Shown piece after piece: positions 1 to 64,000 of a DNA stretch of 64,000 bases. Each line of letters opens with the position of its first letter. Positions within the stretch are counted from its first letter, which is position 1. The stretch spans positions 1 to 64,000 of the IMG/VR virus record IMGVR_UViG_3300036768_001133. One strand, written 5' to 3'. The notes under the pieces were generated by a model. It searched no databases. It worked only from the letters and a program-made list of their open reading frames with translations, and was not told the origin of the DNA. Position numbers and translations under genes: made by a program. This stretch comes from a virus.

Positions 1-278
<278 letters not shown>

Positions 279-280
279 AA

Positions 281-490
281 CTATTCTATTTTATTTTCTG
301 TATGATTATTAGATTGTTTATTGCTATTACCGTATAATAACAAACTGATAATAGGTACTAAAAAAGCAGTAATTTCAGCAAACGTTGCTTTTTCATCATA
401 GACAAAATATAATGAAGCTACAATAATAAACAAGACTGCTATAAATGAAGAAGTCTTATGTCTGTAAATATTTCTTATATCAAAGTTCAT
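281..490 (-). CDS. Putative holin (2 TM)
   Basis: 69 aa, two hydrophobic segments, polar C-tail, downstream of the endolysin. Confidence 0.55.
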   Translation of the reverse strand: MNFDIRNIYRHKTSSFIAVLFIIVASLYFVYDEKATFAEITAFLVPIISLLLYGNSNKQSNNHTENKIE

Positions 491-491
491 A

Positions 492-776
492 TTACCTTAC
501 ACTATTACGTTCTAACTTTAACATAATTTCTTGTAATATCTTTTCTACATTATCAAATCTATTATAGATTTTCTCTTCTAATTCGTCGTGAACTTCTTTT
601 ATATTTGAAATTTCTTTGCCTACATATGCATTTGTTTTTTCTAATTCTTTTGATAAAACTTCTGATTTAATTTCTAATTTCAAAAGTCTTTCTCTCATAA
701 TAATATATGCTGACATTATAGAAAAAATAACAGATAAAACAACAGTGATAATGTTTAATATAGTATTAGTTTCCAT
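492..776 (-). CDS. Membrane protein (N-terminal TM plus coiled coil), holin/antiholin-like
   Basis: ILNIITVVLSVIFSIMSAYIIM followed by a heptad-rich region; adjacent to the endolysin. Confidence 0.5.
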   Translation of the reverse strand: METNTILNIITVVLSVIFSIMSAYIIMRERLLKLEIKSEVLSKELEKTNAYVGKEISNIKEVHDELEEKIYNRFDNVEKILQEIMLKLERNSVR

Positions 777-777
777 A

Positions 778-1353
778 TCATATTTCTTTTGGGAATGAAT
801 TTAATCTATTTAGCCAGCCTTTCAAAAATATACTCATTGCAGGATTTCTTTTTACTATATCTCTATAAAACTGCTCTCTTGCTAACCACACTCTTTTGTA
901 AAGTTCTTTACTATATTTATTGATAGCAGTAATAGTTCTAGTTCCACAAATCCCATCAGCAACTAATTTTTCGCCTAAATCATTAAGTATCCTTTGTACT
1001 CTGATAATAGCTATTCCTGCTCCGCTATTGATACACCAATCGCATATCAGTTCAGCAAGTTTTTGATTTTCTATTAGGTGCATATTGTTAGCATACCAAA
1101 ACTGACGCTCATAAATCGCTTCAGCGTCCTTTTCGGTAATGCGTTTTACGTCCTCGCAAGTGATGATACCATCGCCGTTTTTATCATAACCAAAAGTTTT
1201 CCACGTGTGAATAGTAATACCATATTTAGTACAACCCCCTGGATCTTCTTTATAGTCTGCATAACCACCTTCCCAACGAAGAATGTGCGGGAAAAAAGGC
1301 TTAAACTCTGCCATATTATTTCTTTTTACTTGTTTTCGTTTTTGGTTTTTCAC
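778..1353 (-). CDS. Endolysin, glycoside hydrolase family 108 with C-terminal peptidoglycan-binding domain (likely true start MAEFK at 1314)
   Basis: EGGY motif, DPGGCTKYGIT, DxxINSG, LVADGICGTRT, FLKGWLNR. Confidence 0.9.
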   Translation of the reverse strand: MKNQKRKQVKRNNMAEFKPFFPHILRWEGGYADYKEDPGGCTKYGITIHTWKTFGYDKNGDGIITCEDVKRITEKDAEAIYERQFWYANNMHLIENQKLAELICDWCINSGAGIAIIRVQRILNDLGEKLVADGICGTRTITAINKYSKELYKRVWLAREQFYRDIVKRNPAMSIFLKGWLNRLNSFPKEI

Positions 1354-1693
1354 TTGCTTTTTCTTCTTGTGAGTTTTCTGTTTCTTCTTCCAAAGTCATT
1401 AGCTTTTTTACAAACTTTTCTTTTTCAGTAGCTTCTTTCTTAATACTTAATAAAAATTCATATGTTTTTTCTTTGAAAGAACTATAAGAATATTTATTAC
1501 CTTCTTTGTCTGAAATAACAAAATCTCCTTTATCGTCGTTTTCTATGATAAAGAAGATTTGGTTTTTAGCATTATTGCTATCTACAAAGAATAGCTCTAT
1601 GCTTGTAGAAAAATTAACAGAAAATCCTGTTTCTTTAAGCAAGTGTAATTCATCAGCAGTAAGCAAATCCCAAAATTTACGTAATCCGTTCAT
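1316..1693 (-). CDS. Hypothetical protein
   Basis: 125-aa ORF tightly packed in the operon. Confidence 0.6.
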   Translation of the reverse strand: MNGLRKFWDLLTADELHLLKETGFSVNFSTSIELFFVDSNNAKNQIFFIIENDDKGDFVISDKEGNKYSYSSFKEKTYEFLLSIKKEATEKEKFVKKLMTLEEETENSQEEKASEKPKTKTSKKK

Positions 1694-1696
1694 AAA

Positions 1697-2062
1697 CTAT
1701 AAAGCTATTAAGGTTAAACCAATGATAACAACTATTAAGATAAAATTTTTTTTGCGTATATTCTTGATTTTTTTTTCTTGATATAGTATAGTGTTTTCTT
1801 TATCAGATATTACACTATTTAATTTTGTTATGATATTGTTTGAGCTTTTTATACTATCTAATAGCAAACTATTTTTATCCTCTAATAGACCTATAATTTT
1901 AGCACGTATATTAAGCAGGCTATCTCTATACTCTATATTACGTACTAAAATTTTACCATAATACATAGCTTTTTTTAAGCTATCACAGCAATACGCTTGC
2001 GAATATAATGTATTAGATAGAAAAATAAATCCTAATAATATGATAGTTTTTACTTGAACCAT
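1697..2062 (-). CDS. Putative spanin-like/lysis accessory protein
   Basis: Signal-peptide-like N-terminus (..LYS|Q), coiled coil, C-terminal TM. Confidence 0.45.
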   Translation of the reverse strand: MVQVKTIILLGFIFLSNTLYSQAYCCDSLKKAMYYGKILVRNIEYRDSLLNIRAKIIGLLEDKNSLLLDSIKSSNNIITKLNSVISDKENTILYQEKKIKNIRKKNFILIVVIIGLTLIAL

Positions 2063-2328
2063 TCTATTGCCTTTTCAACTTCACCTTTTTCACGTTCAAT
2101 AATTTTATACAATATACTATCTTTCAAAGATAACTCTAATGTATAAACTTTATTTTCAAGCATTATATTTTTCTTTTCCAATAATTTGATATACTTATCT
2201 TTCTTTTTTACTATCTCTGATAACTCTTTGTAAGTCTTATCTTTTGCATAGTACAAATATAAGAATATTAAAAATAAAAAAGAAACAAGTATTAAAAAAA
2301 AATTAGTATAGTTAATTTTCATAATCAC
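2050..2328 (-). CDS. Putative i-spanin-like protein
   Basis: N-terminal TM plus coiled coil, overlaps the next lysis gene. Confidence 0.45.
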   Translation of the reverse strand: MIMKINYTNFFLILVSFLFLIFLYLYYAKDKTYKELSEIVKKKDKYIKLLEKKNIMLENKVYTLELSLKDSILYKIIEREKGEVEKAIEWFK

Positions 2329-2698
2329 TATTCTTTTGTAATATAAATTCCTTAAACTCTTTTAATAGCTTTTCAGAATGTTTGATTAGTTCATAATACT
2401 GACTTTCTGCTTCCCAATCTATTTTATTTACTTTGCCTTCCAAATCATAAAAAGTCTTTATTACTCTTTCTAACTCTTTTAAGAAAGCCTTTGCTTTATA
2501 TTTTAAGTCTTGCTTAAACAAATATGTTTCTTGTAATACATCTATACTTTCAATTAAGATTGATGTACAGATAATCGCATTTAGCATTGCTTCATATTGC
2601 TTTTCTTTTATTATCATCATAAGTACAAAAACTTTGAACTTTGCTTTCTTACAAAATCTTGCGGTGTAATTAAACTTATATCTTTCCAATCTGTACAA
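2312..2698 (-). CDS. Hypothetical protein (probable start about 2620)
   Basis: ORF; MMIIKEK start overlaps the upstream stop. Confidence 0.55.
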   Translation of the reverse strand: MYRLERYKFNYTARFCKKAKFKVFVLMMIIKEKQYEAMLNAIICTSILIESIDVLQETYLFKQDLKYKAKAFLKELERVIKTFYDLEGKVNKIDWEAESQYYELIKHSEKLLKEFKEFILQKNSDYEN

Positions 2699-3111
2699 AA
2701 ATAATTTGCATATTTTTGTACTAACTCACTACATATAAATCTATTCTCTTTGCCTATAAAAAGAAAATCTAATCCTAATTTTTTAGCAATAGCTATTCTC
2801 AATAATAAAAAATAATCATATCCTATATGTCTATTCCCCTGCCAATACCATAGCATACTTTTAATAGCAAATGGTATAATATGTACATCTTTGGGTCTAA
2901 TAATAAGCTGTTTAGGATATACATCTAATCTCTTTTCAATAGGTACTATTTCTATACCTTTGCTCCACATATCTAATATAAATATCTCTTGACTAATAGA
3001 TATACATATCCCTATATGCGTGTATTCTGCATTATCAAAATAACGCACTAATTTCCCCATTAAACCACTACTACCTCCAAATAATACTATGTCTCCTTCT
3101 TTAAAAAACAT
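2617..3111 (-). CDS. Permuted papain-like amidase (YiiX/YaeF, permuted NlpC/P60)
   Basis: GDIVLF, YTHIGI (His), GYDY, FICSELV (Cys) in permuted order. Confidence 0.85.
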   Translation of the reverse strand: MFFKEGDIVLFGGSSGLMGKLVRYFDNAEYTHIGICISISQEIFILDMWSKGIEIVPIEKRLDVYPKQLIIRPKDVHIIPFAIKSMLWYWQGNRHIGYDYFLLLRIAIAKKLGLDFLFIGKENRFICSELVQKYANYFCTDWKDISLITPQDFVRKQSSKFLYL

Positions 3112-3112
3112 A

Positions 3113-4054
3113 TTAAATAAAATGAGATTTTAATATACATTCTACCCTATCTACTTTTATGCTTCTTGCAAGCGGTGTAGGCTGTGTGCCATTTCTTGCA
3201 AGCAATGCACCAAAGCTCATATTCAAAGTCGCTAAGGCAGGATACGTAACAAAAAAATTAGGAAATGTATTTTCGTAAGTTGTTGTACCATCTGAACAAT
3301 AAATATACAAACTTGTATTTCTCTTTTCTATTCCTAATCTTACATATCTATTATCAGTGCTATCAAAAGGCACAGTAGTATCTAATACTAATAAATCCGA
3401 ACCTCCTATGCGAACTATAAATTTCATAAAGCTACTTTCCCCTACACGAGGGCATCTGAAAAAGATACCATTAGCAGTAATAGCTGCAAAAGTTTGCAAA
3501 AAACCCACCGCTTGAAACACATTGTCCGTTGCAACATTTATCAATCCATTTACAAAAGCTACTTCTGCATAGTATCCAAAATTAACACTATCGTATAATC
3601 TAATTCCACTACTATTATAAAAGCCTGCCCTTGACGAAGCAGTAGTAGTTATATTTAAGCGTGTTATGCCTAAACGACCCAAAGGTAATGTACTATTAAA
3701 ATTAGGTTGCTCTTCAAATAGATCTTGCACTACCGTCCCACCAAAAGCGGTACTTGTAAGAAATTGTAATGCAGAACCTACTGCATTACCAATAAAATTT
3801 TCTGTTACCCAATTTCTTAAATTAGCTTCTACATATCCTTCGGCAGCTATATTCCTCCAACTAATATTGTCCCTATACTGCAACTTGTTCGTCGTAGTAT
3901 TATAGACCATATCTCCTATTTGTGGGACAATAGAAAGTATTTGAGCATCTGTATTATTAGGCATACGTACTACATCTGCATTAGCAGTATCTACACGCTT
4001 AATAAAAGGTTCATCATCTACAAATACTTGTCTTGTTAAATAATGTCTTGACAT
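3113..4054 (-). CDS. Putative tail fibre/receptor-binding protein
   Basis: Fibre-like GDMVYNTTTNKLQYRDNISW motif plus beta-rich, lectin-like C-terminal region. Confidence 0.55.
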   Translation of the reverse strand: MSRHYLTRQVFVDDEPFIKRVDTANADVVRMPNNTDAQILSIVPQIGDMVYNTTTNKLQYRDNISWRNIAAEGYVEANLRNWVTENFIGNAVGSALQFLTSTAFGGTVVQDLFEEQPNFNSTLPLGRLGITRLNITTTASSRAGFYNSSGIRLYDSVNFGYYAEVAFVNGLINVATDNVFQAVGFLQTFAAITANGIFFRCPRVGESSFMKFIVRIGGSDLLVLDTTVPFDSTDNRYVRLGIEKRNTSLYIYCSDGTTTYENTFPNFFVTYPALATLNMSFGALLARNGTQPTPLARSIKVDRVECILKSHFI

Positions 4055-4494
4055 TAGTCTAACATTTTTAAGTTATCAGCCCTTGTAACTATATTAGCTA
4101 TTAAATGATTGATAGATATTGTACTATTTCTTAAAAATTCAAAAAAAGTGTATTCCCCTACAATACTTGCTCCTTCTCTTTGTTTAGGGATTTTTTTCTT
4201 ATATGTAATTGTTTCTCCATTCTCTTCCATTACTTCTTCCACCTCTTCCCATTCAACATAATCCCCATTATCGCTATACACTAAACTATTGTTAGTAGCT
4301 ATTAGCTGTCTTGCATAATCTAAATTTGGCAAATATACTTTATTGCCTTCATCATCAAGATAATAATGCAAAACTTCTAATACCAAACTTACAAATTTCT
4401 CTCTTGTATGAAAGGTGAAAAATAACTCTTTTGCTTCTCTCTTTATTTCTCTTGCATTGTATTGCAAATAAGAATTTGAAATATTAAATATCAT
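4054..4494 (-). CDS. Hypothetical protein
   Basis: 146-aa ORF coupled to the fibre gene. Confidence 0.6.
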   Translation of the reverse strand: MIFNISNSYLQYNAREIKREAKELFFTFHTREKFVSLVLEVLHYYLDDEGNKVYLPNLDYARQLIATNNSLVYSDNGDYVEWEEVEEVMEENGETITYKKKIPKQREGASIVGEYTFFEFLRNSTISINHLIANIVTRADNLKMLD

Positions 4495-4727
4495 AACTTA
4501 AATATTTTAATAGCTACCCATTTAAATATCATAAATACAAATATGCCTAATGAAACATATAATAGACATAAAGAAAATATATCTGTTATAGACCAATCAT
4601 AAATATCTAATATGACATTTATCTTTTCATCTTGCATATTAAATACCATTACACGTATAGTAATAGATACTATGATACCTAATACACTATACATTATCAT
4701 ACTGCTTGAATTAAATAGGTTTTTCAT
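4491..4727 (-). CDS. Small membrane protein (2 TM)
   Basis: Two hydrophobic segments. Confidence 0.55.
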   Translation of the reverse strand: MKNLFNSSSMIMYSVLGIIVSITIRVMVFNMQDEKINVILDIYDWSITDIFSLCLLYVSLGIFVFMIFKWVAIKIFKL

Positions 4728-4730
4728 ATA

Positions 4731-5618
4731 TTATAGAAAATTACCTGTAATTAAATTACTATCTATAATAATACCATTGTAACTATCAGGGATACGACCA
4801 CTTGTAATATGTTGCAATAGCACACAATTTTGCATTTCAAGTCTTGTAATGTTAGGATTAGTGCTATCGCAAACACTTGGCAATGTATTGTGTATTATAC
4901 AATTTTTATAGCTTATTTCTGTTGTTCCTGCACTTCCACTTAAACTATCAAATCTATGATAATGTAACGTCGTATTTTCTCCTAAAATACAATTATCAAA
5001 AACAACTTTTCCGCTATTTATTCTGGCAATAAGTTTGCGTGTCCTATAGTTGTAAAAATGCATAAAATATCCTGTGCTTATTGCAGGCATATTAGTATAC
5101 GTAGTACATTCACTTATATCGGCTCTACTTCCATAAGCCGCTGAAATATTATATCCTTGTATTAAAGAACTCTTTGCAAATAAATTTAAAGTGCTTGAAG
5201 TATTTATTGTAAGTGTAAAACCAATAAGAACACTTTTAATAGATAAATATCCACTGCAATTTGTAGCATTAAGATTTAAAATATAGCCGTTATTACCTCC
5301 TCCTACAATATCTATATATGAACAACTAACTAAATTTATAGTAGATATTTTATTTATTACATTATCATTATTTATTTCATAATATATGAAAATATCATTT
5401 CTACTGCTTAACGTATAACTTCCATTATAGTCCCCATTAAAAATATGTATACAATCCCCATTTTGACAAATATCAAAAGCCCTTTGCAAAGATACAGGCT
5501 TATTTATCTTTCCTAATGCTTGTGCTCTTGTAAGCGTTGTACTACCATTTTCACTTACAAATAATGTTCGTCCTATACTTGGTATTTTCTCACCTGCACT
5601 AATTAAATCTATCCCCAT
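4731..5618 (-). CDS. Beta-helix (pectin-lyase-like) tailspike-type protein
   Basis: TLFVSENG...SLQRAFD...GDCIHIFNGDY cap motif; NCI/NCV stacking repeats. Confidence 0.6.
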   Translation of the reverse strand: MGIDLISAGEKIPSIGRTLFVSENGSTTLTRAQALGKINKPVSLQRAFDICQNGDCIHIFNGDYNGSYTLSSRNDIFIYYEINNDNVINKISTINLVSCSYIDIVGGGNNGYILNLNATNCSGYLSIKSVLIGFTLTINTSSTLNLFAKSSLIQGYNISAAYGSRADISECTTYTNMPAISTGYFMHFYNYRTRKLIARINSGKVVFDNCILGENTTLHYHRFDSLSGSAGTTEISYKNCIIHNTLPSVCDSTNPNITRLEMQNCVLLQHITSGRIPDSYNGIIIDSNLITGNFL

Positions 5619-5620
5619 AA

Positions 5621-6427
5621 TTAGTATTGCATTTCTATTATTCTTAACTGACCCGAAGTTACTGAAAAGTTAATGCTTGGCAATGCTTGTCTATGCTGAC
5701 TATTTGCCGTAAATATTATTGGTGGAAAAGTCTCATCATAAAATAACCCATTGATAGTACCAGCTCCTCCACTATGAAATATAAACGCTACACTATAAAT
5801 TCCTGAACTTGTCGCTCCAAAAAAAGGTGCAGTGTAATCAAACTGCAAAATATTATGAAAACTTAATGGACTTGGCGAAGATATGAAATTGTATATCCCT
5901 GTTACATTTGTATCTATATTTGCTATATAAGATAATATAGATGCTATATTAGCATCTATATTTCCCATATATACATTGATACTTGCAACATCTGTTTGTA
6001 TTGTACTTAATATAGTGCTAATACCTGTTAAAGTGCTATCCATATTGACTAAAGTACTATCTATATTAGACAATGTACTATCCATATTAGTAGTAGTATT
6101 GTCTATACTTGTTAATAGTACCTCTAAATCTTGTATGTTTGTATCTATGTTAGTAAGAAGTGCATCTATATTAGCTATATTAGTATCTATATTAGATAGG
6201 TATGTATTTGTAGTAGTTATCAAACTTTCAACATCATCTACCGAATTGTATATGTTTGCAAGTGTACTATTAGTAACTACTAATTTATTATCTATATCTT
6301 GTAATTCTGCTAATATAGCATTTAACTCGGCAGAACAATTACAACCACTCACAGAGGTTAGTAGTTCTATTATTCGCCTTGTCCTTAACTCTATCTGCTT
6401 AATGTTATCAAATTGCTCTGACTTCAT
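5621..6427 (-). CDS. Long heptad-repeat coiled-coil protein (fibre shaft-like)
   Basis: 7-aa periodicity NIDTNIA/NIDSTLV/NMDSTLS over more than 100 aa; beta-rich C-terminal domain. Confidence 0.65.
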   Translation of the reverse strand: MKSEQFDNIKQIELRTRRIIELLTSVSGCNCSAELNAILAELQDIDNKLVVTNSTLANIYNSVDDVESLITTTNTYLSNIDTNIANIDALLTNIDTNIQDLEVLLTSIDNTTTNMDSTLSNIDSTLVNMDSTLTGISTILSTIQTDVASINVYMGNIDANIASILSYIANIDTNVTGIYNFISSPSPLSFHNILQFDYTAPFFGATSSGIYSVAFIFHSGGAGTINGLFYDETFPPIIFTANSQHRQALPSINFSVTSGQLRIIEMQY

Positions 6428-8706
6428 AGCACATTTTTAATTTCTTTTCTTCTTATTATTTCTTTACTTTTTTGCTCTAATGCCACTGCATTCTCATATT
6501 CTTTCCTTTCCAAATTTAATAACTCTTGTTTTAACTTCAAAATTTCTTGCTTATATTTTTTATCTATTTCATTCTTTTCTTTCTCTAATTGTGCTTTCTG
6601 TAAGTTTTCATTCCTTGCTATCTCTAACTCTAACATCTTTATTTCTTTCATCTCTTTTAGTTTCATCTGTTCTATTTGCAGTTTTATCTCCATCTCTTTC
6701 ATCTTCATTTCCATTTCTTTGTCAGGTTGATTGGCTTGCTGTTGCTTCATAGCTTCCATTTGCTTTTCTGCTTCCTCTATCTTTGATAATATCTTACTTT
6801 CTAACTCATTTATACTATCTACCTTTAATAACCTAATTATATCACTTGCTTTCATCATTTGATTTTGCATCATACTTCCTAACATACCTTTTAATTCCTC
6901 AAAATACCTATTCTCTTTTACATTGTCCGTCATAAATATACCATAATCAGCAAGCAAGAAATCCTGACTTAACTTAAATATTTCCTGTTTCCCATCTCCT
7001 AATACATATGTTAAAGGCGTATTAACATTATGAATGTAATAATAATGTTTAGCATAATTCAAAAATCCTTCTAATACTTCCTTAAACACTTTGCTTTGAA
7101 AATAATATAATACTGCTGTGGCATAACTTCCTTGCCTTATTGCTCTATCTATCTGCCCTACTAAATCTTTTTGAAACATTTGTCCTTGCCTTTGCCTATT
7201 AAATCCACTTATCCTATCTACTTCATTTCTAATATCCTCTAACATTTGCGTTATTACAGATATACTTGCATCTAAACTATCATTATAGCTTTGAAATTGA
7301 TTAAACTGCCCTTGTCCTAATGAACTATCTATTATTAACAATCCTAACTTTCTGTAATACAATAAATCGTGTAATTCTAAACCTTTTGGTAATTGCGATA
7401 TATCATATATTACCCCTTTTACACCACTTAAAGCTATCATTCGTTCTCTATGATAGTTTAAGATATTATACAACTCTTGCAAATCCTTTAAATAATATAC
7501 TAAACTAAACTCCTCGCCTGTACTATCTATCTTAAACTCTAATCCCCCATAATGCAACTTGACATAATAAGGATTGCTAAATGAACGCATTTGTATATTA
7601 CTCTTCCCTATCTTATCCCATACATATATATCACTACCTATACAAACAAACTCATACAATTCTTGCATATACCTGCTCTCTTTACTCTTTATCGTTTTTC
7701 TATTAACATTATCTTTTTCTGTTAATAGCTTTACATAATTGACACCATATTTCCCTTCTATTTCAGCAAGTATTCGTTTAGATATGCTCTTCCATTGACC
7801 AATATACACCTCTATCTTATCTTGTGTATCTTGCAAATAATAATTTGGATTGTATCCTAAATCTTGATAATAACTCTTTACCATCTCTACAAAATGATAA
7901 TACTCGTTAGTAAGATAGTAATTTGATTGCCTATCTAACTTTTCTTTATCTTCATCAGTCAAATAATCTTGGTATCTATCTAATATCTGTTCCCTTGTCA
8001 AATATAAACGCTCACAAATCCAATTGCTATCTGCTATGTTTTCTATCCCTTCCTCGTTAGAATATACTAAATTGTAACTTGGTATTACCCTAATCCCTAT
8101 CTTACTTTTATAGTTTCCTTCCTCATATCTCCAAAAACACTTACCTACTTCTAATATACTCGCAAATAAAGCAGTCCTTATCCCCTTAAAATCTAAACTT
8201 AACTCAAAATATTTTAATAACTTCTCACATAATATTTCTACTTCCATTAAATAATCTCGCCCTATATTTTCTTTTAATTGCCTTAACTTACGCTCATCTA
8301 ATACCTCCATCTGCTTTGCACCCGCTAATGCCTTCTCAAACTCGTTATACAAAAACTTCATTAACTCTATATGTACCTTGTACTCCTTATACAATAACCC
8401 ATCTTCATCTATCCTACGTATATGATAATTGTATATCTGCTCCGTCTCCTCCCCTAATGCTACCTGCAAAACAGGTCTTATTAAAGGATAATTCTTTAAC
8501 TTTACAGGATACTCCTTCCCAAACTCCTTTGTAATATACTCAAACTTCTTTTCCGATAAATTACCCTGCAAAATATTATACACTAAATAGTCCTTTACCC
8601 TCCTGCTATAATAATGATTAAAACTATTCCTTATAGCATCTATATTCTCCTTTAACCAATCCCTATTCTTGTCCTTTTCTGATATGTTCTGTCTTGGTAA
8701 TAACAT
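6424..8706 (-). CDS. Portal protein (crAss-like)
   Basis: 760 aa; KNYPLIRPVLQVALGEE, LKDLQELYNILNYHRE, ISGFNRQRQGQ, C-terminal coiled coil; downstream of TerL. Confidence 0.88.
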   Translation of the reverse strand: MLLPRQNISEKDKNRDWLKENIDAIRNSFNHYYSRRVKDYLVYNILQGNLSEKKFEYITKEFGKEYPVKLKNYPLIRPVLQVALGEETEQIYNYHIRRIDEDGLLYKEYKVHIELMKFLYNEFEKALAGAKQMEVLDERKLRQLKENIGRDYLMEVEILCEKLLKYFELSLDFKGIRTALFASILEVGKCFWRYEEGNYKSKIGIRVIPSYNLVYSNEEGIENIADSNWICERLYLTREQILDRYQDYLTDEDKEKLDRQSNYYLTNEYYHFVEMVKSYYQDLGYNPNYYLQDTQDKIEVYIGQWKSISKRILAEIEGKYGVNYVKLLTEKDNVNRKTIKSKESRYMQELYEFVCIGSDIYVWDKIGKSNIQMRSFSNPYYVKLHYGGLEFKIDSTGEEFSLVYYLKDLQELYNILNYHRERMIALSGVKGVIYDISQLPKGLELHDLLYYRKLGLLIIDSSLGQGQFNQFQSYNDSLDASISVITQMLEDIRNEVDRISGFNRQRQGQMFQKDLVGQIDRAIRQGSYATAVLYYFQSKVFKEVLEGFLNYAKHYYYIHNVNTPLTYVLGDGKQEIFKLSQDFLLADYGIFMTDNVKENRYFEELKGMLGSMMQNQMMKASDIIRLLKVDSINELESKILSKIEEAEKQMEAMKQQQANQPDKEMEMKMKEMEIKLQIEQMKLKEMKEIKMLELEIARNENLQKAQLEKEKNEIDKKYKQEILKLKQELLNLERKEYENAVALEQKSKEIIRRKEIKNVL

Positions 8707-8729
8707 ATATTAAACACGTTTTTTATACA

Positions 8730-8737
8730 CAAATATA
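8730..8737 (-). promoter_or_regulatory. Bacteroidota sigma-A -7 element (TATATTTG) upstream of the portal gene
   Basis: Matches TAnnTTTG, about 24 bp before the start codon. Confidence 0.55.
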
Positions 8738-8777
8738 AAATTTTTATTTTTCTATCCCTATTACATAATAAAAAAAA

Positions 8778-9227
8778 TTATGTATTAGACCTATTATCAA
8801 ATACATAATCTATTACCTTGCCTCTATCCTTGTAATATCCCTTATAGATAAGTTTAGGGTTTATAGCATATACTCCACGACCTATGCGTATTAAAACATT
8901 ACAAGATACCAAATTATATATGCTTTTTTCTACACACCTTATACTAATACCTAATGTATCCCCTATTATACCCTTATTACGTTTATTTAATACAATATGC
9001 ACCAAATCACTACCATAATAGACCTCTCCTAATAAATAGAATAATATCCTATAATCTGTAATATTCACTAAACAACTACACCAACTCATATCCTCCACAT
9101 ATAACTGCACAAACATTTCTACCTCTACACGCTTCACTATACTACTACGCTCCACTAATACACTACCTCCACCTACATTCGTAGTGTCTAAACGCTCATA
9201 TATTACCTTCCTTGTTCGCTTGGACAT
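8778..9227 (-). CDS. RepL-like winged-helix replication/maintenance protein
   Basis: HTH (IGDTLGISIRCVEKSIYNLVS) plus GRGVYAINPKLIYKG; paralogous to 16239..16721. Confidence 0.75.
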   Translation of the reverse strand: MSKRTRKVIYERLDTTNVGGGSVLVERSSIVKRVEVEMFVQLYVEDMSWCSCLVNITDYRILFYLLGEVYYGSDLVHIVLNKRNKGIIGDTLGISIRCVEKSIYNLVSCNVLIRIGRGVYAINPKLIYKGYYKDRGKVIDYVFDNRSNT

Positions 9228-9254
9228 ATACTATTTTTATATGAAAAAAACTTC

Positions 9255-9320
9255 ATTAACGAACTATTGGTTCGGTATTAACGAACTATTGGTTCGGTAT
9301 TAACGAACTACTGGTTCGGT
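9255..9320. repeat. Iteron-like array A: 3 x 22 bp ATTAACGAACTA(T/C)TGGTTCGGT
   Basis: Tandem copies at 9255, 9277, 9299; internal dyad CGAAC-N5-GTTCG; just upstream of the RepL-like gene. Confidence 0.9.
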
Positions 9321-9481
9321 ACTTTTTTCGTTAATTCCTTATCTATCAAGCAGATACGTATTCATTTGCTATTATCTCACTCTAGCAAAAACTATTACCT
9401 AAAACTACATAAAAAAAATAACAAAAATACCTTATCTAAGGCATATTTGTTACTCCTATGTATAAACCTAACTCCTAAAAA

Positions 9482-9910
9482 CTAATTCTCAACTTTGCTA
9501 ATATCTACCTTTTCAAAATTCATCACTAACCTAAACTTCCCCTTCATCAATATATCACTCACCCTATACAACCCTCTCCTAACCCTCTCTAAAAAACCAT
9601 AATCCTCTAATACCCTCAATATCATTAACAAATATACACGCTTCACACCTAATAACTCCATCAAATACCTCATACCCTCCCTGTCCCTCGTGCTAAATAA
9701 ACCATTCCCATATAATACACTTATCTCATATATAGCCTTCATACAACGTGTAAAATTTATTAAACGCTCATCTCCTAAACCCCTCCCCATCATATAACCC
9801 ATAAACTCTATCATATCATATACATTCCCACCCCCTACAACTACCTCTATATAACCATTCCCTATCTCCCTAAAATTAAAAAACTCCTTTAACTTTACAA
9901 ACCCTTTCAT
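9482..9910 (-). CDS. Putative winged-helix DNA-binding protein
   Basis: LMELLGVKRVYLLMILRVLEDYGFLERVRRGLYRV. Confidence 0.55.
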   Translation of the reverse strand: MKGFVKLKEFFNFREIGNGYIEVVVGGGNVYDMIEFMGYMMGRGLGDERLINFTRCMKAIYEISVLYGNGLFSTRDREGMRYLMELLGVKRVYLLMILRVLEDYGFLERVRRGLYRVSDILMKGKFRLVMNFEKVDISKVEN

Positions 9911-9921
9911 AATATAATAAT

Positions 9922-11772
9922 TTATCCAAATACAAATTTATCCCCCTCCCTACGCCATGTAGGAAACTTAAAACTACTACTACGCTCCTCAAAACCTAAA
10001 CGCAACTCCTCATCATATATCAAACATAACATACTCGCTATCGTCCTGTCATACTCATTCCCCTCAAAATTAAAATTCATTATGTCTTCCACTTGCTCCC
10101 TTATCCATAACTTCTCCATACCCTCCTTCAAATACTTACTAAACCTTTCCACAGCAAACATCTTCCTCCTATAATCCATAACATAACCATACTTGTTCGT
10201 TACCCTACTATACTTTAACCCTATATTCAATAACCTCGGACTACTCGCTAATATACTACCCCAACCTACCTGCTTCAAATACGAAATTATACCTATCTTA
10301 CTATGCTCCACCATCACCTTCGCATTGTAATACAAACATAAACTTAATACACCCTCGTAAAAATCCTCTACATTGCTCGGTCTATCTACATACTCCGCAA
10401 CAAACTTCCCCTCCAACCTGTCAAATACATATACAGCCCCCTTACTCTTACTCCATAAACTCTTGTCTTGGTCATAACTATCACAACCCGCTATGTACCT
10501 CCCCTCCTCCACTACCCCACCTACACGTATAGGCTCGTCTATTATTACAAAATTCCCTAACCTGTCCTCCTTAAACTCTACCTCCACCTCAACACCACTC
10601 CTATATCCATTACAATATAATACACCCCTCTTCACTATTTCCCTATACTCCCTATCACTTATCAATAACAACTCCTCTAACCGCTTCCTCACAAACGAAA
10701 ATGGCGTTATATTGCTTACTAAAAACGCTTCATTTACCTCAAACGGCATCTCTTGTATAAAACTCTCATATGCCCCTATATCACCACTCTCTAATAACTT
10801 GTTACGCTTCCCCTCTAAATAAACCCTCGCCCCAACTTCATCACTTACCCCATCCTCACCATAATACCCCTCTAACTTCTTGTAAGCAGGTATAAAATAA
10901 CATACCCTCTTCCCATTATCAACCTCAAAACTATACAAATTAAAAGCATCAGGATTAAAAAACATATCCCTCGCCTCTATACTACCACCACTCTTCATCT
11001 CTCCACCAGTACCAAATAATATCGCTACACCAGTCCTTATACTACCCCTGTACAAACTATTCTCCACAGCCTTGTAACTATCCTTCAAATTGCTCTTCCA
11101 ACTACCTACCTCATCTAATATAACCCTCCTCGGTCTCCCACCCCTCGCCTTACCACTATCATCAAATATTATCATCTCTACCTCACTATTAAAACCCTTT
11201 CGCAACCTCTCCCCCTTCTCCCCTATATACTCTACCCCACTCATTATATACCCCTCCTTGTCCTTTATCTTACTATGACGCATCTCCTTCGGCAAACTAT
11301 CTAATCCCTCCACCATCTTCTTCCATAACTTTATACCATGTGGATACGTACTCGCACCCAATAAAGCATAACTATTCCTGTAAAATGTATAACTATGCGA
11401 TAATATACAAGCCCCTATGTAACTCTTACCATAACCCCTCCCAGTTATTACAAGCAAATTCTTCCCACTACTAAATGCTAATTCCACTAAATAAAATAAC
11501 TCCCTGTCCTCCTCACTATAATTCGGATAACCTAATACTACCTTACCACCCTCTAACTTGTTTATCTTAAAATAATTCAAAAAAAAATAATACTCCCCAG
11601 TTATCAACTTACCCCCTACTTCATACCCGTATAAACACCTATTCAACTCCTCCCTCCACCAACCTATATACCCCTCCTCTCCCTCTACATAAGGACAACC
11701 TAACCTCGCCCTAATCAATTCATCTATATACCTGCGCTCCATAATAAAATATATTTTAATAAAATATACCAA
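9922..11772 (-). CDS. terL: Terminase large subunit
   Basis: Walker A TGRGYGKS, Walker B VILDEVG, GTGGEM, RNaseH-like YIAGCDSYD...DRTIASM; crAss-type N-terminus ITGEYYFFLNY. Confidence 0.93.
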   Translation of the reverse strand: MVYFIKIYFIMERRYIDELIRARLGCPYVEGEEGYIGWWREELNRCLYGYEVGGKLITGEYYFFLNYFKINKLEGGKVVLGYPNYSEEDRELFYLVELAFSSGKNLLVITGRGYGKSYIGACILSHSYTFYRNSYALLGASTYPHGIKLWKKMVEGLDSLPKEMRHSKIKDKEGYIMSGVEYIGEKGERLRKGFNSEVEMIIFDDSGKARGGRPRRVILDEVGSWKSNLKDSYKAVENSLYRGSIRTGVAILFGTGGEMKSGGSIEARDMFFNPDAFNLYSFEVDNGKRVCYFIPAYKKLEGYYGEDGVSDEVGARVYLEGKRNKLLESGDIGAYESFIQEMPFEVNEAFLVSNITPFSFVRKRLEELLLISDREYREIVKRGVLYCNGYRSGVEVEVEFKEDRLGNFVIIDEPIRVGGVVEEGRYIAGCDSYDQDKSLWSKSKGAVYVFDRLEGKFVAEYVDRPSNVEDFYEGVLSLCLYYNAKVMVEHSKIGIISYLKQVGWGSILASSPRLLNIGLKYSRVTNKYGYVMDYRRKMFAVERFSKYLKEGMEKLWIREQVEDIMNFNFEGNEYDRTIASMLCLIYDEELRLGFEERSSSFKFPTWRREGDKFVFG

Positions 11773-11773
11773 C

Positions 11774-12289
11774 CTATATCAACCTGTCTATTAAACCCTC
11801 CTCCATATTCCCCCTCCTACGCTTACTGCCAGATACACCCCCTAACCCTAATACCAATCCCAACTCCTTCCTCAATTTCACCATATCTAATATCGCCTTC
11901 ACCTTCTTCGGCTCACTCTCTACATCTATATCACTCCCACTATAATCCCTAACTACCCTGTCTATACGCTCCACTAACCTCCTATAAACACGCTCCTCCT
12001 GATTGCCTACCTCCTCTAATATCCTATCCACTAAATTAACCAATACCCCCAATAAATTACTATACTCCTCCCTGCTCATCTCCCTACTAAATATGTCCCT
12101 GTATATCACCTCCCCACGCAACGTAATGTCCCCATATACATATACACTGCAATAATACCAATATACATACCTCCTCAAAAAATATTCCTCAACCTCCCCT
12201 AAACCTACTACCAAATTACGCCAATATAAACGATAATCCTCACTTACCTCATATCTATCCCCAATACGCTCTATTATACCTAATTCCAT
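11774..12289 (-). CDS. Putative terminase small subunit
   Basis: Immediately upstream of TerL; C-terminal RRGNMEEGLID. Confidence 0.5.
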   Translation of the reverse strand: MELGIIERIGDRYEVSEDYRLYWRNLVVGLGEVEEYFLRRYVYWYYCSVYVYGDITLRGEVIYRDIFSREMSREEYSNLLGVLVNLVDRILEEVGNQEERVYRRLVERIDRVVRDYSGSDIDVESEPKKVKAILDMVKLRKELGLVLGLGGVSGSKRRRGNMEEGLIDRLI

Positions 12290-12292
12290 ATA

Positions 12293-13063
12293 CTAATCCC
12301 CTTTTTTACTTATACACTTGCATACACCATATAACTCACTAATATCTAAACTCTCACCAACCCCATAACGCTTGTTACCATAATTCACCCAACCTATATT
12401 CCCCAACCTGAACCTTATCGTAAAATTATTCCCATTCCTGCCATAATGCCCAAAATCTAAACTACTATCACCTCCCCTTAACCTTAATAATAACCTTAAT
12501 AAACTACCCCATAAAGCCTCTAAATACCCGTGAAATACTAAATGACCATAATCACTACATAACATCCTATACCTCCATAAATAACTACCTAATACATCCC
12601 CTCCCCTCAATATACCCCTGTAAAATATACCCATTACCCTCAATAAATAAAAATATACATATAACCTCCAATGAAATAAATACCTATCCTTTATCACTAC
12701 TACATTATACCCCCTCTCCAATATCTCCCTGTACATCAACCCATAATCTATATCTATAAACCTGTTTATCCTTAACCTGTAATCCTGTAAATAATATATC
12801 TCCCTTAAACAAACACCATTGTAAAATAAACCATTCCCCATCACCATTATACTATAATAATCCCCCTCCCCCTCCCCACCTAATAACCAATCCTCCATCA
12901 ATAAACCCCCATATATACCACCACTTATACATACTAAACCATTGCAATTCCTATGACTATACATTATGTTCATCATAAACATAAATAATATCTCCCCAAT
13001 TATACCACTATACCCATAACCACGCATTATACCCCTAATACGCTCCTTTAATGAAATAACCAT
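12293..13063 (-). CDS. Hypothetical protein with extreme G/R/Y/L bias
   Basis: 256-aa ORF with 0 Pro, 1 Ala, 1 Thr, 1 Gln. Confidence 0.55.
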   Translation of the reverse strand: MVISLKERIRGIMRGYGYSGIIGEILFMFMMNIMYSHRNCNGLVCISGGIYGGLLMEDWLLGGEGEGDYYSIMVMGNGLFYNGVCLREIYYLQDYRLRINRFIDIDYGLMYREILERGYNVVVIKDRYLFHWRLYVYFYLLRVMGIFYRGILRGGDVLGSYLWRYRMLCSDYGHLVFHGYLEALWGSLLRLLLRLRGGDSSLDFGHYGRNGNNFTIRFRLGNIGWVNYGNKRYGVGESLDISELYGVCKCISKKGD

Positions 13064-13278
13064 AACAACCTACAATTTCATAAAAAAATACAAAAATAAA
13101 AATAAATCCCTACAAAATTAAAAACTTATACCACTACTACAAACAAAAATCTAAAAATTGTCCGATAATAATAACAAAATACTATAAATCATAAAATAAC
13201 CAAATAACCTAAAAACATCTTGATAAACATAAAATATGCCAATGAACATAAGGGTAATACCCAAAGTACCCCCCAATC

Positions 13279-13635
13279 GTGAAACTAAATGAAATTCGTA
13301 TGAGAAAGAAACAAGAAAATCTTGCCAAAGATTTTGACGCTGCAGTCAAACACAACAGGCAGGTATTGTTGGATTTAGGTATAAATCTAACAACAGCTAA
13401 AAAGGGCACATTTGAGGTGTCACTTTCGAAAAAGAAAGTTTCAAGAAGAAACTTCACAAAAAACGAAGTGGAGCAAAGGGAGCTATTCTTCATTAGCTCC
13501 AAATGCGGGAGTCTAAATTTTCCTGCAGATATGCTTGTGCTAACCAGTCCTAAGGTTAGCACAAAGTTAGAAGTGGCTCAGATTGAATATAACCAACGAG
13601 GTTATATTCAAAGGGTTATTGGTTCGTTCCAATAA
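13279..13635 (+). CDS. Hypothetical early protein (first plus-strand gene; start may be ATG 13300)
   Basis: 118-aa ORF followed by a terminator. Confidence 0.6.
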   Translation: MKLNEIRMRKKQENLAKDFDAAVKHNRQVLLDLGINLTTAKKGTFEVSLSKKKVSRRNFTKNEVEQRELFFISSKCGSLNFPADMLVLTSPKVSTKLEVAQIEYNQRGYIQRVIGSFQ

Positions 13636-13647
13636 CCCGTGTTGTGT

Positions 13648-13672
13648 GGGGGCAATTGCCCCCTCTTTTTTT
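13648..13672 (+). terminator. Intrinsic terminator
   Basis: GGGGGCAATTGCCCCC palindrome followed by TCTTTTTTT. Confidence 0.85.
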
Positions 13673-13725
13673 CAGCTTTTTTGGCTTTTTTTCGGTATTG
13701 CTTATTTATTTAAACAAAAAAAAGT

Positions 13726-13893
13726 ATGAAAAGATACCTTATTCATTACTATATACCCTCCCAAAATGTATTTTTGAGAGGGGTATTCGAAGCCGAAAGC
13801 AAATCGGCTTTAATTTCTGAATTGAGAGATTTAGGGTATAGAATTTACAATATTACTTCTATACCTAAACATTTTCATTCTTCTTCCAATTAA
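13726..13893 (+). CDS. Small hypothetical protein (55 aa, not in ORF track)
   Basis: MKRYLIHYYIPSQNVFLRGVFEAESKSALISELRDLGYRIYNI...; A-rich leader. Confidence 0.55.
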   Translation: MKRYLIHYYIPSQNVFLRGVFEAESKSALISELRDLGYRIYNITSIPKHFHSSSN

Positions 13894-13922
13894 CCACTTA
13901 AACCACTTAAACTTAAACGAAA

Positions 13923-14297
13923 ATGAAAGAAGGAAAAAAATACAAAATTATTAGACTCACCCCATACGTTATTAGTGTATGGGGGGACAATGGATATCTA
14001 AGTATTCGAACCCTAATAAGGAACTTATGTAACAAAGGGTTCTGTACAAGCTTCCTTGTGAAAAACAAGGAAATGCTTGGGTCTAATCCAACTATGTTGG
14101 ATAATGAAATTATTGATAATATGTTATTCCTTTACAGCCTCGATATAGAGGCGGTAAAGAAAGAATACGAAAGTATTCGTTTGTTTTTAGCCGAAAACCT
14201 AATTAGGTTTTCGGATGAACAATTTCAAAAGAGATATTCTGCCTCCTTTTATAGGAGGTATAGAAGCCTGCCCGACATATGGATCGAGGTAGGATAA
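13923..14297 (+). CDS. Hypothetical protein
   Basis: 124-aa ORF followed by a terminator. Confidence 0.6.
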   Translation: MKEGKKYKIIRLTPYVISVWGDNGYLSIRTLIRNLCNKGFCTSFLVKNKEMLGSNPTMLDNEIIDNMLFLYSLDIEAVKKEYESIRLFLAENLIRFSDEQFQKRYSASFYRRYRSLPDIWIEVG

Positions 14298-14303
14298 TAG
14301 TAT

Positions 14304-14343
14304 AGATAGATAACGACATTAGTTGTTATCTATCTTTTTTTTT
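14304..14343 (+). terminator. Intrinsic terminator
   Basis: AGATAGATAACGAC-atta-GTTGTTATCTATCT followed by a T run. Confidence 0.8.
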
Positions 14344-14761
14344 GGTTTTTATGTTAGCAGATAAATCAAATTTTTCACTTTCTTCAAGCTCAAAACCCTT
14401 ATTAGGTGAGGGCTTGAAAGTAATAAAGGTATTAGGCACTATGAAGTGCCAAAACCTGTTGAGATATATAAACGAAAACTTTGACAAGTTTTCGTTTTAT
14501 GTAAATAATACTCTTTATTTATATTGTATAGATGAAGAGTATGAAGAGCAATATTATATAGGTGAATTAGAGAAGCCTATATATGGGGATTTCATAGTAA
14601 TGATAGTACCACCAAGTTTGGGTACTATTTATTACGATACAGATTACTATGGTAATATAGTGTATTACTATAGTAATATAGTATATAGTAATGCTAATGA
14701 TTTGGATAGTATTACTATGGAGAAAGAATACTATGGTATAAGATGTTTAATATCTATATAG
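14342..14761 (+). CDS. Hypothetical protein (likely ATG 14351)
   Basis: ORF in the early block. Confidence 0.55.
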   Translation: MVFMLADKSNFSLSSSSKPLLGEGLKVIKVLGTMKCQNLLRYINENFDKFSFYVNNTLYLYCIDEEYEEQYYIGELEKPIYGDFIVMIVPPSLGTIYYDTDYYGNIVYYYSNIVYSNANDLDSITMEKEYYGIRCLISI

Positions 14762-14804
14762 GGATTTAAATAAAAAAAACTTAGGGTAATTGAAAAAATG
14801 ACTT

Positions 14805-14933
14805 ATGGCAAGGATTCTATTCTTTATATTTCTTTTACTACTTTTAAATGCTGTTATGGTAATATTAGCATATTCGCAAATAAAATATGGATTGTATAAA
14901 ACAAAAAATATAAAATACATTAAAAAAATATAA
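14805..14933 (+). CDS. Small hydrophobic protein (42 aa), paralog or remnant of 18347..18556
   Basis: MARILFFIFLLLLLNAVMVILAYSQIKYGLYKTKNIKYIKKI. Confidence 0.45.
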   Translation: MARILFFIFLLLLLNAVMVILAYSQIKYGLYKTKNIKYIKKI

Positions 14934-14946
14934 AATACATTAAAAT

Positions 14947-15525
14947 ATGGAGTTCATTATTGAATTAAGCAGGTTGAGGGAAACTCCCTGCGAAAGATAC
15001 CTTAAACATTTTGAAAATGGGAAAGTAGATGCTCTCAAGCTATTTAGAGAGCTTGGACAGAAATACGAATGGTTATACAACCATTCGGATTATGATATTA
15101 TAAGATTTGAAATAGAAAACGGGATATTTAATTGGGAAGAATATAGTTACTATGTTCCCCAATATTGTCCTGAATATTTTGATGGAAATAAATACAATTG
15201 GAGAGAAGATAGCTGGGCAATAGTTCAATATTGTCCAGAGCATTTTGATGGGGATAAATACAACTGGGAAAAAGATAGTTGGGCAATAGTTAAATTTTGT
15301 CCTGAATACTTTGATGGAAATAAATACAACTGGAAAGATCAAGGTTGGGCAATAGTTAAATATTGTCCTGAATACTTTGATGGAAATAAATACAATTGGG
15401 AGAAACATAGCTATTATGTAGCTATGTATTGTCCTAAATTGTTGGACAAGAATAAATACAATTGGAGAGAAGATAGTTGGGCAGTATCTGAATATTGTCC
15501 CGAACTATTGAAATATAAACCTTAA
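14947..15525 (+). CDS. 22-aa repeat protein, paralog 1 (6 repeats)
   Basis: About 63-aa conserved N-domain plus repeats W-xxxS(W/Y)(A/Y)(V/I)xxYCPxxxDxxKYN. Confidence 0.85.
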   Translation: MEFIIELSRLRETPCERYLKHFENGKVDALKLFRELGQKYEWLYNHSDYDIIRFEIENGIFNWEEYSYYVPQYCPEYFDGNKYNWREDSWAIVQYCPEHFDGDKYNWEKDSWAIVKFCPEYFDGNKYNWKDQGWAIVKYCPEYFDGNKYNWEKHSYYVAMYCPKLLDKNKYNWREDSWAVSEYCPELLKYKP

Positions 15526-15533
15526 CATTTCAT

Positions 15534-15565
15534 AACACACAAAGTTACAAACTTTGTGTGTTTTT
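15534..15565 (+). terminator. Intrinsic terminator
   Basis: AACACACAAAGTT-aca-AACTTTGTGTGTT followed by Ts. Confidence 0.75.
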
Positions 15566-15757
15566 ATTTGTGTTCGTTATTAGTTCAAAAATGTAACAAC
15601 AAAAATTTAAAAAATAGGCAAGTGTGATAAAGCCAATTACATAGACTACAAGTTCCTAGATAAAAAGCCCACTATTAGAGATTTTCAAGAAAAAAATCTA
15701 CTTACAAATTTTGAACTTTTTCAAGATATTGCCGCTTAACTCACGTTATATAATATT

Positions 15758-15795
15758 TATATGTGTGTAATAATTCACACATATAGATTTTTTTT
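15758..15795 (+). terminator. Hairpin/terminator in the long intergenic region
   Basis: TATATGTGTG-N8-CACACATATA followed by a T run. Confidence 0.5.
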
Positions 15796-15876
15796 ATGCT
15801 TACGCATACGCTAAATATATAAGAAAAGAAAATATAGGATAATACATTGTTTATCAATGTTTTACGATAAAAATTA

Positions 15877-15937
15877 TTACTCTATGGGGCTAATGAAATT
15901 ACTCTGTGGGAGTAATTTCAATAGTCTGTCAGAGTAG
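15877..15937. repeat. Iteron-like array B: 3 degenerate units, 22-bp period
   Basis: TTACTCTATGGGGCTAA (15877), TTACTCTGTGGGAGTAA (15899), ATAGTCTGTCAGAGTAG (15921); dyad TTACTC-N5-GAGTAA. Confidence 0.7.
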
Positions 15938-16045
15938 TAAAAAATTTAAAAGAAGTCCTTTTTTTTTAGTTTATGTGTGCAATATACTAATATATAGTAA
16001 AATAAGAGTTAAATAATTGATTATCATATATTTAACTCTTATGAA

Positions 16046-16110
16046 AATGTCGTTTTCGGTTGATAATAATGTCGTTTTCGGTTAATAATAATGTCGTTTT
16101 CGGTTAATAA
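16046..16110. repeat. Iteron-like array C: 3 x 22 bp AATGTCGTTTTCGGTT(A/G)ATAAT
   Basis: Copies at 16046, 16068, 16090; upstream of the RepL-like gene. Confidence 0.9.
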
Positions 16111-16196
16111 AATACACTATTTTGAGTGTATTTTATACATTATTTGATATGTATAAAGAAAATGTATTTTAAGCTTTTTTTTTAATTTTTAATACT

Positions 16197-16204
16197 TATA
16201 TTTG
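16197..16204 (+). promoter_or_regulatory. Bacteroidota sigma-A -7 element (TATATTTG)
   Basis: TAnnTTTG about 35 bp upstream of the RepL-like gene. Confidence 0.55.
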
Positions 16205-16238
16205 TGTGTATTAAATACTAATTATTAGATGTAAAAAT

Positions 16239-16721
16239 ATGAAAAATGCAAAGACAAAAATTTATGAAGAGATTAAAACTGTAATAAACGAAGATGGGGA
16301 AATAATTACAGCTGAATTTACAACAGTAAAAAAAGTAACTAAGGAAACGTTCTTACAGGTTTATTTAGATGATTTTTACTCCTTAATGAGAATTAGAGAG
16401 GGAAACGAATACAAATTAGTTCTGTGGATAGGTAAAAATATGAATTTCGATAATGAAATAATACTGGTTAAGGAAATAAAAAATAGAATCGCCAATGAAA
16501 TTGAGTGTAATGTAAGAACCATAGATAACTCAATACGGTCGTTGGTATCTAAGGGCATTTTAATCAAGTCTGGGAGGGCTATTTTTACTTTAAACCCACA
16601 TTTATTTTTCAAGGGCAGCTTAGACCAGCGGAATAAACTCAAAAAGCTTATAAAGAAAGTAGAATACGATTTCTTAGAAGAAGATGAAACAAAAGAAATA
16701 CAAAGTGATAGCAAAGGTTGA
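16239..16721 (+). CDS. RepL-like winged-helix replication/maintenance protein
   Basis: FLQVYLDD, IANEIECNVRTIDNSIRSLVSKGIL HTH, GRAIFTLNPHLFFKG. Confidence 0.8.
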   Translation: MKNAKTKIYEEIKTVINEDGEIITAEFTTVKKVTKETFLQVYLDDFYSLMRIREGNEYKLVLWIGKNMNFDNEIILVKEIKNRIANEIECNVRTIDNSIRSLVSKGILIKSGRAIFTLNPHLFFKGSLDQRNKLKKLIKKVEYDFLEEDETKEIQSDSKG

Positions 16722-16920
16722 TAATAACAAGTTTGTAAAGTATAACGTAAATAATTTGATTCTTTTCACGAAATTTCTTGACAGGAGCTTTCAGGTTTGT
16801 TGGCGTTGGTTCAATGTGATAGCAATATTTTGTTTGTTTTATATGGCTACTATTTTTACATTTGTGTTAGTAGTTAGTTTTATATTATTACCTATAAAGG
16901 TTATACTATGGTTAGTATGA
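16684..16920 (+). CDS. Small hypothetical protein with hydrophobic C-terminus
   Basis: 78 aa; KFVKYNVNNL...FLDR...WRWFNV followed by TM-like segments. Confidence 0.5.
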   Translation: MKQKKYKVIAKVDNNKFVKYNVNNLILFTKFLDRSFQVCWRWFNVIAIFCLFYMATIFTFVLVVSFILLPIKVILWLV

Positions 16921-18209
16921 TAGATGTTGAATTAGACAGCATATATTATTGTCTAATAAACAATAGCAATATACGTATATTTGATAGGGAATACTATACA
17001 AAGGGTGATACTTTGTATATGTATGACAAGTTAGTTGAAATATATAATAAAGAAAAATATGTCAGTTTGAATATATTTAGGAATGAGATAAAGGGGGATA
17101 GTATATTGCATAAGTATTTATCTGTATATAATGATAAATATGTATGTAGTTATACTATTGAAGAATGTGAAAAGATAATGAGGAGAGACTACAATAGAAG
17201 GGTATTTATAGATATGATAAATGATAAGTCCTTATTAAGGGCTAGTGATGATAGGATATTGGAGGTGATGATGGAGGTCATAAGCAAGTTTAGGGGGAAT
17301 AAGATGGAAAATATAGTTAGTAATTTTGATAAGATGGTTGAATACATAATTAATGTAGATAATAACAGGTATAAAATAGGTATAGAGGGTATAGATAGTT
17401 CTATATCTATAGAGCCTGATAGGTTTATAGTGATAGGTGGGGCGAGTGGTAGTGGGAAGACAGCCTTCAGTGTATTTTTAATAAACAAGCTATGTCAGTT
17501 GTATAGTGATAGCTTGTATGTTTTATTTATAAGCCTTGAGATGAGTGAGATAAGAGTGATGATGAGGTTAATAAGTTTATTATCGGGAAAGAGCATTGGG
17601 GAGTTAAAGGCTGTAGATAAAAGTTTTTTTGAAGGGTATAGGGATATAATTAGTGGTTATTCATTAGATATAATGTATAGCACTATGGATATTCCAAAGT
17701 TATCTGCAGTATTGCAGATGCATATAAATGAAGCAAATAGAAAAGGTAAGATACCTGTGGTTTTTATAGACCATTTTGGAGAAGTAAGTGGTTTAGATGA
17801 ACATACAGCGAAATCTAACACAGATAAAGTAACCGCTTTGTGTAAGGATGTAGCAAGACAAGGCGGCATATGTTTCGGTCTTACGCAATTGCGTAAGGAT
17901 TTGTTAGATAAGAGGAATGAAGGCAGTTATTACAAGCCTTCAAATGGATACATTATGAATAGTCAGAGTGTAGAAGCGAGGGCAGATGTAATAATGCACT
18001 TGTGGAGACCTGAATATCATAATGTATTAGAGATAATAGAAGAGGAAAAAGATATGATAAGAGTAATAGATACAAGAGGTAGTATATGTATAGTAAATGA
18101 TAAGAACAGGGATTTTAAGAAGGGTGATATATGGCTGGATTGTGATATTAAAACGAATAGTTTTAAGGATATTCATAGTAGTAAAATACAAATTATTAAT
18201 AAATTTTAA
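16908..18209 (+). CDS. DnaB-like replicative helicase (SF4)
   Basis: GGASGSGKT, FISLEMS, VFIDH, LTQL, ADVIMHLWRP, KNR. Confidence 0.92.
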   Translation: MVSMIDVELDSIYYCLINNSNIRIFDREYYTKGDTLYMYDKLVEIYNKEKYVSLNIFRNEIKGDSILHKYLSVYNDKYVCSYTIEECEKIMRRDYNRRVFIDMINDKSLLRASDDRILEVMMEVISKFRGNKMENIVSNFDKMVEYIINVDNNRYKIGIEGIDSSISIEPDRFIVIGGASGSGKTAFSVFLINKLCQLYSDSLYVLFISLEMSEIRVMMRLISLLSGKSIGELKAVDKSFFEGYRDIISGYSLDIMYSTMDIPKLSAVLQMHINEANRKGKIPVVFIDHFGEVSGLDEHTAKSNTDKVTALCKDVARQGGICFGLTQLRKDLLDKRNEGSYYKPSNGYIMNSQSVEARADVIMHLWRPEYHNVLEIIEEEKDMIRVIDTRGSICIVNDKNRDFKKGDIWLDCDIKTNSFKDIHSSKIQIINKF

Positions 18210-18219
18210 TTTAATTTAA

Positions 18220-18396
18220 ATGGAAAAGAAAACCATCATTATTGAATGTATAGGCGAGCAATATTCTGCCTATATAGAAGATATACCTGGGTTAATATCT
18301 TTTGGTACTAACCTAAAAGAGGTATTGGATAACTTAGTGGAGGGATATGAATTACATATGGAACTATTGTCAGAACTGGACGGAGATAACTATTAA
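18220..18396 (+). CDS. HicB-like antitoxin N-domain protein (58 aa, not in ORF track)
   Basis: MEKKTIIIECIGEQYSAYIEDIPGLISFGTNLKEVLDNLVEGYELHMELL matches the HicB pattern YxAxxxDLPGxxxxGxTxxExxxNxxEAxEL. Confidence 0.7.
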   Translation: MEKKTIIIECIGEQYSAYIEDIPGLISFGTNLKEVLDNLVEGYELHMELLSELDGDNY

Positions 18397-18556
18397 TGCT
18401 ATTATAGTAATAGTAGGATATTCGCAAGTAAAAGAAGCAAAGATAGAAGATAAGTATAAATTTGAAGACAAGATACTAATACCCGTATTAGAAGGGAAAT
18501 ATGGAAAAGAATACTTGTATAAAACAAAAAATGTAAAATACATTAATGTATATTAG
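18390..18556 (+). pseudogene. 5'-truncated paralog of 14805..14933
   Basis: NAIIVIVGYSQVK...KYGKEYLYKTKNVKYI versus NAVMVILAYSQIKYGLYKTKNIKYI; the track start at 18347 lies inside the HicB-like gene. Confidence 0.45.
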
Positions 18557-18935
18557 AGCGATAGGTAAAGATATAATTATATCTGTAGATAATGATTTAT
18601 TAAAGCCTTGTAATAGGATAACTTGGTTTTATCCTATTACAGACAAATGTAAAAATAGTATAGTATCGTATTTCAAAAAGCAAGGATATAGTATAGATAT
18701 CCTCAAAGAAGAATACATACTATATGAAGATGACTTGTATATTTGGTTATCTGATACAGATAATATACAGGGTATAGATTATGATTGTTTATATTGTGGT
18801 GGTGATAGTTTTGATATGGTAATAAACGGAAAAGAGCATAATATATGCTTAAAAGAAGATAAGCTATATGAAATAGTAATTGGTAATCACTATAATAAAA
18901 GCAGAATAATAAAGGCAGAACCGAAAAGCCTGTAA
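18546..18935 (+). CDS. Hypothetical protein
   Basis: 129-aa ORF whose 3' end runs into the conserved element. Confidence 0.6.
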   Translation: MYIRAIGKDIIISVDNDLLKPCNRITWFYPITDKCKNSIVSYFKKQGYSIDILKEEYILYEDDLYIWLSDTDNIQGIDYDCLYCGGDSFDMVINGKEHNICLKEDKLYEIVIGNHYNKSRIIKAEPKSL

Positions 18936-18959
18936 TTAGGGGTAAAAAAAACAAGTAAA
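18911..18959 (+). promoter_or_regulatory. Conserved upstream element, copy 1 (putative structured RNA)
   Basis: AAAGGCAGAACCGAAAAGCCTGTAATTAGGGGTAAAAAAAACAAGTAAA directly before ATG. Confidence 0.55.
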
Positions 18960-19538
18960 ATGGAATTTATTGTTGAATTAGAAAAGCTAAGGGAAACACC
19001 TTGCGAAAGATACCTTGAACATTTTATAGATGGTAAAGTCGACGCTCTCAAACTATTTAGAGAGCTCGATGAACAATATGAATGGTTGTATGCATATTCG
19101 GACTATGATATAGTCCGTTATGAAATAGAAAATGGAATATTTGATTGGGAAAAACACAGCCGTTATGTTGCTGCGTATTGTCCTGAATATTTTGATGGAA
19201 ATAAATACAATTGGGAAAAATATAGCTGTTACGTTGCTCAATATTGTCCTCAATACTTGGACAAAGAGAAATACAATTGGGAAGTTGATAGTTGGGCAAT
19301 AGTTAAATATTGTCCGCAATATTTTGATAAAGAAAAATACAATTGGAAAACTGATAGCTGGGCAATAGCTGAATATTGCCCACAATATTTCGATAAAGAA
19401 AAATACAATTGGGAGAAACATAGCTATTATGTTGCTATGTATAGTCCTGAACTATTGGACAAAGATAAATATAATTGGAAAGAAGATAGCTGGGCAGTAG
19501 CTAAATACTGTCCCGAACTATTGAAATATAAACCTTAA
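18960..19538 (+). CDS. 22-aa repeat protein, paralog 2 (6 repeats)
   Basis: Same N-domain and repeats as paralog 1. Confidence 0.85.
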   Translation: MEFIVELEKLRETPCERYLEHFIDGKVDALKLFRELDEQYEWLYAYSDYDIVRYEIENGIFDWEKHSRYVAAYCPEYFDGNKYNWEKYSCYVAQYCPQYLDKEKYNWEVDSWAIVKYCPQYFDKEKYNWKTDSWAIAEYCPQYFDKEKYNWEKHSYYVAMYSPELLDKDKYNWKEDSWAVAKYCPELLKYKP

Positions 19539-19552
19539 TTATTTTTACTACA

Positions 19553-19611
19553 AAAGGCAAAACCCGAAAAGCCTGTAATAAAGTAGGGGTAAAAAAAACA
19601 AGTAAAAAAAA
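19553..19611 (+). promoter_or_regulatory. Conserved upstream element, copy 2
   Basis: AAAGGCAAAACCCGAAAAGCCTGTAATAAAGTAGGGGTAAAAAAAACAAGTAAAA. Confidence 0.55.
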
Positions 19612-20226
19612 ATGGAATTTATTATCGAATTAAGCAGGTTAAAAAAAGAACCCTGCGAAAGATATTTAAAGTATTTTATAGACGGCAAAATCGATGCTCT
19701 CAAGCTATTTAGAGAGCTTGGCGAACAATATGAATGGTTGTACAGACATTCGGATTACGATATTATAGGATTTGAAATAGAAAATGGAATATTTGATTGG
19801 GGAAAATATAGTTATTATATTGCTGAACTTTGTCCGCAATATTTGGACAAAGATAAGTATAACTGGAAGGAACATAGCTGGGCTGTTGCTGAATTTTGTC
19901 CCAAGCATTTGGACAAAGATAGATACAATTGGGAAGAAGATGGTTGGGTAGTTGCGAAATATTGTCCCGAACTATTGGACAAGGAGAAATATAACTGGGA
20001 AAAAGATAGCTATTATATTGCGAAATATTGTCCCGAGCATTTGGACAAGGACAAATACAATTGGGAGAAATGCAGCTGGGCTGTTGTTGAATTTTGTCCC
20101 GAGCATTTTGATAAGGATAAATATAATTGGAAAGAAGATAGTTGGGCAATAGCTCAATTTTGTCCCGAACTATTGAAATATAAAAAAGGCAAAACCCGAA
20201 AAACCTGTAAAAAAGTACAAAACTAA
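19612..20226 (+). CDS. 22-aa repeat protein, paralog 3 (6 repeats, extended C-terminus)
   Basis: Ends KYKKGKTRKTCKKVQN instead of KYKP. Confidence 0.85.
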   Translation: MEFIIELSRLKKEPCERYLKYFIDGKIDALKLFRELGEQYEWLYRHSDYDIIGFEIENGIFDWGKYSYYIAELCPQYLDKDKYNWKEHSWAVAEFCPKHLDKDRYNWEEDGWVVAKYCPELLDKEKYNWEKDSYYIAKYCPEHLDKDKYNWEKCSWAVVEFCPEHFDKDKYNWKEDSWAIAQFCPELLKYKKGKTRKTCKKVQN

Positions 20227-20231
20227 AAAGT
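20185..20231 (+). promoter_or_regulatory. Conserved upstream element, copy 3 (degenerate)
   Basis: AAAGGCAAAACCCGAAAAACCTGTAAAAAAGTAC. Confidence 0.45.
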
Positions 20232-21011
20232 ATGAAATTTATTGTCGAATTAAGCAGGTTAAAAAAAGAACCCTGCGAAAAATACCTTAAACATTTTGTA
20301 AATGGTAAAGCTGACGCTCTCAAATTATTTAGAGAGCTTGGCGAACAATACGAATGGTTGTACAGACATTCGGACTATGATATTATAGGATTTGAAATAG
20401 AAAATGGAATATTTGATTGGGAAAAATATAGCTATTATATTGCCCAATATTGTCCCGAGCATTTGGACAAAGAGAAGTATAACTGGGACGAAGATGGTCT
20501 TTATGTTGCCGAATATTGTCCCGAGAATTTGGACAAAGAAAAATACAATTGGAAAGACCATAGTTGGGCAATAGCCCAATATTGTCCCGAACATTTTGAT
20601 AAGGACAGATATAATTGGGAAGAATATAGTTATTATATTGCTAAATATTGTCCGCAATATTTAGACAAAGAGAAGTATAACTGGGAAAAACAAAGTTGGG
20701 CAATAGCCCAATATTGTCCCAAGCATTTTGATGAGGATAAATATAATTGGAAAGAACATGGTTATTATATAGCCTTATATTGTCCTCAATATTTTGATAA
20801 AGATAGATACAATTGGGAAAAACATAGCTATTATGTTGCGAAATATTGTCCCGAGCATTTGGACAAGGATAGATACAATTGGGAGCAATGTAGTCGCTAT
20901 GTTGCCCAATATTGTCCGCAATATTTGGACAAGGACAAATATAATTGGGAAGAACATATTTGGGCAGTAGCTCAATTTTGTCCCGAACTATTGAAATATA
21001 AACCTTATTAA
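20232..21011 (+). CDS. 22-aa repeat protein, paralog 4 (9 repeats)
   Basis: Same N-domain with nine repeats. Confidence 0.85.
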   Translation: MKFIVELSRLKKEPCEKYLKHFVNGKADALKLFRELGEQYEWLYRHSDYDIIGFEIENGIFDWEKYSYYIAQYCPEHLDKEKYNWDEDGLYVAEYCPENLDKEKYNWKDHSWAIAQYCPEHFDKDRYNWEEYSYYIAKYCPQYLDKEKYNWEKQSWAIAQYCPKHFDEDKYNWKEHGYYIALYCPQYFDKDRYNWEKHSYYVAKYCPEHLDKDRYNWEQCSRYVAQYCPQYLDKDKYNWEEHIWAVAQFCPELLKYKPY

Positions 21012-21023
21012 AATTTTACATTT

Positions 21024-21254
21024 ATGAAAAAAAGCAAAGTGTCCATTTCAAAAAGAATGAAAATATTAGAGAAACTAATAGATGTAGATGGTTTTGATGA
21101 ACTAATAGAAAATTTTATTATTGATTGTTCTTTTGAGCTTGCAAGATATAGACAAGCAGAAGAGCATAATAAAGCTAAAAGGCTTGAAAAGAAAATAATT
21201 AAATTTCTGGAAAAAGTAAAAACATCAAGAAAACTATACTTAGGAGAAATATGA
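21024..21254 (+). CDS. Hypothetical protein
   Basis: 76-aa ORF coupled to the ERF gene. Confidence 0.6.
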   Translation: MKKSKVSISKRMKILEKLIDVDGFDELIENFIIDCSFELARYRQAEEHNKAKRLEKKIIKFLEKVKTSRKLYLGEI

Positions 21255-21793
21255 TTTACAAAAAATTATCTGAAATTCAAAGTAAAATAAAAGTTCCTAA
21301 AACGCAATACAATAGTTTTGGGAAATATAATTACAGGTCTTTGGAAGACATATTTGAAGAAGTAAAAAAGTATTTAGACGAATACAAACTATCTTTGTAT
21401 TTGTCTGATGAAATAGTTTTAATAGGTGATAGATATTATGTTAAAAGTACCGCTATACTTGTTGATGTAGAAGATGGTGCAAAGATAGAAAGTATTGCAT
21501 ATGCGAGAGAGGAAGAAAATAAAAAAGGTATGGACGGAAGTCAAATAACAGGAGCATCGTCAAGTTATGCAAGAAAATATGCTCTCGGTTCATTATTTTT
21601 GTTAGATGATAACAAAGATAGTGATTATACTAATACTCATGATAAAAACGATAAACCTATTTTGACAGAAGACAAGATAGGTAAAGCAGTAGAATATATG
21701 AAAGAGAAGAAGATAAGCATAAATGAACTGAAAAAGAAATATACTATAAGCAAAGATATAGAAGACAAGATTTTATCTTTATTAAAAAATTAA
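21251..21793 (+). CDS. ERF-family single-strand annealing protein
   Basis: KLSEIQSKIKVPKTQYNSFGKYNYRSLEDI...AYAREEE...QITGASSSYARKYAL..LFLLDD. Confidence 0.92.
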   Translation: MIYKKLSEIQSKIKVPKTQYNSFGKYNYRSLEDIFEEVKKYLDEYKLSLYLSDEIVLIGDRYYVKSTAILVDVEDGAKIESIAYAREEENKKGMDGSQITGASSSYARKYALGSLFLLDDNKDSDYTNTHDKNDKPILTEDKIGKAVEYMKEKKISINELKKKYTISKDIEDKILSLLKN

Positions 21794-21797
21794 AATT

Positions 21798-22415
21798 ATG
21801 ATTTTAGTTAAACTTTTGTATCAAGAACAAGAAGAAGATGTTTTATATCTTATTGATGAAAATAGAATAGAAACTATGCCTGTTTCTGATACATACAATA
21901 ATGATGGACTACTACTTGGAAGTTATGGAGCAGGTGATAGTATAGAGATTTTGTCTGAAAATCTTGTTGCATTTGCAAATAAATATGAAGAAGAAAATGA
22001 CAGTGATTTTGAATGGGAAATAGGACAATTAGTAGAAGCCTATTATAACACCGATTTATTTGATAAAATAAAATCAAATAAACAATTAAAACAAGATAAA
22101 GATTACAAGTTATATCAACTAACTTGTAAAGGATACAATTATTGGAACGGAAAGAAATATCAATCCGTCATATTAGAAGATAGCTTTGATAATAGTTTCG
22201 TAACTCACGAAATTATTGATGAAGATGAATTATTAGCATTAGTAAATAAAGCAGTTAAAGAAAAAGAATATGTAAAAGAAGAAAATGGAGTTATATTTTA
22301 TTCTTACAAACTAAATGAAGAAGAAACAAAAAAGTTTGATTTGAATAAAATAACTTTTTTTAATAGTTGTTGGCAACAAGATAGTTGGTATGAATATAAA
22401 ATGTTGTTTTCGTAA
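21798..22415 (+). CDS. Acidic hypothetical protein
   Basis: 205-aa ORF, E/D-rich. Confidence 0.6.
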   Translation: MILVKLLYQEQEEDVLYLIDENRIETMPVSDTYNNDGLLLGSYGAGDSIEILSENLVAFANKYEEENDSDFEWEIGQLVEAYYNTDLFDKIKSNKQLKQDKDYKLYQLTCKGYNYWNGKKYQSVILEDSFDNSFVTHEIIDEDELLALVNKAVKEKEYVKEENGVIFYSYKLNEEETKKFDLNKITFFNSCWQQDSWYEYKMLFS

Positions 22416-22441
22416 TTGTAATTTGATTTTCAGGTGTATAG

Positions 22442-22476
22442 CTCCCCTCTCCTTTTGGAGAGGGGCTGGGGTGAGG
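22442..22476 (+). repeat. REP/BoxC-like bacterial palindromic element
   Basis: CTCCCCTCTCC-TTTT-GGAGAGGGGCTGGGGTGAGG; GC-rich island in AT-rich DNA. Confidence 0.7.
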
Positions 22477-22563
22477 TCAAAAAAACAAAGTATAACAAAA
22501 AACTAAATTTTTTAACAAATTGTATTTCAAACAATTTGTACTTATAACTCACGTTAATTTAAT

Positions 22564-22848
22564 ATGAACAAAAACAAAACTTACTATGAAGAAATAAGAA
22601 AAAGACTACCTCTTTTTGTCAAAGTACGAAAGGAGGTTTTAGACTATAAAATTAAATATCTTACTGATACTTATAGAAAAAGTATTTTAGTAAAAGATTT
22701 GTTTTCTTTGAAACAATATTATATTTGCACTGATATTTCTTTTAGAGAAGACCTTAATAAAGTATATTTCAAAATACTTGGATACAAAATGGTTTATGAA
22801 GATACTATATTTGAACTCATAGATAGTTCGTTAATCTTACCAAACTAA
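22564..22848 (+). CDS. Hypothetical protein
   Basis: 94-aa ORF. Confidence 0.55.
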   Translation: MNKNKTYYEEIRKRLPLFVKVRKEVLDYKIKYLTDTYRKSILVKDLFSLKQYYICTDISFREDLNKVYFKILGYKMVYEDTIFELIDSSLILPN

Positions 22849-22861
22849 ACTTAAAAAATTT

Positions 22862-23671
22862 ATGATGCAAGAATTATTTAGCATTACAGGTAAATGCAAG
22901 AAAATATCTGAACATATCCTTTCAGAAGAAGTAATAAAAGTACCTGATGTAGAAGGAAAATTACCTCATATCAATCATATCATTAGCTTGCTTAAAGAAG
23001 CTAATGAAAGGATAGGGAAATATGAAATGGATATATACCATTCTAACGCAATTATATTAAATCAAAATAAAGAGGAAAAAGAATTTAGCGTAGTAATACC
23101 TAAATTTCAAATAGAAAGTAAATACCCTGATTATATTACTGATAAGGGGGTAATGAAATCTATATTTACTTTTGAATACAAAAACAATACAAGTTTGGAA
23201 ATCAATGCTTGTGTAGCAGAAGAAATACAAGTATGCTCTAATGGGCTTGTTATTCAAGAAAACATTATAGAAAACAAATCTAAACTAAACCGAAAATATG
23301 GTTTAGAAAGATTTGTGTATATGTTTCTGAATAAATTTGCCGTGGAAGAAAGTGTAGTAAATAGTCAAAGATACATAGAGCTGTTAAGTTCAAAAGTAGT
23401 AACAGCTACACAAGAGAAAGAAATATTAGGCGATTTGCTTAAAAGAACCCATACCAGCAAACACGTAATTGATAGCAGTATCTTGCTTAAAGCCGCAAGA
23501 TATGGTGATAACAAAGATAATCCTTTCAAAAGCAAAAATGGTGTAAGAACAATATTTGATTTCTTGCAAGACTTTACTTGCTTTATGAAAACAACAGACA
23601 TATCTACGCATATCAATAAAAATGTAAAACTTACTAACTATTTTAGAGAATTATGTTTGCAGAACAATTAG
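22862..23671 (+). CDS. DUF932/DUF3871-like protein
   Basis: IQVCSNGLV motif; C-terminal TIFDFLQDFT. Confidence 0.55.
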   Translation: MMQELFSITGKCKKISEHILSEEVIKVPDVEGKLPHINHIISLLKEANERIGKYEMDIYHSNAIILNQNKEEKEFSVVIPKFQIESKYPDYITDKGVMKSIFTFEYKNNTSLEINACVAEEIQVCSNGLVIQENIIENKSKLNRKYGLERFVYMFLNKFAVEESVVNSQRYIELLSSKVVTATQEKEILGDLLKRTHTSKHVIDSSILLKAARYGDNKDNPFKSKNGVRTIFDFLQDFTCFMKTTDISTHINKNVKLTNYFRELCLQNN

Positions 23672-23985
23672 AAAAAATTAAAGATGAAGGTTTGCAACAA
23701 AAATTCGCAAAATATATCAAAAATAATGTATCATATAGAACATTATTTTTAGAGTTTATATTAGAAGAAATGAGTAAGCATATACCAAACATAAAAAGTT
23801 TGGTAGAAATATACAATGACAATTTTATAGTAATAGATATGAAAGAATTTACCATTGCTATTTACGAGTGTATAGAAAGAAATGGTATATTCATATATTC
23901 CACAGATACCTTTTGTCTTCTAAGACAATTGAGAGATGATATGAATGAACCTATTTGTGAATTGTTTGTAAAGACACTTGTTTAA
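23653..23985 (+). CDS. Hypothetical protein
   Basis: 110-aa ORF. Confidence 0.55.
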   Translation: MFAEQLEKIKDEGLQQKFAKYIKNNVSYRTLFLEFILEEMSKHIPNIKSLVEIYNDNFIVIDMKEFTIAIYECIERNGIFIYSTDTFCLLRQLRDDMNEPICELFVKTLV

Positions 23986-24319
23986 TATGGATATAAAAGT
24001 AAAAAAAAATGCTGTTATTCATATGTCAGTTTTAGATTTATACAATATTATTAAAAACAAAAAATCTAAATCTGATGAGGAAATATATCTAATGTGTATG
24101 ATACACTATTTGTTACACGATACCAATGATGTTCTTGTAATGAATAAAGTAAAAGATAATCTTGAAAACAATATACCTATTTATTATTTTCAAGATGTAT
24201 TAGATAATGTACTTAAAGATATAGATACAGAATACTTTTCTTTAAGTATAGTATTATATGAAAAAATAATATACGAATATCCAAGTATTAAAAAGGAAAA
24301 AACTAAACTTCCTTTCTAA
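23978..24319 (+). CDS. Hypothetical protein
   Basis: 113-aa ORF ending KLPF. Confidence 0.55.
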   Translation: MFNMDIKVKKNAVIHMSVLDLYNIIKNKKSKSDEEIYLMCMIHYLLHDTNDVLVMNKVKDNLENNIPIYYFQDVLDNVLKDIDTEYFSLSIVLYEKIIYEYPSIKKEKTKLPF

Positions 24320-25056
24320 TGAAATACGAACTTGTTAAAGAAGGCGACTATTTCAGAATAGTCGCCCTAAAAGATATAGATAGCATTGGCATTAAAAAAG
24401 GCGATTTAGGTGGATTGGTAACAAATGAATATACGCTATCAAAAGTAGATGATAGCTGGATATTTGAGGATAGCATAGTAGAAGGAGAAGTAAGTGTATC
24501 AGGCAATAGTCTTATCATTGATAGCGATATTAAAGGTATAGGCTCAATATTTGCTTGTACTATTGTATCCTCTGATATAAGTATTTGTAATTTATTTCAG
24601 TCAAAAGTATTGCATAGTTATTTAACTAATGTTAATGCAAGCAATAGCTTTTTATTTAGAAGTGAAATATACGAAACAAGTTCCTTAAATAGTCAAATAT
24701 ACCATAGCAAAATTGAATATAGTAATGTGTATGACTCTGATGTAAAAGAATGTGTAGTAAAAAAAGATAGCAAGATACATAATTCATATGCCTATAAATG
24801 TGATATAGAACAATCTGATATTTATTTATCTAATTTGTGCGAAGCAGTTTTGATAAATAACATAATATTTAATGGTAAAATCTATATATTCAATAATACA
24901 CTTTATACTCATACTTGTAATAAAATAGATAACTCTTTTATTGTCAATTCAAATATATCAATGTCTAATTTAGACAACTGCCATATTATTTGTTCTGATA
25001 TATGCAGAGATATTGCAGATATAAAAATTATTAACCAAAATGATTACAAAAAATGA
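24319..25056 (+). CDS. Phage beta-helix (penta/hexapeptide repeat) protein
   Basis: FRIVALKD...KKGDLGGLV...LS...SWIF N-cap followed by 5-aa periodic SxI repeats. Confidence 0.7.
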   Translation: MKYELVKEGDYFRIVALKDIDSIGIKKGDLGGLVTNEYTLSKVDDSWIFEDSIVEGEVSVSGNSLIIDSDIKGIGSIFACTIVSSDISICNLFQSKVLHSYLTNVNASNSFLFRSEIYETSSLNSQIYHSKIEYSNVYDSDVKECVVKKDSKIHNSYAYKCDIEQSDIYLSNLCEAVLINNIIFNGKIYIFNNTLYTHTCNKIDNSFIVNSNISMSNLDNCHIICSDICRDIADIKIINQNDYKK

Positions 25057-25475
25057 AAGTCGCTTTTTTAGAAGGTAAGGTTTATACACAACCTAAAAGA
25101 ATTAAAACCAAATTTGGAAAAGAAGTGCTAAGCTTTTCCATTGGTATTAACAATAACTATAAAGACAAGTCAGGGAACTATGTTCAAAGACCTATGACTT
25201 ATATCAATCTAATATGTCATAACCCTGATTTATTTGATGTTATTGAAAATATTAGACTAAAACAAGATAAAGTTTCTTTACTTGCGACGTTTGATATTGT
25301 GGAAGAAAAAGCAGATGGTAAAATTGTTAAAAACACTTACTATTCATTAGTAGCTATAAGTGTTAATAATGATAAATTGTATGGTGCTTATAAAACCTTT
25401 AAAGACCATTTTACATTAAAAGAAGATTTATATGTCCCACCAAAAGAAACAGACAAAGAAGACTTGCCATTTTGA
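25053..25475 (+). CDS. ssb: Single-stranded DNA-binding protein
   Basis: OB-fold pattern FSIGINNNYKDKSG...TYINL; acidic tail EDLPF. Confidence 0.85.
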   Translation: MKVAFLEGKVYTQPKRIKTKFGKEVLSFSIGINNNYKDKSGNYVQRPMTYINLICHNPDLFDVIENIRLKQDKVSLLATFDIVEEKADGKIVKNTYYSLVAISVNNDKLYGAYKTFKDHFTLKEDLYVPPKETDKEDLPF

Positions 25476-25698
25476 CTATAATATGGCAAAGGATTTATAT
25501 TATCAAATAAGGGCTATCTATAATAGCCCTTATTTGGAAGAAGAAAATTATGAAATTATTATAGCTTTAATGCAAGCAGTAAACGAAGACAAGGTAAATC
25601 CTGAATATTTACTCTATAAAGCAAAACTCTTGTCGCAAGAACAAAAAGAATTTAAACAAAAACTTTGTAATTTAATTAAAGCAAAATTTTGGATATGA
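25432..25698 (+). CDS. Hypothetical protein (likely start MAKD about 25483)
   Basis: ORF. Confidence 0.5.
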   Translation: MSHQKKQTKKTCHFDYNMAKDLYYQIRAIYNSPYLEEENYEIIIALMQAVNEDKVNPEYLLYKAKLLSQEQKEFKQKLCNLIKAKFWI

Positions 25699-26087
25699 AA
25701 GAAAACTTAAAAGAAGTTATCAGCTTTTATGAGGATATTACAAATACCTCTATAAAAGAAATAAAAAGAGCTTTATACATTTACGAAAAACTTTCTTTCG
25801 CTAAATATAAAAGTCTTTCAGTTTTTTTGCAAACTTATATGTTATCTTGGGAAAAAGATATTGCTAATATAGATATTATCAATTTTCTATATTCAGAAAT
25901 CTTGTGGAATGCTAAAATAAAATTAGGAGAAAAATTATCAGATTGTATAGAAATTGTAGGTTCAAAGGAACATACAAGACTTAAAGTAAAAAAACGAGAT
26001 ATGCTTCAAAAACTATTAGCAAATGAAGATTCTTATAGAGTAGAAGACTTAAAAACATTACTTGCCTTACAAAAGTATAAGTTATGA
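25689..26087 (+). CDS. Hypothetical protein
   Basis: 132-aa ORF. Confidence 0.55.
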   Translation: MDMKENLKEVISFYEDITNTSIKEIKRALYIYEKLSFAKYKSLSVFLQTYMLSWEKDIANIDIINFLYSEILWNAKIKLGEKLSDCIEIVGSKEHTRLKVKKRDMLQKLLANEDSYRVEDLKTLLALQKYKL

Positions 26088-26473
26088 ACTATGAGTATTT
26101 TTTTTTGGCAGATAAAAGCAATGAAACTCAAAGAGTATATGTTGCTGTAACTACTAATAGCAGATACTATAATCTATATCCTAATAAAGTGTATAGGTGG
26201 GAAATAGAAAATGGTATAGCAAGCCCTATAAAACGTATGAATTATACTATACCTGTGGAAGATGAAAAAGCTATACAAGCCCTTGATAATATTGTAAAAT
26301 ACAAACAATTAGAAAGCATACATAAAAAGTATTTGCTTTATAGATACAATAAAAACATAGATATTATACAACCACTCATACAAATTCCTTATTCTTTGAA
26401 AATAAGAATAAAAGGGAATTTTGACAAAGATAAAAAGTATGTAGAAATTTATGCTAATCCTACCTATTTATGA
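26084..26473 (+). CDS. Hypothetical protein
   Basis: 129-aa ORF with ATGA coupling. Confidence 0.55.
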   Translation: MNYEYFFLADKSNETQRVYVAVTTNSRYYNLYPNKVYRWEIENGIASPIKRMNYTIPVEDEKAIQALDNIVKYKQLESIHKKYLLYRYNKNIDIIQPLIQIPYSLKIRIKGNFDKDKKYVEIYANPTYL

Positions 26474-26643
26474 TTGGAGAAAAAGTCTTAAAATTTTATG
26501 AAGCTTATACAGGTATAAAATACAAAATATCAGGGAAAAAACTTAAAAAATCAATAGATTTAGAGGAACTTATAAAGAAAGTAAAACAACACAAAAACTG
26601 CGATACAGAAATCTTTAACTTACTAAATTTGTTAGAATATTAA
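26470..26643 (+). CDS. Small hypothetical protein (57 aa, not in ORF track)
   Basis: MIGEKVLKFYEAYTGIKYK...; ATGA overlap with the upstream stop. Confidence 0.5.
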   Translation: MIGEKVLKFYEAYTGIKYKISGKKLKKSIDLEELIKKVKQHKNCDTEIFNLLNLLEY

Positions 26644-26661
26644 ACATACTATATTATACAC

Positions 26662-27075
26662 TTGGAAGAGCAAATAATATCTGTTATTAAAAACATAGTA
26701 CCATATCCTTTTGAGGACTTATGTATATTATACATAAGTCCCAAAGGGTATGTCAGACGTACAAAAGCAGATGCTTGGAAAAAGCGTAAATGCGTAATAG
26801 AATACTATGCCTATAAAGATTTACTACGTAATAGCATAGAAGGTAAATACATAGCTAATGAGGTACTTAAAGTAGTGTTCCTATTACAAGTACCACAAAG
26901 CCTATCTAATAAAAAGAAAAATGAACTATACTATACGCCTCATAAGAAAAAGCCTGATATAGATAACTTGGTGAAAGCTCTATTAGATACCTTTCACAAA
27001 CAAGACAATATAGTGCATACTATCTATGCACATAAAATATATGCTCCTTTTAATGCTATTGTATTACTAACCTAA
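26662..27075 (+). CDS. rusA: RusA-like Holliday junction resolvase
   Basis: PHKKKPDIDNLVKALLD...QDNIV. Confidence 0.85.
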   Translation: MEEQIISVIKNIVPYPFEDLCILYISPKGYVRRTKADAWKKRKCVIEYYAYKDLLRNSIEGKYIANEVLKVVFLLQVPQSLSNKKKNELYYTPHKKKPDIDNLVKALLDTFHKQDNIVHTIYAHKIYAPFNAIVLLT

Positions 27076-27088
27076 AAGTACAAATCTT

Positions 27089-27559
27089 ATGATTACCAAA
27101 GAAATCTTAGAAGCCCTAAAAGAAATTAACCTGCAAAAAGATTTTAACGAAGAAGATAAGAAACTTATTACAAATCTTTTACAAAATAAAGTGTTTAATA
27201 TCTATTACGTTATCAAACACTTGGAAAAAGATATAGACGAGTACAAAAATATTATAGACAAATACAAAAGTAAAATAAACAATACTCAACACAAAATAGA
27301 TTTTCTCAAAGACTTAATGCTTCAAGCAGTTAAACAAGAAAATATCAAATATATTACTGATGAAGATGGTGTTATACTACATACTATCTCACAAAGACAA
27401 TCTTATAGTATTATCATTACTGATGAAAACAACATACCTGATAACTTCAAAAAAGTTTCTTATACTATTGACAAAAATAAATTAAAAGATTATATTGCAG
27501 AAGGTAATATCGTAGAAGGTTGTTATATTGAAACAAAAGACTATTTAACCATTCACTAA
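27089..27559 (+). CDS. Siphovirus Gp157-family protein
   Basis: Coiled coil followed by IITDENNIPDNFKK...IDKNKLKDYIAEGNIVEGC. Confidence 0.8.
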   Translation: MITKEILEALKEINLQKDFNEEDKKLITNLLQNKVFNIYYVIKHLEKDIDEYKNIIDKYKSKINNTQHKIDFLKDLMLQAVKQENIKYITDEDGVILHTISQRQSYSIIITDENNIPDNFKKVSYTIDKNKLKDYIAEGNIVEGCYIETKDYLTIH

Positions 27560-27561
27560 CT

Positions 27562-27744
27562 ATGCAACAAACACAATCTCTTAAAACTGTTCAAACACAA
27601 GATATTGAACAACTATTTGAAAAAAATAAAGAAGAAATACTTAAAAAAATTTTTGATATTAAGGATAAATATGGGCTTTCTTACAAAGAACTGACCTATG
27701 AAATCGTTAAATTCCTTTACCAAGAAATATATTTGTTTAGATGA
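27562..27744 (+). CDS. Hypothetical protein
   Basis: 60-aa coupled ORF. Confidence 0.5.
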   Translation: MQQTQSLKTVQTQDIEQLFEKNKEEILKKIFDIKDKYGLSYKELTYEIVKFLYQEIYLFR

Positions 27745-28424
27745 TTTACGTAAGCTTAGAACCTATACCAAAAGATTTTATTAAAACCAATGACAATTAT
27801 GTCCTCATCTATAATGATATAGATGAGAACTGCTTAAAATATAAAACCTTTCAAGATAAAGAAACTTTATATCAATCATATTACGAAAAAATACATCAAG
27901 GATATTGTATCATCATCCACGGACAAGATGATTTTGCTAAACTAATGACCTTTGATAGCAATAAAATACATACCGAATGTATAAATAGCATATTTATTTT
28001 GCCAAGCATCTATCAAGGTATGGAAAACTATAATCTGTCTGATATATTACGTATTACTGCCTTACAAAACGTTTTTACTAAACAATATGTAGAAAATATT
28101 ATACGCAATAATGTAATCTTTCAAACCGAAGGTATATTGCAAAACGTATCTTACGAGCTTTGCAAATCTGTTTTGTTACCTAATAAAACTATCAAAGATG
28201 TAAGATATGCAGGATTTATACTTTCATATGAACTTAAAAATATAGAAACATACGGAGAATTAAGATTTTCATCTGTCTCTGCAACTGATATAAAAGATTT
28301 AGAACTATACAATTTCTTTAACTATATGCTTGATAAATCTAATGATACTTTTATATTTGGCGATACAAATACACTTATCATTCATAAAAAAAATATAATG
28401 AATCAAGGATACTTAATACTATGA
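27741..28424 (+). CDS. Hypothetical protein
   Basis: 227-aa ORF. Confidence 0.6.
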   Translation: MIYVSLEPIPKDFIKTNDNYVLIYNDIDENCLKYKTFQDKETLYQSYYEKIHQGYCIIIHGQDDFAKLMTFDSNKIHTECINSIFILPSIYQGMENYNLSDILRITALQNVFTKQYVENIIRNNVIFQTEGILQNVSYELCKSVLLPNKTIKDVRYAGFILSYELKNIETYGELRFSSVSATDIKDLELYNFFNYMLDKSNDTFIFGDTNTLIIHKKNIMNQGYLIL

Positions 28425-28639
28425 AAAAAGACATCAATCCAAAAGCTATCTTGCAAGGAACAAAAAACTTTTTGTTCAAAGATGATAAAATAGAAGAAAA
28501 AGCAAAAGAAAGACTTGCTATCTGTCAAGTATGCGAACATAATAGCCAAAAGAAAATTGCTACTTGCAATATCTGCGGTTGCATACTTGTCCTTAAAACA
28601 AGACAAGATGAACAAAAATGCCCTATAAACAAATGGTAA
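28421..28639 (+). CDS. Small Cys-rich phage protein
   Basis: ERLAICQVCE...CNICGC...KT...CPINKW. Confidence 0.7.
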   Translation: MKKDINPKAILQGTKNFLFKDDKIEEKAKERLAICQVCEHNSQKKIATCNICGCILVLKTRQDEQKCPINKW

Positions 28640-29127
28640 CACAATTGCCTAAGATTCTGCAAACTCAATATATCATCAATGAATATAATAGTTTGTATAA
28701 TACTATATCCCAAAAACTATTAGATAAGTTTGGGATAACTATTAGTATCTACGAACTGCAAAGTATCTATAATACCTACATTACTAAACAATTGCAAGAT
28801 GAAAAACAAAAAGATATTTGCGATTTTTTAATGAAAGGCTTTGATGTACAATACTTGTTTTCAGTTTATAGTTTTGATATAAAATATTTACTTGACTTGC
28901 ATAAAACAATTAAATATCTTGAAAATAAAAATATCTCTATTCATACTTTACTTATAGCACAAGACTATTTTGTAGAATATTTAAAGACATCATATACACA
29001 TACCTATCATTTAGAAGAACTACCTGACTATCTATACAATGCTATTGATTGGAAAGTAGTTGCTGAATACCTAAAAAAAGATTATCACAAAATAGAAATC
29101 TTTAACCAATCCTACTATTACAAATGA
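28618..29127 (+). CDS. Protein with ArdA-like (antirestriction) C-terminal domain
   Basis: EELPDYLYNAIDWKVVAEYLKKDY...YYY resembles the ArdA IPxxLxxYIDYExxAxxL motif. Confidence 0.5.
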   Translation: MPYKQMVTQLPKILQTQYIINEYNSLYNTISQKLLDKFGITISIYELQSIYNTYITKQLQDEKQKDICDFLMKGFDVQYLFSVYSFDIKYLLDLHKTIKYLENKNISIHTLLIAQDYFVEYLKTSYTHTYHLEELPDYLYNAIDWKVVAEYLKKDYHKIEIFNQSYYYK

Positions 29128-29441
29128 AACAAACAATTGGATTAGACATCTACTTTGAAGTAGTAGAAGAATATTCAAAAGGAGATTATTATACACCTGA
29201 ATACTATTGCTGGGGTTATGATAACCTCGTTATCTTACTCAATGATAATGATGTTACTAAACTATTTGAAGACCATAAAAACGTGCAAACAGCAATATAT
29301 AGATACGCAGATAAATACTACCATAAAGACAAGGTAGAAACAAGTGTAGTAATAGATATAGATGTAGAAATAAATAATGATAGGATATTTTACAAAAATG
29401 TAGATATTACAGACTATCTTATAGATTGCTTCATTGAGTAA
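29124..29441 (+). CDS. Hypothetical protein, last early gene
   Basis: 105 aa; GDYYTPEY motif. Confidence 0.6.
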   Translation: MKQTIGLDIYFEVVEEYSKGDYYTPEYYCWGYDNLVILLNDNDVTKLFEDHKNVQTAIYRYADKYYHKDKVETSVVIDIDVEINNDRIFYKNVDITDYLIDCFIE

Positions 29442-29465
29442 CTTATAGATTGCTTCATTGAGTAA
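29418..29465. repeat. Exact 24-bp tandem duplication CTTATAGATTGCTTCATTGAGTAA x2
   Basis: Directly visible. Confidence 0.95.
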
Positions 29466-29495
29466 AGGGTAACCCCCTTTACTCAATTTTTTTTT
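29457..29495. terminator. Terminator at the convergence of early and late blocks
   Basis: 13-bp perfect stem ATTGAGTAAAGGG-taacc-CCCTTTACTCAAT followed by a T run on the plus strand. Confidence 0.8.
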
Positions 29496-29787
29496 CTTCA
29501 TCACAACAAGACCCTTTGCTACTTTTAATATACTTAGATAGCTCTTCTATGTTTTCCTTACTTATCTCAATTAACTCTATCCCTTCTTTATCCTTTAACA
29601 ATTGAAATAAATAATATGTATAACCATTAAAATCCCAAGAACCCTTTTGTTTAATATATTCTATTACCTTTAAATCGTCTCTGTAAAAGTCATTCCAAAA
29701 CCAATCTCTTAATCCTTTCTCTCCTACTACTAAATAACCTTTACCTATTTCATTAAAATACAAATAAATGTGTTCTCTTCCTTCCAT
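29479..29787 (-). CDS. Hypothetical protein
   Basis: 102-aa ORF. Confidence 0.6.
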   Translation of the reverse strand: MEGREHIYLYFNEIGKGYLVVGEKGLRDWFWNDFYRDDLKVIEYIKQKGSWDFNGYTYYLFQLLKDKEGIELIEISKENIEELSKYIKSSKGSCCDEEKKIE

Positions 29788-29799
29788 ATAAATATTTTA

Positions 29800-30351
29800 T
29801 TAACATGGAGAACAAAAAGTATAACTATAATTTTGAAATGTTAAATTCACTAAATAATATACTTCATTGATGCCTGTTACAAAAATATAAGGCAATGATG
29901 TCACTGGTATAACATATGTATTAACAGGTGATAATGTGTTATCGTATGTATAAATTGTTACAGTGCTTATCTCTACATTATTTACATCTGTACAATATCT
30001 ATCTGCTGTAATGCAACAAACCCAATTAGATCCGTCCCAATATAGCATAGTACAAAACCCAGATAAATACGTATTTACTAATGAACTATAAATATATGTT
30101 GGAACTATATCTACTGTTATTGTATTAGAAACTCCTGTATTTAATCCTGTATTTCCCCAGGTAGGCATTGCATAATTATTACTTGAAAACACGCCTGTAA
30201 AACTACCATTGCTATTGCTAACATCTACATTTATACTAAAATAATCAGAAGCATAAGGCGAGTAAAATGTAGTAGAAAACCCAAATCGTATTTCATCAGA
30301 TAAAGGCGGAGGAACAATACCCTTTTTCTTATGATACTGAATAAATTTCAT
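29800..30351 (-). CDS. Putative structural beta-rich protein
   Basis: T/S/V/Y-rich, in the late operon. Confidence 0.5.
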   Translation of the reverse strand: MKFIQYHKKKGIVPPPLSDEIRFGFSTTFYSPYASDYFSINVDVSNSNGSFTGVFSSNNYAMPTWGNTGLNTGVSNTITVDIVPTYIYSSLVNTYLSGFCTMLYWDGSNWVCCITADRYCTDVNNVEISTVTIYTYDNTLSPVNTYVIPVTSLPYIFVTGINEVYYLVNLTFQNYSYTFCSPC

Positions 30352-30364
30352 AATACGTAATAAA

Positions 30365-31270
30365 TTATACTCTTAATAAGCTAAACAAAGCTACACCTTC
30401 CGTACCATACGATATACTAAACTGAAAAGCAAAAGGCGTATTAGCAAGTATAACAAATGGCAAAGAGGTAAGTAAGTTTATATTTGGGTCTACATACAAA
30501 AGATTTGGATGAACATCAAAAGGCATAACTACATAAAACGTTTCAGGATTTTGTGTAACGTGAAATGTAACATAATAAGGTAAGTTTTGCCAACTATATT
30601 GAAACTGACCGCTACCTGTTTTTACTAATACATCATTTACATTTCCACTTGGAAATAAAAACTGCCAACTATAATCCGTAGGTGATAAGCTATTTCTAAC
30701 TAATACCTGTTCTGCTAAACCGCTTGGTAATGGATACTGCCAACTATAATCATTGTTTAAATTGCTATTTTTAGTTAATACTTGACCTGTTAATCCCCCA
30801 GGTATGTCAGTTGTAGTTAACGAATTAACAAGTTCATTTTCTAACCAAGCAATAAAATCAGGGTGCAATTCTACAATAAATACATTTCGCTTATTGTAAT
30901 TTATATCTTCTGATACATTACTTGCTATTCTTACATTTACTATCTCACCATTGTAGGTCGTAATATTCCCAATAATACTTTGCAATACGTCCTTTACTTC
31001 TGGCAATTGATAAGGCATTATTGCCTTTGTCTTTGTTGTTAAATCTGTCTCATCATAATTCTTTGCCTCTGCATCTGTACTCCTATGCACTAATCCCTGC
31101 ATATCTATTTTTGCCCTATCATTTTCTTCCAAAAAGAAAGGAACACTTTCAAATAAGTTTCTGTATGTTTCTTCCGTAGGTTGGTCATACTTCAAAAACC
31201 TCTCACCAGGGTTTGTAAGCGTAGCCGTTACCTGAAAAAACCAATTTCTTAATCGCTTTAATATAGGCAT
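30365..31270 (-). CDS. Putative tail fibre protein
   Basis: Three about 26-aa GxxxQVLxKxSxxxxDYSWQxxLP repeats; N-terminal FxxxDxPTExxYxxLxES. Confidence 0.6.
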   Translation of the reverse strand: MPILKRLRNWFFQVTATLTNPGERFLKYDQPTEETYRNLFESVPFFLEENDRAKIDMQGLVHRSTDAEAKNYDETDLTTKTKAIMPYQLPEVKDVLQSIIGNITTYNGEIVNVRIASNVSEDINYNKRNVFIVELHPDFIAWLENELVNSLTTTDIPGGLTGQVLTKNSNLNNDYSWQYPLPSGLAEQVLVRNSLSPTDYSWQFLFPSGNVNDVLVKTGSGQFQYSWQNLPYYVTFHVTQNPETFYVVMPFDVHPNLLYVDPNINLLTSLPFVILANTPFAFQFSISYGTEGVALFSLLRV

Positions 31271-31281
31271 ATACTTATCAT

Positions 31282-31587
31282 TTAATAAGAAATCAAATCT
31301 ATTTCTATAATATCTATATTTACCCCTTTCAGTTTCTTTAACCTATCCCTTAACTTTTCTAAATCAAAATTACAATCTTCTAAACAAGCTATTAACTCAT
31401 CTGCTTCTAAATTTGGATACCTGCTTATCAAATAGTCTTCATAAAACACTATTTTTGTTAAATCATACAAAACCTTTAACGCACTCTTTTTATTACCTGT
31501 TATAGAATACTTATAGTATAAGTCTAATAGTTTAGACCTTAATTTGATGAAAAATGTACGAACATACAATAATAAATCCTTACTCAT
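31282..31587 (-). CDS. Hypothetical structural-region protein
   Basis: 101-aa ORF. Confidence 0.55.
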   Translation of the reverse strand: MSKDLLLYVRTFFIKLRSKLLDLYYKYSITGNKKSALKVLYDLTKIVFYEDYLISRYPNLEADELIACLEDCNFDLEKLRDRLKKLKGVNIDIIEIDLISY

Positions 31588-31867
31588 TTACTATTACCTT
31601 TATACAATCTATATCTCCATTGTTTATGAAATATACATAATATAACTCACTACATTCTGCAAAATTACAATTCATATGCTCTTCATAAGAAACATTGAAC
31701 CCTTTGTTATTTAGAGCTTGAACCATAGAACCTCCTATAAAGTAATAATCATAAGCTAAATGTTTAGCATCTTCTATGTCAAAAACAGATAACTCAAAAT
31801 CACAATCTACAAAAGATTGCAAAGGAATATAAGTAACTAATGCTTTTTTATTTCTAATTGCTGCCAT
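31580..31867 (-). CDS. Hypothetical structural-region protein
   Basis: 95-aa ORF. Confidence 0.55.
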   Translation of the reverse strand: MAAIRNKKALVTYIPLQSFVDCDFELSVFDIEDAKHLAYDYYFIGGSMVQALNNKGFNVSYEEHMNCNFAECSELYYVYFINNGDIDCIKVIVNE

Positions 31868-31868
31868 A

Positions 31869-33416
31869 TTATTTACAACATTTCTTGTCTGCTTCGTTAA
31901 TTACTGATGTACAAGCCTCGCAAATCTCTCTTAAACGCTTTATCACTTTATCTATCTCTACAAATCGTAAATTCTCTATATTAGATAAACTTGTATCTAT
32001 TATATGAATAGGGTGCTGTAAAGTGTAAAACTCTAATAATAACTTGTACAACGTATAAAAAGCACTTACCATATAATAAAAACGCTCATTTTCTACTACA
32101 TCTAACTTATCACTGCAATACAACTTTTCTGATAAAGCTAAATAACATTCTTTAATCTTACAGAAATGTACTACTATAAATCGCTTCTCCTCAAATCCAT
32201 TATTTACTACAATCTCATATATGCCGTCTTCTATATCTAATAATATACCATCTTCTTCCAATGATATACTATTGCTTAATTGATAATGTGAATATGAAGG
32301 GTTATATGTATAGCTATCTACATTATTAACAACAGATATAGTAACTATATCCTCATCTTTAATATAATCACGTATTACTATATCATAAGTATCATTACAT
32401 AAAACCAAATTATATTTCTTACATTCTTCTGTTACAAATAACTCTATATCATCAAGTACCCAAAACTCTTTAATTACTTCATATTCCCCACATATTGTTT
32501 CTATTACTGCTCTTAATTTATACTTACCTAATTCATCAAAAGTATAAGTAAATGTCAAAGCTGATAAAAAAGCACTTAATTGAGCAGGGGTAAAATTAAG
32601 TGGTAAGCTAATAGTGTTTGTGTATAATACCTGATTATCAAAATCAATAAGCTCTAATGTAATTGTAACAGGTGGTAAGAATGGTATTAAGACATAACTA
32701 TTTGTCAATTGGTCATATATCCATAAATCTTCACGAACACATACATTTACTAAACTAAAATCTATTGGATTATCTACTACAATATACCATAATTCTTGAT
32801 TAAAAAACTTGCTATCTTGAAAATCTATAAATGGATATATTTTAGTGTAACACAAGTCGTGGTCAAATGTCCATTCAGGCTGACATAAACATTCATTGCA
32901 AGGTATCTCTATTGTCCTAATATCACTACAAGGGGGATATACCACAGGCGAACAACAACACGAGGGTATCTCTTCACTTGCTATTGTAAATTCACCACAA
33001 GCTAAATATTCAGGAATAGGGATTACACTCCCTTGCCCTATTAAAGTCGTTCCCTTATATACATTTAATTTAGTAGGACTTGAACTTGTTTTGTATAATT
33101 GCTTATGATTATTACAAGGATTGTCTATAATTAAAAAACTTGCATTACAACAATTATTAACAAACTCATCTTTACATTCCAAAGGTATTAGTGTTATCTG
33201 AAAATTTAAATCTATGCTGTAATGCTGAAATACATTTGTGTAACTATGATACCCTAATACTTCTATATGAACAACAAAACTTTCATTGTCAGGCAAAGAA
33301 AATACTCCTATATTACTCCCTGAAAAACTATAATTTGTACTTGCTGTTATGTCAAATACATTTGTTAAAAGTGGGTTTGATAGTTCATCTACTACGGATA
33401 TAGCTATGTTTGCCAT
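31869..33416 (-). CDS. Cys-rich, Ig/PKD-like putative virion protein
   Basis: Beta-sandwich patterns (YTFDELGKYKL, DGIYEI), many Cys, helical Cys-rich C-terminus. Confidence 0.55.
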   Translation of the reverse strand: MANIAISVVDELSNPLLTNVFDITASTNYSFSGSNIGVFSLPDNESFVVHIEVLGYHSYTNVFQHYSIDLNFQITLIPLECKDEFVNNCCNASFLIIDNPCNNHKQLYKTSSSPTKLNVYKGTTLIGQGSVIPIPEYLACGEFTIASEEIPSCCCSPVVYPPCSDIRTIEIPCNECLCQPEWTFDHDLCYTKIYPFIDFQDSKFFNQELWYIVVDNPIDFSLVNVCVREDLWIYDQLTNSYVLIPFLPPVTITLELIDFDNQVLYTNTISLPLNFTPAQLSAFLSALTFTYTFDELGKYKLRAVIETICGEYEVIKEFWVLDDIELFVTEECKKYNLVLCNDTYDIVIRDYIKDEDIVTISVVNNVDSYTYNPSYSHYQLSNSISLEEDGILLDIEDGIYEIVVNNGFEEKRFIVVHFCKIKECYLALSEKLYCSDKLDVVENERFYYMVSAFYTLYKLLLEFYTLQHPIHIIDTSLSNIENLRFVEIDKVIKRLREICEACTSVINEADKKCCK

Positions 33417-33440
33417 AAATGAAAGCTTTATCTATCACAA

Positions 33441-33448
33441 CAAATATA
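33441..33448 (-). promoter_or_regulatory. Bacteroidota sigma-A -7 element (TATATTTG)
   Basis: TAnnTTTG about 25 bp upstream of the start at 33416. Confidence 0.55.
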
Positions 33449-33478
33449 CATCTTTTTGCACAATATCCAAAAATATTT

Positions 33479-36400
33479 TTATTCTATCTCTAACCATTCA
33501 TCTATATCGTCCTTTAATCTTTGCTCATCTTCCTGTAATCCTTTTCTTATCTCTTTATTTAAGTTATGATACCCTTCTCCATTAAAGGCTTTGTAAAACT
33601 CCTCTACACTATTTAATACCCCTACACTATTCATTGTCTTTCTAAACCCTTTATCAAAATCTAATGTTAGCCAATACCAAGTTGCTTCTGCTAAATTGCC
33701 TACCCCCTTTACACTAACAAGACCATTCAAGTTAAATATACCCGTGGGCGATAATACTCCAAATATGTTCATATCAGAATAAATGTTTCGTAAGATATTA
33801 AATAAAAATCTTCTACGCTCTACATAATCTCTATCCCTTTCTTTTTCTTCATCATCAAGCATCATAAAAGCTAAAAACATAGACATTGTATAAATGATAT
33901 TACTTACTGCCCAACGTAACGAACTCATCTGCTCTTCTGAAAATTGCTCCTTTAATATTCTTGTATTTCTTGTTTTTAACACAATAATTAAACTTCTTAA
34001 CAAAGTACGTATAATACTTTCTTCATAAGGCATTAACTCTACTACTTCTCGCTTACCTTTGTCATTAACAACTTCTAACCTTTTATAGTTAAAGTTTCTA
34101 CCTTTGGGTTTAAGCACATTGTTAATAAAAGGCATATTGAATAGCTTAAACTTTAATAAAGCTCTACCAAAAGGAATACTGCTTAAATATACTTGGCTAC
34201 CTTCTGTTAACCCTGCACCTACTCTATTTAAGATTAGTTCTATTCTTCTTATTTGGTTAGCATCATAAGCATCATTCAAATCCCCTTTACCTTGCAAACC
34301 TTGTTTTATTCTATTTTCTAATATGTATTCTTTTAGTTCGTTTGCTCTTTTGTCTTTTCTTTTATCATATACTAACTCTTTCATACCATTTACTTCTTGT
34401 AAGCTATATGCTTCCCAAGTTCCTTCTTTTATCATCTGTGCAGTAAGCACTAATAACTTGATATACATATCGCTCATTTTATCTCCCATAAAGAACATAT
34501 CCATACCTGCTCTTGTGTTAAACATATCTCTTTGTGTTGTTCCTATGCGTTTAGATACTACCCAACGAAGCTGGTCTTCATTTACAAATTGAAATTTCTC
34601 TGCAAGAAAGAAAGCCTTTTCCATATTAAATGGTAATATCTTAACTGCCTTTGCAAGCTCCTTTGTTCCAAATACATCTTTCCTGCCTGCAAAGGTACTT
34701 GCAATTATCTTGTTAATACTTACAATAAAGGCTTTTGTGTTGCTGGATATATTTAAAGCTAAAGCCGCAAGCGTAGACACACTTTCAGCTATTAAACCTG
34801 TCTTTTCAATAGACCTCGTTAAAGCATCCTTAGCAAACTTAATACGCTCATTAAATAATACTTTTTGTGCAAAACTATCTATCAGCTCTATAATATTACT
34901 TTGCTCTCTACCTGTTTCTATTTGTCTTAACTTTGACATTATACGAGCTATGTTCCAAGCTGTCTTGGTATCTTGCAATATCCCATATCGTTCTGTATTG
35001 ATGTAGAAAAAGTTTAAAATGCTTCTCAAATCTGTACTTAACTTTTTGTTTAAGTTAATATCTAATTGTCCATTTGCTTTGCCTATAATGCCATCTCTTA
35101 CAGCTGTACTACCTAAACTATTTACCATTGAATATAACATTAAAGGCAAATCTGAATAGTCTTTGGCTTTTGAAGTCCGTTGATTGCCTGATAGTATATT
35201 TTCAAAGTTTTGCAATGAACTTTCTGCACTTTCAGAAAGTAAAGAAAAATCATCTACCTTAAACATAGGTGGTACTAAATATTTAGCAATATGCTCTATC
35301 TCTTTATACTTTAATACCCCTTCTTCACTACCAAACCTATGCTTAAAAGCCTGTAAATACAACTCGCTCAATAAATCACTATAACGCTCTATAAATTTTC
35401 TTTCAGCATTATTTAATTGCTTCCATTCAGGGTCAATAGGTTTGATAAGTTCAAAAGTATTAAACTTTTCTACTTTACCATTAACAACTACATCTTGATA
35501 CTTAAACAAATGTTCATAAAACTTGCCTTCATTATTTGTAAAAGCTATACCTTGTATTTTACTTTTATATTCAGCAAATACATTATCTACTCTTCTTACA
35601 TATTCATCAAATTTCTTTTTAAGTAATAGCTTTGCATTGTTATATTTTTCATACAAGAAATTAAAATAAGGGTTTTTGTTTTCTATGTCAGTAGTAATAT
35701 AAGAACTAATTTTAGCTAAATCATCTAAACTATTGTAAGCATCTTTGTTATTAGTAACCAAAGAAAAGTATGTTTTCACTAAATAGTAAAACTCTAAATA
35801 TAGATTGTCAGAATAAACATTTTTGTAGTTTATTTCTTCTTGTATGTTAGGATACCTTTTAAGAATTTGTTTTATCCTGCTTTCAATAGCATACAAAAGC
35901 GTTTGTGTATCTTTGCCTAATAAATAGTCTTCTATAAAAGTTGGGAAATCTTTGGTGTCAATAGAACTAACATTGGTATAATACCCTTCTAAAAACGATA
36001 GATAGTCAGGCATTAAACGACTGCTATCATCTATTTTATAGCTATCTTTCAATATACGTTCTAAATGCAAACTATTAAGTACAAACTTATTTTGAAAATT
36101 ACTTTGTAACAACAATCTTAATCTTTCGTTGTATTCATTAGGAAATACTTTTCTAATCATAAAAGAACTATCACTTTCGCTCAAACTCTTTACTAATCCT
36201 AAATCTCCTATTTGAGCATTAGCATTTTTAGCAAGTAGTATTTTAGCAAGTATAATAGTTTGATAAGATAAAGTATCTTCCAAAGTATAGTTTTCTCCTT
36301 CCAATCCATAAGCAAATTTCTCTATCATTTTAGAAAACTTATTTATGAAACCTGTACTTTGGTGGTATCTATCTTTCCAATTATATCCCTTGTTTGCTAT

Positions 36401-39400
36401 GTTAATAAGTCTATAACTTGTTTTTCCATTAGGCAAAGCACGTTCTAATACAATAATGTTTGTATGGTCGTCTAATAAATCATATTGATTAGCCAGTTGT
36501 GCTATTTCATTACTGCTTGATTTATTTACAAGATATATCTTATCTTCTTTTTTATAGTCAGGAAATAACTTTAAGTATTTTAATTGTTGTTTAGCTAATA
36601 CATAATCGCTAAAATTTACATCACTATCACTAACGTCTTGTCTTTTTTCTTCATAAGATTTTATGATTTTATTAAGTTCAGATGCTTTTTGTATAGGATT
36701 GCCTATCCCTTTGTAAAAGTTAATAACTTCATTTAATTCTTGTTTTTGCAGTTCATAGAAAAACTTTTTAGCATATTCTTCATTATTCATTTTAATAGTT
36801 TGCTTAAAATCTTCCCAAGACATATCTACCTTACCTTTTGATGTAGTAATAGATACTATCTTATCATTTGTATCAAAAGGTCTTCCTAATAGGTTAATAT
36901 ATGCTTGCCTATTATTAAAGCTATCTATGTAATATTCTCTATGCTCTTGGGCGTATTCAGATAGGTAACTCATTGTTACTTCATTAGTAGAATATCCCAA
37001 AGCATTAAAAATATTAGTAAAATTTGATGAACCTAATTTATAGTATATTGTATTAGATAAATTAGACCTTATATCATCAGTAATTTGAACATTGCCATAT
37101 AATACATTACTTGCATAATCATTTAATATATGGTATATTTTTTTCTTTTCTATATCTGTTATTCCGAATAGCTTATCATTTATGTATCTGTTTAACTTGT
37201 CTATTATATTTCTTATTAAAGACATAATAGCACCAAAGAAATTTCCTGTTTTATATTGTATTTCTGCATACCTCTTTGTATTGTATAACCCAATTAACTC
37301 TGTAATAGCCTCATCAACAAAATCACTTTCCTTATCATATACTTCATTATACCTACGTAATACCTCTTTGTAAAGTTCTGTATTACGTATTAAGTTAGAC
37401 AACTCTTCATATACATCAGGAAAATTCTTCTTTAATAGAGCTACTTGATAATGACCTATTTCGTGAAAGCCTGTATCTAAATCTATATTAGCTATGTTAA
37501 AATAAACTACATTGTTTTCTATTTTTCCTTTCCAAGTAGCACTTGCATTGTTTTCTATCTTTACTTCTACGCCTGCTTTCTTTAATGTATCTGTCGCAAA
37601 TTCTAAAAAGCTATGTTTTAAGTTGCTTAATAATAACTCATCATTTGACTCTCTTGTAAATACGGGAAAAAACTCTCTGCCATCTAATTGATATAACTCT
37701 TCTGTTTCTTGGTTTTGAAGTTTTGTTGTTTCTTCTATTACTTCTGTCGAAGTAACTACTTCACTGCTTGCTATATCTCTTACATTTGCAAAAGCTAAAT
37801 AAGACATAGCATAAGTATTAAAATGTGATAGCAGTGATATAGGAATACGGCTTCTAACAACAATGTTTCCAATGCTTGTCTCAACAGGATAAAGCCTTGA
37901 TTTTAGTTTGCCAAAAGAACTTGATACCTCTTCATAAATAACCATTCTCTCTTTATCTGCTTGCCTTGCCTCTTTATCTCTGCCTTTTATTAAATCATAT
38001 ACCGACTTTGAAGTATAAACCATATGATTTCTTACTCTTTGACCTGTATGTGTCAAAGATATGTCTTTGTCTGATTTTACAAGAATATCCTCAAATACGG
38101 CTTTACCATCTATTATTCCTCCAAAAAACTTTACTTTGTCCTTTTCACTTGCTACCTCTTTGGCATAATCTTGATATTTCTTTTGCACTAATGAAGGCAA
38201 AAAACCACGTATGCTCCTATAGCTATTTGCTTTATGCGTTAATACACTATACAAATCAAACATAGAAAGAAGACCCGAAGGCATACGTGAAAATATATCT
38301 TGCGAAAAGATTATCTCATCTTCGGATAAAGATGTGATTGCTTTTCTGCGTTCTATCATCATACTACCAAAAGTGTCTCTTTCTATACGAAACACTGACC
38401 ATAAAGGTTTATAGTCCTCCTGCTTTTTGAAAACAGCTTCTAAAAAGGACGCAAGCATTTGCGTATAAGCATACCTGCCTTCAAAACTTAATATATTGCC
38501 TTTATTCTTTGCATAATTGCCTATCTCATCTAACAATTCCGATAAAGTATATTTTACTTTGTAATATACCCCATTCACATTTGTCCCATCAGGAACAATA
38601 ATCTCTACTATATCTCTATTACCCTCCTTTCTGTTATTTCTATCTACTTGGGTTGAATACTTATTTACATATACCTCTTGATTAGATAAATTATTACTAT
38701 CTAAAAATGCTTTCAAATCACTTACATATATACTATCCAAATTGTCTATAACATATCCTAATGATAAACTATCATAATATATGTTCTTAAAAGAATTAAA
38801 TAAAGTAAAAAAAGATTTTGCAGATTTTATTTCTTTGTTGTATATTCTTTCTAAAAACCGAAAACTATCTTCTCTGTAATAAGGATATATTTCTGCTAAA
38901 TCCTTAATTAGCAATGAAGCGTTTTCTAAAACTTGTACTTTACCAAATTCAGATTTTAAAAAATAGCTTGATGAATTTTCTATAAAATTAACTTCATTAT
39001 TACTTTTACTTACTTTATCATAACTTTCACTAACAATTTGTTGTATAGTATCTCCATAAAAAGTATTTTTTACACTAATACTATTTTGAAAAGCTAATAA
39101 TCCTCCAACAATCTTATCTAAATAATCTTCAAAGTTATTTTTGTATCTATTGATATTTGTTATCTTTTGTAATTTCAAAGATTGTTGCGCTATATCTAAT
39201 AAAGTTTTAATAAACTCCTTTTGATTTATTAATTCTTTCTTTTTATTTTCATCAGTTTCTAATTCTTCTTTACTCTTAAAAAATCTATCTACTACTCTTT
39301 CCATCTTTATAGGCATAATCCCTTTCATGGAAGCTATGTTAATAGCATCAGATAGCTCCCTTAATATCGTATTATTAGGTCTTTTAGTTTCTTCATCATA

Positions 39401-42400
39401 TCCCCCACCAATAAAATCTAATATCTCATTTATATCTGCTCCATATAGCAATAAAGCATTGATAAGATTAGTAGTAAAAGCTGTAACATTTTGCTTTCCA
39501 GTGGCATTGTACTTGCTATCATCAAGTACGGTCTGTGTTAGCTTGTCTATGATAGGCTGTATATCTAAAACTTTCTCGTTAAAATGTATATAAAACTTAT
39601 TTCCCCTCTCTCCCTTAAAGCTTTTTAATCCAAAACTATTAGCAACATCTTTGTTTATTTCAGGTAAGACAAAGTCAATATTGTTATCCTTATTTATCAT
39701 TTTCAGATAACTATACACTTCATTAAACTTTACAAAATATCCTACTAACTTTTGACTACCCTGATTTTGTATTTGGCTGTTTATCTTGTTTAAGCCTGTC
39801 ATCATTCTGAAAGGAAAAGATAAAATAGCATCTTTCTGTTTTAACTCTGACAAGCTCTTGTCTATGTATTCTGTATATTTCTCCGCTTTTTCTAAAATCA
39901 AAGTATTATCTATGGGTGTGATAGATTTGACAAAGTTTTCTGACAAAGATAAATTTGCTTCCAAAGAGTCATAATACTTATTAGAATATACCAAATTTTC
40001 ATTATTAGGTATTTTTGCAATAATCGTAGCACTATCTCCGTCGTTATCTGAACCTTCTATGTATTGCGACTCATAAGGTAAAAATAAAATGTTATTCATA
40101 TTCTCTACAAAACCTACTATCTTACTATTTCTAAATGAAGCCCTTGAAGTTGTAGGAATACGTATGCTTACTACTTTTATATCTTTTCTGTCTGTACTAA
40201 TTAAATCTTTGTCGCTTTTCCAAAAAGTATCTTTTAGCTTTTTATCATATACAGCAGGACTTGCATAATCTCCAAGTTTGTAATGCACCTTAAAATCATT
40301 TGACATTATTATCTCCGCAGGCGCTATTACAAACTCATTGTCAAATGCTTTGCTATCTGTTTTTAATAATTTTATAGCTTCTATTAACTTGTTGCCTAAT
40401 ACAAGCCTATTAGTGTTTTTATGTCTAATTGTTTGCGTCTGTAATGGTCTTGCTATGAACCTATCTGCATAATCTTCTCTTATCTGATAGTAATTATTAC
40501 TATCTTCTTTTAAAACCATATCATATTTATTGTTAAGCCCATTAAATATCTTTATAGATGTGTAGTTTTTGTCTAAATCCCCTTCATCTATTTCATAAAC
40601 TATAAAACTCTTTTTAGTTATTTTCCCTGTTTTTTTGTTTTTAAATTCTTTTTCTATTCTTTTAGCAGTGTAACGTACTCTGTCTTCACTTGCAAACTTT
40701 TCAGCATAACTTTGCAAACGAAAATATTTATTTCGTTTTACTATACCCATCAGTAATAAATCCCGCAAGGTATAAGTATTTCCTGTTTCTATGTCTTCAA
40801 AGATATACATACCTATACCCGTAGCATCACCAATTACTTTTCTATCCCCTGCTACTTTGGGTATAGATGAACGTTTCATAGGCTTTAAGATAGCACTCCC
40901 TACTTCACGCTCATAAGTAGGTTCATATAAACTTACTTCTCCATTATCCTGTATCTTTGAAGCTATTAACTCATTTCCCCCCAAACTATATTGGTCACTT
41001 ATAGATTGTAATAAATTATTTACTACTTTACTCTTACTTTCATCATCAACATTAGTAGATAAACTATAGTTGTTTCTATATTTTTCTAATGCTCTATTAG
41101 ATAGCTCAATGATGCTTTTGTAAGTCTCTTTGCTCATCACTAAATAAGAAATCTGACTTGGCAAAGAAACTACATTCACTTCATAAGGATTTATTTCGTG
41201 TGTTACTTTGGTTACCTCTCCAAATTGTGTAGCACTAACATAATCACTTATATCTAAAACTTCTGAATTTTCTATCGCATCTGCATTATACTTTACTCCC
41301 GTATAAGTCTTTGAACCTGTTTCATCAGTAAGTATATGCAATAAATGCAAATTTATATCAAATACTAAATCTATATCTAACTTAAACTTTTCGTGTGCTG
41401 TATTAAAATATAAATCTCCTACCTGTTCCCATTGCTTTTTTATCTGTTTGTATAACTCATTAAAATTTTGCTTATTAGACAAAATGTAATTCTTGCCATT
41501 AAAAGCAATCCTTTTAGATGTACCTCTATTCTGAAGCAAATCCAGTGTTACTTTCTTTAAATCGCTTACAAGTTTTTCTGTTTCCTCATCTAAACTAATA
41601 TATTCCTCTCCCTGCTTTTTAGATAGTAAAGCCGTAGATATCCTTATAGCTTTCATACTATCTAAATACTCTTTTATTAGATCTTTATAATCCTGTAAAG
41701 AATATTCATAATCTAATAGCTTCCTGTAAGCATCAACTTTTGTATCTGCATTTAATTGATTTTTTAACCTTTGTAGTTTTTTCTTATTTACATTATTCTT
41801 TTTGGTCTCTTCTATTATCTCATTTTCTATTTCTTTTCTTATATCATTAAGTTCAAAAATAACTTTATCGTAATAATTTTTTCTTTTCTCGTTTAGCCTT
41901 TCAATAATACTATCAGGCAAAGCATTTTCGTTTAGCTTTCTTATTTTGCCCAAAGGGTCAAAGTCTTGCAATTGTGTATGTAAATTCAAAGTAGAGGTCT
42001 TATCAAATATACCTGTTAATTGATGAGTTATCCCTGCTATGGTGTTCTTGGTAATACCTTCCATATTGGTATTAGTAGCATCACCTAATAGCAAAGCAAC
42101 TAATGGACTAACAAACATAAAACCATCAGCAAGCTCTTTATTAGTAAGGGCTTCTGCACTCTTTTTAAACTCATCTCCTAATAAATTATAGTAAGTTTGT
42201 AGTAATGATGTTTCAGGATAAACATCACCATAAGTTTTGGCTTTTAAGACTACACGATTAAGGGTAGATACTACCGAAGGGTCTGCAACATTATGAGCTG
42301 TCTGTCTTAAAATAATACGTTTAGATAGCTCCGTAGGCTCTCTAAATATCTTTACTTCATCATCAGCTAAATGACCACCTACTAAAAATAACTCATATAT

Positions 42401-45400
42401 GCCTGATAAAATATCTAATTCAAAAATCTTTCTTGCAAACTTATTTTTTTCTTTATCATCTAATAAGGCTTCATCTATATTATTATTTAACCTTGATAAT
42501 ATTTCTTTTACTTTTTGTACTTGCTTGTAAGATTCTGTTTTTTCTGAAAAGTTGGCTTGTAAAATACTTACATACTGACTATATCTATTTACATAATCTT
42601 TCAAAGATTTAATGTATGATATAAGGATATTTTCTTTCTCTTTATAGAGCTTATCTAAAAGTGTATCTTCTATATCTGTTTCAGAATTACTTGTATTATT
42701 CCTATATGCAAAACCATATCTATTAGGCAGTAAAATTTTGTTATCTTTACCTATTGTGTAATGAACATTCTTTAATAGACCATACTTTTTGTATAGCTCA
42801 TTAACTATGTTTTCTTTTTTCTTATTAGAAACATCTATTTCATCTTCTATACTATTATACTTTTCTTTTATCTTATTCTGTAAGTCTTTTGCATTTACAT
42901 TGTCTATATCTACACTTATTCCTAACTTTTCTGCAAGGTGAATAGTATAAGCAGTAAATATATCTTGTAAAAGACTTTCTATGCTTTTATCTTTTAAAAA
43001 CTTGACATCAGCTATAAATTGTAATTTCTTATTACTTGGTGTATGTAATACTGCTTTGTCATCTAACAATAGATTGTAATGCAATAAAATCTTTTCTAAT
43101 GCGTTTATATCGTGAAAGGTTACAGTTTCTTCGCCTAATCCTAATTCTTCTTCTCCTATATGTCTTACTGCACTTGTATCAAGTTTTGTAACTAATTTTC
43201 TGCTTTTTAAGTAATTAGAAACACTATCCCCTAATTTATCTTTTATATCTTCTTTTAAAGCTATATGCAAATTGTATTTTCCAAAATAAGTAGAGGCTAT
43301 CTTATCGTTTAAATATGCTTCTTCCTTATTTTGAAACATCTCTATAAAGAAAGGATTTGGGAAAAATACATTGTTAAATTGAACACTGGCTTCATATTTG
43401 TGTATCTTAAAATTGTTTCTTTCTTCTATGGTTTCTTTACTATCAATCCTAAAAACAACAATATCTCTTAAATTATACAAATAGTTAAGGTCGTTTCTTT
43501 TTAAAAATGATTTTAACGAAAGTTCTTCAAACTTATCTATATCGCTTTGTTTTATTTTATTTTCTAATGCGTCTCTAATATCTTGTTCTTTTTCTACTTT
43601 TACATTGTTTTCCTTGATAAATCTATTCAGCTCAAAAACAGATGAAAAAATATCTTTGTCTTCCCTAATAATCCCTAATCTTTTTGTATTGTAATCGTGA
43701 ACTAAAAATATATCTGTACTATTCGTAATAAGCCTATACAAAGCAAAACGAGTAAATAACTCTTTAGCTAAATCATTTAGATTTTTATCCTTACTATCAG
43801 AAAATAACTCTTTATCTATCTCTACTTCATATTCTAAATATTTGTATTTAGCCTTAAAAATATAGCTATTGTTAGATAACTTATTTACTACTCCCTGCTG
43901 TAATTCAAACTCTACTTCATTAGATTTTAAAAACAAAAGATAAGGATTATCATCAGACATTGTGCTAATGTAAGTCTCCAAAGGCGATAGTAACTTTTGA
44001 TTTATCTCGTTTTTTACTACTCCCCAATTTGTATGATTTACTGCTTTATTAAATCTGTTTTGCCAATTGTCCTTACCAAAATCATATATACCATTTGGAA
44101 ATGCAGTTTGTAAATTTGATGATAAAAACTCATCTAAATCGTTTAATATAGAATTATATGCTTTATCTAATACATAATCAAGGTTTATAGCTAATAACTC
44201 ATTAGAGGTTTTAAGCACATAATTGCTATTTATCCATACGTTATTATAAGGCTGTACGGAAATAACTTCATTGATAATATTAAATAAAGCAGATTGCGAA
44301 TATTCAGGGACTTGTTGTTTCTTAAAGTGTAATAGATAAGGGTTAAATGTCTGAATATGCTCGTTATCTTTTGAAATAATTACCCTGTAACGAGTATCTA
44401 TATCTTCGTTACCAAAGAATAATATGCTATCAATATTACTATTATCTTCTAAAAATTCTGATAAATAACGTACTGCAAAAGATAACAAAGCCTTGTTATA
44501 CCTGCCAAACTTTTTTTCTAATGCACCCTTTATTAACTCTTCTCTCCAATTGTTTTTGTTTTCTATCCTATTAAAAGCAAAACGTAAAGCCTCTAATATG
44601 TATTCAGGTGAAAAAAAGTTAGGTAATAAGCTATTTTTTTTATATGCTTCCTCTATGATTACTCGTGTTACCTTTTTACCTTCTATCTCTACTTTTGTTT
44701 CTATAATATTTACATTTGGAATAAACTTTAATAGCTCTCTTACGTTTTTTGAAGTAAGCCTGATATTAGGCTTTTCAAAAGCTATGTCCATTACTTCGTT
44801 TATTCCCCGCTCATTAAAGTCTGAAAGCAAATCCTCTTCTTCCTCCTGTACATCTACAATGTTAGTTTCAAAATTGCTTAATTCAGTAATAATGTCTTCT
44901 TGGGTTTCTTCTGTTACTTCTTCTTCCTCTACTTCTTCTTCCTCTACATTTTCTTCTGTTTCTGCTTCTGCTTTTAACTCTTCTTTTTGTTTTTCTATCT
45001 TTTGTCGTTTTAATTCTGCAAGAATCTTGTCAGGAATTTTGTAAAACCTGCTTTTTGCTCTTGGGCTAATAGGTATGTTTTCTAATAAAATATCTGTAAT
45101 AGCTTTTAAAGGCGATACTTTGTATTTAGAATTCTCCTTGCCTGCATCTTTAATATATTCTTCGTGTGCTTCTTTGAGCTTATACATATAGTCAGCTACT
45201 ATAAGCATACGCTCATAGCCAACTAATTTTTCTCCTTTGTTATATTTATCTTTTACTTCTCTTAATATGGTATTTTCGTCTTTGCCTTTATAGCTATTTG
45301 ATAGTTTTGCAATAACAAAATTTTTTAAATTGTTTAATACATTATAATAGTCATTAAAATTGCTAATATTATTAAAAACTACACCATAAGCACTTTTAGC

Positions 45401-45760
45401 TGTAAATAAACGCTCAAACAAATCTACTTTCAGATACTCAAAAAACTTAAAAAACTCTTTCTTCCTATCTTCAAAACTACCATAATCGCTAAAAGCACTA
45501 TTGATGAAATTGTTAATACTATCTACTTTTTCTTTGCTAAAAGATTTTAATTTCTTGCCATATTCTAACTTCATTAAATTAACATACCAATCATTGATAG
45601 TTTCTTTGCTATTACTATTGCTGATAGATTGCTTATATCTGTTAATAACTTCTTCTGAAATAGGTAAATTACCTATCATTAGTATATTATCACTATCTTT
45701 ACGATAACCTAATAAAATATCATCTAATAGCTTTGCACGATTGATGGATAGACAACTCAT
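33479..45760 (-). CDS. Giant virion protein: two-barrel DNA-dependent RNA polymerase plus zincin-like protease domain
   Basis: RIPTTSRAS...GSDNDGDS (DxDxD, 40034-40048), ELSKR, LADGFMFVSP; HEIGH (37451-37465) followed by DEAIT; 4093 aa. Confidence 0.85.
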   Translation of the reverse strand: MSCLSINRAKLLDDILLGYRKDSDNILMIGNLPISEEVINRYKQSISNSNSKETINDWYVNLMKLEYGKKLKSFSKEKVDSINNFINSAFSDYGSFEDRKKEFFKFFEYLKVDLFERLFTAKSAYGVVFNNISNFNDYYNVLNNLKNFVIAKLSNSYKGKDENTILREVKDKYNKGEKLVGYERMLIVADYMYKLKEAHEEYIKDAGKENSKYKVSPLKAITDILLENIPISPRAKSRFYKIPDKILAELKRQKIEKQKEELKAEAETEENVEEEEVEEEEVTEETQEDIITELSNFETNIVDVQEEEEDLLSDFNERGINEVMDIAFEKPNIRLTSKNVRELLKFIPNVNIIETKVEIEGKKVTRVIIEEAYKKNSLLPNFFSPEYILEALRFAFNRIENKNNWREELIKGALEKKFGRYNKALLSFAVRYLSEFLEDNSNIDSILFFGNEDIDTRYRVIISKDNEHIQTFNPYLLHFKKQQVPEYSQSALFNIINEVISVQPYNNVWINSNYVLKTSNELLAINLDYVLDKAYNSILNDLDEFLSSNLQTAFPNGIYDFGKDNWQNRFNKAVNHTNWGVVKNEINQKLLSPLETYISTMSDDNPYLLFLKSNEVEFELQQGVVNKLSNNSYIFKAKYKYLEYEVEIDKELFSDSKDKNLNDLAKELFTRFALYRLITNSTDIFLVHDYNTKRLGIIREDKDIFSSVFELNRFIKENNVKVEKEQDIRDALENKIKQSDIDKFEELSLKSFLKRNDLNYLYNLRDIVVFRIDSKETIEERNNFKIHKYEASVQFNNVFFPNPFFIEMFQNKEEAYLNDKIASTYFGKYNLHIALKEDIKDKLGDSVSNYLKSRKLVTKLDTSAVRHIGEEELGLGEETVTFHDINALEKILLHYNLLLDDKAVLHTPSNKKLQFIADVKFLKDKSIESLLQDIFTAYTIHLAEKLGISVDIDNVNAKDLQNKIKEKYNSIEDEIDVSNKKKENIVNELYKKYGLLKNVHYTIGKDNKILLPNRYGFAYRNNTSNSETDIEDTLLDKLYKEKENILISYIKSLKDYVNRYSQYVSILQANFSEKTESYKQVQKVKEILSRLNNNIDEALLDDKEKNKFARKIFELDILSGIYELFLVGGHLADDEVKIFREPTELSKRIILRQTAHNVADPSVVSTLNRVVLKAKTYGDVYPETSLLQTYYNLLGDEFKKSAEALTNKELADGFMFVSPLVALLLGDATNTNMEGITKNTIAGITHQLTGIFDKTSTLNLHTQLQDFDPLGKIRKLNENALPDSIIERLNEKRKNYYDKVIFELNDIRKEIENEIIEETKKNNVNKKKLQRLKNQLNADTKVDAYRKLLDYEYSLQDYKDLIKEYLDSMKAIRISTALLSKKQGEEYISLDEETEKLVSDLKKVTLDLLQNRGTSKRIAFNGKNYILSNKQNFNELYKQIKKQWEQVGDLYFNTAHEKFKLDIDLVFDINLHLLHILTDETGSKTYTGVKYNADAIENSEVLDISDYVSATQFGEVTKVTHEINPYEVNVVSLPSQISYLVMSKETYKSIIELSNRALEKYRNNYSLSTNVDDESKSKVVNNLLQSISDQYSLGGNELIASKIQDNGEVSLYEPTYEREVGSAILKPMKRSSIPKVAGDRKVIGDATGIGMYIFEDIETGNTYTLRDLLLMGIVKRNKYFRLQSYAEKFASEDRVRYTAKRIEKEFKNKKTGKITKKSFIVYEIDEGDLDKNYTSIKIFNGLNNKYDMVLKEDSNNYYQIREDYADRFIARPLQTQTIRHKNTNRLVLGNKLIEAIKLLKTDSKAFDNEFVIAPAEIIMSNDFKVHYKLGDYASPAVYDKKLKDTFWKSDKDLISTDRKDIKVVSIRIPTTSRASFRNSKIVGFVENMNNILFLPYESQYIEGSDNDGDSATIIAKIPNNENLVYSNKYYDSLEANLSLSENFVKSITPIDNTLILEKAEKYTEYIDKSLSELKQKDAILSFPFRMMTGLNKINSQIQNQGSQKLVGYFVKFNEVYSYLKMINKDNNIDFVLPEINKDVANSFGLKSFKGERGNKFYIHFNEKVLDIQPIIDKLTQTVLDDSKYNATGKQNVTAFTTNLINALLLYGADINEILDFIGGGYDEETKRPNNTILRELSDAINIASMKGIMPIKMERVVDRFFKSKEELETDENKKKELINQKEFIKTLLDIAQQSLKLQKITNINRYKNNFEDYLDKIVGGLLAFQNSISVKNTFYGDTIQQIVSESYDKVSKSNNEVNFIENSSSYFLKSEFGKVQVLENASLLIKDLAEIYPYYREDSFRFLERIYNKEIKSAKSFFTLFNSFKNIYYDSLSLGYVIDNLDSIYVSDLKAFLDSNNLSNQEVYVNKYSTQVDRNNRKEGNRDIVEIIVPDGTNVNGVYYKVKYTLSELLDEIGNYAKNKGNILSFEGRYAYTQMLASFLEAVFKKQEDYKPLWSVFRIERDTFGSMMIERRKAITSLSEDEIIFSQDIFSRMPSGLLSMFDLYSVLTHKANSYRSIRGFLPSLVQKKYQDYAKEVASEKDKVKFFGGIIDGKAVFEDILVKSDKDISLTHTGQRVRNHMVYTSKSVYDLIKGRDKEARQADKERMVIYEEVSSSFGKLKSRLYPVETSIGNIVVRSRIPISLLSHFNTYAMSYLAFANVRDIASSEVVTSTEVIEETTKLQNQETEELYQLDGREFFPVFTRESNDELLLSNLKHSFLEFATDTLKKAGVEVKIENNASATWKGKIENNVVYFNIANIDLDTGFHEIGHYQVALLKKNFPDVYEELSNLIRNTELYKEVLRRYNEVYDKESDFVDEAITELIGLYNTKRYAEIQYKTGNFFGAIMSLIRNIIDKLNRYINDKLFGITDIEKKKIYHILNDYASNVLYGNVQITDDIRSNLSNTIYYKLGSSNFTNIFNALGYSTNEVTMSYLSEYAQEHREYYIDSFNNRQAYINLLGRPFDTNDKIVSITTSKGKVDMSWEDFKQTIKMNNEEYAKKFFYELQKQELNEVINFYKGIGNPIQKASELNKIIKSYEEKRQDVSDSDVNFSDYVLAKQQLKYLKLFPDYKKEDKIYLVNKSSSNEIAQLANQYDLLDDHTNIIVLERALPNGKTSYRLINIANKGYNWKDRYHQSTGFINKFSKMIEKFAYGLEGENYTLEDTLSYQTIILAKILLAKNANAQIGDLGLVKSLSESDSSFMIRKVFPNEYNERLRLLLQSNFQNKFVLNSLHLERILKDSYKIDDSSRLMPDYLSFLEGYYTNVSSIDTKDFPTFIEDYLLGKDTQTLLYAIESRIKQILKRYPNIQEEINYKNVYSDNLYLEFYYLVKTYFSLVTNNKDAYNSLDDLAKISSYITTDIENKNPYFNFLYEKYNNAKLLLKKKFDEYVRRVDNVFAEYKSKIQGIAFTNNEGKFYEHLFKYQDVVVNGKVEKFNTFELIKPIDPEWKQLNNAERKFIERYSDLLSELYLQAFKHRFGSEEGVLKYKEIEHIAKYLVPPMFKVDDFSLLSESAESSLQNFENILSGNQRTSKAKDYSDLPLMLYSMVNSLGSTAVRDGIIGKANGQLDINLNKKLSTDLRSILNFFYINTERYGILQDTKTAWNIARIMSKLRQIETGREQSNIIELIDSFAQKVLFNERIKFAKDALTRSIEKTGLIAESVSTLAALALNISSNTKAFIVSINKIIASTFAGRKDVFGTKELAKAVKILPFNMEKAFFLAEKFQFVNEDQLRWVVSKRIGTTQRDMFNTRAGMDMFFMGDKMSDMYIKLLVLTAQMIKEGTWEAYSLQEVNGMKELVYDKRKDKRANELKEYILENRIKQGLQGKGDLNDAYDANQIRRIELILNRVGAGLTEGSQVYLSSIPFGRALLKFKLFNMPFINNVLKPKGRNFNYKRLEVVNDKGKREVVELMPYEESIIRTLLRSLIIVLKTRNTRILKEQFSEEQMSSLRWAVSNIIYTMSMFLAFMMLDDEEKERDRDYVERRRFLFNILRNIYSDMNIFGVLSPTGIFNLNGLVSVKGVGNLAEATWYWLTLDFDKGFRKTMNSVGVLNSVEEFYKAFNGEGYHNLNKEIRKGLQEDEQRLKDDIDEWLEIE

Positions 45761-45772
45761 AATAGTATAGTG

Positions 45773-48700
45773 TTAAAAAGGTAAATCTTCTTTTTCTATT
45801 GTTCCTGTTTCTGTTTCTGTTTCTGTTTCTTTTCCTGTTTCTATTGCTGTTTCTGTCCTCGTTCCTGTTTTTGTTGCTGTTACATTTTCTTTTTCTCCTG
45901 CTTTTGATGTTTTACATACATTGTCCAAGTTACTTTCTTTAATAGAAATGTTAATCTTTATATCAGTTGGCTTGTCTGTTTCAAAAGTATCAAATATAGA
46001 TACCCCCTCTATAATTTGGTTTTCAGTATTATTCATTGCTTTTACATTGTCAAAACTAAATCCTGCTATTACTTCATATATTAACTCATTACTTTTTACA
46101 TCTTCTATTTTTCTCTTATTGTTTTCTGAAATATACAAGTTAATATATTTCAAATGATTAGCATAAATATTAAATATAGTATTCTCTGAAACACTTTTTA
46201 AGACACTCAATAAATCATTTCCTAATATATGATTTTCTTTATTTATTATTGAAATAGCTCCATATACATTTTCATAACTAACAGTATCATCTTGCTTCAT
46301 TTTCTTTAGTATATTAACATACCTTCTTGCAAGACTTCTTGCCGTTTTTGACATAATTTTTTTTGCTCTTTTATCTACTTCTTCTTCTTCTTCTTCTGTT
46401 TCTTTCAGTAAATCTACTAAAAATTTATTAAAACCTGAATCTTTATTCTTTTCTAAAATATCTTTAATGAAAATATTTTCAAGCGTATTTTCCATACTAA
46501 GCCTATTTTTCAAACCATCCGAAGTTATTATTTTAATAACTTCATTTCCCGACAAACCTATTCTTCCTGCACCAAAAAACTTAGCTAATAATTGTCTTTC
46601 ATATTCGTTTAATTGTTTGTCAATAATTGGTATTTGTTTTATATACTTAAAAGCAGAAATAACCTTACCTTTGTTTTCATCACTTAATTGGTCTATGTTT
46701 TTGGCTTTCATTTGCACTAATACTGCTTTTCGGTTTTTTACTGCTTCTTTTAAGATATTACTTGCCTTTTCATATTTTTTATTTTTTATCTCTCGATTGT
46801 AATTTAATTTTGTTTTAATATCTATAAATTGAGGTACATATAAATATCCATTTACAGAAAGATAAGGATAACTGGCTGAACTTTGTACATAATCCTTTAA
46901 TGTTGTAATATTTCCTGTACTTGCTACATACCTGCCAAAAAATCTATCATCAGGCGAAACTTCATATTGTATATCTATAATCTTTCCATTGTCTATAAAC
47001 TTGTCAAATATACTATTATTTTCATTCCTATTTTTACTTAACCTTACTAAACCTATTAGCTTGCCTTCATATTTAATATTTATAGCATAAAACTCATTTC
47101 TTCCCGTACCAAATACTTTAAAAGTATTTCCTTCTTTAATAGGCTCTAATGTAATAGATACATTATTTCCTTCTTCTAAACTACTTATGAACGAATTGTA
47201 AGCATCATTATCAAGTTTAAAGGTTAATCCTGTACTTGCTTCATTTACATATTCAAAAACTCCTTCATAAGTAGAACCATAGAAATATCTATCGAAAGCA
47301 TCAGATATAGCTGTTAATAGATTGTTTTCATCATCATCAGCTTTCTTTTCTTCTCCTTCTTCTAATTGTTTTAAGTCTTCATATACTCTATAATGTATAT
47401 CAAAATCCCCTAATGCTATATCTCCTACATATATTTGCCTTAACTTACCATCTATCGTTACATAGTTAATATTGTCTTTATCTCTTGTAATAGTACCTGC
47501 TTTAACTTTTGAAAATATAAAGTTATATATCTCTTTTATTAGATTTTTTTCAATATCTCTTATTTCATTCTCATTTAACTCTTCTTCTGTTTTTCCTCCT
47601 TGTGTTGTAGATTTAGCAGTTTTTGCTTTTTTATCTACAGCAGTTTTTGCTTTTTTATTTCTTGCTTTTTTATTTCTTGCTTTTTTATCTACAGCAGTAA
47701 CAACTTTTATTTCTCCATTTCTTTCTTTTTTCTCTATACTTATATTACTTGATTGCAATTTACCAAATTCAAGCGATAACTCCTCTTGCATTTTGTTTTT
47801 TTCTAAACTTGGAAATATTACTATACCTTCCTTATCAACTTCTTTGACATTTTTCTTTAAGTTATCTATAATACTATCTACTGATTTTACATAGTCTTCT
47901 TGTCCCGTAAAATCACTATTAACAACAATAATACTATGTTTGCCTCTTGATAAAGCAACATACAAAGCAGATTTTATTTGTTCAGCTGTAAAATCAACAT
48001 CTACATCTTGTATCTTTTTTGTATAAACTTTATTTACTCCTGATTGCAAATTATTGATAACGTTAATAGCTTGCATAAGGGCTTTTATATCTATAATTAC
48101 GCTTTGTCTTTCTTGCCCTTGATTAGGATATACTGCATTTAGTATTTCATCAAAACTATAATAAGTAAAGGCTTGTTGGTCATTACCACTTGTTTTATGA
48201 TGATATACTATCTGTCCATATTGCTCTTTACTTGCATTAAATTCTTGATTGTTTAAAAATACAATTCCTTGATGAACAATATCGCTATTTACGTTAAGAT
48301 GACTTTTTAAGTTTAGTCCATCAAAGAAATTGTTAATATTTATATTGTCTAATTTTAAGACAGCTAATACACGTTCTAAAAAGTTAGCTATCACTTCATT
48401 TTCAAAACGCAAAGGTACATTGACAGAAAAATTGCCTTCTATTAGATCACTTTTTATATTAAATATACTAGTGCTATTTGCAATTTCTTGCTCTCTATAA
48501 AATTGATGTCTGTCTCCTACTAATACAAAATTAGGTTTATTTAACCAATTTTCAGAGGCTAATGTATATTCATCAACAATATAGATTGTATTTTCTTTGT
48601 TTGTATCTAATCCTTGATAATTTGGCTCATTGTATTGCAAGCTGTTAGCACCTTTATAGGGCGATATAGTTTCTGCACCTGCTAATACTTTGTTATTATT

Positions 48701-51700
48701 ACTATGATTGATATACACTACATTAAAATTAGCATTCTGTAATAACTTGTTAAACATTTCTAACATAGTAGTTTTCCCTACTCCTGCAACAGCGTGTATA
48801 GTATTAAGATATGTTCCTGGGATTTGTTTTGCTTTATTATTTTCTTCTAAAAGTTTTTCATACAAAATTTTTTCTGCTTCTTCTATTTCTACTACAGAAT
48901 ATATGCTATTACCTGAACTATCTTTGGTTTCTGTAATCTTTAATCTATTTTGCAATAGGATATGAGCAAATTTTTCATACAATACCATTATTTGTTCTAA
49001 TGTAGGTACTATATTAGTATCTTTGATACTACCCATAAGGTAGTTGTAAAAAGTATCGATAGGTAATACAAGAAACGGAGTTAGTACAATAGATTGGTTT
49101 TGGTTAATAGTGTTTATACTATCTTCTGTACTATACTTTTGTATTACATTGTTTTGTATTTCTAATAATGTATCAGTAGGACTATTAAGGTTAGATATAT
49201 TATATCCATCAGGTAATATATCTAATGACATCATTTTTTCTGCTATATTTTTTACTGCCATTACATAGTTATTACGTATCTTTAACAATCTCACATCTGT
49301 TGTAGATTGTATTAAGTATTTTACTACTTTTAGTTCTTTTATTAGTTCATATTCATCTTCACTATTGCTAATAACTGCACGTACATCTTTTACTTCTTGG
49401 GGATATTTATTAAAGAAATCTGCTCTATCTTCTAATATATTGATGTACTTCTTTTCTATGGTCGTAGCCAAATCTTTTTGTGAAAGAATGCTTTGAGATA
49501 TATCTATAAATTCAGAAAACTGAATAATAGTATCTATCTCTTTTATAATTTTACTTGCTTCTTCTACATCTAACTTTTGTCCATTTTGTAAGTTTTTGTA
49601 TATTTCTGTATAGAATTGCCTAAAAGGTTTATTTTTATACTTTTCTAAATATTCGTTTCCTAATAGATTTTTTGTCAATAGTTTAAGAATATAATCTTCT
49701 TTACCAAAATAATTAGGTTGTATATCAATGTTTTTTAGCTCATCTGATAAAGATTGAACTTTCTGTATTTCGTTTCTAATTTTTTCTTTTTGCTCATCAT
49801 AATTTTGCAATAACTTATACCAAGTAGTTTTTGAAATATCAACATTACTTATTTGACCGTCTATTATCTCTTCACCTTGTAATATTTGATAAAAAACAGA
49901 AATAGTATTGTTATCACCAAGATTTCTATAAGAAATGTCAAAACCACCTCCAGGAAAATCTATAATAATTAAATCATCTTGTTCTATTGTTACATCTCCA
50001 ATCTTTAATTCAGGATTGCTTAAAAAGCTAATTGCAACATCAATATTCTGTTTAATAACATCATTATCAATATTATCTTTGGCAGTTTCAAATAAAAGTT
50101 TTAAGTTTTCTGTAAGGTTTTCTTTTACATTCCCTTCAAATATTCTATTCTTTTCTTTGTTTACATTTTCTAATACTCTATTATTTTCTAATACTATATT
50201 ATTTAGATTTTGAATTGATGTATCTAATACAGACTTTAATCTAACATCTATTAGACCATCTTTTCTTTTATCTAATATATCCTTGATAGAAATTGCAATA
50301 TCCTGTACTTGTGTTTTATTTACTATATCATTATATTCTTGCTCTATGCTATTATACTCATCTGAAATAAACCTACCATATTCGGATAAAAAATTACTTA
50401 TATTAGACTTGTTTTCTTTTGCATATTGTATTGTATCTACAAGAATATTAACTATATTTGCTATGTTAATATCACTATCTATATCCAAAGAAAATCTTTC
50501 TGATAATAGCTTAAAAATATAACTGCTATCTTTATGTCTTGCTAAATCCATTAACATATCTATAATAGCAGATTTAGCCTTCATATCCTTCATTTCTTCT
50601 TCCAACACAAACTTATTTAAATTCCTACGCATTTGTAATTTAGCTAATAGCTTACCACCATTAGATAAACTATTATACTTAATATCCCTACCAGTATAAT
50701 GGAACATATGATTGTTTATCTCATTACCTTCTTCGCCCAAATCCCTTACATCATATCTATATGTAGATTTTTTACTTTTTACAATAAAATAATCTCCCTC
50801 TAATGTACCATTTACAAATAATACACTCTCCCTTGTCTTGTCTGTTTTTGGATAACTAAACCCATAATCCTCCAATATATCTGCTATCCTATTAGCAAAT
50901 TTATCTCTTTCTACCTCTCTTTTGCCAAAAGATATGCTATTTATATCACTTTCTACTTCCCTATCTATATTTTCAAATTTATCATTTAATACATTCTTGT
51001 ATTCTCCTATCAAATTGTTAGCTTCTTTTTCTAATAATAATTTTTTCTCTTCTTCTCTTTTTTCTTTCTCTTCTGCTGTTTCTGCTACAGCTGTTGTTTC
51101 TGCTTCTTTTGTTTCTGCTTCTTTTGTTTCTGCTACTTTTGTTTCTGCTTCTTTCTTTTTTCTTTCTAACTCCCTTAATAACTTATTCTTTACTAATCCT
51201 TCTACATTACTATCTACATTAGATAAATCTAACTTTAATACTATATCCTTTAAATTCTGCAATCCATTTTCAAACTCTTCTCTACTAATACGCCCTTCTA
51301 CAAAATCATTTTTTATGCTTTCTGCTTCCTTTGCTAAAAACTCTTTTTTCTCCAACAACTCTTCTGTTTTATGTTTCTTTATAGCTTCTATAAAACTACT
51401 TTTACCACTATCACTTATATTTAAATCATTTATCTTTCCATTGTTTTTCGCTCTCTCTATATTGCTATAAAGTACCCTATTATACATATCATCATTTAAA
51501 TCTCCTTTACTAAATATTACTTCATTAGCAAATACGTGTTTGCTCGCATCATACTTTACAAATCCTGATTTTTCATAATCCCTGTTATCACTATCTATAT
51601 CTATATCAATAGCTTTCCCTGCATCTTTTCTATCTATCTCTTTTACCCATAAATTCCCTTCCTTATCTTTTACTATCGGTCTTGCTAATGTCTTACCACT

Positions 51701-54421
51701 CCCTATGCTATCCAAAGCATAATTCTCTGCAAGTGAAAACTCATCTAAATAACCCTTTACTAATCCTTGTCTAATCTTTCTAATATCTTCTCCTAATTGC
51801 TCATTGCCACTAAAATTAGCAATTAGCTTTTCTACATCTTTATTTTTTCCTCCATAAAACAAACCATCTTTTTTATTTTTCTGCCTTTCTATATGCTCAT
51901 TTACTAACTTCTGCTCAATAGCATCTATTTCTGCTAATGCACTCTTATACACAAAATCATTTGCAGTCATCTTTTTATCCCCCTCTTTTATTACATTTCC
52001 ATACACATCTGTTGTCGTTGAAGCTAATTTCCCCTCTTTCCAAGAACCCTGCAAAGATTGTAATAACTCATCTTTCTTGCCCAAAGCTATATAGCTTGCC
52101 GCCATCTCTGAAAAATCATCAAAAGTAGTTTTACTTAAAGCCCTTTGTGTGTTGTTAAAAAATCTATTCCGTACAGTATTAGGTATTCCTAATGCTCCTG
52201 TACTTAATGTTGAAAGTACAAATGTTGAAGCAAGCTCATCAAAATTTATATCATCATCTAACTCTTTCTTCCCCTCATCTTTAATAAACATATTGTAAAA
52301 CTTGTTACTTAACTTAAAACCCAATTCTTCTGAACTTTCCTGTATCCCCTCTCCAATAGCTTGTGGTGCTTTTTGTAAAGTATTTACAAGTCCTTTTGTG
52401 TATTTACTGATAATATTAGTTTTTAATAATTCTTTTTCTGCTTCTGTCTTTACATTCTGCATACCACTTAAATACTCATCTGCCATTGAACGCATAATAT
52501 TATCATATTTCTTTTTTAATACTTTATTACCTGAAAGTAATTTTTCACTTATATCTCCTCCTATTAACCGCATTGTACCCCTTGTTACCAAGGAATACAT
52601 TGTCCCTAATGTATGAGCATCTTCATCTGAATGTCCATTTGTCATTGCTTCATTATATCCTTGCATATACGACATCTGTCCAAATAATAATCCTGATGAT
52701 ACAGCATAAGGATTTGTACCATATACACCTTTTACTACTGAACCTACACCTTTTGCAAAAGAATTATTTGTTATTCCTCTAATAATAGAATTATTTAATA
52801 CGGGATTAGTTAATAGTTTTAATCCTTTAATACCTAAGTTTATTGCTTTTCCTGCTAACCCTACTACGGGAATAGAAACTAATTGCTGACCTAATATTTC
52901 TGTTACACCACCAAGTAGTTTAGAAAGTGAAAAATCCCCTGAACTATCTTTATAGATAGCGCTAAATCCTGTACTTAAATCACGACTAAAATCTGTACCT
53001 GCCTTTGATAAAAACTCATCATAGTAAGGTCTATCTCTCTTAGGATTGTAAAAACCCAAAGATAACATACTTGCCGTAGTAGTAAATGGATTTTCTCTGA
53101 ATTGTTTAATAACATCAAGAGATGAAGCTATACCTGCTACTGCTCTATCTCCTATGTATTCCCAAAATCCCTTTTCTAAATCAGGTCTTGCACCTTGTAC
53201 TTTCAAAGTCAATGCTCCATCTTCTTTCCTACGCTTTTCTACCTGACCAATAGTAGTAACCATAGGCATACCTTCACCATATCTATTTGTATAAGGATTG
53301 TAAGGATTTAACCCTAACTTAGCTAAAAAAGCCTGACCTTTCTTATACAATGTATCCCCCTCTTCCTTTTCTATTAAACTCTTAATGTTTTCATCTTTGC
53401 TTGCATAAGCCATTAGTACATCTATATTCCTTGCATTTGTAGTTATCTTTTCTTCTTCTTCTTCTTCTTCTTCTGTATATGATGAAAAAATCCAAGTAGG
53501 TACTTTTTCTATATATGATGAAAAAATCCCAGTAGGTACTTTGTTTGTCAATTCAAAGAATAATTCTACCGATTTATCTAATGCTTTATTTTCACTTACT
53601 CCAAATTTTTTATACAAATCTTCATCTTTCCCTAAACTATCTAATGAATAATTGCCATCTAAATTGTTAATATAAGAATAACCTCTATCTAATTGCTTTA
53701 AGGCTTCTTGTATATCTTTCGTAAGTGTAGCATCAGGAACGTTTCTTAACTCAACAGGTAAAGGCGAGTATTCTGCATCTTTTGGTAACATAGAGCCTAA
53801 ATAATCTGCAACATTTTCTCCCTGCAAAGATATTTTCCCTAATTCATTATCTAAATTGATAGTCAATTTTAAGTCTTTAGCTGTTCTTGGGTTATAGTCA
53901 TATACAATAAAACCTTGATTATTATTAAACAAATTAAAAATGTTTCCTACATTTTTTAAGGCTGATAGCTCTTTATCTTCTTCTTCTTCTCCTGTTTTAG
54001 TTTCTATTTTAGCTCCTTTTTGAAGTTTAGGAATATCATTTCCCTGGTTTTCCTCTTTCAGCTCATCATCTTGTCTTAATAATCTTTCTTTTTCTAACTC
54101 TTCTAATAACAATTCTTCCAAAGTAATAGGTCTTACATCATATTCTCCTATATGCTTTAAGAAATTTTTGTATTTACTTAATTTGTTTTGTACTTCCTTT
54201 TCAGACAATCCCCTGTCTAATAATGTATTTTTTACACTATCTTCATCATATTCTACTCTATTCCAATTTAACAAAGGATAAGATTTTGTGCTAATGACAA
54301 AGTCAATAGCATCTTGTTTGTCTAAATTGTCGTAATCAATCTTTTCTAAAAACTTATTAAAATCAAAATGTAAGTCTTTATCACGTATAAAAAGCACTTG
54401 GGGGTCTATATCTCTAAACAT
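45773..54421 (-). CDS. Giant virion/cargo protein with SF1 helicase-like domain
   Basis: AVAGVGKTT, IVDEY, LVGDRHQ, QGQE, LYVALSRGK; Gly/Ala-rich N-terminal region with EGIQESSEE; 2882 aa. Confidence 0.8.
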   Translation of the reverse strand: MFRDIDPQVLFIRDKDLHFDFNKFLEKIDYDNLDKQDAIDFVISTKSYPLLNWNRVEYDEDSVKNTLLDRGLSEKEVQNKLSKYKNFLKHIGEYDVRPITLEELLLEELEKERLLRQDDELKEENQGNDIPKLQKGAKIETKTGEEEEDKELSALKNVGNIFNLFNNNQGFIVYDYNPRTAKDLKLTINLDNELGKISLQGENVADYLGSMLPKDAEYSPLPVELRNVPDATLTKDIQEALKQLDRGYSYINNLDGNYSLDSLGKDEDLYKKFGVSENKALDKSVELFFELTNKVPTGIFSSYIEKVPTWIFSSYTEEEEEEEEKITTNARNIDVLMAYASKDENIKSLIEKEEGDTLYKKGQAFLAKLGLNPYNPYTNRYGEGMPMVTTIGQVEKRRKEDGALTLKVQGARPDLEKGFWEYIGDRAVAGIASSLDVIKQFRENPFTTTASMLSLGFYNPKRDRPYYDEFLSKAGTDFSRDLSTGFSAIYKDSSGDFSLSKLLGGVTEILGQQLVSIPVVGLAGKAINLGIKGLKLLTNPVLNNSIIRGITNNSFAKGVGSVVKGVYGTNPYAVSSGLLFGQMSYMQGYNEAMTNGHSDEDAHTLGTMYSLVTRGTMRLIGGDISEKLLSGNKVLKKKYDNIMRSMADEYLSGMQNVKTEAEKELLKTNIISKYTKGLVNTLQKAPQAIGEGIQESSEELGFKLSNKFYNMFIKDEGKKELDDDINFDELASTFVLSTLSTGALGIPNTVRNRFFNNTQRALSKTTFDDFSEMAASYIALGKKDELLQSLQGSWKEGKLASTTTDVYGNVIKEGDKKMTANDFVYKSALAEIDAIEQKLVNEHIERQKNKKDGLFYGGKNKDVEKLIANFSGNEQLGEDIRKIRQGLVKGYLDEFSLAENYALDSIGSGKTLARPIVKDKEGNLWVKEIDRKDAGKAIDIDIDSDNRDYEKSGFVKYDASKHVFANEVIFSKGDLNDDMYNRVLYSNIERAKNNGKINDLNISDSGKSSFIEAIKKHKTEELLEKKEFLAKEAESIKNDFVEGRISREEFENGLQNLKDIVLKLDLSNVDSNVEGLVKNKLLRELERKKKEAETKVAETKEAETKEAETTAVAETAEEKEKREEEKKLLLEKEANNLIGEYKNVLNDKFENIDREVESDINSISFGKREVERDKFANRIADILEDYGFSYPKTDKTRESVLFVNGTLEGDYFIVKSKKSTYRYDVRDLGEEGNEINNHMFHYTGRDIKYNSLSNGGKLLAKLQMRRNLNKFVLEEEMKDMKAKSAIIDMLMDLARHKDSSYIFKLLSERFSLDIDSDINIANIVNILVDTIQYAKENKSNISNFLSEYGRFISDEYNSIEQEYNDIVNKTQVQDIAISIKDILDKRKDGLIDVRLKSVLDTSIQNLNNIVLENNRVLENVNKEKNRIFEGNVKENLTENLKLLFETAKDNIDNDVIKQNIDVAISFLSNPELKIGDVTIEQDDLIIIDFPGGGFDISYRNLGDNNTISVFYQILQGEEIIDGQISNVDISKTTWYKLLQNYDEQKEKIRNEIQKVQSLSDELKNIDIQPNYFGKEDYILKLLTKNLLGNEYLEKYKNKPFRQFYTEIYKNLQNGQKLDVEEASKIIKEIDTIIQFSEFIDISQSILSQKDLATTIEKKYINILEDRADFFNKYPQEVKDVRAVISNSEDEYELIKELKVVKYLIQSTTDVRLLKIRNNYVMAVKNIAEKMMSLDILPDGYNISNLNSPTDTLLEIQNNVIQKYSTEDSINTINQNQSIVLTPFLVLPIDTFYNYLMGSIKDTNIVPTLEQIMVLYEKFAHILLQNRLKITETKDSSGNSIYSVVEIEEAEKILYEKLLEENNKAKQIPGTYLNTIHAVAGVGKTTMLEMFNKLLQNANFNVVYINHSNNNKVLAGAETISPYKGANSLQYNEPNYQGLDTNKENTIYIVDEYTLASENWLNKPNFVLVGDRHQFYREQEIANSTSIFNIKSDLIEGNFSVNVPLRFENEVIANFLERVLAVLKLDNININNFFDGLNLKSHLNVNSDIVHQGIVFLNNQEFNASKEQYGQIVYHHKTSGNDQQAFTYYSFDEILNAVYPNQGQERQSVIIDIKALMQAINVINNLQSGVNKVYTKKIQDVDVDFTAEQIKSALYVALSRGKHSIIVVNSDFTGQEDYVKSVDSIIDNLKKNVKEVDKEGIVIFPSLEKNKMQEELSLEFGKLQSSNISIEKKERNGEIKVVTAVDKKARNKKARNKKAKTAVDKKAKTAKSTTQGGKTEEELNENEIRDIEKNLIKEIYNFIFSKVKAGTITRDKDNINYVTIDGKLRQIYVGDIALGDFDIHYRVYEDLKQLEEGEEKKADDDENNLLTAISDAFDRYFYGSTYEGVFEYVNEASTGLTFKLDNDAYNSFISSLEEGNNVSITLEPIKEGNTFKVFGTGRNEFYAINIKYEGKLIGLVRLSKNRNENNSIFDKFIDNGKIIDIQYEVSPDDRFFGRYVASTGNITTLKDYVQSSASYPYLSVNGYLYVPQFIDIKTKLNYNREIKNKKYEKASNILKEAVKNRKAVLVQMKAKNIDQLSDENKGKVISAFKYIKQIPIIDKQLNEYERQLLAKFFGAGRIGLSGNEVIKIITSDGLKNRLSMENTLENIFIKDILEKNKDSGFNKFLVDLLKETEEEEEEVDKRAKKIMSKTARSLARRYVNILKKMKQDDTVSYENVYGAISIINKENHILGNDLLSVLKSVSENTIFNIYANHLKYINLYISENNKRKIEDVKSNELIYEVIAGFSFDNVKAMNNTENQIIEGVSIFDTFETDKPTDIKINISIKESNLDNVCKTSKAGEKENVTATKTGTRTETAIETGKETETETETGTIEKEDLPF

Positions 54422-54442
54422 ATCGTTGTATTTGTCTAATTT

Positions 54443-56752
54443 TTATTTTAACCCACTTTGTATTTTACTATTATAGGGTGTATGAAATTTTATTTGATCA
54501 CCATCTAAATTATTGTGCATGGTTGTATTTTCAAAATCTGTTCCTTTACCTTGGGCTTTATTACGTAACTTATCTACAAAACGTTCGTTATCGTTAATGC
54601 TTGATGTTTCCTTTTTAGCCTTTACGTTAGTAATGTTGTATTGAGTTGTGCTATTAGCTACTGCCTCAAAAAGTTTTGCATCTTTTAAATTTATACTTTT
54701 TGTTTCTCCGTTTCTGTACGTAACATTTACAATGTAATTATTTCCATTAGCATCAGGTATAGCAGTAATAGTAGGAATAGATACCACTCCACTTTTAGTA
54801 GATATTGATGTTAAATTAGCACTTTGTACATCTGATATTGATACAACTTGTCCTTGTGGAAAACTATTTGGGTCTATTTTTACTCTTTCACCATTTTCTA
54901 ATATAGCATATACCGTTCCTACGTTTTTACCAGGGACAAATCCTGAATAAGTTTTATCTCCTTCTTTTTTCTTATACAATCCATCTCTTATTCTATCTAC
55001 AAGTATTCCACTTAACCCTTCCTCTTTTCTATACACAGATACACTACCTTCTCCTTGTTTTGCATTGTCATCTATATCTGCTGAAGTTATACCAAAAAAT
55101 GAAGTAGCTTCTTGCACAGACATAGCTTTCTTGTCTTCTTCTTCATATCTTGTACCTGCTCCTGTCAAAATATTATAGGCTACTGAATTAAACAAGGAAT
55201 CTTCTTGTCTTGAACCACCACCACCACCTACACGTTCTAAATTAAGTGTTTCTATGTATTTATATTGTAGCTTGTCTATAAGCTCTGTCTTTTGAGCTCT
55301 AAATACGTCCATAGTATTTGTAAAGATATTTGTTCCTACAAATACGTCCATAGCTTCTAAACTACTGCCAATGTTTTGTACTACTGCATTAAATAATTCA
55401 GGTTTCTTTAAGCTATACAAAGCTCTTAAAAAAGGTGATGAAGCAATATGATTGATAGCATAATTAGGGTCTTTCCTTAAAGCTCTAATTGCATATTGCA
55501 AACGCAAAGGGTCTTCTTGGGCTAATAAATTAGCTAATCCTTCTGCATATTGTTTAGGTACATTTTTAGAAATTAAATCAATAGCATTTTTAATATTATT
55601 AAACTTAAATACATCACTTTTGTCTTTATTTTTTACTATTCCCTCATAATAAGCCTTTTGTTGTAATAATCCTTCATCATTAGGGTTATTTGCTAATTTA
55701 TTTTTAATAACTTCAAGTTGTTTTTGTGCTTGTGTTATATCTTCTTCCTTTTTTAATTTCATTCCTTCTGCAAGCTTAATATATTCATTCATATCGCTGG
55801 CTACTAAACGCTTTGCCTTTTGTAAGTTAGTCTTAAAAGAATTTACTACACTTTCATTAGACATAGAAAGCAAATCTCTTTCCATATCTTCTAAACTATT
55901 AGCATTTTGAAAAGCAGTTAATATTTTTGCTTTTACTTCTGTCATCTGCCTCAAATTATTCTCTAAATGAAAATCATAGCCTTGTCTTGTATGTATAATA
56001 GGCGTTGCTTCAAAAAAGGTAGCTCCTATTATATAACCTCCTTCTTCACGTCCTCTTGCTTTTGTATCGCTTTTTGTATTAGTTACTTTATCTAAATAAT
56101 CGTAAAAAGACTTTTGGTCTGCTACGGTAAATGAAGTATTATTAGCCAAAGATACTCCATTTACATTGTCAGCTCTGGATATAGAACCATACAAAGGGTC
56201 TCTGTAAAATTCTGTTTGTGTATAGTACTTTACTACTTGTCCATTTGTAATAGGCATAGGAATACCTGTAGGGTCTAAGGCATAGCTATCTGATGTTTTG
56301 ATAAGCTCTGTACCTGTTTTTTCAAAGTTTCTTTTATTGTCTATTGCTCTTTGTAATACTGCATTATGAACAAACTCGTTTATTTTATGATTAAGATTGA
56401 TAAAGTTTTGGTCAAAGTTTGCATAAGGATTAAATACTGCTATTTGTGTAGCTTCTCTTACTAAATTGTCAAATTGACTTAAAATAGCTTCTTTTTCAGC
56501 AGGCAGTAAGTCTTTATCTAACTTTTCTCTTAATTTACCAAAATCTAAATTAGGTTTAGGAATAGTAGGTTCTTTTAATAATTCTAATTCACTTTCTAAA
56601 TCATAAGGCATATAAGGCAAAGGAACATAGTCTATTGCGTAATAGTTCATAGGGTTCCTTGGGTCATCTATGGTAGTACCATAAGGAAAATATAAACCCC
56701 CTAAATCAAATTTTGGTATAGGTTTATTATTTACATATTTTTTGTAAGACAT
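54443..56752 (-). CDS. Putative cargo/ejection protein
   Basis: 769 aa; N-terminal KFDLGG; position upstream of the giant proteins. Confidence 0.6.
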   Translation of the reverse strand: MSYKKYVNNKPIPKFDLGGLYFPYGTTIDDPRNPMNYYAIDYVPLPYMPYDLESELELLKEPTIPKPNLDFGKLREKLDKDLLPAEKEAILSQFDNLVREATQIAVFNPYANFDQNFINLNHKINEFVHNAVLQRAIDNKRNFEKTGTELIKTSDSYALDPTGIPMPITNGQVVKYYTQTEFYRDPLYGSISRADNVNGVSLANNTSFTVADQKSFYDYLDKVTNTKSDTKARGREEGGYIIGATFFEATPIIHTRQGYDFHLENNLRQMTEVKAKILTAFQNANSLEDMERDLLSMSNESVVNSFKTNLQKAKRLVASDMNEYIKLAEGMKLKKEEDITQAQKQLEVIKNKLANNPNDEGLLQQKAYYEGIVKNKDKSDVFKFNNIKNAIDLISKNVPKQYAEGLANLLAQEDPLRLQYAIRALRKDPNYAINHIASSPFLRALYSLKKPELFNAVVQNIGSSLEAMDVFVGTNIFTNTMDVFRAQKTELIDKLQYKYIETLNLERVGGGGGSRQEDSLFNSVAYNILTGAGTRYEEEDKKAMSVQEATSFFGITSADIDDNAKQGEGSVSVYRKEEGLSGILVDRIRDGLYKKKEGDKTYSGFVPGKNVGTVYAILENGERVKIDPNSFPQGQVVSISDVQSANLTSISTKSGVVSIPTITAIPDANGNNYIVNVTYRNGETKSINLKDAKLFEAVANSTTQYNITNVKAKKETSSINDNERFVDKLRNKAQGKGTDFENTTMHNNLDGDQIKFHTPYNSKIQSGLK

Positions 56753-56757
56753 ACTAT

Positions 56758-59205
56758 TTACATTTTTAAGAATGTGCTTCTTGCTACATCTGTAGCACGT
56801 CTAATGCTATCATAAATGTTTTGCCTGAACTGATTGTCCTGGGATATCGTTAAAACATCTGCCTTTTGCAAATTTGCGATAAGCCTATCTAAATAACTAT
56901 TATTGATAACAACATTATTTCCTTTACTTTTCTTACTGCTTTGCTCTTTATCTTGTAAAAGTTTCATCAATTGCATTACCTCTCTATACTCATTGTCTAT
57001 ATCCATTTTCCCTGAACCCTGATATACTTTATTATTATTATATCCAAATAGGTAAGGATATAGCATTTGCAAATTAGGGTTTGTATTACTATTAGAAAAT
57101 ATATTGTTATTAGAGGTAGTATTTTGATTAGATATAATAGAAGGTGTTTGTATTCTACTATTTCCTGAAAATAAATTAACCCCTATATTATAGTTGTCTG
57201 TTGCTATGCTATTATACCTTTGTTGATTGTTATTACTATATTGTGTGTTTTGATTATTAGATAATACACTATTATTTGTAGTTGTATTATTTGTATTATT
57301 TTGTTCATTTATAGTACCACTTTCCAAAGTAAGTGTATTATCATTGCTTTCTTCAATACTATATGGTAAATAACCTTTGTTACGTCTAAATGCTCCTAAA
57401 AATCCTTTACCTCCATAATTCATTACATCATTAACAAGATTAGCATATTCTTTACCTACTCCCGTATCAAAATCTTTTTCCCATTCTGCAAGCATCTTTT
57501 GTTGCTCTTCTGCACTTGTCTTTACATAATTTCCATTATTATCTTTCTTGTAAAAAAATTCAGGGTGAGAGGCTTTCATTTGCTCTAAATAGTCTTTCTT
57601 TGCTCCACGATAAACCCGCATAGAATCATATACCTGCTTACTATGCAAACGTCTATTCTGTAAATTTTCACTTAATATATTATTTAATTTTTGCAAATTT
57701 TGTTGTTGCATCATAGATGCTTTTAATGCCGCATTTTTCAAATTCTCTTTTGCTTCATCATACATCTCTTTATTTTGTTGTCTTTTATACAATTGATTTT
57801 GTATATCTATATCCTTTAATTGCTGAAACTCTCTGTTATAGTAATCATTCTTAAACCTATTTTCTTCTTCTGTCATTAACTTTTGCTTTGCTTCTACTCC
57901 ATTACCAATCATATTTTGTGCTGAAGACAATAAACTCTGCAAGTTTCCTGTTGCTCCTTTAACTACTCTTAATCCCTTGTCTATATTTTCATCTATCGTT
58001 CTCTTTTCATTTTCTAATGTACTTTTCTCTGCTGGTTTTACATTTACTTGCAAAGGGTCATCAGGTCTTCTTAACTTCTGTAATTTTCTAAAAGCATCAT
58101 TGCCTAATAACCTTGCCCTCACTAAATCTACACCACTTAATAACCCTTGCAAAGCATTGTATTGCTTTTGCAATTGATAAGGTGTATAAGGCAATTTTTG
58201 CTTTGTTAATGTAGGCTCAACAGGTTTTTCTTCAATAGGTGTTTCTACCTTTGTTTCTTTAATAGGCTCTTTAATAGGTTCTTTAATAGGTTCAGGTTCA
58301 GGTTTAGGTTCAGGTTTAGGTTCAGGTTCGGGTTCAGGTTTAACTTCTATTGGTTCAATAGGCTCATACGAGGCAAACTTCATTCTCCTATCATTCTCAC
58401 TTAACGCTGTAAGTCTCCCATCTTTACTATGTGTATTTCGCCCACCCATATCTAAAAACTCATACTTATCCTTATTACTATTTATCAAAGCATTATATAA
58501 ATCATACCCTTTTGAATGGTCTCCTTTCCCTAACTTATCAAATAACTTATACCTATCTTCATCATCAAGCATACCTCCTACCGATACCTCTATCAATTGA
58601 TTGTCCATATCAGGAAAGCTACGCTTCATAGCTTTTGCATAAGACATAGCAACAGGATTGTCCTTAAAAACAAAATCATAATCTCCAAAATCAATAGATT
58701 TACTAAAATCTATTTTTGTTGGGTCTATACCTTTTGCTCTATAATACAATCTATCCGTAGGTTCTTGTATTAAAGGTGTTTCTACTAAATCTCTATATTT
58801 ACTTCTTGTTGTTTCAAACAATGTTTGTGCTTGTGGCTCTTTTAACTTTTTAGATTGTTGTGCCTTGCTTATCTCCGCTAATAAATCCGCATTAGGTTGC
58901 ATTTTCTTATCTAAATTCTGATTTAATAAGTTTAATAATCCTCCTGCTCCTTGTGTCAATCCCGTAAGAATTGCATTTGTTGTAGGGTCTTCTATCTTAT
59001 CTACAAAAGGTTTTGCAATACTTCCTAATCCAGATCCAGGGGTTACAGAACCTTGTTGCTGATTGTTACCTAATAAAACCCCTAATAAGTTTGTTATACC
59101 TGACATATTTCCACCACCCATACTACTTAACAATCCTGTAATAGACCCTCCACTTAAGTACGTAGGTTTTCTTAAATAAGTAGAAAATTTTGATTTCTTT
59201 TTCAT
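56758..59205 (-). CDS. Putative cargo/ejection protein
   Basis: 815 aa; Gly-rich N-terminus, Pro-Glu linker, coiled coil, Asn-rich tract. Confidence 0.6.
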   Translation of the reverse strand: MKKKSKFSTYLRKPTYLSGGSITGLLSSMGGGNMSGITNLLGVLLGNNQQQGSVTPGSGLGSIAKPFVDKIEDPTTNAILTGLTQGAGGLLNLLNQNLDKKMQPNADLLAEISKAQQSKKLKEPQAQTLFETTRSKYRDLVETPLIQEPTDRLYYRAKGIDPTKIDFSKSIDFGDYDFVFKDNPVAMSYAKAMKRSFPDMDNQLIEVSVGGMLDDEDRYKLFDKLGKGDHSKGYDLYNALINSNKDKYEFLDMGGRNTHSKDGRLTALSENDRRMKFASYEPIEPIEVKPEPEPEPKPEPKPEPEPIKEPIKEPIKETKVETPIEEKPVEPTLTKQKLPYTPYQLQKQYNALQGLLSGVDLVRARLLGNDAFRKLQKLRRPDDPLQVNVKPAEKSTLENEKRTIDENIDKGLRVVKGATGNLQSLLSSAQNMIGNGVEAKQKLMTEEENRFKNDYYNREFQQLKDIDIQNQLYKRQQNKEMYDEAKENLKNAALKASMMQQQNLQKLNNILSENLQNRRLHSKQVYDSMRVYRGAKKDYLEQMKASHPEFFYKKDNNGNYVKTSAEEQQKMLAEWEKDFDTGVGKEYANLVNDVMNYGGKGFLGAFRRNKGYLPYSIEESNDNTLTLESGTINEQNNTNNTTTNNSVLSNNQNTQYSNNNQQRYNSIATDNYNIGVNLFSGNSRIQTPSIISNQNTTSNNNIFSNSNTNPNLQMLYPYLFGYNNNKVYQGSGKMDIDNEYREVMQLMKLLQDKEQSSKKSKGNNVVINNSYLDRLIANLQKADVLTISQDNQFRQNIYDSIRRATDVARSTFLKM

Positions 59206-59221
59206 AATATTTCTTGTTTAG

Positions 59222-59295
59222 TTCCCCCAGCAGGACTTGAACCTACAACCTTCTGATTATGAGTCAGATGCTCTAACCAATTGAGCTATGGGGGA
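59222..59295 (-). tRNA. tRNA with CAT anticodon, most likely tRNA-Ile2 (lysidine type); CCA not encoded
   Basis: TCCCCCATAGCTCAATTGGTTAGAGCATCTGACTCATAATCAGAAGGTTGTAGGTTCAAGTCCTGCTGGGGGAA; full cloverleaf; C4:G69 and C5:G68. Confidence 0.9.
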
Positions 59296-59302
59296 TTAGC
59301 TT

Positions 59303-60727
59303 TTAATAGCTATTTAATAACTCTAATACTTTATTTGCTTTTAGCTTTCTTCCACCCATAGCCATAGGCATAGCTTCTTCTTTCATAGGCTTTTCTTCCA
59401 TATCTTGTCCCATATTCTCTTTGCCCTGTCTTTGCATTTGTTCCATAATCATATCTGCTACCATATATCCTAATTGCATAGCAAGTCGATTGCCTTCTTG
59501 CTCGCTTTTTGCATTTGCTATTTGCATAACCATCTGCTCCATAGCTTGCGTATCCTCTCTACTAAATATTCTTTCCCCTCCTTCTACTTCTGCTACTTGT
59601 TCTCCTGTATTAGCATCTACCGCAGGTACTCCTCCTTCTTGATGACTTGCTCCATATACTTTCCCACCTTTGGCAAATTGCAATTCTTTACCACTAAACT
59701 TTTGTTTTAACAAATCAGCATTGCCTTCTATAAGTTTTGTTCTTAAAGCTAAATTTTGTTCTGCACTGCCATCTGTTAAACCTTGCTTTTTAGCTTCTTG
59801 CCAAGAACTTTGGGTTAGCATTTCCCATAAGTCTTTTGTAGAAACATTTGCTAAATCTTGCCTTGACTGCTTTTTACTTTGTTTTTTATCCGTTGTCATT
59901 TCAATAGCTCTATCATAAGCTATTTCATTAGATTTAGGATTTTTAGTTTCTCCTTTTACAAAATCATAATTTATTACACGATTAAACATTTCATTAGGGA
60001 TAATCTCATCTATATCATCTCCTATTCTATCTTTAATAAAATTATACTCACTTAAAATCTCATTTCTCCTTTTTTTCAAAGCAGATATAGTGTTTTCAAC
60101 TTCATAATTCTTATTTTTTTGCAAGTAATAAGCACTTTCTTTCATATCTTCTTCTAACTTAGCTAAATCGTATACTAGCTTGTCTGCTCTTAAATATAAC
60201 TCTCTATTAGAATTATATTCAGCATCACTAACACCTTTGTTTGATGTAGGTGTAGCAATAGGGAATGAAGGGAACATTTGCCCTTTTTGCATTTTCTTTT
60301 TCATATTTGACAAATCTTTTAAGTTAGTGTTATACATATCTTCTGAAATATACTCAAAATCTTTTTTCATAGTTTCATTTCCTTGTTGATACTTATCTCC
60401 TTTTTGCTTTTCATAAACTTCCTCGTTTTGATTGATAAGCTCATTGTACAAAGAATATCCCTTAAAATAATCTCCACCTCCTAATTTAGTCAAAAATTGC
60501 TTTCTAATAGCGGGATTATTTGTTTTCTTACTATAAGCTATTATTGCTACACTATTTGCAACATCTTCGTCTGCATCAGGATACTCGCTTAAAAAAGCAT
60601 TTTTGTAATTTAACAAATCAGGATTTTGACTTGCAATGCTTTGAAACACTTGTCCTGTTTCACCTCCACTTGGCTTTACATTTGTATATTTGCCAGCTTT
60701 TTGATAGTATTTTAGTTTCTTTTTCAT
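59303..60727 (-). CDS. Putative cargo/ejection protein (crAss-like)
   Basis: FAKGGKVYGASHQEGGV...AEVEGGE motif typical of crAss-like internal proteins. Confidence 0.7.
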   Translation of the reverse strand: MKKKLKYYQKAGKYTNVKPSGGETGQVFQSIASQNPDLLNYKNAFLSEYPDADEDVANSVAIIAYSKKTNNPAIRKQFLTKLGGGDYFKGYSLYNELINQNEEVYEKQKGDKYQQGNETMKKDFEYISEDMYNTNLKDLSNMKKKMQKGQMFPSFPIATPTSNKGVSDAEYNSNRELYLRADKLVYDLAKLEEDMKESAYYLQKNKNYEVENTISALKKRRNEILSEYNFIKDRIGDDIDEIIPNEMFNRVINYDFVKGETKNPKSNEIAYDRAIEMTTDKKQSKKQSRQDLANVSTKDLWEMLTQSSWQEAKKQGLTDGSAEQNLALRTKLIEGNADLLKQKFSGKELQFAKGGKVYGASHQEGGVPAVDANTGEQVAEVEGGERIFSREDTQAMEQMVMQIANAKSEQEGNRLAMQLGYMVADMIMEQMQRQGKENMGQDMEEKPMKEEAMPMAMGGRKLKANKVLELLNSY

Positions 60728-60761
60728 ATATGTGAATAATTAAGTTTGTAATAAAAACAAC

Positions 60762-60769
60762 CAAATATA
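60762..60769 (-). promoter_or_regulatory. Bacteroidota sigma-A -7 element (TATATTTG)
   Basis: TAnnTTTG about 35 bp upstream of the start at 60727. Confidence 0.55.
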
Positions 60770-60793
60770 AAAAACATTTTTGATAAATAAAAA

Positions 60794-61453
60794 TTAAATG
60801 TACCCCAAAGCATTTTTCATATCTATTTCTTGTTTTCTCATCTTATTTGCATAAATACCATAGGCTTTCAAATCTTGAGCTCTCTTTACTTTATCACCAT
60901 ACAATAACTTTGTTCCCAAAGTTCCTATCCCTTCTACTAAACCACCTACTACATTTCCTATTAAACCTGCACCAGGAATAAAAGTGTCTAATACACTACC
61001 TACACTTTTTATACCTGCTCCTACTGTTCCTATTGTTCCCTGCATTTTATTATAGCCATCTAATACACTATCCGCATTGTCTTCCGTTATACTGCCTGCA
61101 CTCGTCTTTAAAGGTTTAGGTGCTAATGGATTGCTATTGGCTAAATTAGTAAATAGACCACCACTACTAAATTTTGTTTTTCTCTTTAACTTGTGCAAAG
61201 GTATTTCTAATACTTTCTTACTACTAAACTGATATTCTTTCTCTGGCTCCATTATTATACTTTCTCCATTCTCTCCTATTCCTAATATAGGAAAATCTAC
61301 CTCTTTCATTGTTATCTTGCCACGAGGACTATCTATTACCAAATATTCTTCATCTACAAAAGGACTATGTCTTTTATAGCCTAATATACTTTTTTGCTCT
61401 ATTATATTGCCATTTTGTAAATACCTTTTATTAAACTTGCTTTTGCACTTCAT
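60794..61453 (-). CDS. Putative cargo protein with glycine-zipper C-terminus
   Basis: ITMKEVDFPILGI...MEPEKEYQF...VLEIP domain; GAGLIGNVVGGLVEGIG. Confidence 0.65.
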   Translation of the reverse strand: MKCKSKFNKRYLQNGNIIEQKSILGYKRHSPFVDEEYLVIDSPRGKITMKEVDFPILGIGENGESIIMEPEKEYQFSSKKVLEIPLHKLKRKTKFSSGGLFTNLANSNPLAPKPLKTSAGSITEDNADSVLDGYNKMQGTIGTVGAGIKSVGSVLDTFIPGAGLIGNVVGGLVEGIGTLGTKLLYGDKVKRAQDLKAYGIYANKMRKQEIDMKNALGYI

Positions 61454-61471
61454 ATATGTAATGTTTTTTTA

Positions 61472-64000
61472 CTAACTAAAACTATATCTGAAATACGTAA
61501 TAATACGTTGTATCTCTACATAGTCATTGGTATCATAATATATACCTATCTCTATTGCCTTATCCCTATACCTCCTACCTACTATATTAGAACTTTTATC
61601 TGTATATGGTATAGCAAATCTTGCAGTATGTTCCCTATAACTAATTCTATTTACTATATTATTTATCACTCCCAAAGGTATTCCATTAGCATAGTAAATA
61701 GTATCTTGTAATACAATACCATTTTCATTAGTAATCCTATAAAACAACCTTGTAGGTAGTATATGATTAGATAAAATAGTTATATTATCAAATATCTTTT
61801 GCATTTGATAATCTGTATTTACTATGTAATGAAAATACATAGGATAATCCGTTCCGTAAAACCTATTCCTTATATTGCTTACATCATTCTGATATATATT
61901 ATATAGACCATTCTGATATACAGGACTATCATTAGGAAATGTAATAATAGGCTCATTGTCAAATAAAGTATAATAATCATCAAAAATACTAAACCCTATT
62001 GCAGGTAAATAACTATGTACTATAAACACATTTAGCTTCTCACTAAATACTATATTGTATGCTACCGCAGGATTTCTCCTCTTATATATCACAAAATTTA
62101 TCTCATCATATCTCCTATTGTAAAAACTCCTTACATATATCGCCCCTGATAATTCCCTCGTATCTTCTCCATATACATCAAATATCTCATTTAAAAAACT
62201 ACTTATCCTACCTTCACTTAAATCCCTAACTCCTCCCTCTTCTATCCTACATATAGACCTGCGTTTAGCATCTATAAAATATATGCTATTGTCTGTAGCT
62301 ATTACACTATCCCTATGAATACTACCATATTTTCTTGACAAAGTCGCTTGATAGGGACTTAATACTGATGTAGTATCTATATATACACTACCTTCCTCAC
62401 TAATAGCTTGCCTTTCATTAAAACTTACTAAACTTACTCCATCTTCCTGAATAATATACAACCTATTATTTAATACTCTTACTGCTGTACCTTTCCCCAA
62501 ACTTAAATCGTAATCCTGAAAACTAAATGGATATACTACTCTATAATTGTCTATAAAACTATTGTTAATATGCTTTTCTGAATAGTATAATCTTGTAGGA
62601 AAATAATTCTGTATTTCTAATATTTCTTTTACGTTTAACAAATTTACAATATATCCGCCCCATTGTGAATTACCCCCTAACTCATAAAACAAACTCTCAA
62701 AAGTATGATAGTTTTTAGCATAGAAAAATACATTTAGTTTTGTAGCAGAAAAATATACTCCATCACTTGGTTTTATTCTTGGCGGTGATGCTTGGTTATA
62801 CATAAGTGAATTAGCATATACAGGAAAAAATGCTCTCCTATTACCTTGTGTCCCCTCACTCATTGGCTCTCTTTCTGTTACACTCCATAATTCCCTTACC
62901 CTACTATATGGATTGTAATTGTTGTCGCATTTAGCCATTGTTATTACTCCACCATATACATATCTATCTCCATTACTACCACCAAAACTATGTCTGTAAT
63001 TGCTAAACCAAAACTTCCTATACCATACCCCCTGATAATTATCTCCATTATACCCCCTGATAAAATAGCTATTACTTGCTACTTCTTGTTTAGATAAGTT
63101 TAAAGTGATAGGAATGAAAAACTTTACTTGCGTAAGTCCATCATACCAATTGTATATATTAGTTGTCCTACCTGTACTGCTGGTAAATAAATCTACTATC
63201 CAAGCTCTGTCGTGTATAAGAACATCAAGATAATTTATATCATAATTCATATATTGTTTCCCTGGGTCATAATAATAACCCCCTGATGTTCCTATACTCA
63301 AATAATAACAATCCATAGGATTAGAGGTATCCCCTGGTTGAGGACTTATCATATTAAGGCTTGGTGGTGTGTATAGCTCTTCTAATGCTGTATCCCTAAA
63401 ATATAAATTTGTAGGTACTCCATTTACTTCTAATGCTCCTGTCCTACTTAATGGTGCAGTATGCGTTTCCCAACCATATCCCAAAGTTATTCCTACATAA
63501 GCATTCCAATTTGTCTGCATAGGTACTACCCAACCATTTTCACCTCCACTATGATTAGGGTGAAAAATCTTAAATCCTCCTTCGTCGTGTGTATTTATTT
63601 GAGAAGTAAATTTTTCATTGCTTGCTGGTCTGCCTGCATAAACAAAATAACTTTTCCCCTTAAAAAGATAATTATTTATCCTTGCATAACTATCGTTTTC
63701 ATTGCCCGCTAAATGCGGAAATATAGGAGGATAGGCTTCATTAAAAAAAGCCATCTGCATACAATAACTTACACCAGCACTGTTTCCTGTATTATAAAAA
63801 TCGGTTAAAGTAACAAACTGATAAGTAGGCTTTAATAAATAACTACCTGTTACTTCAAAGCTAATGTCATTATTGTTTAAAACACTTCCATATAAACGCT
63901 CATCTGCTATTATATCCATACTTACATAAGCAACTCTAAAAGGGTCTCGGTAGGCTTGTGATATAATAATACTTTGAAAATTATTGAATTCTATAGTTCC
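61472..64000 (-). CDS. Tail stabilisation/muzzle protein (P22 gp10-like), 5'-truncated by the window end
   Basis: RLYYSEK...IDNYRV, YGSIH...IYFIDAKRRSIC, KIFDNI, RYRDKAIEI; frame stays open from 63919 to 64000. Confidence 0.75.
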   Translation of the reverse strand, partial: GTIEFNNFQSIIISQAYRDPFRVAYVSMDIIADERLYGSVLNNNDISFEVTGSYLLKPTYQFVTLTDFYNTGNSAGVSYCMQMAFFNEAYPPIFPHLAGNENDSYARINNYLFKGKSYFVYAGRPASNEKFTSQINTHDEGGFKIFHPNHSGGENGWVVPMQTNWNAYVGITLGYGWETHTAPLSRTGALEVNGVPTNLYFRDTALEELYTPPSLNMISPQPGDTSNPMDCYYLSIGTSGGYYYDPGKQYMNYDINYLDVLIHDRAWIVDLFTSSTGRTTNIYNWYDGLTQVKFFIPITLNLSKQEVASNSYFIRGYNGDNYQGVWYRKFWFSNYRHSFGGSNGDRYVYGGVITMAKCDNNYNPYSRVRELWSVTEREPMSEGTQGNRRAFFPVYANSLMYNQASPPRIKPSDGVYFSATKLNVFFYAKNYHTFESLFYELGGNSQWGGYIVNLLNVKEILEIQNYFPTRLYYSEKHINNSFIDNYRVVYPFSFQDYDLSLGKGTAVRVLNNRLYIIQEDGVSLVSFNERQAISEEGSVYIDTTSVLSPYQATLSRKYGSIHRDSVIATDNSIYFIDAKRRSICRIEEGGVRDLSEGRISSFLNEIFDVYGEDTRELSGAIYVRSFYNRRYDEINFVIYKRRNPAVAYNIVFSEKLNVFIVHSYLPAIGFSIFDDYYTLFDNEPIITFPNDSPVYQNGLYNIYQNDVSNIRNRFYGTDYPMYFHYIVNTDYQMQKIFDNITILSNHILPTRLFYRITNENGIVLQDTIYYANGIPLGVINNIVNRISYREHTARFAIPYTDKSSNIVGRRYRDKAIEIGIYYDTNDYVEIQRIITYFRYSFS

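Follow-up and report, generated by a model that had tools for sequence, protein, structure and literature searches.

Iteron plasmids, such as pPS10 (RepA), F (RepE), R6K (Pi), and the IncQ plasmids (RepC/RepA), carry phased 17–22-bp sites on one face of the helix that adjoin an AT-rich stretch, and they achieve self-repression via related inverted repeats. An IncQ replicon combines the RepC initiator with the RepA helicase, the RepB' primase, and paired ssi sites next to its iterons. A period of ~22 bp is generic for iterons. In the small RepL plasmids (the pSN2 family of staphylococci, pONE430 of Selenomonas, and pOM1 of Butyrivibrio), a protein of ~150–200 aa with one winged helix is encoded downstream of 22-bp units that lie 75–240 bp upstream of its gene. 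The initiator listed for the pSN2 family is RepL (pfam05732), with ~18 kDa and a single HTH/winged-helix domain as the family criterion, and RepL plasmids are described as rolling-circle by convention and little studied (PMC5703833). In the 1,527-bp plasmid pONE430, RepL is the sole annotated protein; this and the listing of the pSN2 initiator (PMC5703833) indicate that the RepL family does start replication. An Asn-Pro pair after the wing is highly conserved in RepL and has been used as a criterion; a RepL-annotated Salmonella island protein without this motif had no effect on replication (PMC10655114).

According to a bioRxiv preprint, the pHW126-like plasmids (pHW126, pIGRK, and pIGMS31) encode a winged-helix Rep described as a distant relative of pSN2 RepL (10.1101/2022.12.05.519187). 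Their origin consists of four 20-bp iteron-like direct repeats and a palindromic element, and Rep, a repressor of its own expression, binds these repeats as well as inverted repeats located at its promoter. Among phages, two divergent RepLs of the prototypic crAssphage (Carjivirus communis) have been put forward as a phage-plasmid's two origins, and an origin was predicted immediately upstream of one of the repL genes; this proposal rests on prediction and coverage (PMC10983915). Dual divergent RepLs in a crAss-like phage are already published, and the design reported here is not unprecedented.

The window analyzed here is a stretch of 64,000 nucleotides from the 72,795-bp record of an environmental crAss-like phage. 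A search of the whole record for the Pfam RepL family (PF05732, cut-off 20.3 bits) returned two matches only, RepL-1 (40 bits, 3.8e-10) and RepL-2 (51.9 bits, 8.1e-14), which confirms that two divergent RepL-like genes are present (Table 1). As in crAssphage, where the two RepLs share 24.6% identity, they differ strongly from each other (27% identity over 136 aa, E 4e-19), and one RepL stands at the start of a gene block (PMC10983915). Unlike the small plasmids, whose RepLs are only 24–35% identical to those found here, this 72.8-kb virulent-type phage carries two divergent cassettes, one of them beside a DnaB gene. Compared with crAssphage, the arrays are defined here, the packaging block houses one module, and the second is a cassette that relatives have or lack; in the main text of PMC10983915, the terms "iteron" and "direct repeats" do not occur. 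We favor, with modest confidence, the reading that this phage carries two self-regulated RepL-type cassettes, each combining an origin with its initiator.

Table 1. Features of the two RepL modules and their surroundings (window coordinates)
Feature	Position	Strand	Description
RepL-1	8778..9227	-	149 aa, RepL-family single winged-helix protein
Array A	9255-9321		three abutting 22-bp palindromes, 9-bp arms and 4-bp center
Extra array A half-site	9326..9334	-	single, 1 mismatch, just past third unit
Terminator-like hairpin and T-run	9408..9452	-	16-nt arms; end of the TerL/9482-9910 transcript
ORF downstream of TerL	9482..9910	-	142 aa; third wHTH of the first-pass annotation, unconfirmed
A-rich divergent junction	13064..13289		gene orientation and GC skew flip
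Terminator of upstream gene	15755..15796	+	left border of cassette; joints at 15797
RepL-2 cassette	15798..16818	+	order: B, hairpin, C, hairpin, AT-rich spacer, promoter, RepL-2
Array B	15876..15941		three degenerate dyads, exact 22-bp spacing (15876, 15898, 15920)
Hairpin 1	16002..16042		20-nt arms, 90%; nearly invariant in 85% relative (L007)
Array C	16046-16111	+	three asymmetric 22-bp direct repeats (iterons)
Hairpin 2	16107..16136		12-nt arms, 100%; overlaps C end, partly kept in L007
AT-rich spacer	16137..16238	+	86% A+T; RepL-2 -7 box TAnnTTTG at 16197-16204
RepL-2	16239..16721	+	160 aa, RepL-family single winged-helix protein
DnaB-like helicase gene	16857..18209	+	own TAnnTTTG box (16857-16864); Pfam, PHROG

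Both proteins are of RepL size, and the AF2 model of RepL-2 contains one winged helix (topology H-b-H-H-b-b, pLDDT 78–94 over residues 50–125), whereas Rep_3-type initiators have two; a Pfam scan of both RepLs gave no Rep_3 and no RepC match. The Asn-Pro motif is present in each (N123-P124 in RepL-1 and N119-P120 in RepL-2), in columns that are at least 90% conserved among 53 RepL-family sequences. RepL-1 has 261 distant homologues at E ≤ 1e-3 (24–37% identity), and the homologue search found no close ones outside its own lineage; RepL-2 has eight closer homologues. RepL relatives are also encoded by Sodalis phage phiSG1 and by plasmids. Foldseek returned generic winged-helix regulators only (best E 0.019, none at E ≤ 0.001). 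RepL-1 models as a symmetric homodimer, which would suit palindromic or dyad sites: the score was 0.64 compared with 0.01 for the best control, and the runs had at least 72% of contacts in common, with partner pLDDT of at least 76. In calibration, 20 of 30 proteins whose structures are one-chain pairs reached this mark, as did 1 of 23 whose structures are single chains, counts that are only roughly valid because our own alignment was used. Monomeric binding has been inferred for single-winged-helix initiators in a 2026 preprint, which conflicts with this dimer model (10.1101/2024.09.03.610885).

The three arrays of three units with a 22-bp period reported by the first-pass annotation were recovered, A and C by TRF (period 22 and 3.0 copies each, both 97%, with scores of 127 and 123, respectively) and B, more weakly, by self-similarity at offset 22. 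Each unit of A and C occurs three times and nowhere else in the genome, and three matches were reached in 0 of 100 shuffles. At a threshold of at least 30 of 44 matching positions, offset-22 self-similarity was found at three genome sites only, A (43), C (42), and B (30), and none of 2000 intergenic dinucleotide shuffles reached 30. All offset-22 arrays of the genome adjoin RepL genes. The signal of array B is weak, although the array is real: the 118 rows of the TRF output do not include it, and its dyad motif is not above chance (four matches at ≤3 mismatches compared with 8.0 expected). The N5-spaced dyads ascribed to A and B are as described, CGAAC-N5-GTTCG in A, where it lies within the longer palindrome, and ATTACTC-N5-GAGTAAT in B. 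Variant positions in B (15897 and 15917, in runs X2 and X3) fall between the dyads.

Array A spans positions -28 to -94 relative to the RepL-1 ATG. Both a 97% relative (L004) and contigs from runs X3, X4, and X6 retain it; in these contigs, G>T variants at 9275 and 9297 make the arms perfectly symmetric and a T>C variant at 9289 falls in the palindrome center. The hairpin upstream was read from the sequence because the consensus terminator scan did not list it (few G-C pairs). Within this hairpin lies the sole canonical Bacteroidota-type -7 box upstream of RepL-1 (TAnnTTTG, 9429-9422), and array A follows it, before the ATG. Such a location, past the -7 box and with the ATG 28 bp away, suits a plain operator and speaks against a replicon reading.

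The main rival explanation, to which we give a minor but real chance, is indeed that the arrays are operators only, the RepLs being transcription factors on tandem dyads that repress or time the expression of their own genes and of adjacent ones, with replication starting elsewhere through a different mechanism. Lambdoid repressors, with three operators about two turns apart, offer a likeness. The dyads of A and B, the position of A between a candidate promoter and the ATG, the modeled symmetric dimer, and the transcription regulators among the Foldseek neighbors all fit this explanation, and the Salmonella island protein shows that a RepL-annotated protein without a replication role exists (PMC10655114).

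Array C argues against it. C has no dyad and spans -128 to -193 of RepL-2, 86 bp upstream of the -7 box; array B lies farther out, at -298 to -363. In the 85% relative L007, the 14–16-nt cores and the 22-bp period of C are kept, with differences in the 3' spacer portions of the units, and an 89-bp insertion moves C away from the promoter, so that the length of the AT-rich spacer is variable. Cores and period are thus conserved and the distance to the promoter is not, as expected of an origin element and not of a promoter operator. The pHW126-like plasmids provide a parallel, their direct repeats corresponding to C with its hairpins and their inverted repeats to the dyads of A and B; they also have a conserved nick-site region, a counterpart of which was not found here (10.1101/2022.12.05.519187).

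The cassette also moves as a self-contained unit, which is a further point against operators only. Contigs of runs X6 and X3 skip it, passing from 15797 to 16819 with 2 letters between and from 15797 to 16822 with 5 letters between, respectively, and both continue into DnaB at ~94–96% identity. B, C, and RepL-2 (~1 kb) are gained or lost as one unit. Because the cassette-less relatives still have DnaB, RepL-2 is dispensable for the lineage, which counts against the favored reading.

The same array layout recurs across the RepL family. We hand-picked 8 small RepL plasmids for size from 23 matching records; in all eight, self-similarity within the 600 nt preceding repL was strongest at offset 22, and 2–4 units lay at positions -75 to -240. 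At other viral RepL loci, offset 21 or 22 was detected in the 400 nt upstream at 9 of 14; two of the 14 loci (L019 and L020) are not independent because their RepLs are 98% identical. Among 200 shuffles, such a signal appeared at 0.1 loci on average and at no more than 1, and control regions gave 0/14 inside the gene, 1/14 downstream, 0/11 far upstream, and 1/14 far downstream. The remaining 5 of 14 loci were without an offset-21/22 signal in the 400-nt test; TRF adds an array at two further loci, L008 and L019. We define the RepL replicon layout as 2–4 units with a 21/22-bp period at most ~350 bp upstream of repL, and it is found for array A with RepL-1 and for arrays B and C with RepL-2. A 21/22-bp array upstream of repL is a family-wide feature that is new here. 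A 1,271-bp Campylobacter RepL plasmid has been described as being without tandem iterons (PMC11389370).

The survey bears on the operators-only explanation from both sides. Most arrays in the other viral loci are dyads 70–200 bp before the gene, often in divergent junctions, as that explanation would have it; against it, the same layout is present in plasmids whose sole annotated protein is RepL.

A different reading applies to RepL-1 alone: with array A, it could be a pac-like packaging-recognition module working with TerL, so that only RepL-2 would be replicative. We consider this improbable. The pair does lie between TerL and portal, contigs from three runs conserve it at ~99% together with the packaging block, in contrast to a mosaic replication side, and no small terminase was found among the ORFs covered by our Pfam/PHROG scan (6.4–19.5 kb). 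RepL-1 is, however, a true RepL member that models as a dimer and not as a ring, the layout of an array before its own gene also occurs in non-packaging plasmids, and a relative with a 45%-identical TerL has no RepL at that place.

The first-pass annotation had gone further, drawing an analogy with IncQ strand-displacement replication and counting three winged-helix proteins for three arrays. The third protein, ORF 9482-9910, could not be substantiated: its only Pfam match was AbiEi_4 at E 0.03, below the cut-off, hhalign gave a probability of 0.1 against RepL, and there was no PHROG match, no named Atlas cluster, and no homologue found outside its own lineage; a single-sequence model was unusable (pLDDT 46). 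Nor does array B need a third protein, because in Dulem virus 41 a single RepL is accompanied by three arrays, which belong to two to three types by sequence. The assignment of one protein to each array is not supported by these results.

DnaB does follow the plus-strand RepL gene, as had been noted (DnaB_C at 16908-18209(+), Pfam E 1.7e-18; phrog_19, 3.5e-28). This helicase beside RepL-2 and the 22-bp-phased sites are what dual IncQ-like origins, with three orthogonal protein-array pairs generating the skew, would have in their favor, together with the grouping of RepL and RepC-domain proteins in one winged-helix superfamily (2026 preprint, 10.1101/2024.09.03.610885). Against them, both proteins match RepL and not RepC, DnaB is kept in relatives that lack the RepL-2 cassette, and DnaB was found in none of the 15 neighboring ORFs scanned at other RepL loci. 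The IncQ likeness is only generic, and we regard such a system as very improbable.

The skew gives the same answer. The RepL modules bracket the flip only loosely, as it lies kilobases from every array (3.8 kb from A and 2.6–2.8 kb from B and C), in a junction that contains no repeat array and carries leftward TAnnTTTG boxes at 13120-13113 and 13098-13091. The sign of the GC skew switches with gene orientation, at ~13.2 kb and ~27–29 kb. The extreme C-poor block at 8.8–13.1 kb forms a gradient that follows the leftward TerL operon, its coding strand being poor in C and A and rich in G and T compared with other genes. Single-stranded exposure produces such a composition pattern in mitochondrial DNA, a point in favor of IncQ-like origins. 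The block recurs, however, in the relative with the 45%-identical TerL (L033), which has no RepL after TerL, and the idea that the RepL modules explain the skew is not borne out. What stands of the dual, oppositely oriented plasmid-type system are the two divergent RepL modules with phased arrays; the IncQ mechanism, the explanation of the skew, and the protein-per-array scheme are not supported.

Under the favored reading of two self-regulated cassettes, each RepL would bind, most likely in the form of a symmetric dimer as modeled for RepL-1, its own row of sites just before its gene, spaced by 22 bp or two helical turns. The iterons of array C, the two hairpins, and the variable AT-rich stretch may form the origin core, at which bound RepL-2 would distort or nick the DNA and the neighboring phage DnaB would be loaded. 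The array B dyads may be a second, weaker site set of the RepL-2 cassette, probably regulatory. RepL-1 and array A would form a second, orthogonal module, fixed in the lineage within the packaging gene block; the minimal role of A would be that of a self-repression operator, with a probable second role as an origin. The two modules may divide labor between them.

These modules bear on the question of how crAss-like phages initiate DNA replication and are maintained in the absence of lysogeny. Rather tentatively, and at a level of belief that leaves it unlikely, the orthogonal modules could be two separately controlled replication starts, one fixed in the packaging block and one on a mobile 1-kb cassette, that would permit a low-copy carrier or plasmid-like state beside lysis, and the array could mark the origin throughout the RepL family, in plasmids as small as 1.5 kb and in phages as large as 170 kb. 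The locus offers compact test objects for these questions: a 1-kb iteron cassette, a natural pair of strains with and without it, and a palindromic second module. If confirmed, the 21/22-bp array rule would provide a simple locator of RepL origins or operators in plasmids and phages.

The source virus record is 72,795 bp long with ends that repeat 123 bp, and the window covers bases 1-64000. The portal and terminase matched PHROG families, and the named relatives of the terminase in the phage collection (189 records) were crAss-like phages (27-28% identity). Together with ORFs of 4093 and 2882 amino acids, these matches place the virus among the crAss-like phages as a small and distant member. 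In metagenome runs X3, X4, and X6 (labelled hot springs, sediment, and aquatic), contigs matched its packaging block at ~99% identity. No phage record was matched by a megablast of positions 8000-18300.

Features of the packaging block and of the gene-free stretch before RepL-2, in map order
Feature	Position	Strand	Basis or remark
Portal	6424-8706	minus	PHROG family match, 1.5e-66
RepL-1	8778-9227	minus	Pfam RepL
Extreme-composition block	8778-13063	minus	Genes RepL-1, 9482-9910, TerL, 11774-12289, 12293-13063
Array A	9255-9321		TRF: 3.0 copies of 22 bp, 97%
Hairpin plus T-run	9408-9452		Putative end of transcript upstream of RepL-1, from sequence reading
Large terminase (TerL)	9922-11772	minus	PHROG family match, 1.8e-76
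Terminator	15755-15796		
Array B			
Hairpin 1			
Array C	16046-16110		TRF: 3.0 copies of 22 bp, 97%
Hairpin 2			
Spacer			86% A+T
TAnnTTTG box	16197-16204		Candidate promoter of RepL-2
RepL-2	16239-16721	plus	Pfam RepL; ATG at 16239
TAnnTTTG box	16857-16864		Candidate promoter of DnaB

Both RepL-like genes named in the first-pass annotation scored above the Pfam RepL cut-off of 20.3 bits (RepL-1, 40 bits; RepL-2, 51.9 bits) and were the only RepL matches in the whole genome; the DnaB-like helicase gene placed downstream of RepL-2 was likewise borne out by Pfam and PHROG scans. The two proteins share 27% identity (E 4e-19), and their recognition helices are unlike each other. Two RepLs per genome is unusual: among 10 other records no pair was seen, nine carrying a single Pfam match and the remaining one lacking any. 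Prototypic crAssphage has two RepLs with 24.6% identity, which have been read as two phage-plasmid origins (PMC10983915); in that text, "iteron" and "direct repeats" each have 0 occurrences. Among 5.8 billion proteins, RepL-1 had no close relatives besides its own cluster; its distant homologues number 261.

The RepL-2 model, based on a 20-row alignment, had a mean pLDDT of 67 (78-94 across residues 50-125) and a predicted classic winged-helix topology; a Foldseek search against the PDB returned generic winged-helix regulators only, none at E≤0.001. Modelled as two copies, RepL-1 scored 0.64 versus 0.01 for the best control. This mark was attained by 20 of 30 proteins whose solved structure is a pair of one chain and by 1 of 23 solved as single chains; these counts are only rough because our own alignment was used. 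The dimer runs had at least 72% of contacts in common, with a partner pLDDT of at least 76. The predicted interface is symmetric and involves residues 36-70 and 127-132, conserved helices that precede the winged helix. This model supports binding without demonstrating it. A 2026 preprint puts RepL among single-winged-helix initiators and infers monomer binding for the class (10.1101/2024.09.03.610885), unlike the dimer modelled here.

Three arrays of 22-bp period had been described around these genes, and all three are real at offset 22. They are the only places in the whole genome that match at 30 or more of 44 positions (43 for A, 30 for B, 42 for C), and 0 of 2000 dinucleotide shuffles reached 30. 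The description holds less well for array B, whose three sites are spaced exactly 22 bp but which is weak, absent from the TRF calls, and built on a dyad motif without enrichment across the window (4 matches versus 8.0 expected). The units of A and C were each found nowhere outside their own array. Array A consists of three abutting 22-bp palindromes and a fourth, lone half-site at 9326-9334; array C is asymmetric and therefore a true direct repeat. A TTCGGT hexamer common to A and C was dropped as likely chance by our estimate, and a search of viral contigs for the iteron-pair pattern found nothing.

RepL-1 is flanked by the terminase operon and the portal gene; the latter has its own candidate TAnnTTTG box. 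The location of RepL-1 and array A suggests that they might serve packaging, a reading that we consider quite improbable. RepL-2 is located in a 713-bp gene-free stretch. TAnnTTTG is the Bacteroidota -7 promoter box, and such boxes are listed instead of sigma-70 promoters because the host is probably Bacteroidota; a sigma-70 scan gave matches below shuffle expectation. As the motif is taken from general knowledge and frequent (193 in 64 kb), these promoters are candidates only. No Rfam or tRNA hit in the intergenic regions exceeded the gathering scores.

Other elements lie nearby. A 78-amino acid ORF (16684-16920) is probably not a gene, because it extends across both the RepL-2 cassette's right border and the candidate promoter box of DnaB. 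The interval 13290-13700 holds a small plus-strand ORF followed by perfect hairpins (13535-13564, 13583-13611, and 13613-13638) and a strong G+C-rich terminator with a T-run (13648-13663); it has no Rfam or tRNA match and is replaced in one relative (joint 13279->13551, 254 other letters). Four ORFs in 14947-15525 and 18960-21011 consist of 66-bp (22-amino acid) tandem repeats, with 5-8 copies each at 71-76%, the first of which is missing in relatives from several runs (joints 14801->15615 and 14754->15747).

Both modules could be followed in close relatives. RepL-1 and array A are kept in L004, a 97% relative, and in contigs of X3, X4, and X6; three changes fall within A, two of which (9275 and 9297) yield perfectly symmetric arms and one (9289) lies in the 4-bp centre. 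For RepL-2, the metagenome scan found a sole locus, L007, whose RepL is 85% identical with a nearly identical recognition helix and, likewise, nearly identical iteron cores. In L007, hairpin 1 is almost unchanged and the three cores and 22-bp register are kept; the 3' spacer parts of the C units differ at most positions, and the sequence stops short of the array B position. Because cores and period persist yet an additional 89 bases lie between C and the conserved promoter, array C is constrained but not in register with the promoter. This bears on the main rival explanation, in which the arrays are operators only, as with the three phased operators of lambda, and which we regard as rather unlikely. 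In X6 and X3 contigs, 15797 is joined to 16819/16822 across 2 or 5 intervening letters, followed by DnaB at ~94-96% identity; these relatives therefore lack B, C, and RepL-2 as one ~1-kb unit. The right-hand region is generally mosaic.

We extended the analysis of the layout to the family. Viral-contig scans using single proteins gave one locus per protein, and the A1 profile found no locus. Alignment A2 (53 sequences) proved too heterogeneous for scanning loci; a profile of its closer subset A3 (20 RepL-1 homologues) retrieved 16 viral loci, to which we added Dulem virus 41 (RepL annotated) and one unannotated record. Duplicates (L013, L017, and L021), L011 (60 nt upstream only), and the window's own relatives were left out. 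Scoring at least five 12-mers (≥10/12 matching) at offset 21 or 22 within 400 nt before the gene, we found the signal upstream of repL in 9 of 14 viral loci and not in the other 5, compared with a mean of 0.1 and a maximum of 1 in 200 shuffles. Control regions gave 0/14 inside the gene, 1/14 downstream, 0/11 far upstream, and 1/14 far downstream. TRF adds arrays at L008 and L019; the RepLs of L019 and L020 are 98% identical, so the independent viral loci number 13. Each viral array comprises 2-3 units, in most cases dyads, between -70 and -350. In Dulem virus 41, a single RepL is preceded by three arrays that represent two to three sequence types, and the related RepLs of L016 and L019/L020 (55% identical) have CCTAA...TTAGG half-sites in common.

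RepL-2 also matched 23 plasmid records, from which we chose eight of small size (1.5-4.1 kb). The strongest self-similarity upstream of repL fell at offset 22 in 8/8, and the strongest plasmid-wide did so in 7/8, with arrays of 2-4 units at -75 to -240; in pONE430 (1,527 bp), RepL is the sole annotated protein. A 1,271-bp Campylobacter RepL plasmid is described as having no tandem iterons (PMC11389370); along with the five viral loci without a signal, it counts against a universal layout. The accessible literature on RepL, iterons, direct repeats, and pSN2 contained no statement of an array-before-repL rule, which older pSN2, pOM1, and pONE430 papers may state. Two further observations concern these loci. 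In L010, L011, and L014, RepL is immediately followed by a gene for a T5orf172/MUG113-domain protein (E 3e-7 to 3e-9), which makes this a neighbour that recurs beside RepL. The RepL matches of the L009 (176.9 kb) and L015 (170.2 kb) records each contain two in-frame TGA codons, which suggests that TGA encodes a residue in these large phages.

The proposed third winged-helix protein (9482-9910) was left unconfirmed by six approaches, including Atlas, a single-sequence fold, hhalign, and a homologue search; a helix-Gly-hairpin motif resembling the RepL wing is its sole remaining support. The RepL/iteron modules had also been offered as an explanation of the strand skew. The sign of GC skew changes at ~13.2 kb and ~27-29 kb, where gene orientation changes, and the divergent junction at 13064-13289 has no repeat array. 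The coding strand of the extreme-composition block has 2-7% C, 26-37% G, and A about equal to T, at a GC content of 0.37-0.40 versus 0.27-0.30 elsewhere. Residues with C-requiring codons make up 2-8% of its proteins versus 13-24% in the other minus-strand genes tabulated, and these proteins, TerL included, are nearly without Ala, Pro, His, Gln, and Thr. In L033, which encodes a 45%-identical terminase relative, the same composition extends over the terminase and its two preceding genes (264-3382), with no RepL after the terminase. The modules thus do not explain the skew, since its sign follows gene orientation and L033 has the composition without such a RepL. The block is a gradient along the leftward operon; because the bias rises toward the 13.1-kb junction and recurs in L033, it resembles a position-dependent bias of long standing (coding-strand C>T plus A>G) and not a recent import. 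Downstream of the L033 terminase block, just before a RusA-like gene, ~500 bp of nested 33/65/98-bp repeats rich in short inverted motifs (4699-5193) may be an origin- or pac-like region.

IncQ iterons also have a 22-bp period. The IncQ-like or skew-generating meaning first given to the modules is not carried by the evidence, and we consider such a system very improbable. The best reading, which we favor somewhat, is that the phage carries two self-repressing RepL-type cassettes, each combining an origin with its initiator. In that of RepL-2, array C, the hairpins, and the AT-rich spacer would form the origin core, with array B as a second site set; RepL-1 and array A would constitute a second, orthogonal module. 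The winged-helix Rep of pHW126-like plasmids, described as a distant relative of pSN2 RepL, binds 20-bp iteron-like origin repeats and inverted repeats at its own promoter, a tested precedent for a design that combines origin repeats with own-promoter sites (bioRxiv 10.1101/2022.12.05.519187). The RepL modules are a real, well-defined example of a known design, to which the family-wide phasing, the cassette polymorphism, and the dimer model add useful new detail.

Follow-up and report, generated by a model that had tools for sequence, protein, structure and literature searches.

Strand-specific cytosine depletion and guanine loading of the terminase operon in a phage and two related lineages

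Introduction

The heavy-strand asymmetry of animal mitochondrial DNA accompanies strand-displacement replication and takes the form of a genome-wide gradient that follows the time spent single-stranded. Other biases of strand composition are known from Szybalski's transcription-direction rule, from the purine loading of thermophile mRNAs, and from the footprints of APOBEC-type enzymes, in which the deaminase target is depleted on the ssDNA-exposed strand of viral genomes. The transcript-primed origins of ColE1 and T4 offer a comparison for R-loops, for which the threshold of G density lies at about 40% or more. According to PMC4083084, a G-rich non-template strand favours the formation of R-loops, and the displaced strand of the R-loop is a substrate for deamination. 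[quoted passage not shown]

We have analysed a stretch of phage DNA of 64,000 nucleotides (positions 1 to 64,000 of IMG/VR record IMGVR_UViG_3300036768_001133; hereafter, the window), in which the operon that includes the terminase gene is nearly devoid of C on its sense strand. We found no published description of such an operon in the literature.

Results

Four minus-strand genes between positions 9482 and 13063, encoding a 142-aa protein, the large terminase subunit (TerL), a 171-aa protein and a 256-aa protein, have coding strands with G at.32-.37 and C at.02-.06. Their GC skews are.72-.88 overall and.56-.93 at single codon positions; the remaining 52 called ORFs range from -.16 to.67, and none in the window lies above.67. 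The original observation of an extreme skew was upheld. On the plus strand, the 1-kb windows over 9-13 kb (-0.68, -0.72, -0.74 and -0.82) are the four most extreme of 64, the next being -0.61. Both plus-strand runs on which the claim of near-absence of G had been based, 12822-12943 (122 nt) and 13054-13159 (106 nt), were verified as G-free, and further long runs were located at 9767-9953 (187 nt), 9498-9639 (142 nt) and 10565-10682 (118 nt). When the window was shuffled 200 times by mononucleotide, its longest G-free run averaged 75.3 nt and reached at most 116 nt. The strand-specific composition is real and far beyond chance.

The bias had been thought to strengthen toward 13.2 kb and to fade through the portal gene. 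We observed instead a plateau with sharp edges: going downstream from 13.06 kb, the gene skews are.82,.79,.72 and.88, and then.56,.50 and.08, with no monotonic growth with distance and with edges that step within 250 nt. At the downstream edge, plus-strand G/C counts per 250 nt change from 26/50 at 9251-9500 to 7/84 at 9501-9750; at the upstream edge, plus-strand G changes from 8 at 13001-13250 to 50 at 13251-13500. The zone, about 3.7 kb long, is thus a plateau with step edges; it begins at a divergent control region (~13.25 kb) and ends at a hairpin that follows the 142-aa gene.

At the upstream edge lies the divergent intergenic region, together with the leader of the operon (13064..13278, minus strand), and it is here that strand skew flips. 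The sense strand of this leader has G.20, C.04, A.21 and T.54, with no C in 13054-13159, and about 20-50 nt before the ATG there are two matches to what we take to be the Bacteroidota -7 promoter box. At the downstream edge, just after the operon, a hairpin followed by a U-run (9397..9473, minus strand) is a candidate terminator; its predicted RNA fold of -21.4 kcal/mol (z -4.2) was equalled by 0 of 200 shuffles, and a simple consensus scan detected no minus-strand terminator at the zone end. In L007, a related lineage described below, a perfect 13-bp stem and a T-run follow TerL. The step-like edges fall at the intergenic control region and at hairpins that have a U- or T-run behind them; the composition appears to be confined to one transcription unit, and the zone is probably a single transcript. 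Just outside it, upstream of the next gene, are three tandem 22-bp repeats (9255..9320; family D1, copies 95-100% identical), each with a palindrome, which look operator- or iteron-like. The next two genes (6424..9227, minus strand) encode a 149-aa RepL-like winged-helix protein (PF05732 RepL, E 3.8e-10) and the portal (phrog_6547, E 1.5e-66), with intermediate skews of.56 and.50. A mosaic junction also lies near the upstream edge: in 4 of 4 public runs compared, contigs stop matching the window at about 13279-13300, and the identity of L005 falls from 98.7% to 78% at 13251. This junction, at ~13.25-13.3 kb, parts the whole late region, which is 98-99% conserved as a single block, from the early region, rather than setting the zone apart.

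The first gene of the operon (12293..13063, minus strand; G.32, C.03, skew.82) encodes the 256-aa protein, which contains no P, one each of A, T and Q, and five H; it had no match in PHROG or Pfam, and its pN/pS against near-identical strains is about 0.1-0.2. The 171-aa ORF (11774..12289, minus strand; skew.79), directly upstream of TerL, has one residue each of P, A, T and Q. It shares 51% and 39% identity with its positional counterparts in lineages L006 and L007, respectively, and belongs to a family with 12 representatives at E<=0.001. Its AlphaFold model (pLDDT 79.8, pTM 0.72) matched no fold in PDB or BFVD at E<=0.001, and we regard the product as a conserved small helical protein without known family. 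TerL (9922..11772, minus strand; skew.72) is of the crAss type (phrog_6681, E 1.8e-76) and is 27-28% identical to TerL of crAss-like and Flavobacterium phages; P+A+T+Q+H make up 8.4% of its residues, and 17.0-20.5% in 62 of 66 homologs. Its pN/pS is about 0.1, and its Walker-type GxGKS motif and its CDSYDQDK block are both invariant within the clade. The last gene (9482..9910, minus strand; G.33, C.02, skew.88) is the most extreme of the four; its 142-aa product, with no P or Q, one A and two T, had no PHROG or Pfam family match and shows only a short RGLY-type match to a 151-aa ORF of L007. The residue counts given earlier for the three small proteins were exact. By pN/pS of about 0.1-0.2, the confidence of the 171-aa model and the invariant TerL motifs, the zone proteins are real and under purifying selection. 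They nearly lack five amino acids (P, A, T, Q and H) and so use an alphabet of effectively 15. More E, R, V, Y and W and fewer A, H, Q and T are found in the zone, a direction in which thermophile proteomes also run.

The TerL and portal matches place the phage among the crAss-like phages (Crassvirales in the wide sense). It encodes a DnaB-like helicase, Erf, RusA and Gam; no polymerase gene was found in the window, whose sole tRNA has a CAT anticodon. ORFs of 4093 and 2882 aa are also present in the window and are candidates for the giant virion RNA-polymerase-type proteins of such phages. Public runs in which the stretch occurs carry hot-spring and microbial-mat labels, and the sole hint of a host is a near-identical contig (L013) binned in a genome labelled uncultured Cytophagales.

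The same pattern occurs at the same place in L006 and L007, whose TerL proteins are 58% and 45% identical to that of the window. Gene skews going downstream are.82/.81/.55 in L006 and.76/.76/.63 in L007; in all three lineages the skew sets in at the divergent switch and falls off once TerL or the last small gene has been passed, and the portals of L006 and L007 are unskewed (.29 and.17). The first ORFs of the window (256 aa) and of L006 (275 aa) both have a skew of.82 and share no sequence similarity. The proposal that relatives would show the same bias thus holds for these two lineages but not for L008 (TerL 40% identical), in which the skew is.18 and the pattern absent. The trait is inherited and, in three lineages, confined to the first late-gene operon.

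We also compared non-coding stretches. An internal spacer of L006 (9544-9976; 433 nt) is C-free for ~345 nt, with C.04, G.12 and A.42. Since this spacer is C-free yet not G-enriched, A>G change is not a regional mutation pressure. Nor is non-coding DNA as strongly affected as coding DNA elsewhere (G.20 in the window leader), although these stretches may be functional: the L006 spacer carries ~9 copies of an 11-mer and the L007 spacers are hairpins, so that they are not neutral controls. Proteins that are C-poor but not G-rich occur in further lineages (P0069, P+A+T+Q+H 3.5% and G+R+V+Y+E.34; the P0004 TerL, P+A+T+Q+H 12.6% and G.068), and the TerL and 171-aa families pass from normal to depleted composition as relatedness increases. 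The bias resolves into two layers: an avoidance of C, in coding and non-coding DNA and in more lineages, and a replacement of A by G in coding DNA only.

At third positions in the zone, G rises from.13 to.38, with A down from.41 to.21 and C down from.08 to.04; the change from A to G is the larger one, and not the loss of C. In the zone, which lies within an AT-rich genome (G 33%, G+C 37%), purine content is hardly altered (.62 vs.58). Other late mRNAs already have more G (.19) than C (.11), individual late messages keeping 8-14% C. The coding-strand skew of the phage's genes is all in the same direction, at about.1-.4, and is ordinary (.14-.31) in genes to the right of the strand switch. Strand skew flips at ~13.2 kb and again near 26.5 kb; the second flip falls inside a plus-strand block, and part of the skew thus follows the strand and not the gene.

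The changes depend on context. AAA, GAA, AGA and GGA shift to G-ending codons in all three lineages, whereas TTA, GTA and ATA do not (AAA/AAG 7/58, GAA/GAG 11/97, AGA/AGG 4/78; TTA/TTG 81/41, GTA/GTG 55/22). Third-position C is depleted before G (8/399) and before T (11/341) but stays at baseline before A (44/197, 33/191 and 32/182 in the three lineages; 529/2698 elsewhere). In each of the three lineages the pressure is limited in extent and depends on context. In a check for deaminase motifs, TC (odds.37-.70) and, equally, CT (.39-.54) were the most depleted C dinucleotides and TT was unchanged (1.07,.88 and 1.04); this loss of TC and CT can be explained by the alternative codons without C that Ser and Leu have. 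Of 158 retained C residues, most lie between purines (ACA 36, GCG 32, GCA 20, ACG 13).

Substitutions were counted by parsimony on proteins 45-58% identical, a procedure that undercounts multiple hits. On the window lineage, A>G exceeds G>A in the portal (71 vs 21) and in TerL (31 vs 10), C>T exceeds T>C in the portal (27 vs 12), and T>G and G>T are equal there (9:9). The expected excess of C>T and A>G is therefore present, but G was also gained by transversion: over three lineages T>G exceeds G>T by 47 to 14 (15:6, 17:4 and 15:4), and C>G accounts for 7/14, 13/26, 13/26 and 10/15 of TerL C losses at codon positions 1 and 2, as against 2/21 changes away from C among recent flank substitutions. 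These T>G and C>G gains do not come from deamination. No clear rise in the substitution rate was seen; pS (synonymous divergence) in the zone is 1.5-1.75x that of the flank (.0176 vs.0119 and.0170 vs.0097), and with 12 vs 13.5 and 11 vs 11 differences counted this gap falls short of significance. Recent A>G events per kb of A number 10.0 in the zone and 8.4 in the flank (10 and 22 events).

Discussion

Our preferred reading, to which we assign a rough probability of 0.45, is that a long-maintained regime of composition is tied to this operon, acts on the transcript or the non-template strand, and is fed by deamination. The terminase operon is the first unit in the long leftward series of late genes and starts right at the divergent control region; its sense strand, both as mRNA and as non-template DNA, would be held near C-free and G-loaded. 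C would be avoided across the whole unit and kept only where hairpin arms require it; a more recent A-to-G replacement, restricted to coding DNA and accompanied by G-rich amino acids, would lie on top. Deamination (C>T and A>G) of the exposed strand would be fast in a hot-spring or mat habitat and probably supplied much of the raw change, while the composition would be upheld mainly by selection on some property of the nucleic acid, be it the transcript or the strand exposed in transcription. We infer that selection, and not mutation bias alone, holds the composition.

What that property does is a more doubtful matter. Of the 176 windows of 80 nt in the sense RNA, none has more C than G; its YC dinucleotides come to 0.95 per 100 nt (0.7 per 80 nt), where other late genes have 3.0-3.7. 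All 176 windows of the antisense RNA have more C than G, with 17.6 YC per 80 nt. By this content the sense RNA would lack a Rho loading site and the antisense RNA would be an ideal one, and it is conceivable, though unlikely, that the composition keeps late transcription from terminating and blocks antisense transcription. Windows of 100 nt with at least 40% G number 24/140 in the zone (mean G.34) and 0/1699 in other late genes; runs of three or more G are mildly enriched (112 vs 89.7 +/- 7.5 in shuffles), and canonical G-quadruplex motifs number 0 in the zone. G-rich RNA on a C-rich template is a composition that would favour R-loops, but a role of such R-loops in replication start or regulation seems to us distinctly unlikely, and escape from a cytosine-acting activity improbable as the function. 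Several observations count against the preferred reading itself. The deamination-type spectrum is present in portal and TerL; the higher pS of the zone is what a mutational cause predicts, though it is not significant; other late mRNAs already have more G than C, and the extreme is not obviously needed against Rho; the dinucleotide preferences do not track RNA:DNA hybrid energies, as we presume these to be; and the restriction to the terminase operon is accounted for by nothing proposed here.

A mutation bias of transcription, without any selected function, is a real if doubtful contender. The non-template strand would be single-stranded for long periods, for instance in self-reinforcing R-loops, and undergo C>T and A>G change at high temperature. 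The polarity, the operon limits, the A>G and C>T excess on the window lineage, the common lean of all phage genes, the 1.5-1.75x pS and the hot-spring and mat labels all fit. Against it are the net T>G flow (47:14) and frequent C>G, the L006 spacer without G enrichment, and the context effects, third-position C staying wholly undepleted before A and A persisting after T; we know of no such context dependence of hydrolytic deamination. Recent A>G is also close to that of the flank; extra A>G mutation alone would need a rise of about six-fold to yield the shift. Exposure through replication, beginning at ~13.2 kb with leftward strand displacement that leaves the minus strand single-stranded until lagging-strand priming near 9.4 kb, would likewise give the right polarity, and the flips at ~13.2 and 26.5 kb partly track the strand, the step at 9.4-9.5 kb adjoins hairpins and repeats, and the phage has a DnaB-like helicase, Erf, RusA and Gam and no polymerase that we found. 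We give it little credence. The original prediction of a replication gradient or genome end fits poorly with plateau edges that coincide with the operon, genes right of the switch are ordinary, the two long hairpins inside the L007 zone do not stop the skew, and the transversions, L006 spacer and sequence context count against it too.

A host activity against cytosine might instead have left its footprint or been escaped: a cytidine deaminase of ssDNA or RNA, C-specific RNases, or the chain-terminating CTP analogues of viperin-like enzymes, with the packaging message left without targets. The avoidance of C is the wider and probably the older layer, TC and CT are most depleted and retained C lies mostly between purines; yet other late messages keep their 8-14% C, the TC and CT loss can follow from codon degeneracy, G-loading is left unexplained and the candidate host enzyme is hypothetical. 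A single attack by a deaminase is at odds with a pattern kept in lineages 58% and 45% identical, and we see a slim chance that a cytosine activity is the explanation. Tuning of translation, in which a distinct codon set (AAG, GAG, AGG and GGG, with no NNC) would set terminase level or timing through the tRNA pool, agrees with an A-to-G switch that is coding-only and codon-specific in all three lineages. It leaves unaccounted for the missing C at codon positions 1 and 2, a leader and a spacer that are free of C, and the altered amino-acid make-up of a conserved enzyme; with a CAT anticodon on the window's only tRNA it is very improbable. Import of the module from a donor with the same composition genome-wide is hardly credible: the mosaic junction would suit it, but divides the late region, itself a block conserved at 98-99%, from the early one; the zone stands at the same place in three diverged lineages and decays downstream, and TerL and the 171-aa family range from normal to depleted according to relatedness.

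We consider it rather unlikely that an essential operon has been recoded to a C-poor, G-loaded alphabet because the nucleic acid itself does a job. In one version it would be a polarity device at the early/late junction, the sense transcript being immune to termination or to cytosine attack and tightly paired to its template, and antisense transcripts being killed; in another, an R-loop would start replication or couple replication to packaging. If true, this would point to a general kind of selection, so far undescribed, in which strand composition prevails over that of the proteins.

Compared with known systems, the zone resembles APOBEC footprints in that a deaminase target is depleted on the exposed strand, with TC the most depleted context; it differs in having no matching rise of T, in a context that codon degeneracy can explain, in a G enrichment that such a footprint does not explain and in its stability across TerL identities of 45-58%. 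As in Szybalski's rule and purine loading, the bias lies on the mRNA-synonymous strand and the habitat labels are thermal, but here G replaces A and C is lost, with purine content of.62 vs.58, in one operon and to a far more extreme degree. With Rho utilisation sites and C>G bubbles, as treated in the excerpt from PMC9160355, the zone shares the relevant variables, and its antisense RNA is extremely rut-like (176/176 windows). Its sense RNA, in contrast, is the inverse of a rut site. We know of no described case of a coding operon recoded to exclude Rho.

The original likening to the mitochondrial heavy strand stands as to polarity, with C and A scarce and G and T abundant on the sense (minus) strand, as to the shift in encoded proteins and as to a start at a strand switch. 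It fails as to a smooth gradient, since this is a 3.7-kb plateau in one operon, with transversional gains of G and a relative's spacer that is not G-enriched. Unlike the GC-skew R-loop zones, this zone is protein-coding throughout and lies in an AT-rich genome, with only 24/140 windows of 100 nt at 40% G or more and no canonical G4 motif. As in the CpG-island promoters and immunoglobulin switch regions covered by the excerpt from PMC4083084, however, its non-template strand is G-rich for kilobases downstream of a presumed promoter, with skews of.72-.88 from the divergent intergenic region onward. Like the transcript-primed origins, the zone adjoins a possible origin.

Composition of the terminase operon and reality of its genes

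The four minus-strand ORFs between positions 9482 and 13063, which encode, in order of transcription, a 256-aa protein, a 171-aa protein, the large terminase subunit (TerL) and a 142-aa protein, contain G at.32–.37 and C at only.02–.06 on the coding strand. Their GC skew is.72–.88 overall and.56–.93 at single codon positions, whereas the skew of the remaining 52 called ORFs runs from -.16 to.67. On the plus strand, the longest runs free of G measure 187, 142, 122, 118 and 106 nt, and all five fall inside this zone; in 200 shuffles of the window, the longest such run averaged 75 nt and never exceeded 116 nt. At third codon positions of the zone, A drops from.41 to.21 and G rises from.13 to.38, and C is about.044 at all three codon positions. 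By these third-position values, the shift from A to G exceeds the loss of C. The encoded proteins are depleted in P, A, T, Q, H, N and K and enriched in G, R, V, Y, M, W, C and E. In TerL, P, A, T, Q and H together account for 8.4% of residues, as compared with 17.0–20.5% in 62 of 66 homologs and 11.5–13.1% in three closer ones. The original prediction had described an extreme, strand-specific depletion of C that altered the proteome of this region; its counts, skew and protein composition held in every detail, its strand polarity was right, and the feature is real and striking.

I, V, Y, W, R, E and L, whose combined fraction is used as a marker of thermophily, make up 52.7% of the four module proteins as compared with 40.4% of other late proteins; the raised index is probably a by-product of the nucleotide bias.

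The four genes are real. By arithmetic from the base frequencies of the zone, stops would make up about 9% of random codons, so that open frames of 142–616 codons would be very unlikely without selection. Also, pN/pS in the zone is ~0.2 in comparisons with two near-identical strains, the 171-aa protein is 51% and 39% identical to its counterparts in relatives and has a confidently predicted fold (pLDDT 79.8), and the TerL motifs are invariant within the clade. Family and fold searches with the small ORFs of the zone returned no match. P0077, a predicted 123-aa protein of a public collection, combines the beginning of the 142-aa ORF with a C-terminal fragment of TerL and the beginning of the 171-aa ORF. 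It represents either a variant that is rearranged or defective, or an assembly error in this low-complexity region.

Edges of the zone and its occurrence in relatives

Skew forms a plateau bounded by steps. Moving away from the divergent switch into the operon, it is.82,.79,.72 and.88 across the four ORFs, then intermediate in the next two genes (.56 and.50), then.08; the gradient proposed in the original prediction, strengthening toward one end and fading at the other, was not borne out. The upstream edge coincides with the divergent intergenic region at ~13.25 kb, where identity between strains drops from 98.7% to 78% and where the contigs of all 4 of 4 public runs break or diverge (13279–13300). 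This is also the site of a mosaic junction (~13251–13300), with 98–99% identity across strains and public runs on the late side and 78% or unalignable sequence on the early side. The downstream edge is marked by the stop codon of the 142-aa gene, followed by a hairpin and U-run (z -4.2); a simple terminator scan found none on the minus strand at this edge. Just beyond, at 9255–9320, tandem palindrome-bearing repeats lie after the skewed operon and before a RepL-like 149-aa winged-helix gene. Repeats of this kind occupy the same place, before a small winged-helix gene, at 11874–11942 and 12351–12380 of L006 and at 3592–3637 of L007, the loci of 2 relatives. The repeat sequences differ among the three phages and resemble operators or iterons that would be recognised specifically in each phage.

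L006 (TerL 58% identical) shows skews of.82,.81 and.55, then.36,.16,.27 and.29, and L007 (45%) shows.76,.76 and.63, then.38,.23 and.17, with a perfect 13-bp hairpin and T-run at the end of its zone. The window and L006 open the zone with ORFs that share their composition but have no sequence similarity. In the more distant locus L008 (40%), TerL has a skew of.18 and the neighbouring ORFs range from -.07 to.29, none of them raised; L003 (27%) is likewise without a skewed zone. From this comparison, the trait is inherited, limited to the operon and specific to a lineage. The original prediction had asked whether relatives show the same gradient: L006 and L007 share the pattern, L008 and L003 do not, and the shared profile is stepped rather than graded. 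Scans of viral contigs with an alignment of the 171-aa protein, and with the proteins P0069 and P0071, returned only contigs already known or none.

Avoidance of C and loading with G appear to be separable. A 433-nt non-coding segment within the L006 zone (9544–9976), which separates a 168-aa gene from TerL, is C-free over ~345 nt and has G at.12 and A at.42; the leader in the window has C at.04 and G at.20. Four proteins from other lineages, known only at the protein level, (P0069, P0071, P0072 and P0004) have few residues with C-containing codons and are not G-rich. Thus, from the spacers and these lineages, C-avoidance looks regional and older, and G-loading looks coding-only and younger. 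The L006 segment also carries about nine copies of an 11-mer of the GTTTGTAATAA type, with a tandem 7-nt repeat at the end of the segment, and the intergenic region upstream (7880–7960) holds a GT-rich tandem repeat with G-runs; such elements could serve in packaging or as an origin. The intercistronic spacers of L007 (777–903 and 1340–1480) do contain C and are predicted to fold into long hairpins, at -37 and -44 kcal/mol (z -4.8 and -6.3, respectively). In each hairpin, the 5' arm consists of short G/A/T repeats and lacks C, and the 3' arm consists of C/A/T repeats and lacks G. By the folding predictions, such hairpins could mark places between cistrons where RNA is processed or stabilised.

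Phage, genome layout and habitat

The source record is 72,795 bp in length with a 123-bp terminal repeat, and the window is its first 64 kb. Its large terminase is crAss-type (phrog_6681, E 1.8e-76), 27–28% identical to those of crAss-like phages of Bacteroides and Flavobacterium, its portal, also crAss-type, matches phrog_6547, and the window has giant ORFs of 4093 and 2882 aa. Leftward genes extend from ~13.2 kb down through position 1, and on to 29.5 kb if the genome is circular; the 16-kb rightward block (13.3–29.4 kb) encodes a DnaB-like helicase, Erf, RusA and Gam. The last four to five rightward genes (26662–29127) have negative coding-strand GC skew (-.03 to -.16), so that strand skew flips near 26.5 kb, ~3 kb before gene orientation does, which suggests that part of the skew tracks the strand rather than the gene, and hence replication. 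Within the early region, joints, skips and loose ends are frequent in public contigs over 14.8–19.8 kb, and this region is therefore highly variable between strains; it includes a 192-aa ORF (14947–15525) built from repeated YCPEYFDGNKYNW-like units. The sole tRNA gene of the window (59221–59295) has a CAT anticodon and could read Met, or the ATA codon if modified; ATA makes up 59–87% of Ile codons here.

At least half of the words of the stretch were found in 18 public-run rows, and all or part of it in 20 rows spanning 16 studies, one row possibly being the source sample. By label, the runs come from hot springs, microbial mats, sediment, wastewater and aquatic sites. No RNA run was listed among those containing the stretch, the two rows guessed to be RNA having 0.11 and 0.05 of the words. 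A scan of genome contigs found a near-identical contig in a bin labelled uncultured Cytophagales, a weak hint from binning as to the host.

Direction of change and competing explanations

We polarised TerL substitutions at gap-free columns where the other three of the four sequences (window, L006, L007 and L008) agreed. The window lineage showed 31 A>G as against 10 G>A, 15 T>G as against 6 G>T, and 18 A>T as against 5 T>A; there were also 5 T>C and 1 C>T, 3 C>A and 2 A>C, and 2 C>G. T>G was above G>T in each of the three skewed lineages (47 vs 14 in total), and C>G made up 7/14, 13/26, 13/26 and 10/15 of C losses at codon positions 1 and 2; among recent flank substitutions, C>G was 2 of 21 changes away from C. 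A comparison of amino-acid replacements with 14 of 62 distant TerL homologs was too noisy at ~30% identity and was dropped. The changes also follow context rules common to the three lineages. A switch to G-ending codons is seen for AAA, GAA, AGA, GGA and NCA and not for TTA, GTA or ATA; third-position C is at baseline before A (~17–22%) and nearly abolished before G (8/399) and T (11/341); and retained C is mainly flanked by purines. We read these rules as a finite pressure balanced by codon-level constraints.

The original prediction attributed the pattern to prolonged exposure of one strand during replication or near a genome end, or to a deaminase; the evidence instead favours one transcription unit and long-term maintenance. 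The explanation we prefer, at a probability of about 0.45, is that selection acts on the transcript or on the exposed strand and that deamination supplies the change. The main rival, a pure transcription-linked mutation bias, we judge less likely, although the window portal argues for it with a purely transitional pattern (A>G 71:21, C>T 27:12 and T>G 9:9; three taxa, no outgroup). The C>T and A>G excess that had been predicted is thus seen in the portal; TerL also shows more A>G than G>A, and gains G through T>G and C>G as well. Transitions are the commonest mutations and would therefore be used first by selection or mutation bias alike. Against the rival, the context rules are hard to derive from context-free hydrolytic deamination, and extra A>G mutation alone would need an estimated six-fold rise, which was not seen in the small counts available: recent A>G was 10.0 per kb of A in the zone and 8.4 in the flank, and recent G>A was 6.9 and 12.2 per kb of G, respectively. 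Total substitution density was lower in the zone (9.1 per kb) than in the flank (14.8); we used synonymous sites for rate because the flank is inflated by the hypervariable 295-aa late gene (4731–5618), for which pN is.068 and pS.019 in comparison with the near-identical strain L005, the sort of pattern expected of a host-recognition protein. Synonymous divergence of the zone was.0176 vs.0119 and.0170 vs.0097 in six flanking genes, a ratio of 1.5–1.75 that derives from 11–13.5 differences and is not significant.

Several specific causes were considered and rejected. There were no canonical G-quadruplex motifs in 3.8 kb. A structure-free mRNA was at best modestly indicated, at -19.3 kcal per 150 nt vs -18.3 to -25.0 elsewhere at 37 C and -2.1 vs -1.5 to -4.3 at 65 C, with predicted structure in portal as low as in the zone. 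Nearest-neighbour energies of RNA:DNA hybrids, estimated by hand, fit AAA>AAG and ATT>ATA, but failed for C before T and for NCA>NCG. UV damage at dipyrimidines with transcription-coupled repair matches the C kept between purines, but leaves A>G, C before G and the restriction to a single operon unexplained. Avoidance of TG pause signals was discarded, as TG is undepleted at codon junctions.

The composition has physical consequences on which selection, if it is the cause, might act. [quoted passage not shown] R-loops prefer a G-rich transcript over a C-rich template and leave the non-template strand exposed (PMC4083084).

If the pattern is held by selection, then a property of the nucleic acid can take precedence over the composition of the protein. 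TerL, a conserved motor enzyme, has given up roughly half of its complement of P, A, T, Q and H, and the neighbouring proteins manage with ~15 amino acids and are still predicted to fold, a natural experiment on reduced amino-acid alphabets. Selection would also point to a further level of control where crAss-like phages switch from early to late genes, possibly through termination, R-loops or escape from defence. Literature searches on GC skew in crAss-like terminase genes, extreme phage GC skew and cytosine-free coding strands, judged by listing or abstract, found no published description of this pattern. By either cause, the sequence signature is searchable in other phages. If the cause is mutational, the operon would be a model for runaway skew at high temperature and, to our knowledge, would rank among the strongest known local transcription-linked mutation biases.

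Follow-up and report, generated by a model that had tools for sequence, protein, structure and literature searches.

Four paralogous genes in the early region of a crAss-like phage encode small repeat proteins of a previously unnamed family, which is phage-encoded as far as its genomic context shows. The window analysed here, a stretch of 64,000 nucleotides, is identified as crAss-like by a crAss_MUZ match (2.4e-29) and by its portal and TerL genes; the whole phage genome comprises 72,795 bp with terminal repeats. In each protein, an N-terminal domain is followed by tandem 22-aa units whose nearly invariant scaffold carries a few highly variable positions, and the repeat architecture of the four genes far exceeds chance. 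The proteins are predicted, plausibly but still tentatively, to be early-expressed protein-binding solenoids that serve host takeover or counter-defence.

All four genes reported by the first-pass annotation are confirmed on the + strand. According to the ORF list and unit parsing, paralogs A (14947–15525) and B (18960–19538) each encode 192 aa, paralog C (19612–20226) encodes 204 aa, and paralog D (20232–21011) encodes 259 aa. The common N-domain, encoded at 14947–15132, 18960–19145, 19612–19797, and 20232–20417, respectively, is present in all four proteins as described, with a length of 62 aa instead of about 63 aa. Unit parsing also reproduces the claimed six units in A, B, and C and nine in D, giving 27 units of 22 aa in strict register; 23 units are full-length, and the final one in each paralog is shortened to form the CPELLKYK cap. 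Tandem Repeats Finder recovers the 66-bp arrays at 15161–15509, 19144–19513, 19820–20168, and 20416–20962 (71–76% matches, scores 290–457) and additionally detects a super-period of three units (198 bp) in C and in D; the nine units of D form three 3-unit super-repeats. A and B are colinear unit by unit, with A1–B1, A5–B5, and A6–B6 as the best nucleotide partners, and C carries an additional basic tail, which is a read-through into a conserved spacer. The four proteins are acidic (pI 4.8–5.7, net charge −5 to −12), aromatic residues make up 19–23% of them, and inspection of their sequences reveals neither a signal peptide nor a membrane segment. Antisense ORFs that run across the arrays, such as 19763–20323, are by-products of the repeat.

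The near-invariance of the W, CP, D, and YN scaffold is borne out, as W1, P13, D17, Y21, and N22 are invariant in all 23 full units of the window and C12 is present in 22 of them. The four-residue block at positions 4–7 also varies as described, although it takes 15 distinct forms rather than 11, including HSWA, DSYY, QSWA, and HIWA, which were absent from the earlier list. In the same 23 units, S5 is conserved in 19 despite lying inside the block, and positions 3, 10, and 15 are as variable as positions 4 and 6. Across 925 unique units of the family, entropy is highest at positions 3, 6, 4, 10, and 7 (2.75–3.03 bits), and position 4 is occupied mostly by D (26%), Y (25%), H (19%), and N (6%). 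Positions 6 and 7 are coupled, with a corrected mutual information of 0.57 bits, so the toggling block is better described as two subtypes, S-W-A and S-x-Y, combined with freely varying positions 3, 4, and 10; the coupling of W6/A7 versus x6/Y7 may reflect packing rather than ligand contact.

The variability is concentrated at particular positions within single proteins as well. In 122 proteins with at least four units (863 units), two units from one protein resemble each other at positions 3, 4, 6, 7, and 10 no more than units from separate proteins do (0.20–0.30 versus 0.17–0.27), while positions 14, 15, 18, 19, and 20 show homogenisation inside proteins (0.45–0.74 versus 0.26–0.46). In three colinear pairs, dN/dS at the five variable positions is raised to 0.66, 1.41, and 1.20, compared with 0.12–0.15 at the other unit positions and 0.07–0.12 in the N-domain; these raised values derive from only 25–45 codons per pair, at positions chosen because they vary and with uncertain unit homology.

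The AlphaFold2 model of D (pLDDT 91.4, pTM 0.81) supports the solenoid architecture that had been proposed, in which each unit contributes one helix of 11 residues (unit positions 1–11), a second, short one (13–15), and a loop; the N-domain modelled alone reaches a pLDDT of 88.5. Helical periodicity would place positions 3, 6, 7, and 10 opposite the conserved 1-5-8-9-12 stripe, with position 4 on its flank. Of the variable binding face envisaged in the first-pass annotation, the location of the variability on the helix therefore stands, its outward orientation is suggested by this periodicity, and binding is a proposal.

That the proteins match no named family is supported by searches of Pfam, NCBIfam, PADLOC, PDB sequences, and PDB folds, none of which gave a significant match. 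Pfam returned nothing for the four paralogs (E ≤ 1) or for 27 family members (E ≤ 0.1), and Foldseek, the search suggested at the outset, found nothing among PDB folds at E ≤ 0.001. PADLOC assigned none of the four paralogs to known anti-phage defence or associated proteins: three had no match, and C had one weak TniQ match (E 0.001) in which no matched stretch passes on its own. Among 25 long relatives scanned with Pfam, 24 are domain-free and one contains a partial D12 methyltransferase stretch, and no domain fusion hints at a function.

The family is rare: a search of 1.84 billion proteins yields 171 cluster representatives at E ≤ 1e-3 (paralog A matches the family profile at E 5.6e-69), and none of these representatives or of the 67 relatives found bears a function name. 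The readable neighbours of the relatives are phage replication or transcription genes, encoding DnaB-like helicase, Sak4, primase, Erf, RuvC, and phage RNA polymerase beta. Some members occur in expanded arrays: one relative (L025) has 15 family genes in a row, two contigs (17 and 22 kb) carry 17 family ORFs apiece, and these arrays fall into lineage-specific clades. Phage marker genes are absent from the array-only contigs. Part of the family may have a cellular or prophage origin, because the source names of two relatives are metagenome-assembled bacterial genomes (Calditerrivibrio and Bacteroidia).

The genes turn over rapidly between near-identical phages. The flanks of the relative L011 are 98–99% identical to the window at the nucleotide level, and dS is 0–0.057 in the 11 flanking genes compared, whereas the nine-unit L011 counterpart of D has only 70% protein identity, a dS of 0.80, and a different unit order, with an overall dN/dS of 0.19. 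This large synonymous distance indicates that the difference arose by allele replacement and not by in-place point mutation. Units 3–6 of the L011 gene are 91–95% identical to one another, and units 1 and 2 of a gene in another relative (L012) are identical over the 60 nt compared; in one contig of run X3, gene B is absent and position 18910 is joined directly to 19553. Repeat order thus varies among relatives as anticipated, with recent unit duplication, and the proposed diversification can be retained as whole-allele replacement and unit amplification, but not as free shuffling of single 66-bp units.

The + strand block that houses the four genes also contains RepL, DnaB, Erf, SSB, and RusA, and family genes lie directly upstream of Erf both in the window and in a relative (L018). 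The spacer between B and C matches the Rfam DUF805b RNA motif (RF02914) at 19554–19589 on the + strand (score 40.1 bits, gathering threshold 35.6, E 1.7e-09), and weaker copies precede B (18912–18942, 19.3 bits) and D (20187–20217, 19.4 bits); the core pattern occurs twice in the window versus 0.01 occurrences expected. A terminator-like hairpin with a 13-bp stem and a T run lies just past the stop codon of A (15534–15562, + strand). Upstream of A, an A-rich element recognised by alignment and by direct-repeat families D2 and D4 (14892–14948, + strand) recurs at 18515–18551, upstream of ORF 18546, which leads into B, C, and D. Targets of diversity-generating retroelements are variable genes that have a reverse transcriptase and a template repeat close by; Pfam detects no reverse transcriptase among 47 scanned ORFs of the window, which covers the first 64 kb of the 72.8-kb genome.

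In the proposed mechanism, each protein would be a small cytoplasmic α-solenoid composed of the 62-aa N-terminal cap domain, stacked 22-aa units, and a shortened C-cap. A unit would consist of an 11-residue helix (W1–Y11), a break at C12–P13, a short helix, and a D17...K20-Y21-N22 loop, with conserved positions 1, 5, 8, 9, 11, 12, 13, 16, 17, 21, and 22 forming the scaffold. Positions 3, 4, 6, 7, and 10, on the side of the long helix away from the core, would then create a continuous variable surface along the stack, which would bind proteins, most likely those of the host, early in infection. Specificity may be renewed when units are duplicated or lost, when phages exchange whole alleles, and when gene duplication builds up arrays. 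We infer the exposure of the variable positions, binding as such, and the identity of the ligand; the fast-changing, outward-predicted residues and the unit order suggest a binding module in a phage–host arms race, and phage counter-defence genes are often found where the early regions of otherwise near-identical phages diverge.

A protein is favoured over a nucleic acid as the ligand because the proteins are acidic and their residue combinations long-tailed. The TALE/PPR-like logic raised in the first-pass annotation would make the proteins modular nucleic-acid readers related in principle to PUF, PPR, and TALE, in which each unit contacts one base of single-stranded DNA or RNA through positions 6, 7, and 10 (and 4), the unit order spells the target, and replication or recombination intermediates or transcripts are acted on. 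The position of the genes among replication and recombination genes, next to Erf, is consistent with such a role, as is the i, i+1, i+4 spacing of the variable positions on the helix, which resembles the PUF recognition triplet; these positions are rich in Y, W, H, and R, and Pumilio domains also appear among the weak Foldseek matches. However, PUF, PPR, and TALE function goes with a basic surface and a small alphabet, whereas these proteins are acidic, with a mean net charge of −0.73 per family unit (−0.13 at positions 2, 3, 4, 6, 7, and 10), and 354 distinct triplets at positions 4, 6, and 7 occur among the 925 units, with the top four accounting for 30%. The PUF matches (5bzu_A, 3h3d_X, 3q0o_B, and 1m8z) are at noise level (E 3.5–9.9, TM 0.12–0.24), the PUF, PPR, and TAL models of Pfam have no match, and a nucleic-acid reader is accordingly judged unlikely. 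Quite improbable, too, is the broader idea that each unit is a programmable module whose positions 3, 4, 6, 7, and 10 read one element of a linear polymer (single-stranded nucleic acid or a peptide segment), with a target encoded by unit order and rewritten by phages through unit duplication, loss, and allele exchange.

The negative charge, together with the rigid repeat stack and the early-region location, could instead point to a decoy that lacks unit-wise specificity and fills the groove in which host nucleases or restriction enzymes bind DNA, as Ocr, ArdA, and pentapeptide-repeat proteins act as DNA mimics. Known mimics are more highly charged than these proteins, structure searches reveal no likeness to pentapeptide or ArdA folds, and the diversity within one protein at five positions would be needless, which leaves this an improbable alternative. 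The aromatic content, the single Cys in most units, and a position 4 often occupied by H, D, or Y would suit a binder of small ligands, metals, or glycans through an aromatic/Cys/His ladder, or a self-assembling scaffold of a replication compartment, but no metal site is conserved, because C12, present in 86% of the 925 units, gives way to A, Y, S, L, or R in the other 14% and H15 is found in only 16%. The lack of a signal peptide or membrane segment by sequence inspection also counts against these roles, which are very unlikely.

Phage early regions hold most of the still-unknown functions in host takeover and counter-defence, and the present family is well defined, with a confident structure model, while being unnamed in any protein-family library. 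Its localised hypervariability, allele replacement between near-identical phages, and expansion to 15–17 tandem genes are features commonly seen in molecular arms races. Should the ligands prove to be host factors, they could lead to defence systems or takeover routes that are new for thermophilic and wastewater bacteria. Protein engineering could make use of the compact 22-residue helical unit as a small scaffold for binders, and this unit, were the programmable-module idea true, would be among the shortest natural α-solenoid scaffolds with designer potential.

Among known repeat systems, TALE, PPR, and PUF proteins resemble the family in that helical units follow one another in tandem, one helix carries the few specificity positions, and the order of the units varies, but they differ in unit length (34–36 aa versus 22 aa), in charge, in the long-tailed combinations, and in the absence of a profile or fold match. 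TALE repeats are 33–35-aa units with a variable di-residue at positions 12 and 13 and match the Pfam TAL effector repeat, and PPR repeats are 35-aa helix-turn-helix units matching Pfam PPR models, whereas the 22-aa unit described here has one long helix and matches neither model. PUF proteins form a crescent of about eight 36-aa three-helix repeats, and the structural match to 6ny5_B has Z 4.2, with no Pfam PUF match.

Hypervariable leucine-rich-repeat gene arrays are described in Flavobacterium psychrophilum and Dictyostelium purpureum; their units are about 22 residues long, and their paralogs stand in tandem, differ in the number of units, and have hypervariable positions in which Y, D, H, and N predominate (PMC10392669). 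Unit length, paralog arrays, and the D/Y/H/N-rich position 4 are comparable in the present family; the leucine-rich-repeat proteins are β/α horseshoes and, in Flavobacterium, secreted surface proteins, whereas the phage proteins are predicted to be all-helical, show no signal peptide by inspection, and are encoded in phage replication modules. The LxxLxLxxN motif is absent from the 27 units, and DSSP assigns no strand in the repeat region of the model.

DUF4116 (PF13475) comprises short helical repeats of about 24 aa that are common in giant viruses, and a Fadolivirus DUF4116 protein, the sole structural match of this kind, ranks 23rd in the BFVD list (E 2.6); the domain is absent from the Pfam scans of the four paralogs and the 27 members at the thresholds given above. 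Among the repeat multigene families of large eukaryotic viruses, the entomopoxvirus tryptophan repeat gene family likewise consists of W-spaced repeat proteins that have multiplied into paralogs, and one member is reported to have an F-box (PMC7728225). Its MSV205 is the best BFVD match, albeit a weak match of fold (E 0.015, probability 0.72, TM 0.29 and 0.18, rmsd 11.8 Å), and the hosts are insects, not bacteria.

The highest structural scores (Z 6.0) are those of ankyrin repeats, 8v0e_B (rmsd 7.7 Å over 211 residues) and 4g8k_A (rmsd 5.1 Å over 207 residues), both below the caution level of the tool, which deems about 13 meaningful for helical repeats; by sequence, the 22-aa unit departs from the 33-aa ankyrin unit and no Pfam Ank match is found. 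The ankyrin, HEAT, and armadillo α-solenoids are built from units of 33 aa or more with two helices, unlike the single long helix of the 22-aa unit, but they resemble the present family in their stacked short helical units, capping units, and variable surface.

Four paralogous genes of this crAss-like phage, all on the + strand, encode an N-terminal domain (N-domain) followed by tandem 22-residue units, with six units in each of A (14947-15525, 192 aa), B (18960-19538, 192 aa) and C (19612-20226, 204 aa), and nine in D (20232-21011, 259 aa). The first-pass annotation had placed four such genes here, and open reading frames were located at these coordinates; its counts of 6, 6, 6 and 9 units were borne out by their strict phasing and by 66-bp arrays (71-76% matches) reported by Tandem Repeats Finder, which also detected a 198-bp super-period, corresponding to three units, in C and D. 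The N-domain common to all four proteins (MEFI[IV]EL..PCE[RK]YL..DALKLFREL..YEWLY..SDYDI..EIENGIF[DN]) is present as described, but is 62 residues long and not about 63. Every gene ends in CPELLKYK, which is a truncated final unit, and the basic tail of C arises from read-through into the conserved spacer preceding C and D. The nearly invariant W, CP, D and YN scaffold also holds, as W1, P13, D17, Y21 and N22 are present in all 23 full units and C12 in 22 of them. The block at positions 4-7 toggles as had been noted, but it comprises 15 distinct combinations instead of 11, S5 within it is a conserved residue, and positions 3, 10 and 15 are as variable as 4 and 6.

The proposal that these proteins form a solenoid is supported by a confident helical AlphaFold2 model of D (mean pLDDT 91.4, pTM 0.81), built from 27 aligned family members, in which the sole weak stretch is unit 2, at an alignment gap. 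Each modelled unit begins with a helix (residues 1-11), is broken at C12 and continues with a short helix (13-15) and a loop (16-22), and the N-domain modelled alone (pLDDT 88.5) folds into four helices and two short strands. Neither model convincingly resembles any solved structure. The whole D model reached a best E of 2.8 against the PDB with Foldseek, and an exhaustive aligner gave a top Z of 6.0 to ankyrin stacks (rmsd 5.1-7.7 A), a value to be read against that tool's own caution that helical repeats commonly score below about 13. The N-domain alone returned no Foldseek rows at E<=10 and a top VIA-align Z of 3.0, and the best E of a PDB sequence profile search was 0.43. Among predicted viral structures, the top row was an entomopoxvirus 'tryptophan repeat gene family' protein (E 0.015, TM 0.29), which is a lead only. 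NosD and HEAT_PBS, the only named Protein Atlas neighbours, were rejected because their scores (0.79-0.80) equal the tool's stated chance level.

The family is real, and no library or paper searched names it. Pfam, NCBIfam and PADLOC gave no significant match for A-D or the 27 members, in agreement with the initial failure to recognise a named family, and the PHROGs search returned a single match, of 19 residues, to the functionally uncharacterised phrog_658. A collection clustered at 90% contains 67 relatives, and among 1.84 billion sequences the matching cluster representatives number 171 at E<=1e-3, 101 at <=1e-10 and 22 at <=1e-30; none of these relatives or representatives bears a functional name. 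When 25 long relatives were compared with Pfam, 24 had no domain and one had a partial D12 methyltransferase stretch. In certain relatives a different N-terminus precedes the repeats, or the unit occurs as 25-26-aa variants. Longer fused forms of 455-2000 aa were not found, an absence that the tool rates as weak evidence. N-domain pattern searches identified 2 viral and 46 metagenome loci, and no relatives in a collection of 185,579 species represented by a single genome each, a search in which proteins with other N-termini would escape. Two source labels give a bacterial MAG origin for relatives, and on these labels alone Bacteroidota or Calditerrivibrio-like thermophiles are candidate hosts; the readable neighbours are phage genes, encoding a DnaB-like helicase, Sak4, primase, Erf, a RuvC-like resolvase, RNA polymerase beta, GTP cyclohydrolase and a QueC-like protein. 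D had no tblastn match among phage GenBank records, where blastn of 14001-22000 hit the Erf gene alone; a literature search found the family nowhere described.

The pattern of variation was examined in 320 family proteins, which yielded 925 unique, cleanly phased units. The most variable positions are 3, 6, 4, 10 and 7 (2.75-3.03 bits), and W1, S5, V/I8, A9, Y11, C12, P13, L/F16, D17, K20, Y/F21 and N22 are conserved. Judging from helical periodicity and the DSSP string, positions 1, 5, 8, 9 and 12 would form one stripe along the 11-residue helix, with 3, 6, 7 and 10 opposite and 4 on the flank. Across the 122 proteins that have four units or more, similarity at positions 3, 4, 6, 7 and 10 is no higher between units of one protein (0.20-0.30) than between units of different proteins (0.17-0.27), whereas positions 14, 15, 18, 19 and 20 are homogenised (0.45-0.74 within against 0.26-0.46 between), which indicates concerted evolution of the units under which diversity at the five helix positions still persists. 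Residues 6 and 7 depend on each other, with a corrected mutual information of 0.57 bits; an S-W-A subtype accounts for about 39% of units and, of the rest, most have S-x-Y, in which residue 6 is free. The two subtypes may represent packing solutions rather than a code. At the five positions, dN/dS is 0.66 (A versus B), 1.41 (D versus its counterpart in the related locus L011) and 1.20 (C versus D), estimated from 25-45 codons per pair at sites picked for being variable, compared with 0.12-0.15 at other unit positions and 0.07-0.12 in the N-domain.

Comparison with related phages reveals rapid turnover of these arrays. L011 belongs to a near-identical phage, with downstream DNA 98-99% identical and dS of 0-0.057 across 11 flanking genes; its counterpart of D also has nine units, but the protein is only 70% identical (dS 0.80, dN 0.15, omega 0.19), and a dS this high means that recombination replaced the allele, as opposed to mutation in place. 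The expected variation in unit order was observed, as D reads YSYY DGLY HSWA YSYY QSWA HGYY HSYY CSRY HIWA and its counterpart YSCY HSRY, four successive HSWA, HSWV YSSY DSWA, in which units 3-6 are mutually 91-95% identical; the refuting condition set in the first-pass annotation, a repeat order that does not vary between relatives, therefore does not hold. In a third locus, L012, the DnaB gene retains 95.6% nucleotide identity and the repeat genes are rearranged, the two leading units of an 8-unit gene being identical over the 60 nt compared. Another locus, L020, is 99.3% identical to 7186-13251 and then diverges, with a counterpart of A that is 69% identical. One contig of the metagenome run X3 joins 18910 to 19553 (shorter side 126 letters), implying the absence of gene B there; metagenome contigs are fragmented across repeats, and this is the only joint retained when those with short sides or unknown inserts were left out.

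Copy number also varies widely: the locus L001 has one family gene, L016 and L017 have four each, L025 has 15 in succession, and two contigs of 17 and 22 kb each carry 17 family ORFs and almost nothing else. In the N-domain tree, A-D, L012 and L020 form one clade (support 100/99) and the remaining arrays fall into separate clades of their own, indicating lineage-specific expansion. Single open frames of 646 aa with 25 units (L016, 7890-9830) and of 561 aa with 23 units (L035, 4183-5868), together with a 313-aa protein (P0001) whose single chain comprises two complete modules of N-domain plus repeats, show that adjacent family genes fuse or are read through in some arrays. L001 is an unrelated viral contig whose large polymerase-like ORF and putative dUTPase ORF pair (1-3637 and 5093-5993), both named by eye, likewise appear by eye to be interrupted by intein-like insertions, with a 'CLSGNTYVQT ... 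VTSNSHA' segment in the polymerase-like ORF and the other gene split over two ORFs.

The parent virus record spans 72,795 bp with direct terminal repeats, and all nine matches of the family profile over this genome lie inside A-D. The phage is crAss-like, and carries a muzzle-protein domain (PF25731, 61472-63919, 2.4e-29), a portal (phrog_6547) and a large terminase (phrog_6681). Two giant - strand ORFs, of 4093 aa (33479-45760, no Pfam match) and 2882 aa (45773-54421, with only a superfamily-1 helicase-like stretch at residues 1872-1978), adjoin the muzzle protein gene and a tRNA-Met gene (59221-59295). The large-terminase region (10001-12000) has 40% G+C, compared with 26-32% in most other 2-kb segments, and its GC skew is strongly negative (-0.73).

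The + strand block housing A-D also encodes SSB, RusA, Gp157, a RepL-like initiator (16239-16721, PF05732, 8.1e-14), a DnaB-like helicase (16908-18209, +) and Erf (21251-21793, +); a second RepL-like ORF lies on the - strand (8778-9227, 3.8e-10). A terminator-like hairpin follows A, and an A-rich upstream element is common to A and ORF 18546, the lead-in gene to B, C and D. A search for RNA data sets containing the region listed none. Three 22-bp direct repeats with a ATGTCGTTTTCGGTT core (16041-16110), about 130 bp upstream of the RepL-like gene, probably constitute a phage replication origin with iterons. The stretch 15570-16818 is missing from L012, and an X3 contig joins 15797 to 16822. 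The B-C spacer contains a hairpin plus tail (19554-19589) matching the Rfam DUF805b RNA motif (40.1 bits, gathering score 35.6), with weaker copies before B (18912-18942) and D (20187-20217). No gathering-level match was found in 27 loci from relatives, and the core pattern was absent in all loci except those from this phage's own genome; four matches in a viral collection were rejected, as all lie within unrelated coding sequence. As no DUF805 protein gene lies downstream here, the gene association of the motif may exceed its name. Three intergenic stretches (about 14535-14801, 15603-15869 and 18273-18539) reach 10-100 times the surrounding contig depth in all four metagenome runs and resemble a short element that far more abundant genomes also carry; a 15646-18357 joint occurs in 4/4 runs at a depth of 231-2224, with a shorter side of just 24 letters that may make it a repeat artefact.

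The proteins A-D are soluble by inspection and acidic (pI 4.8-5.7, net charge -5 to -12), with 19-23% aromatic residues, and family units have a mean net charge of -0.73. Residues 4, 6 and 7 form 354 distinct triplets in the 925 units, the top four accounting for 30%. Acidity and such long-tailed combinations argue against a small-alphabet nucleic-acid code and fit a protein-binding surface; the TALE/PPR-like logic offered in the first-pass annotation thus loses ground, and a PUF-like nucleic-acid reader, opposed by the same long tail and unit charge, is unlikely. A role as a DNA mimic or decoy appears more doubtful still, and a ligand-binding or scaffold role is the least probable of these alternatives.

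Five features point to phage-host conflict: the genes lie in the early region, alleles are replaced between near-identical phages, units turn over, arrays expand within particular lineages, and the scaffold is under purifying selection. Based on these sequence features, A-D are tentatively regarded as putative protein-binding solenoids for host takeover or counter-defence, a reading held at slightly less than even confidence, with part of the probability assigned neither to it nor to the alternatives above. Neither alpha-solenoid binders nor hypervariable repeat arrays are unprecedented in kind; what is new here is a 22-residue helical repeat with localised hypervariability, amplified up to 17-fold and so far found in phage contexts. 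The closest conceptual parallel is provided by the LRR arrays described in PMC10392669.
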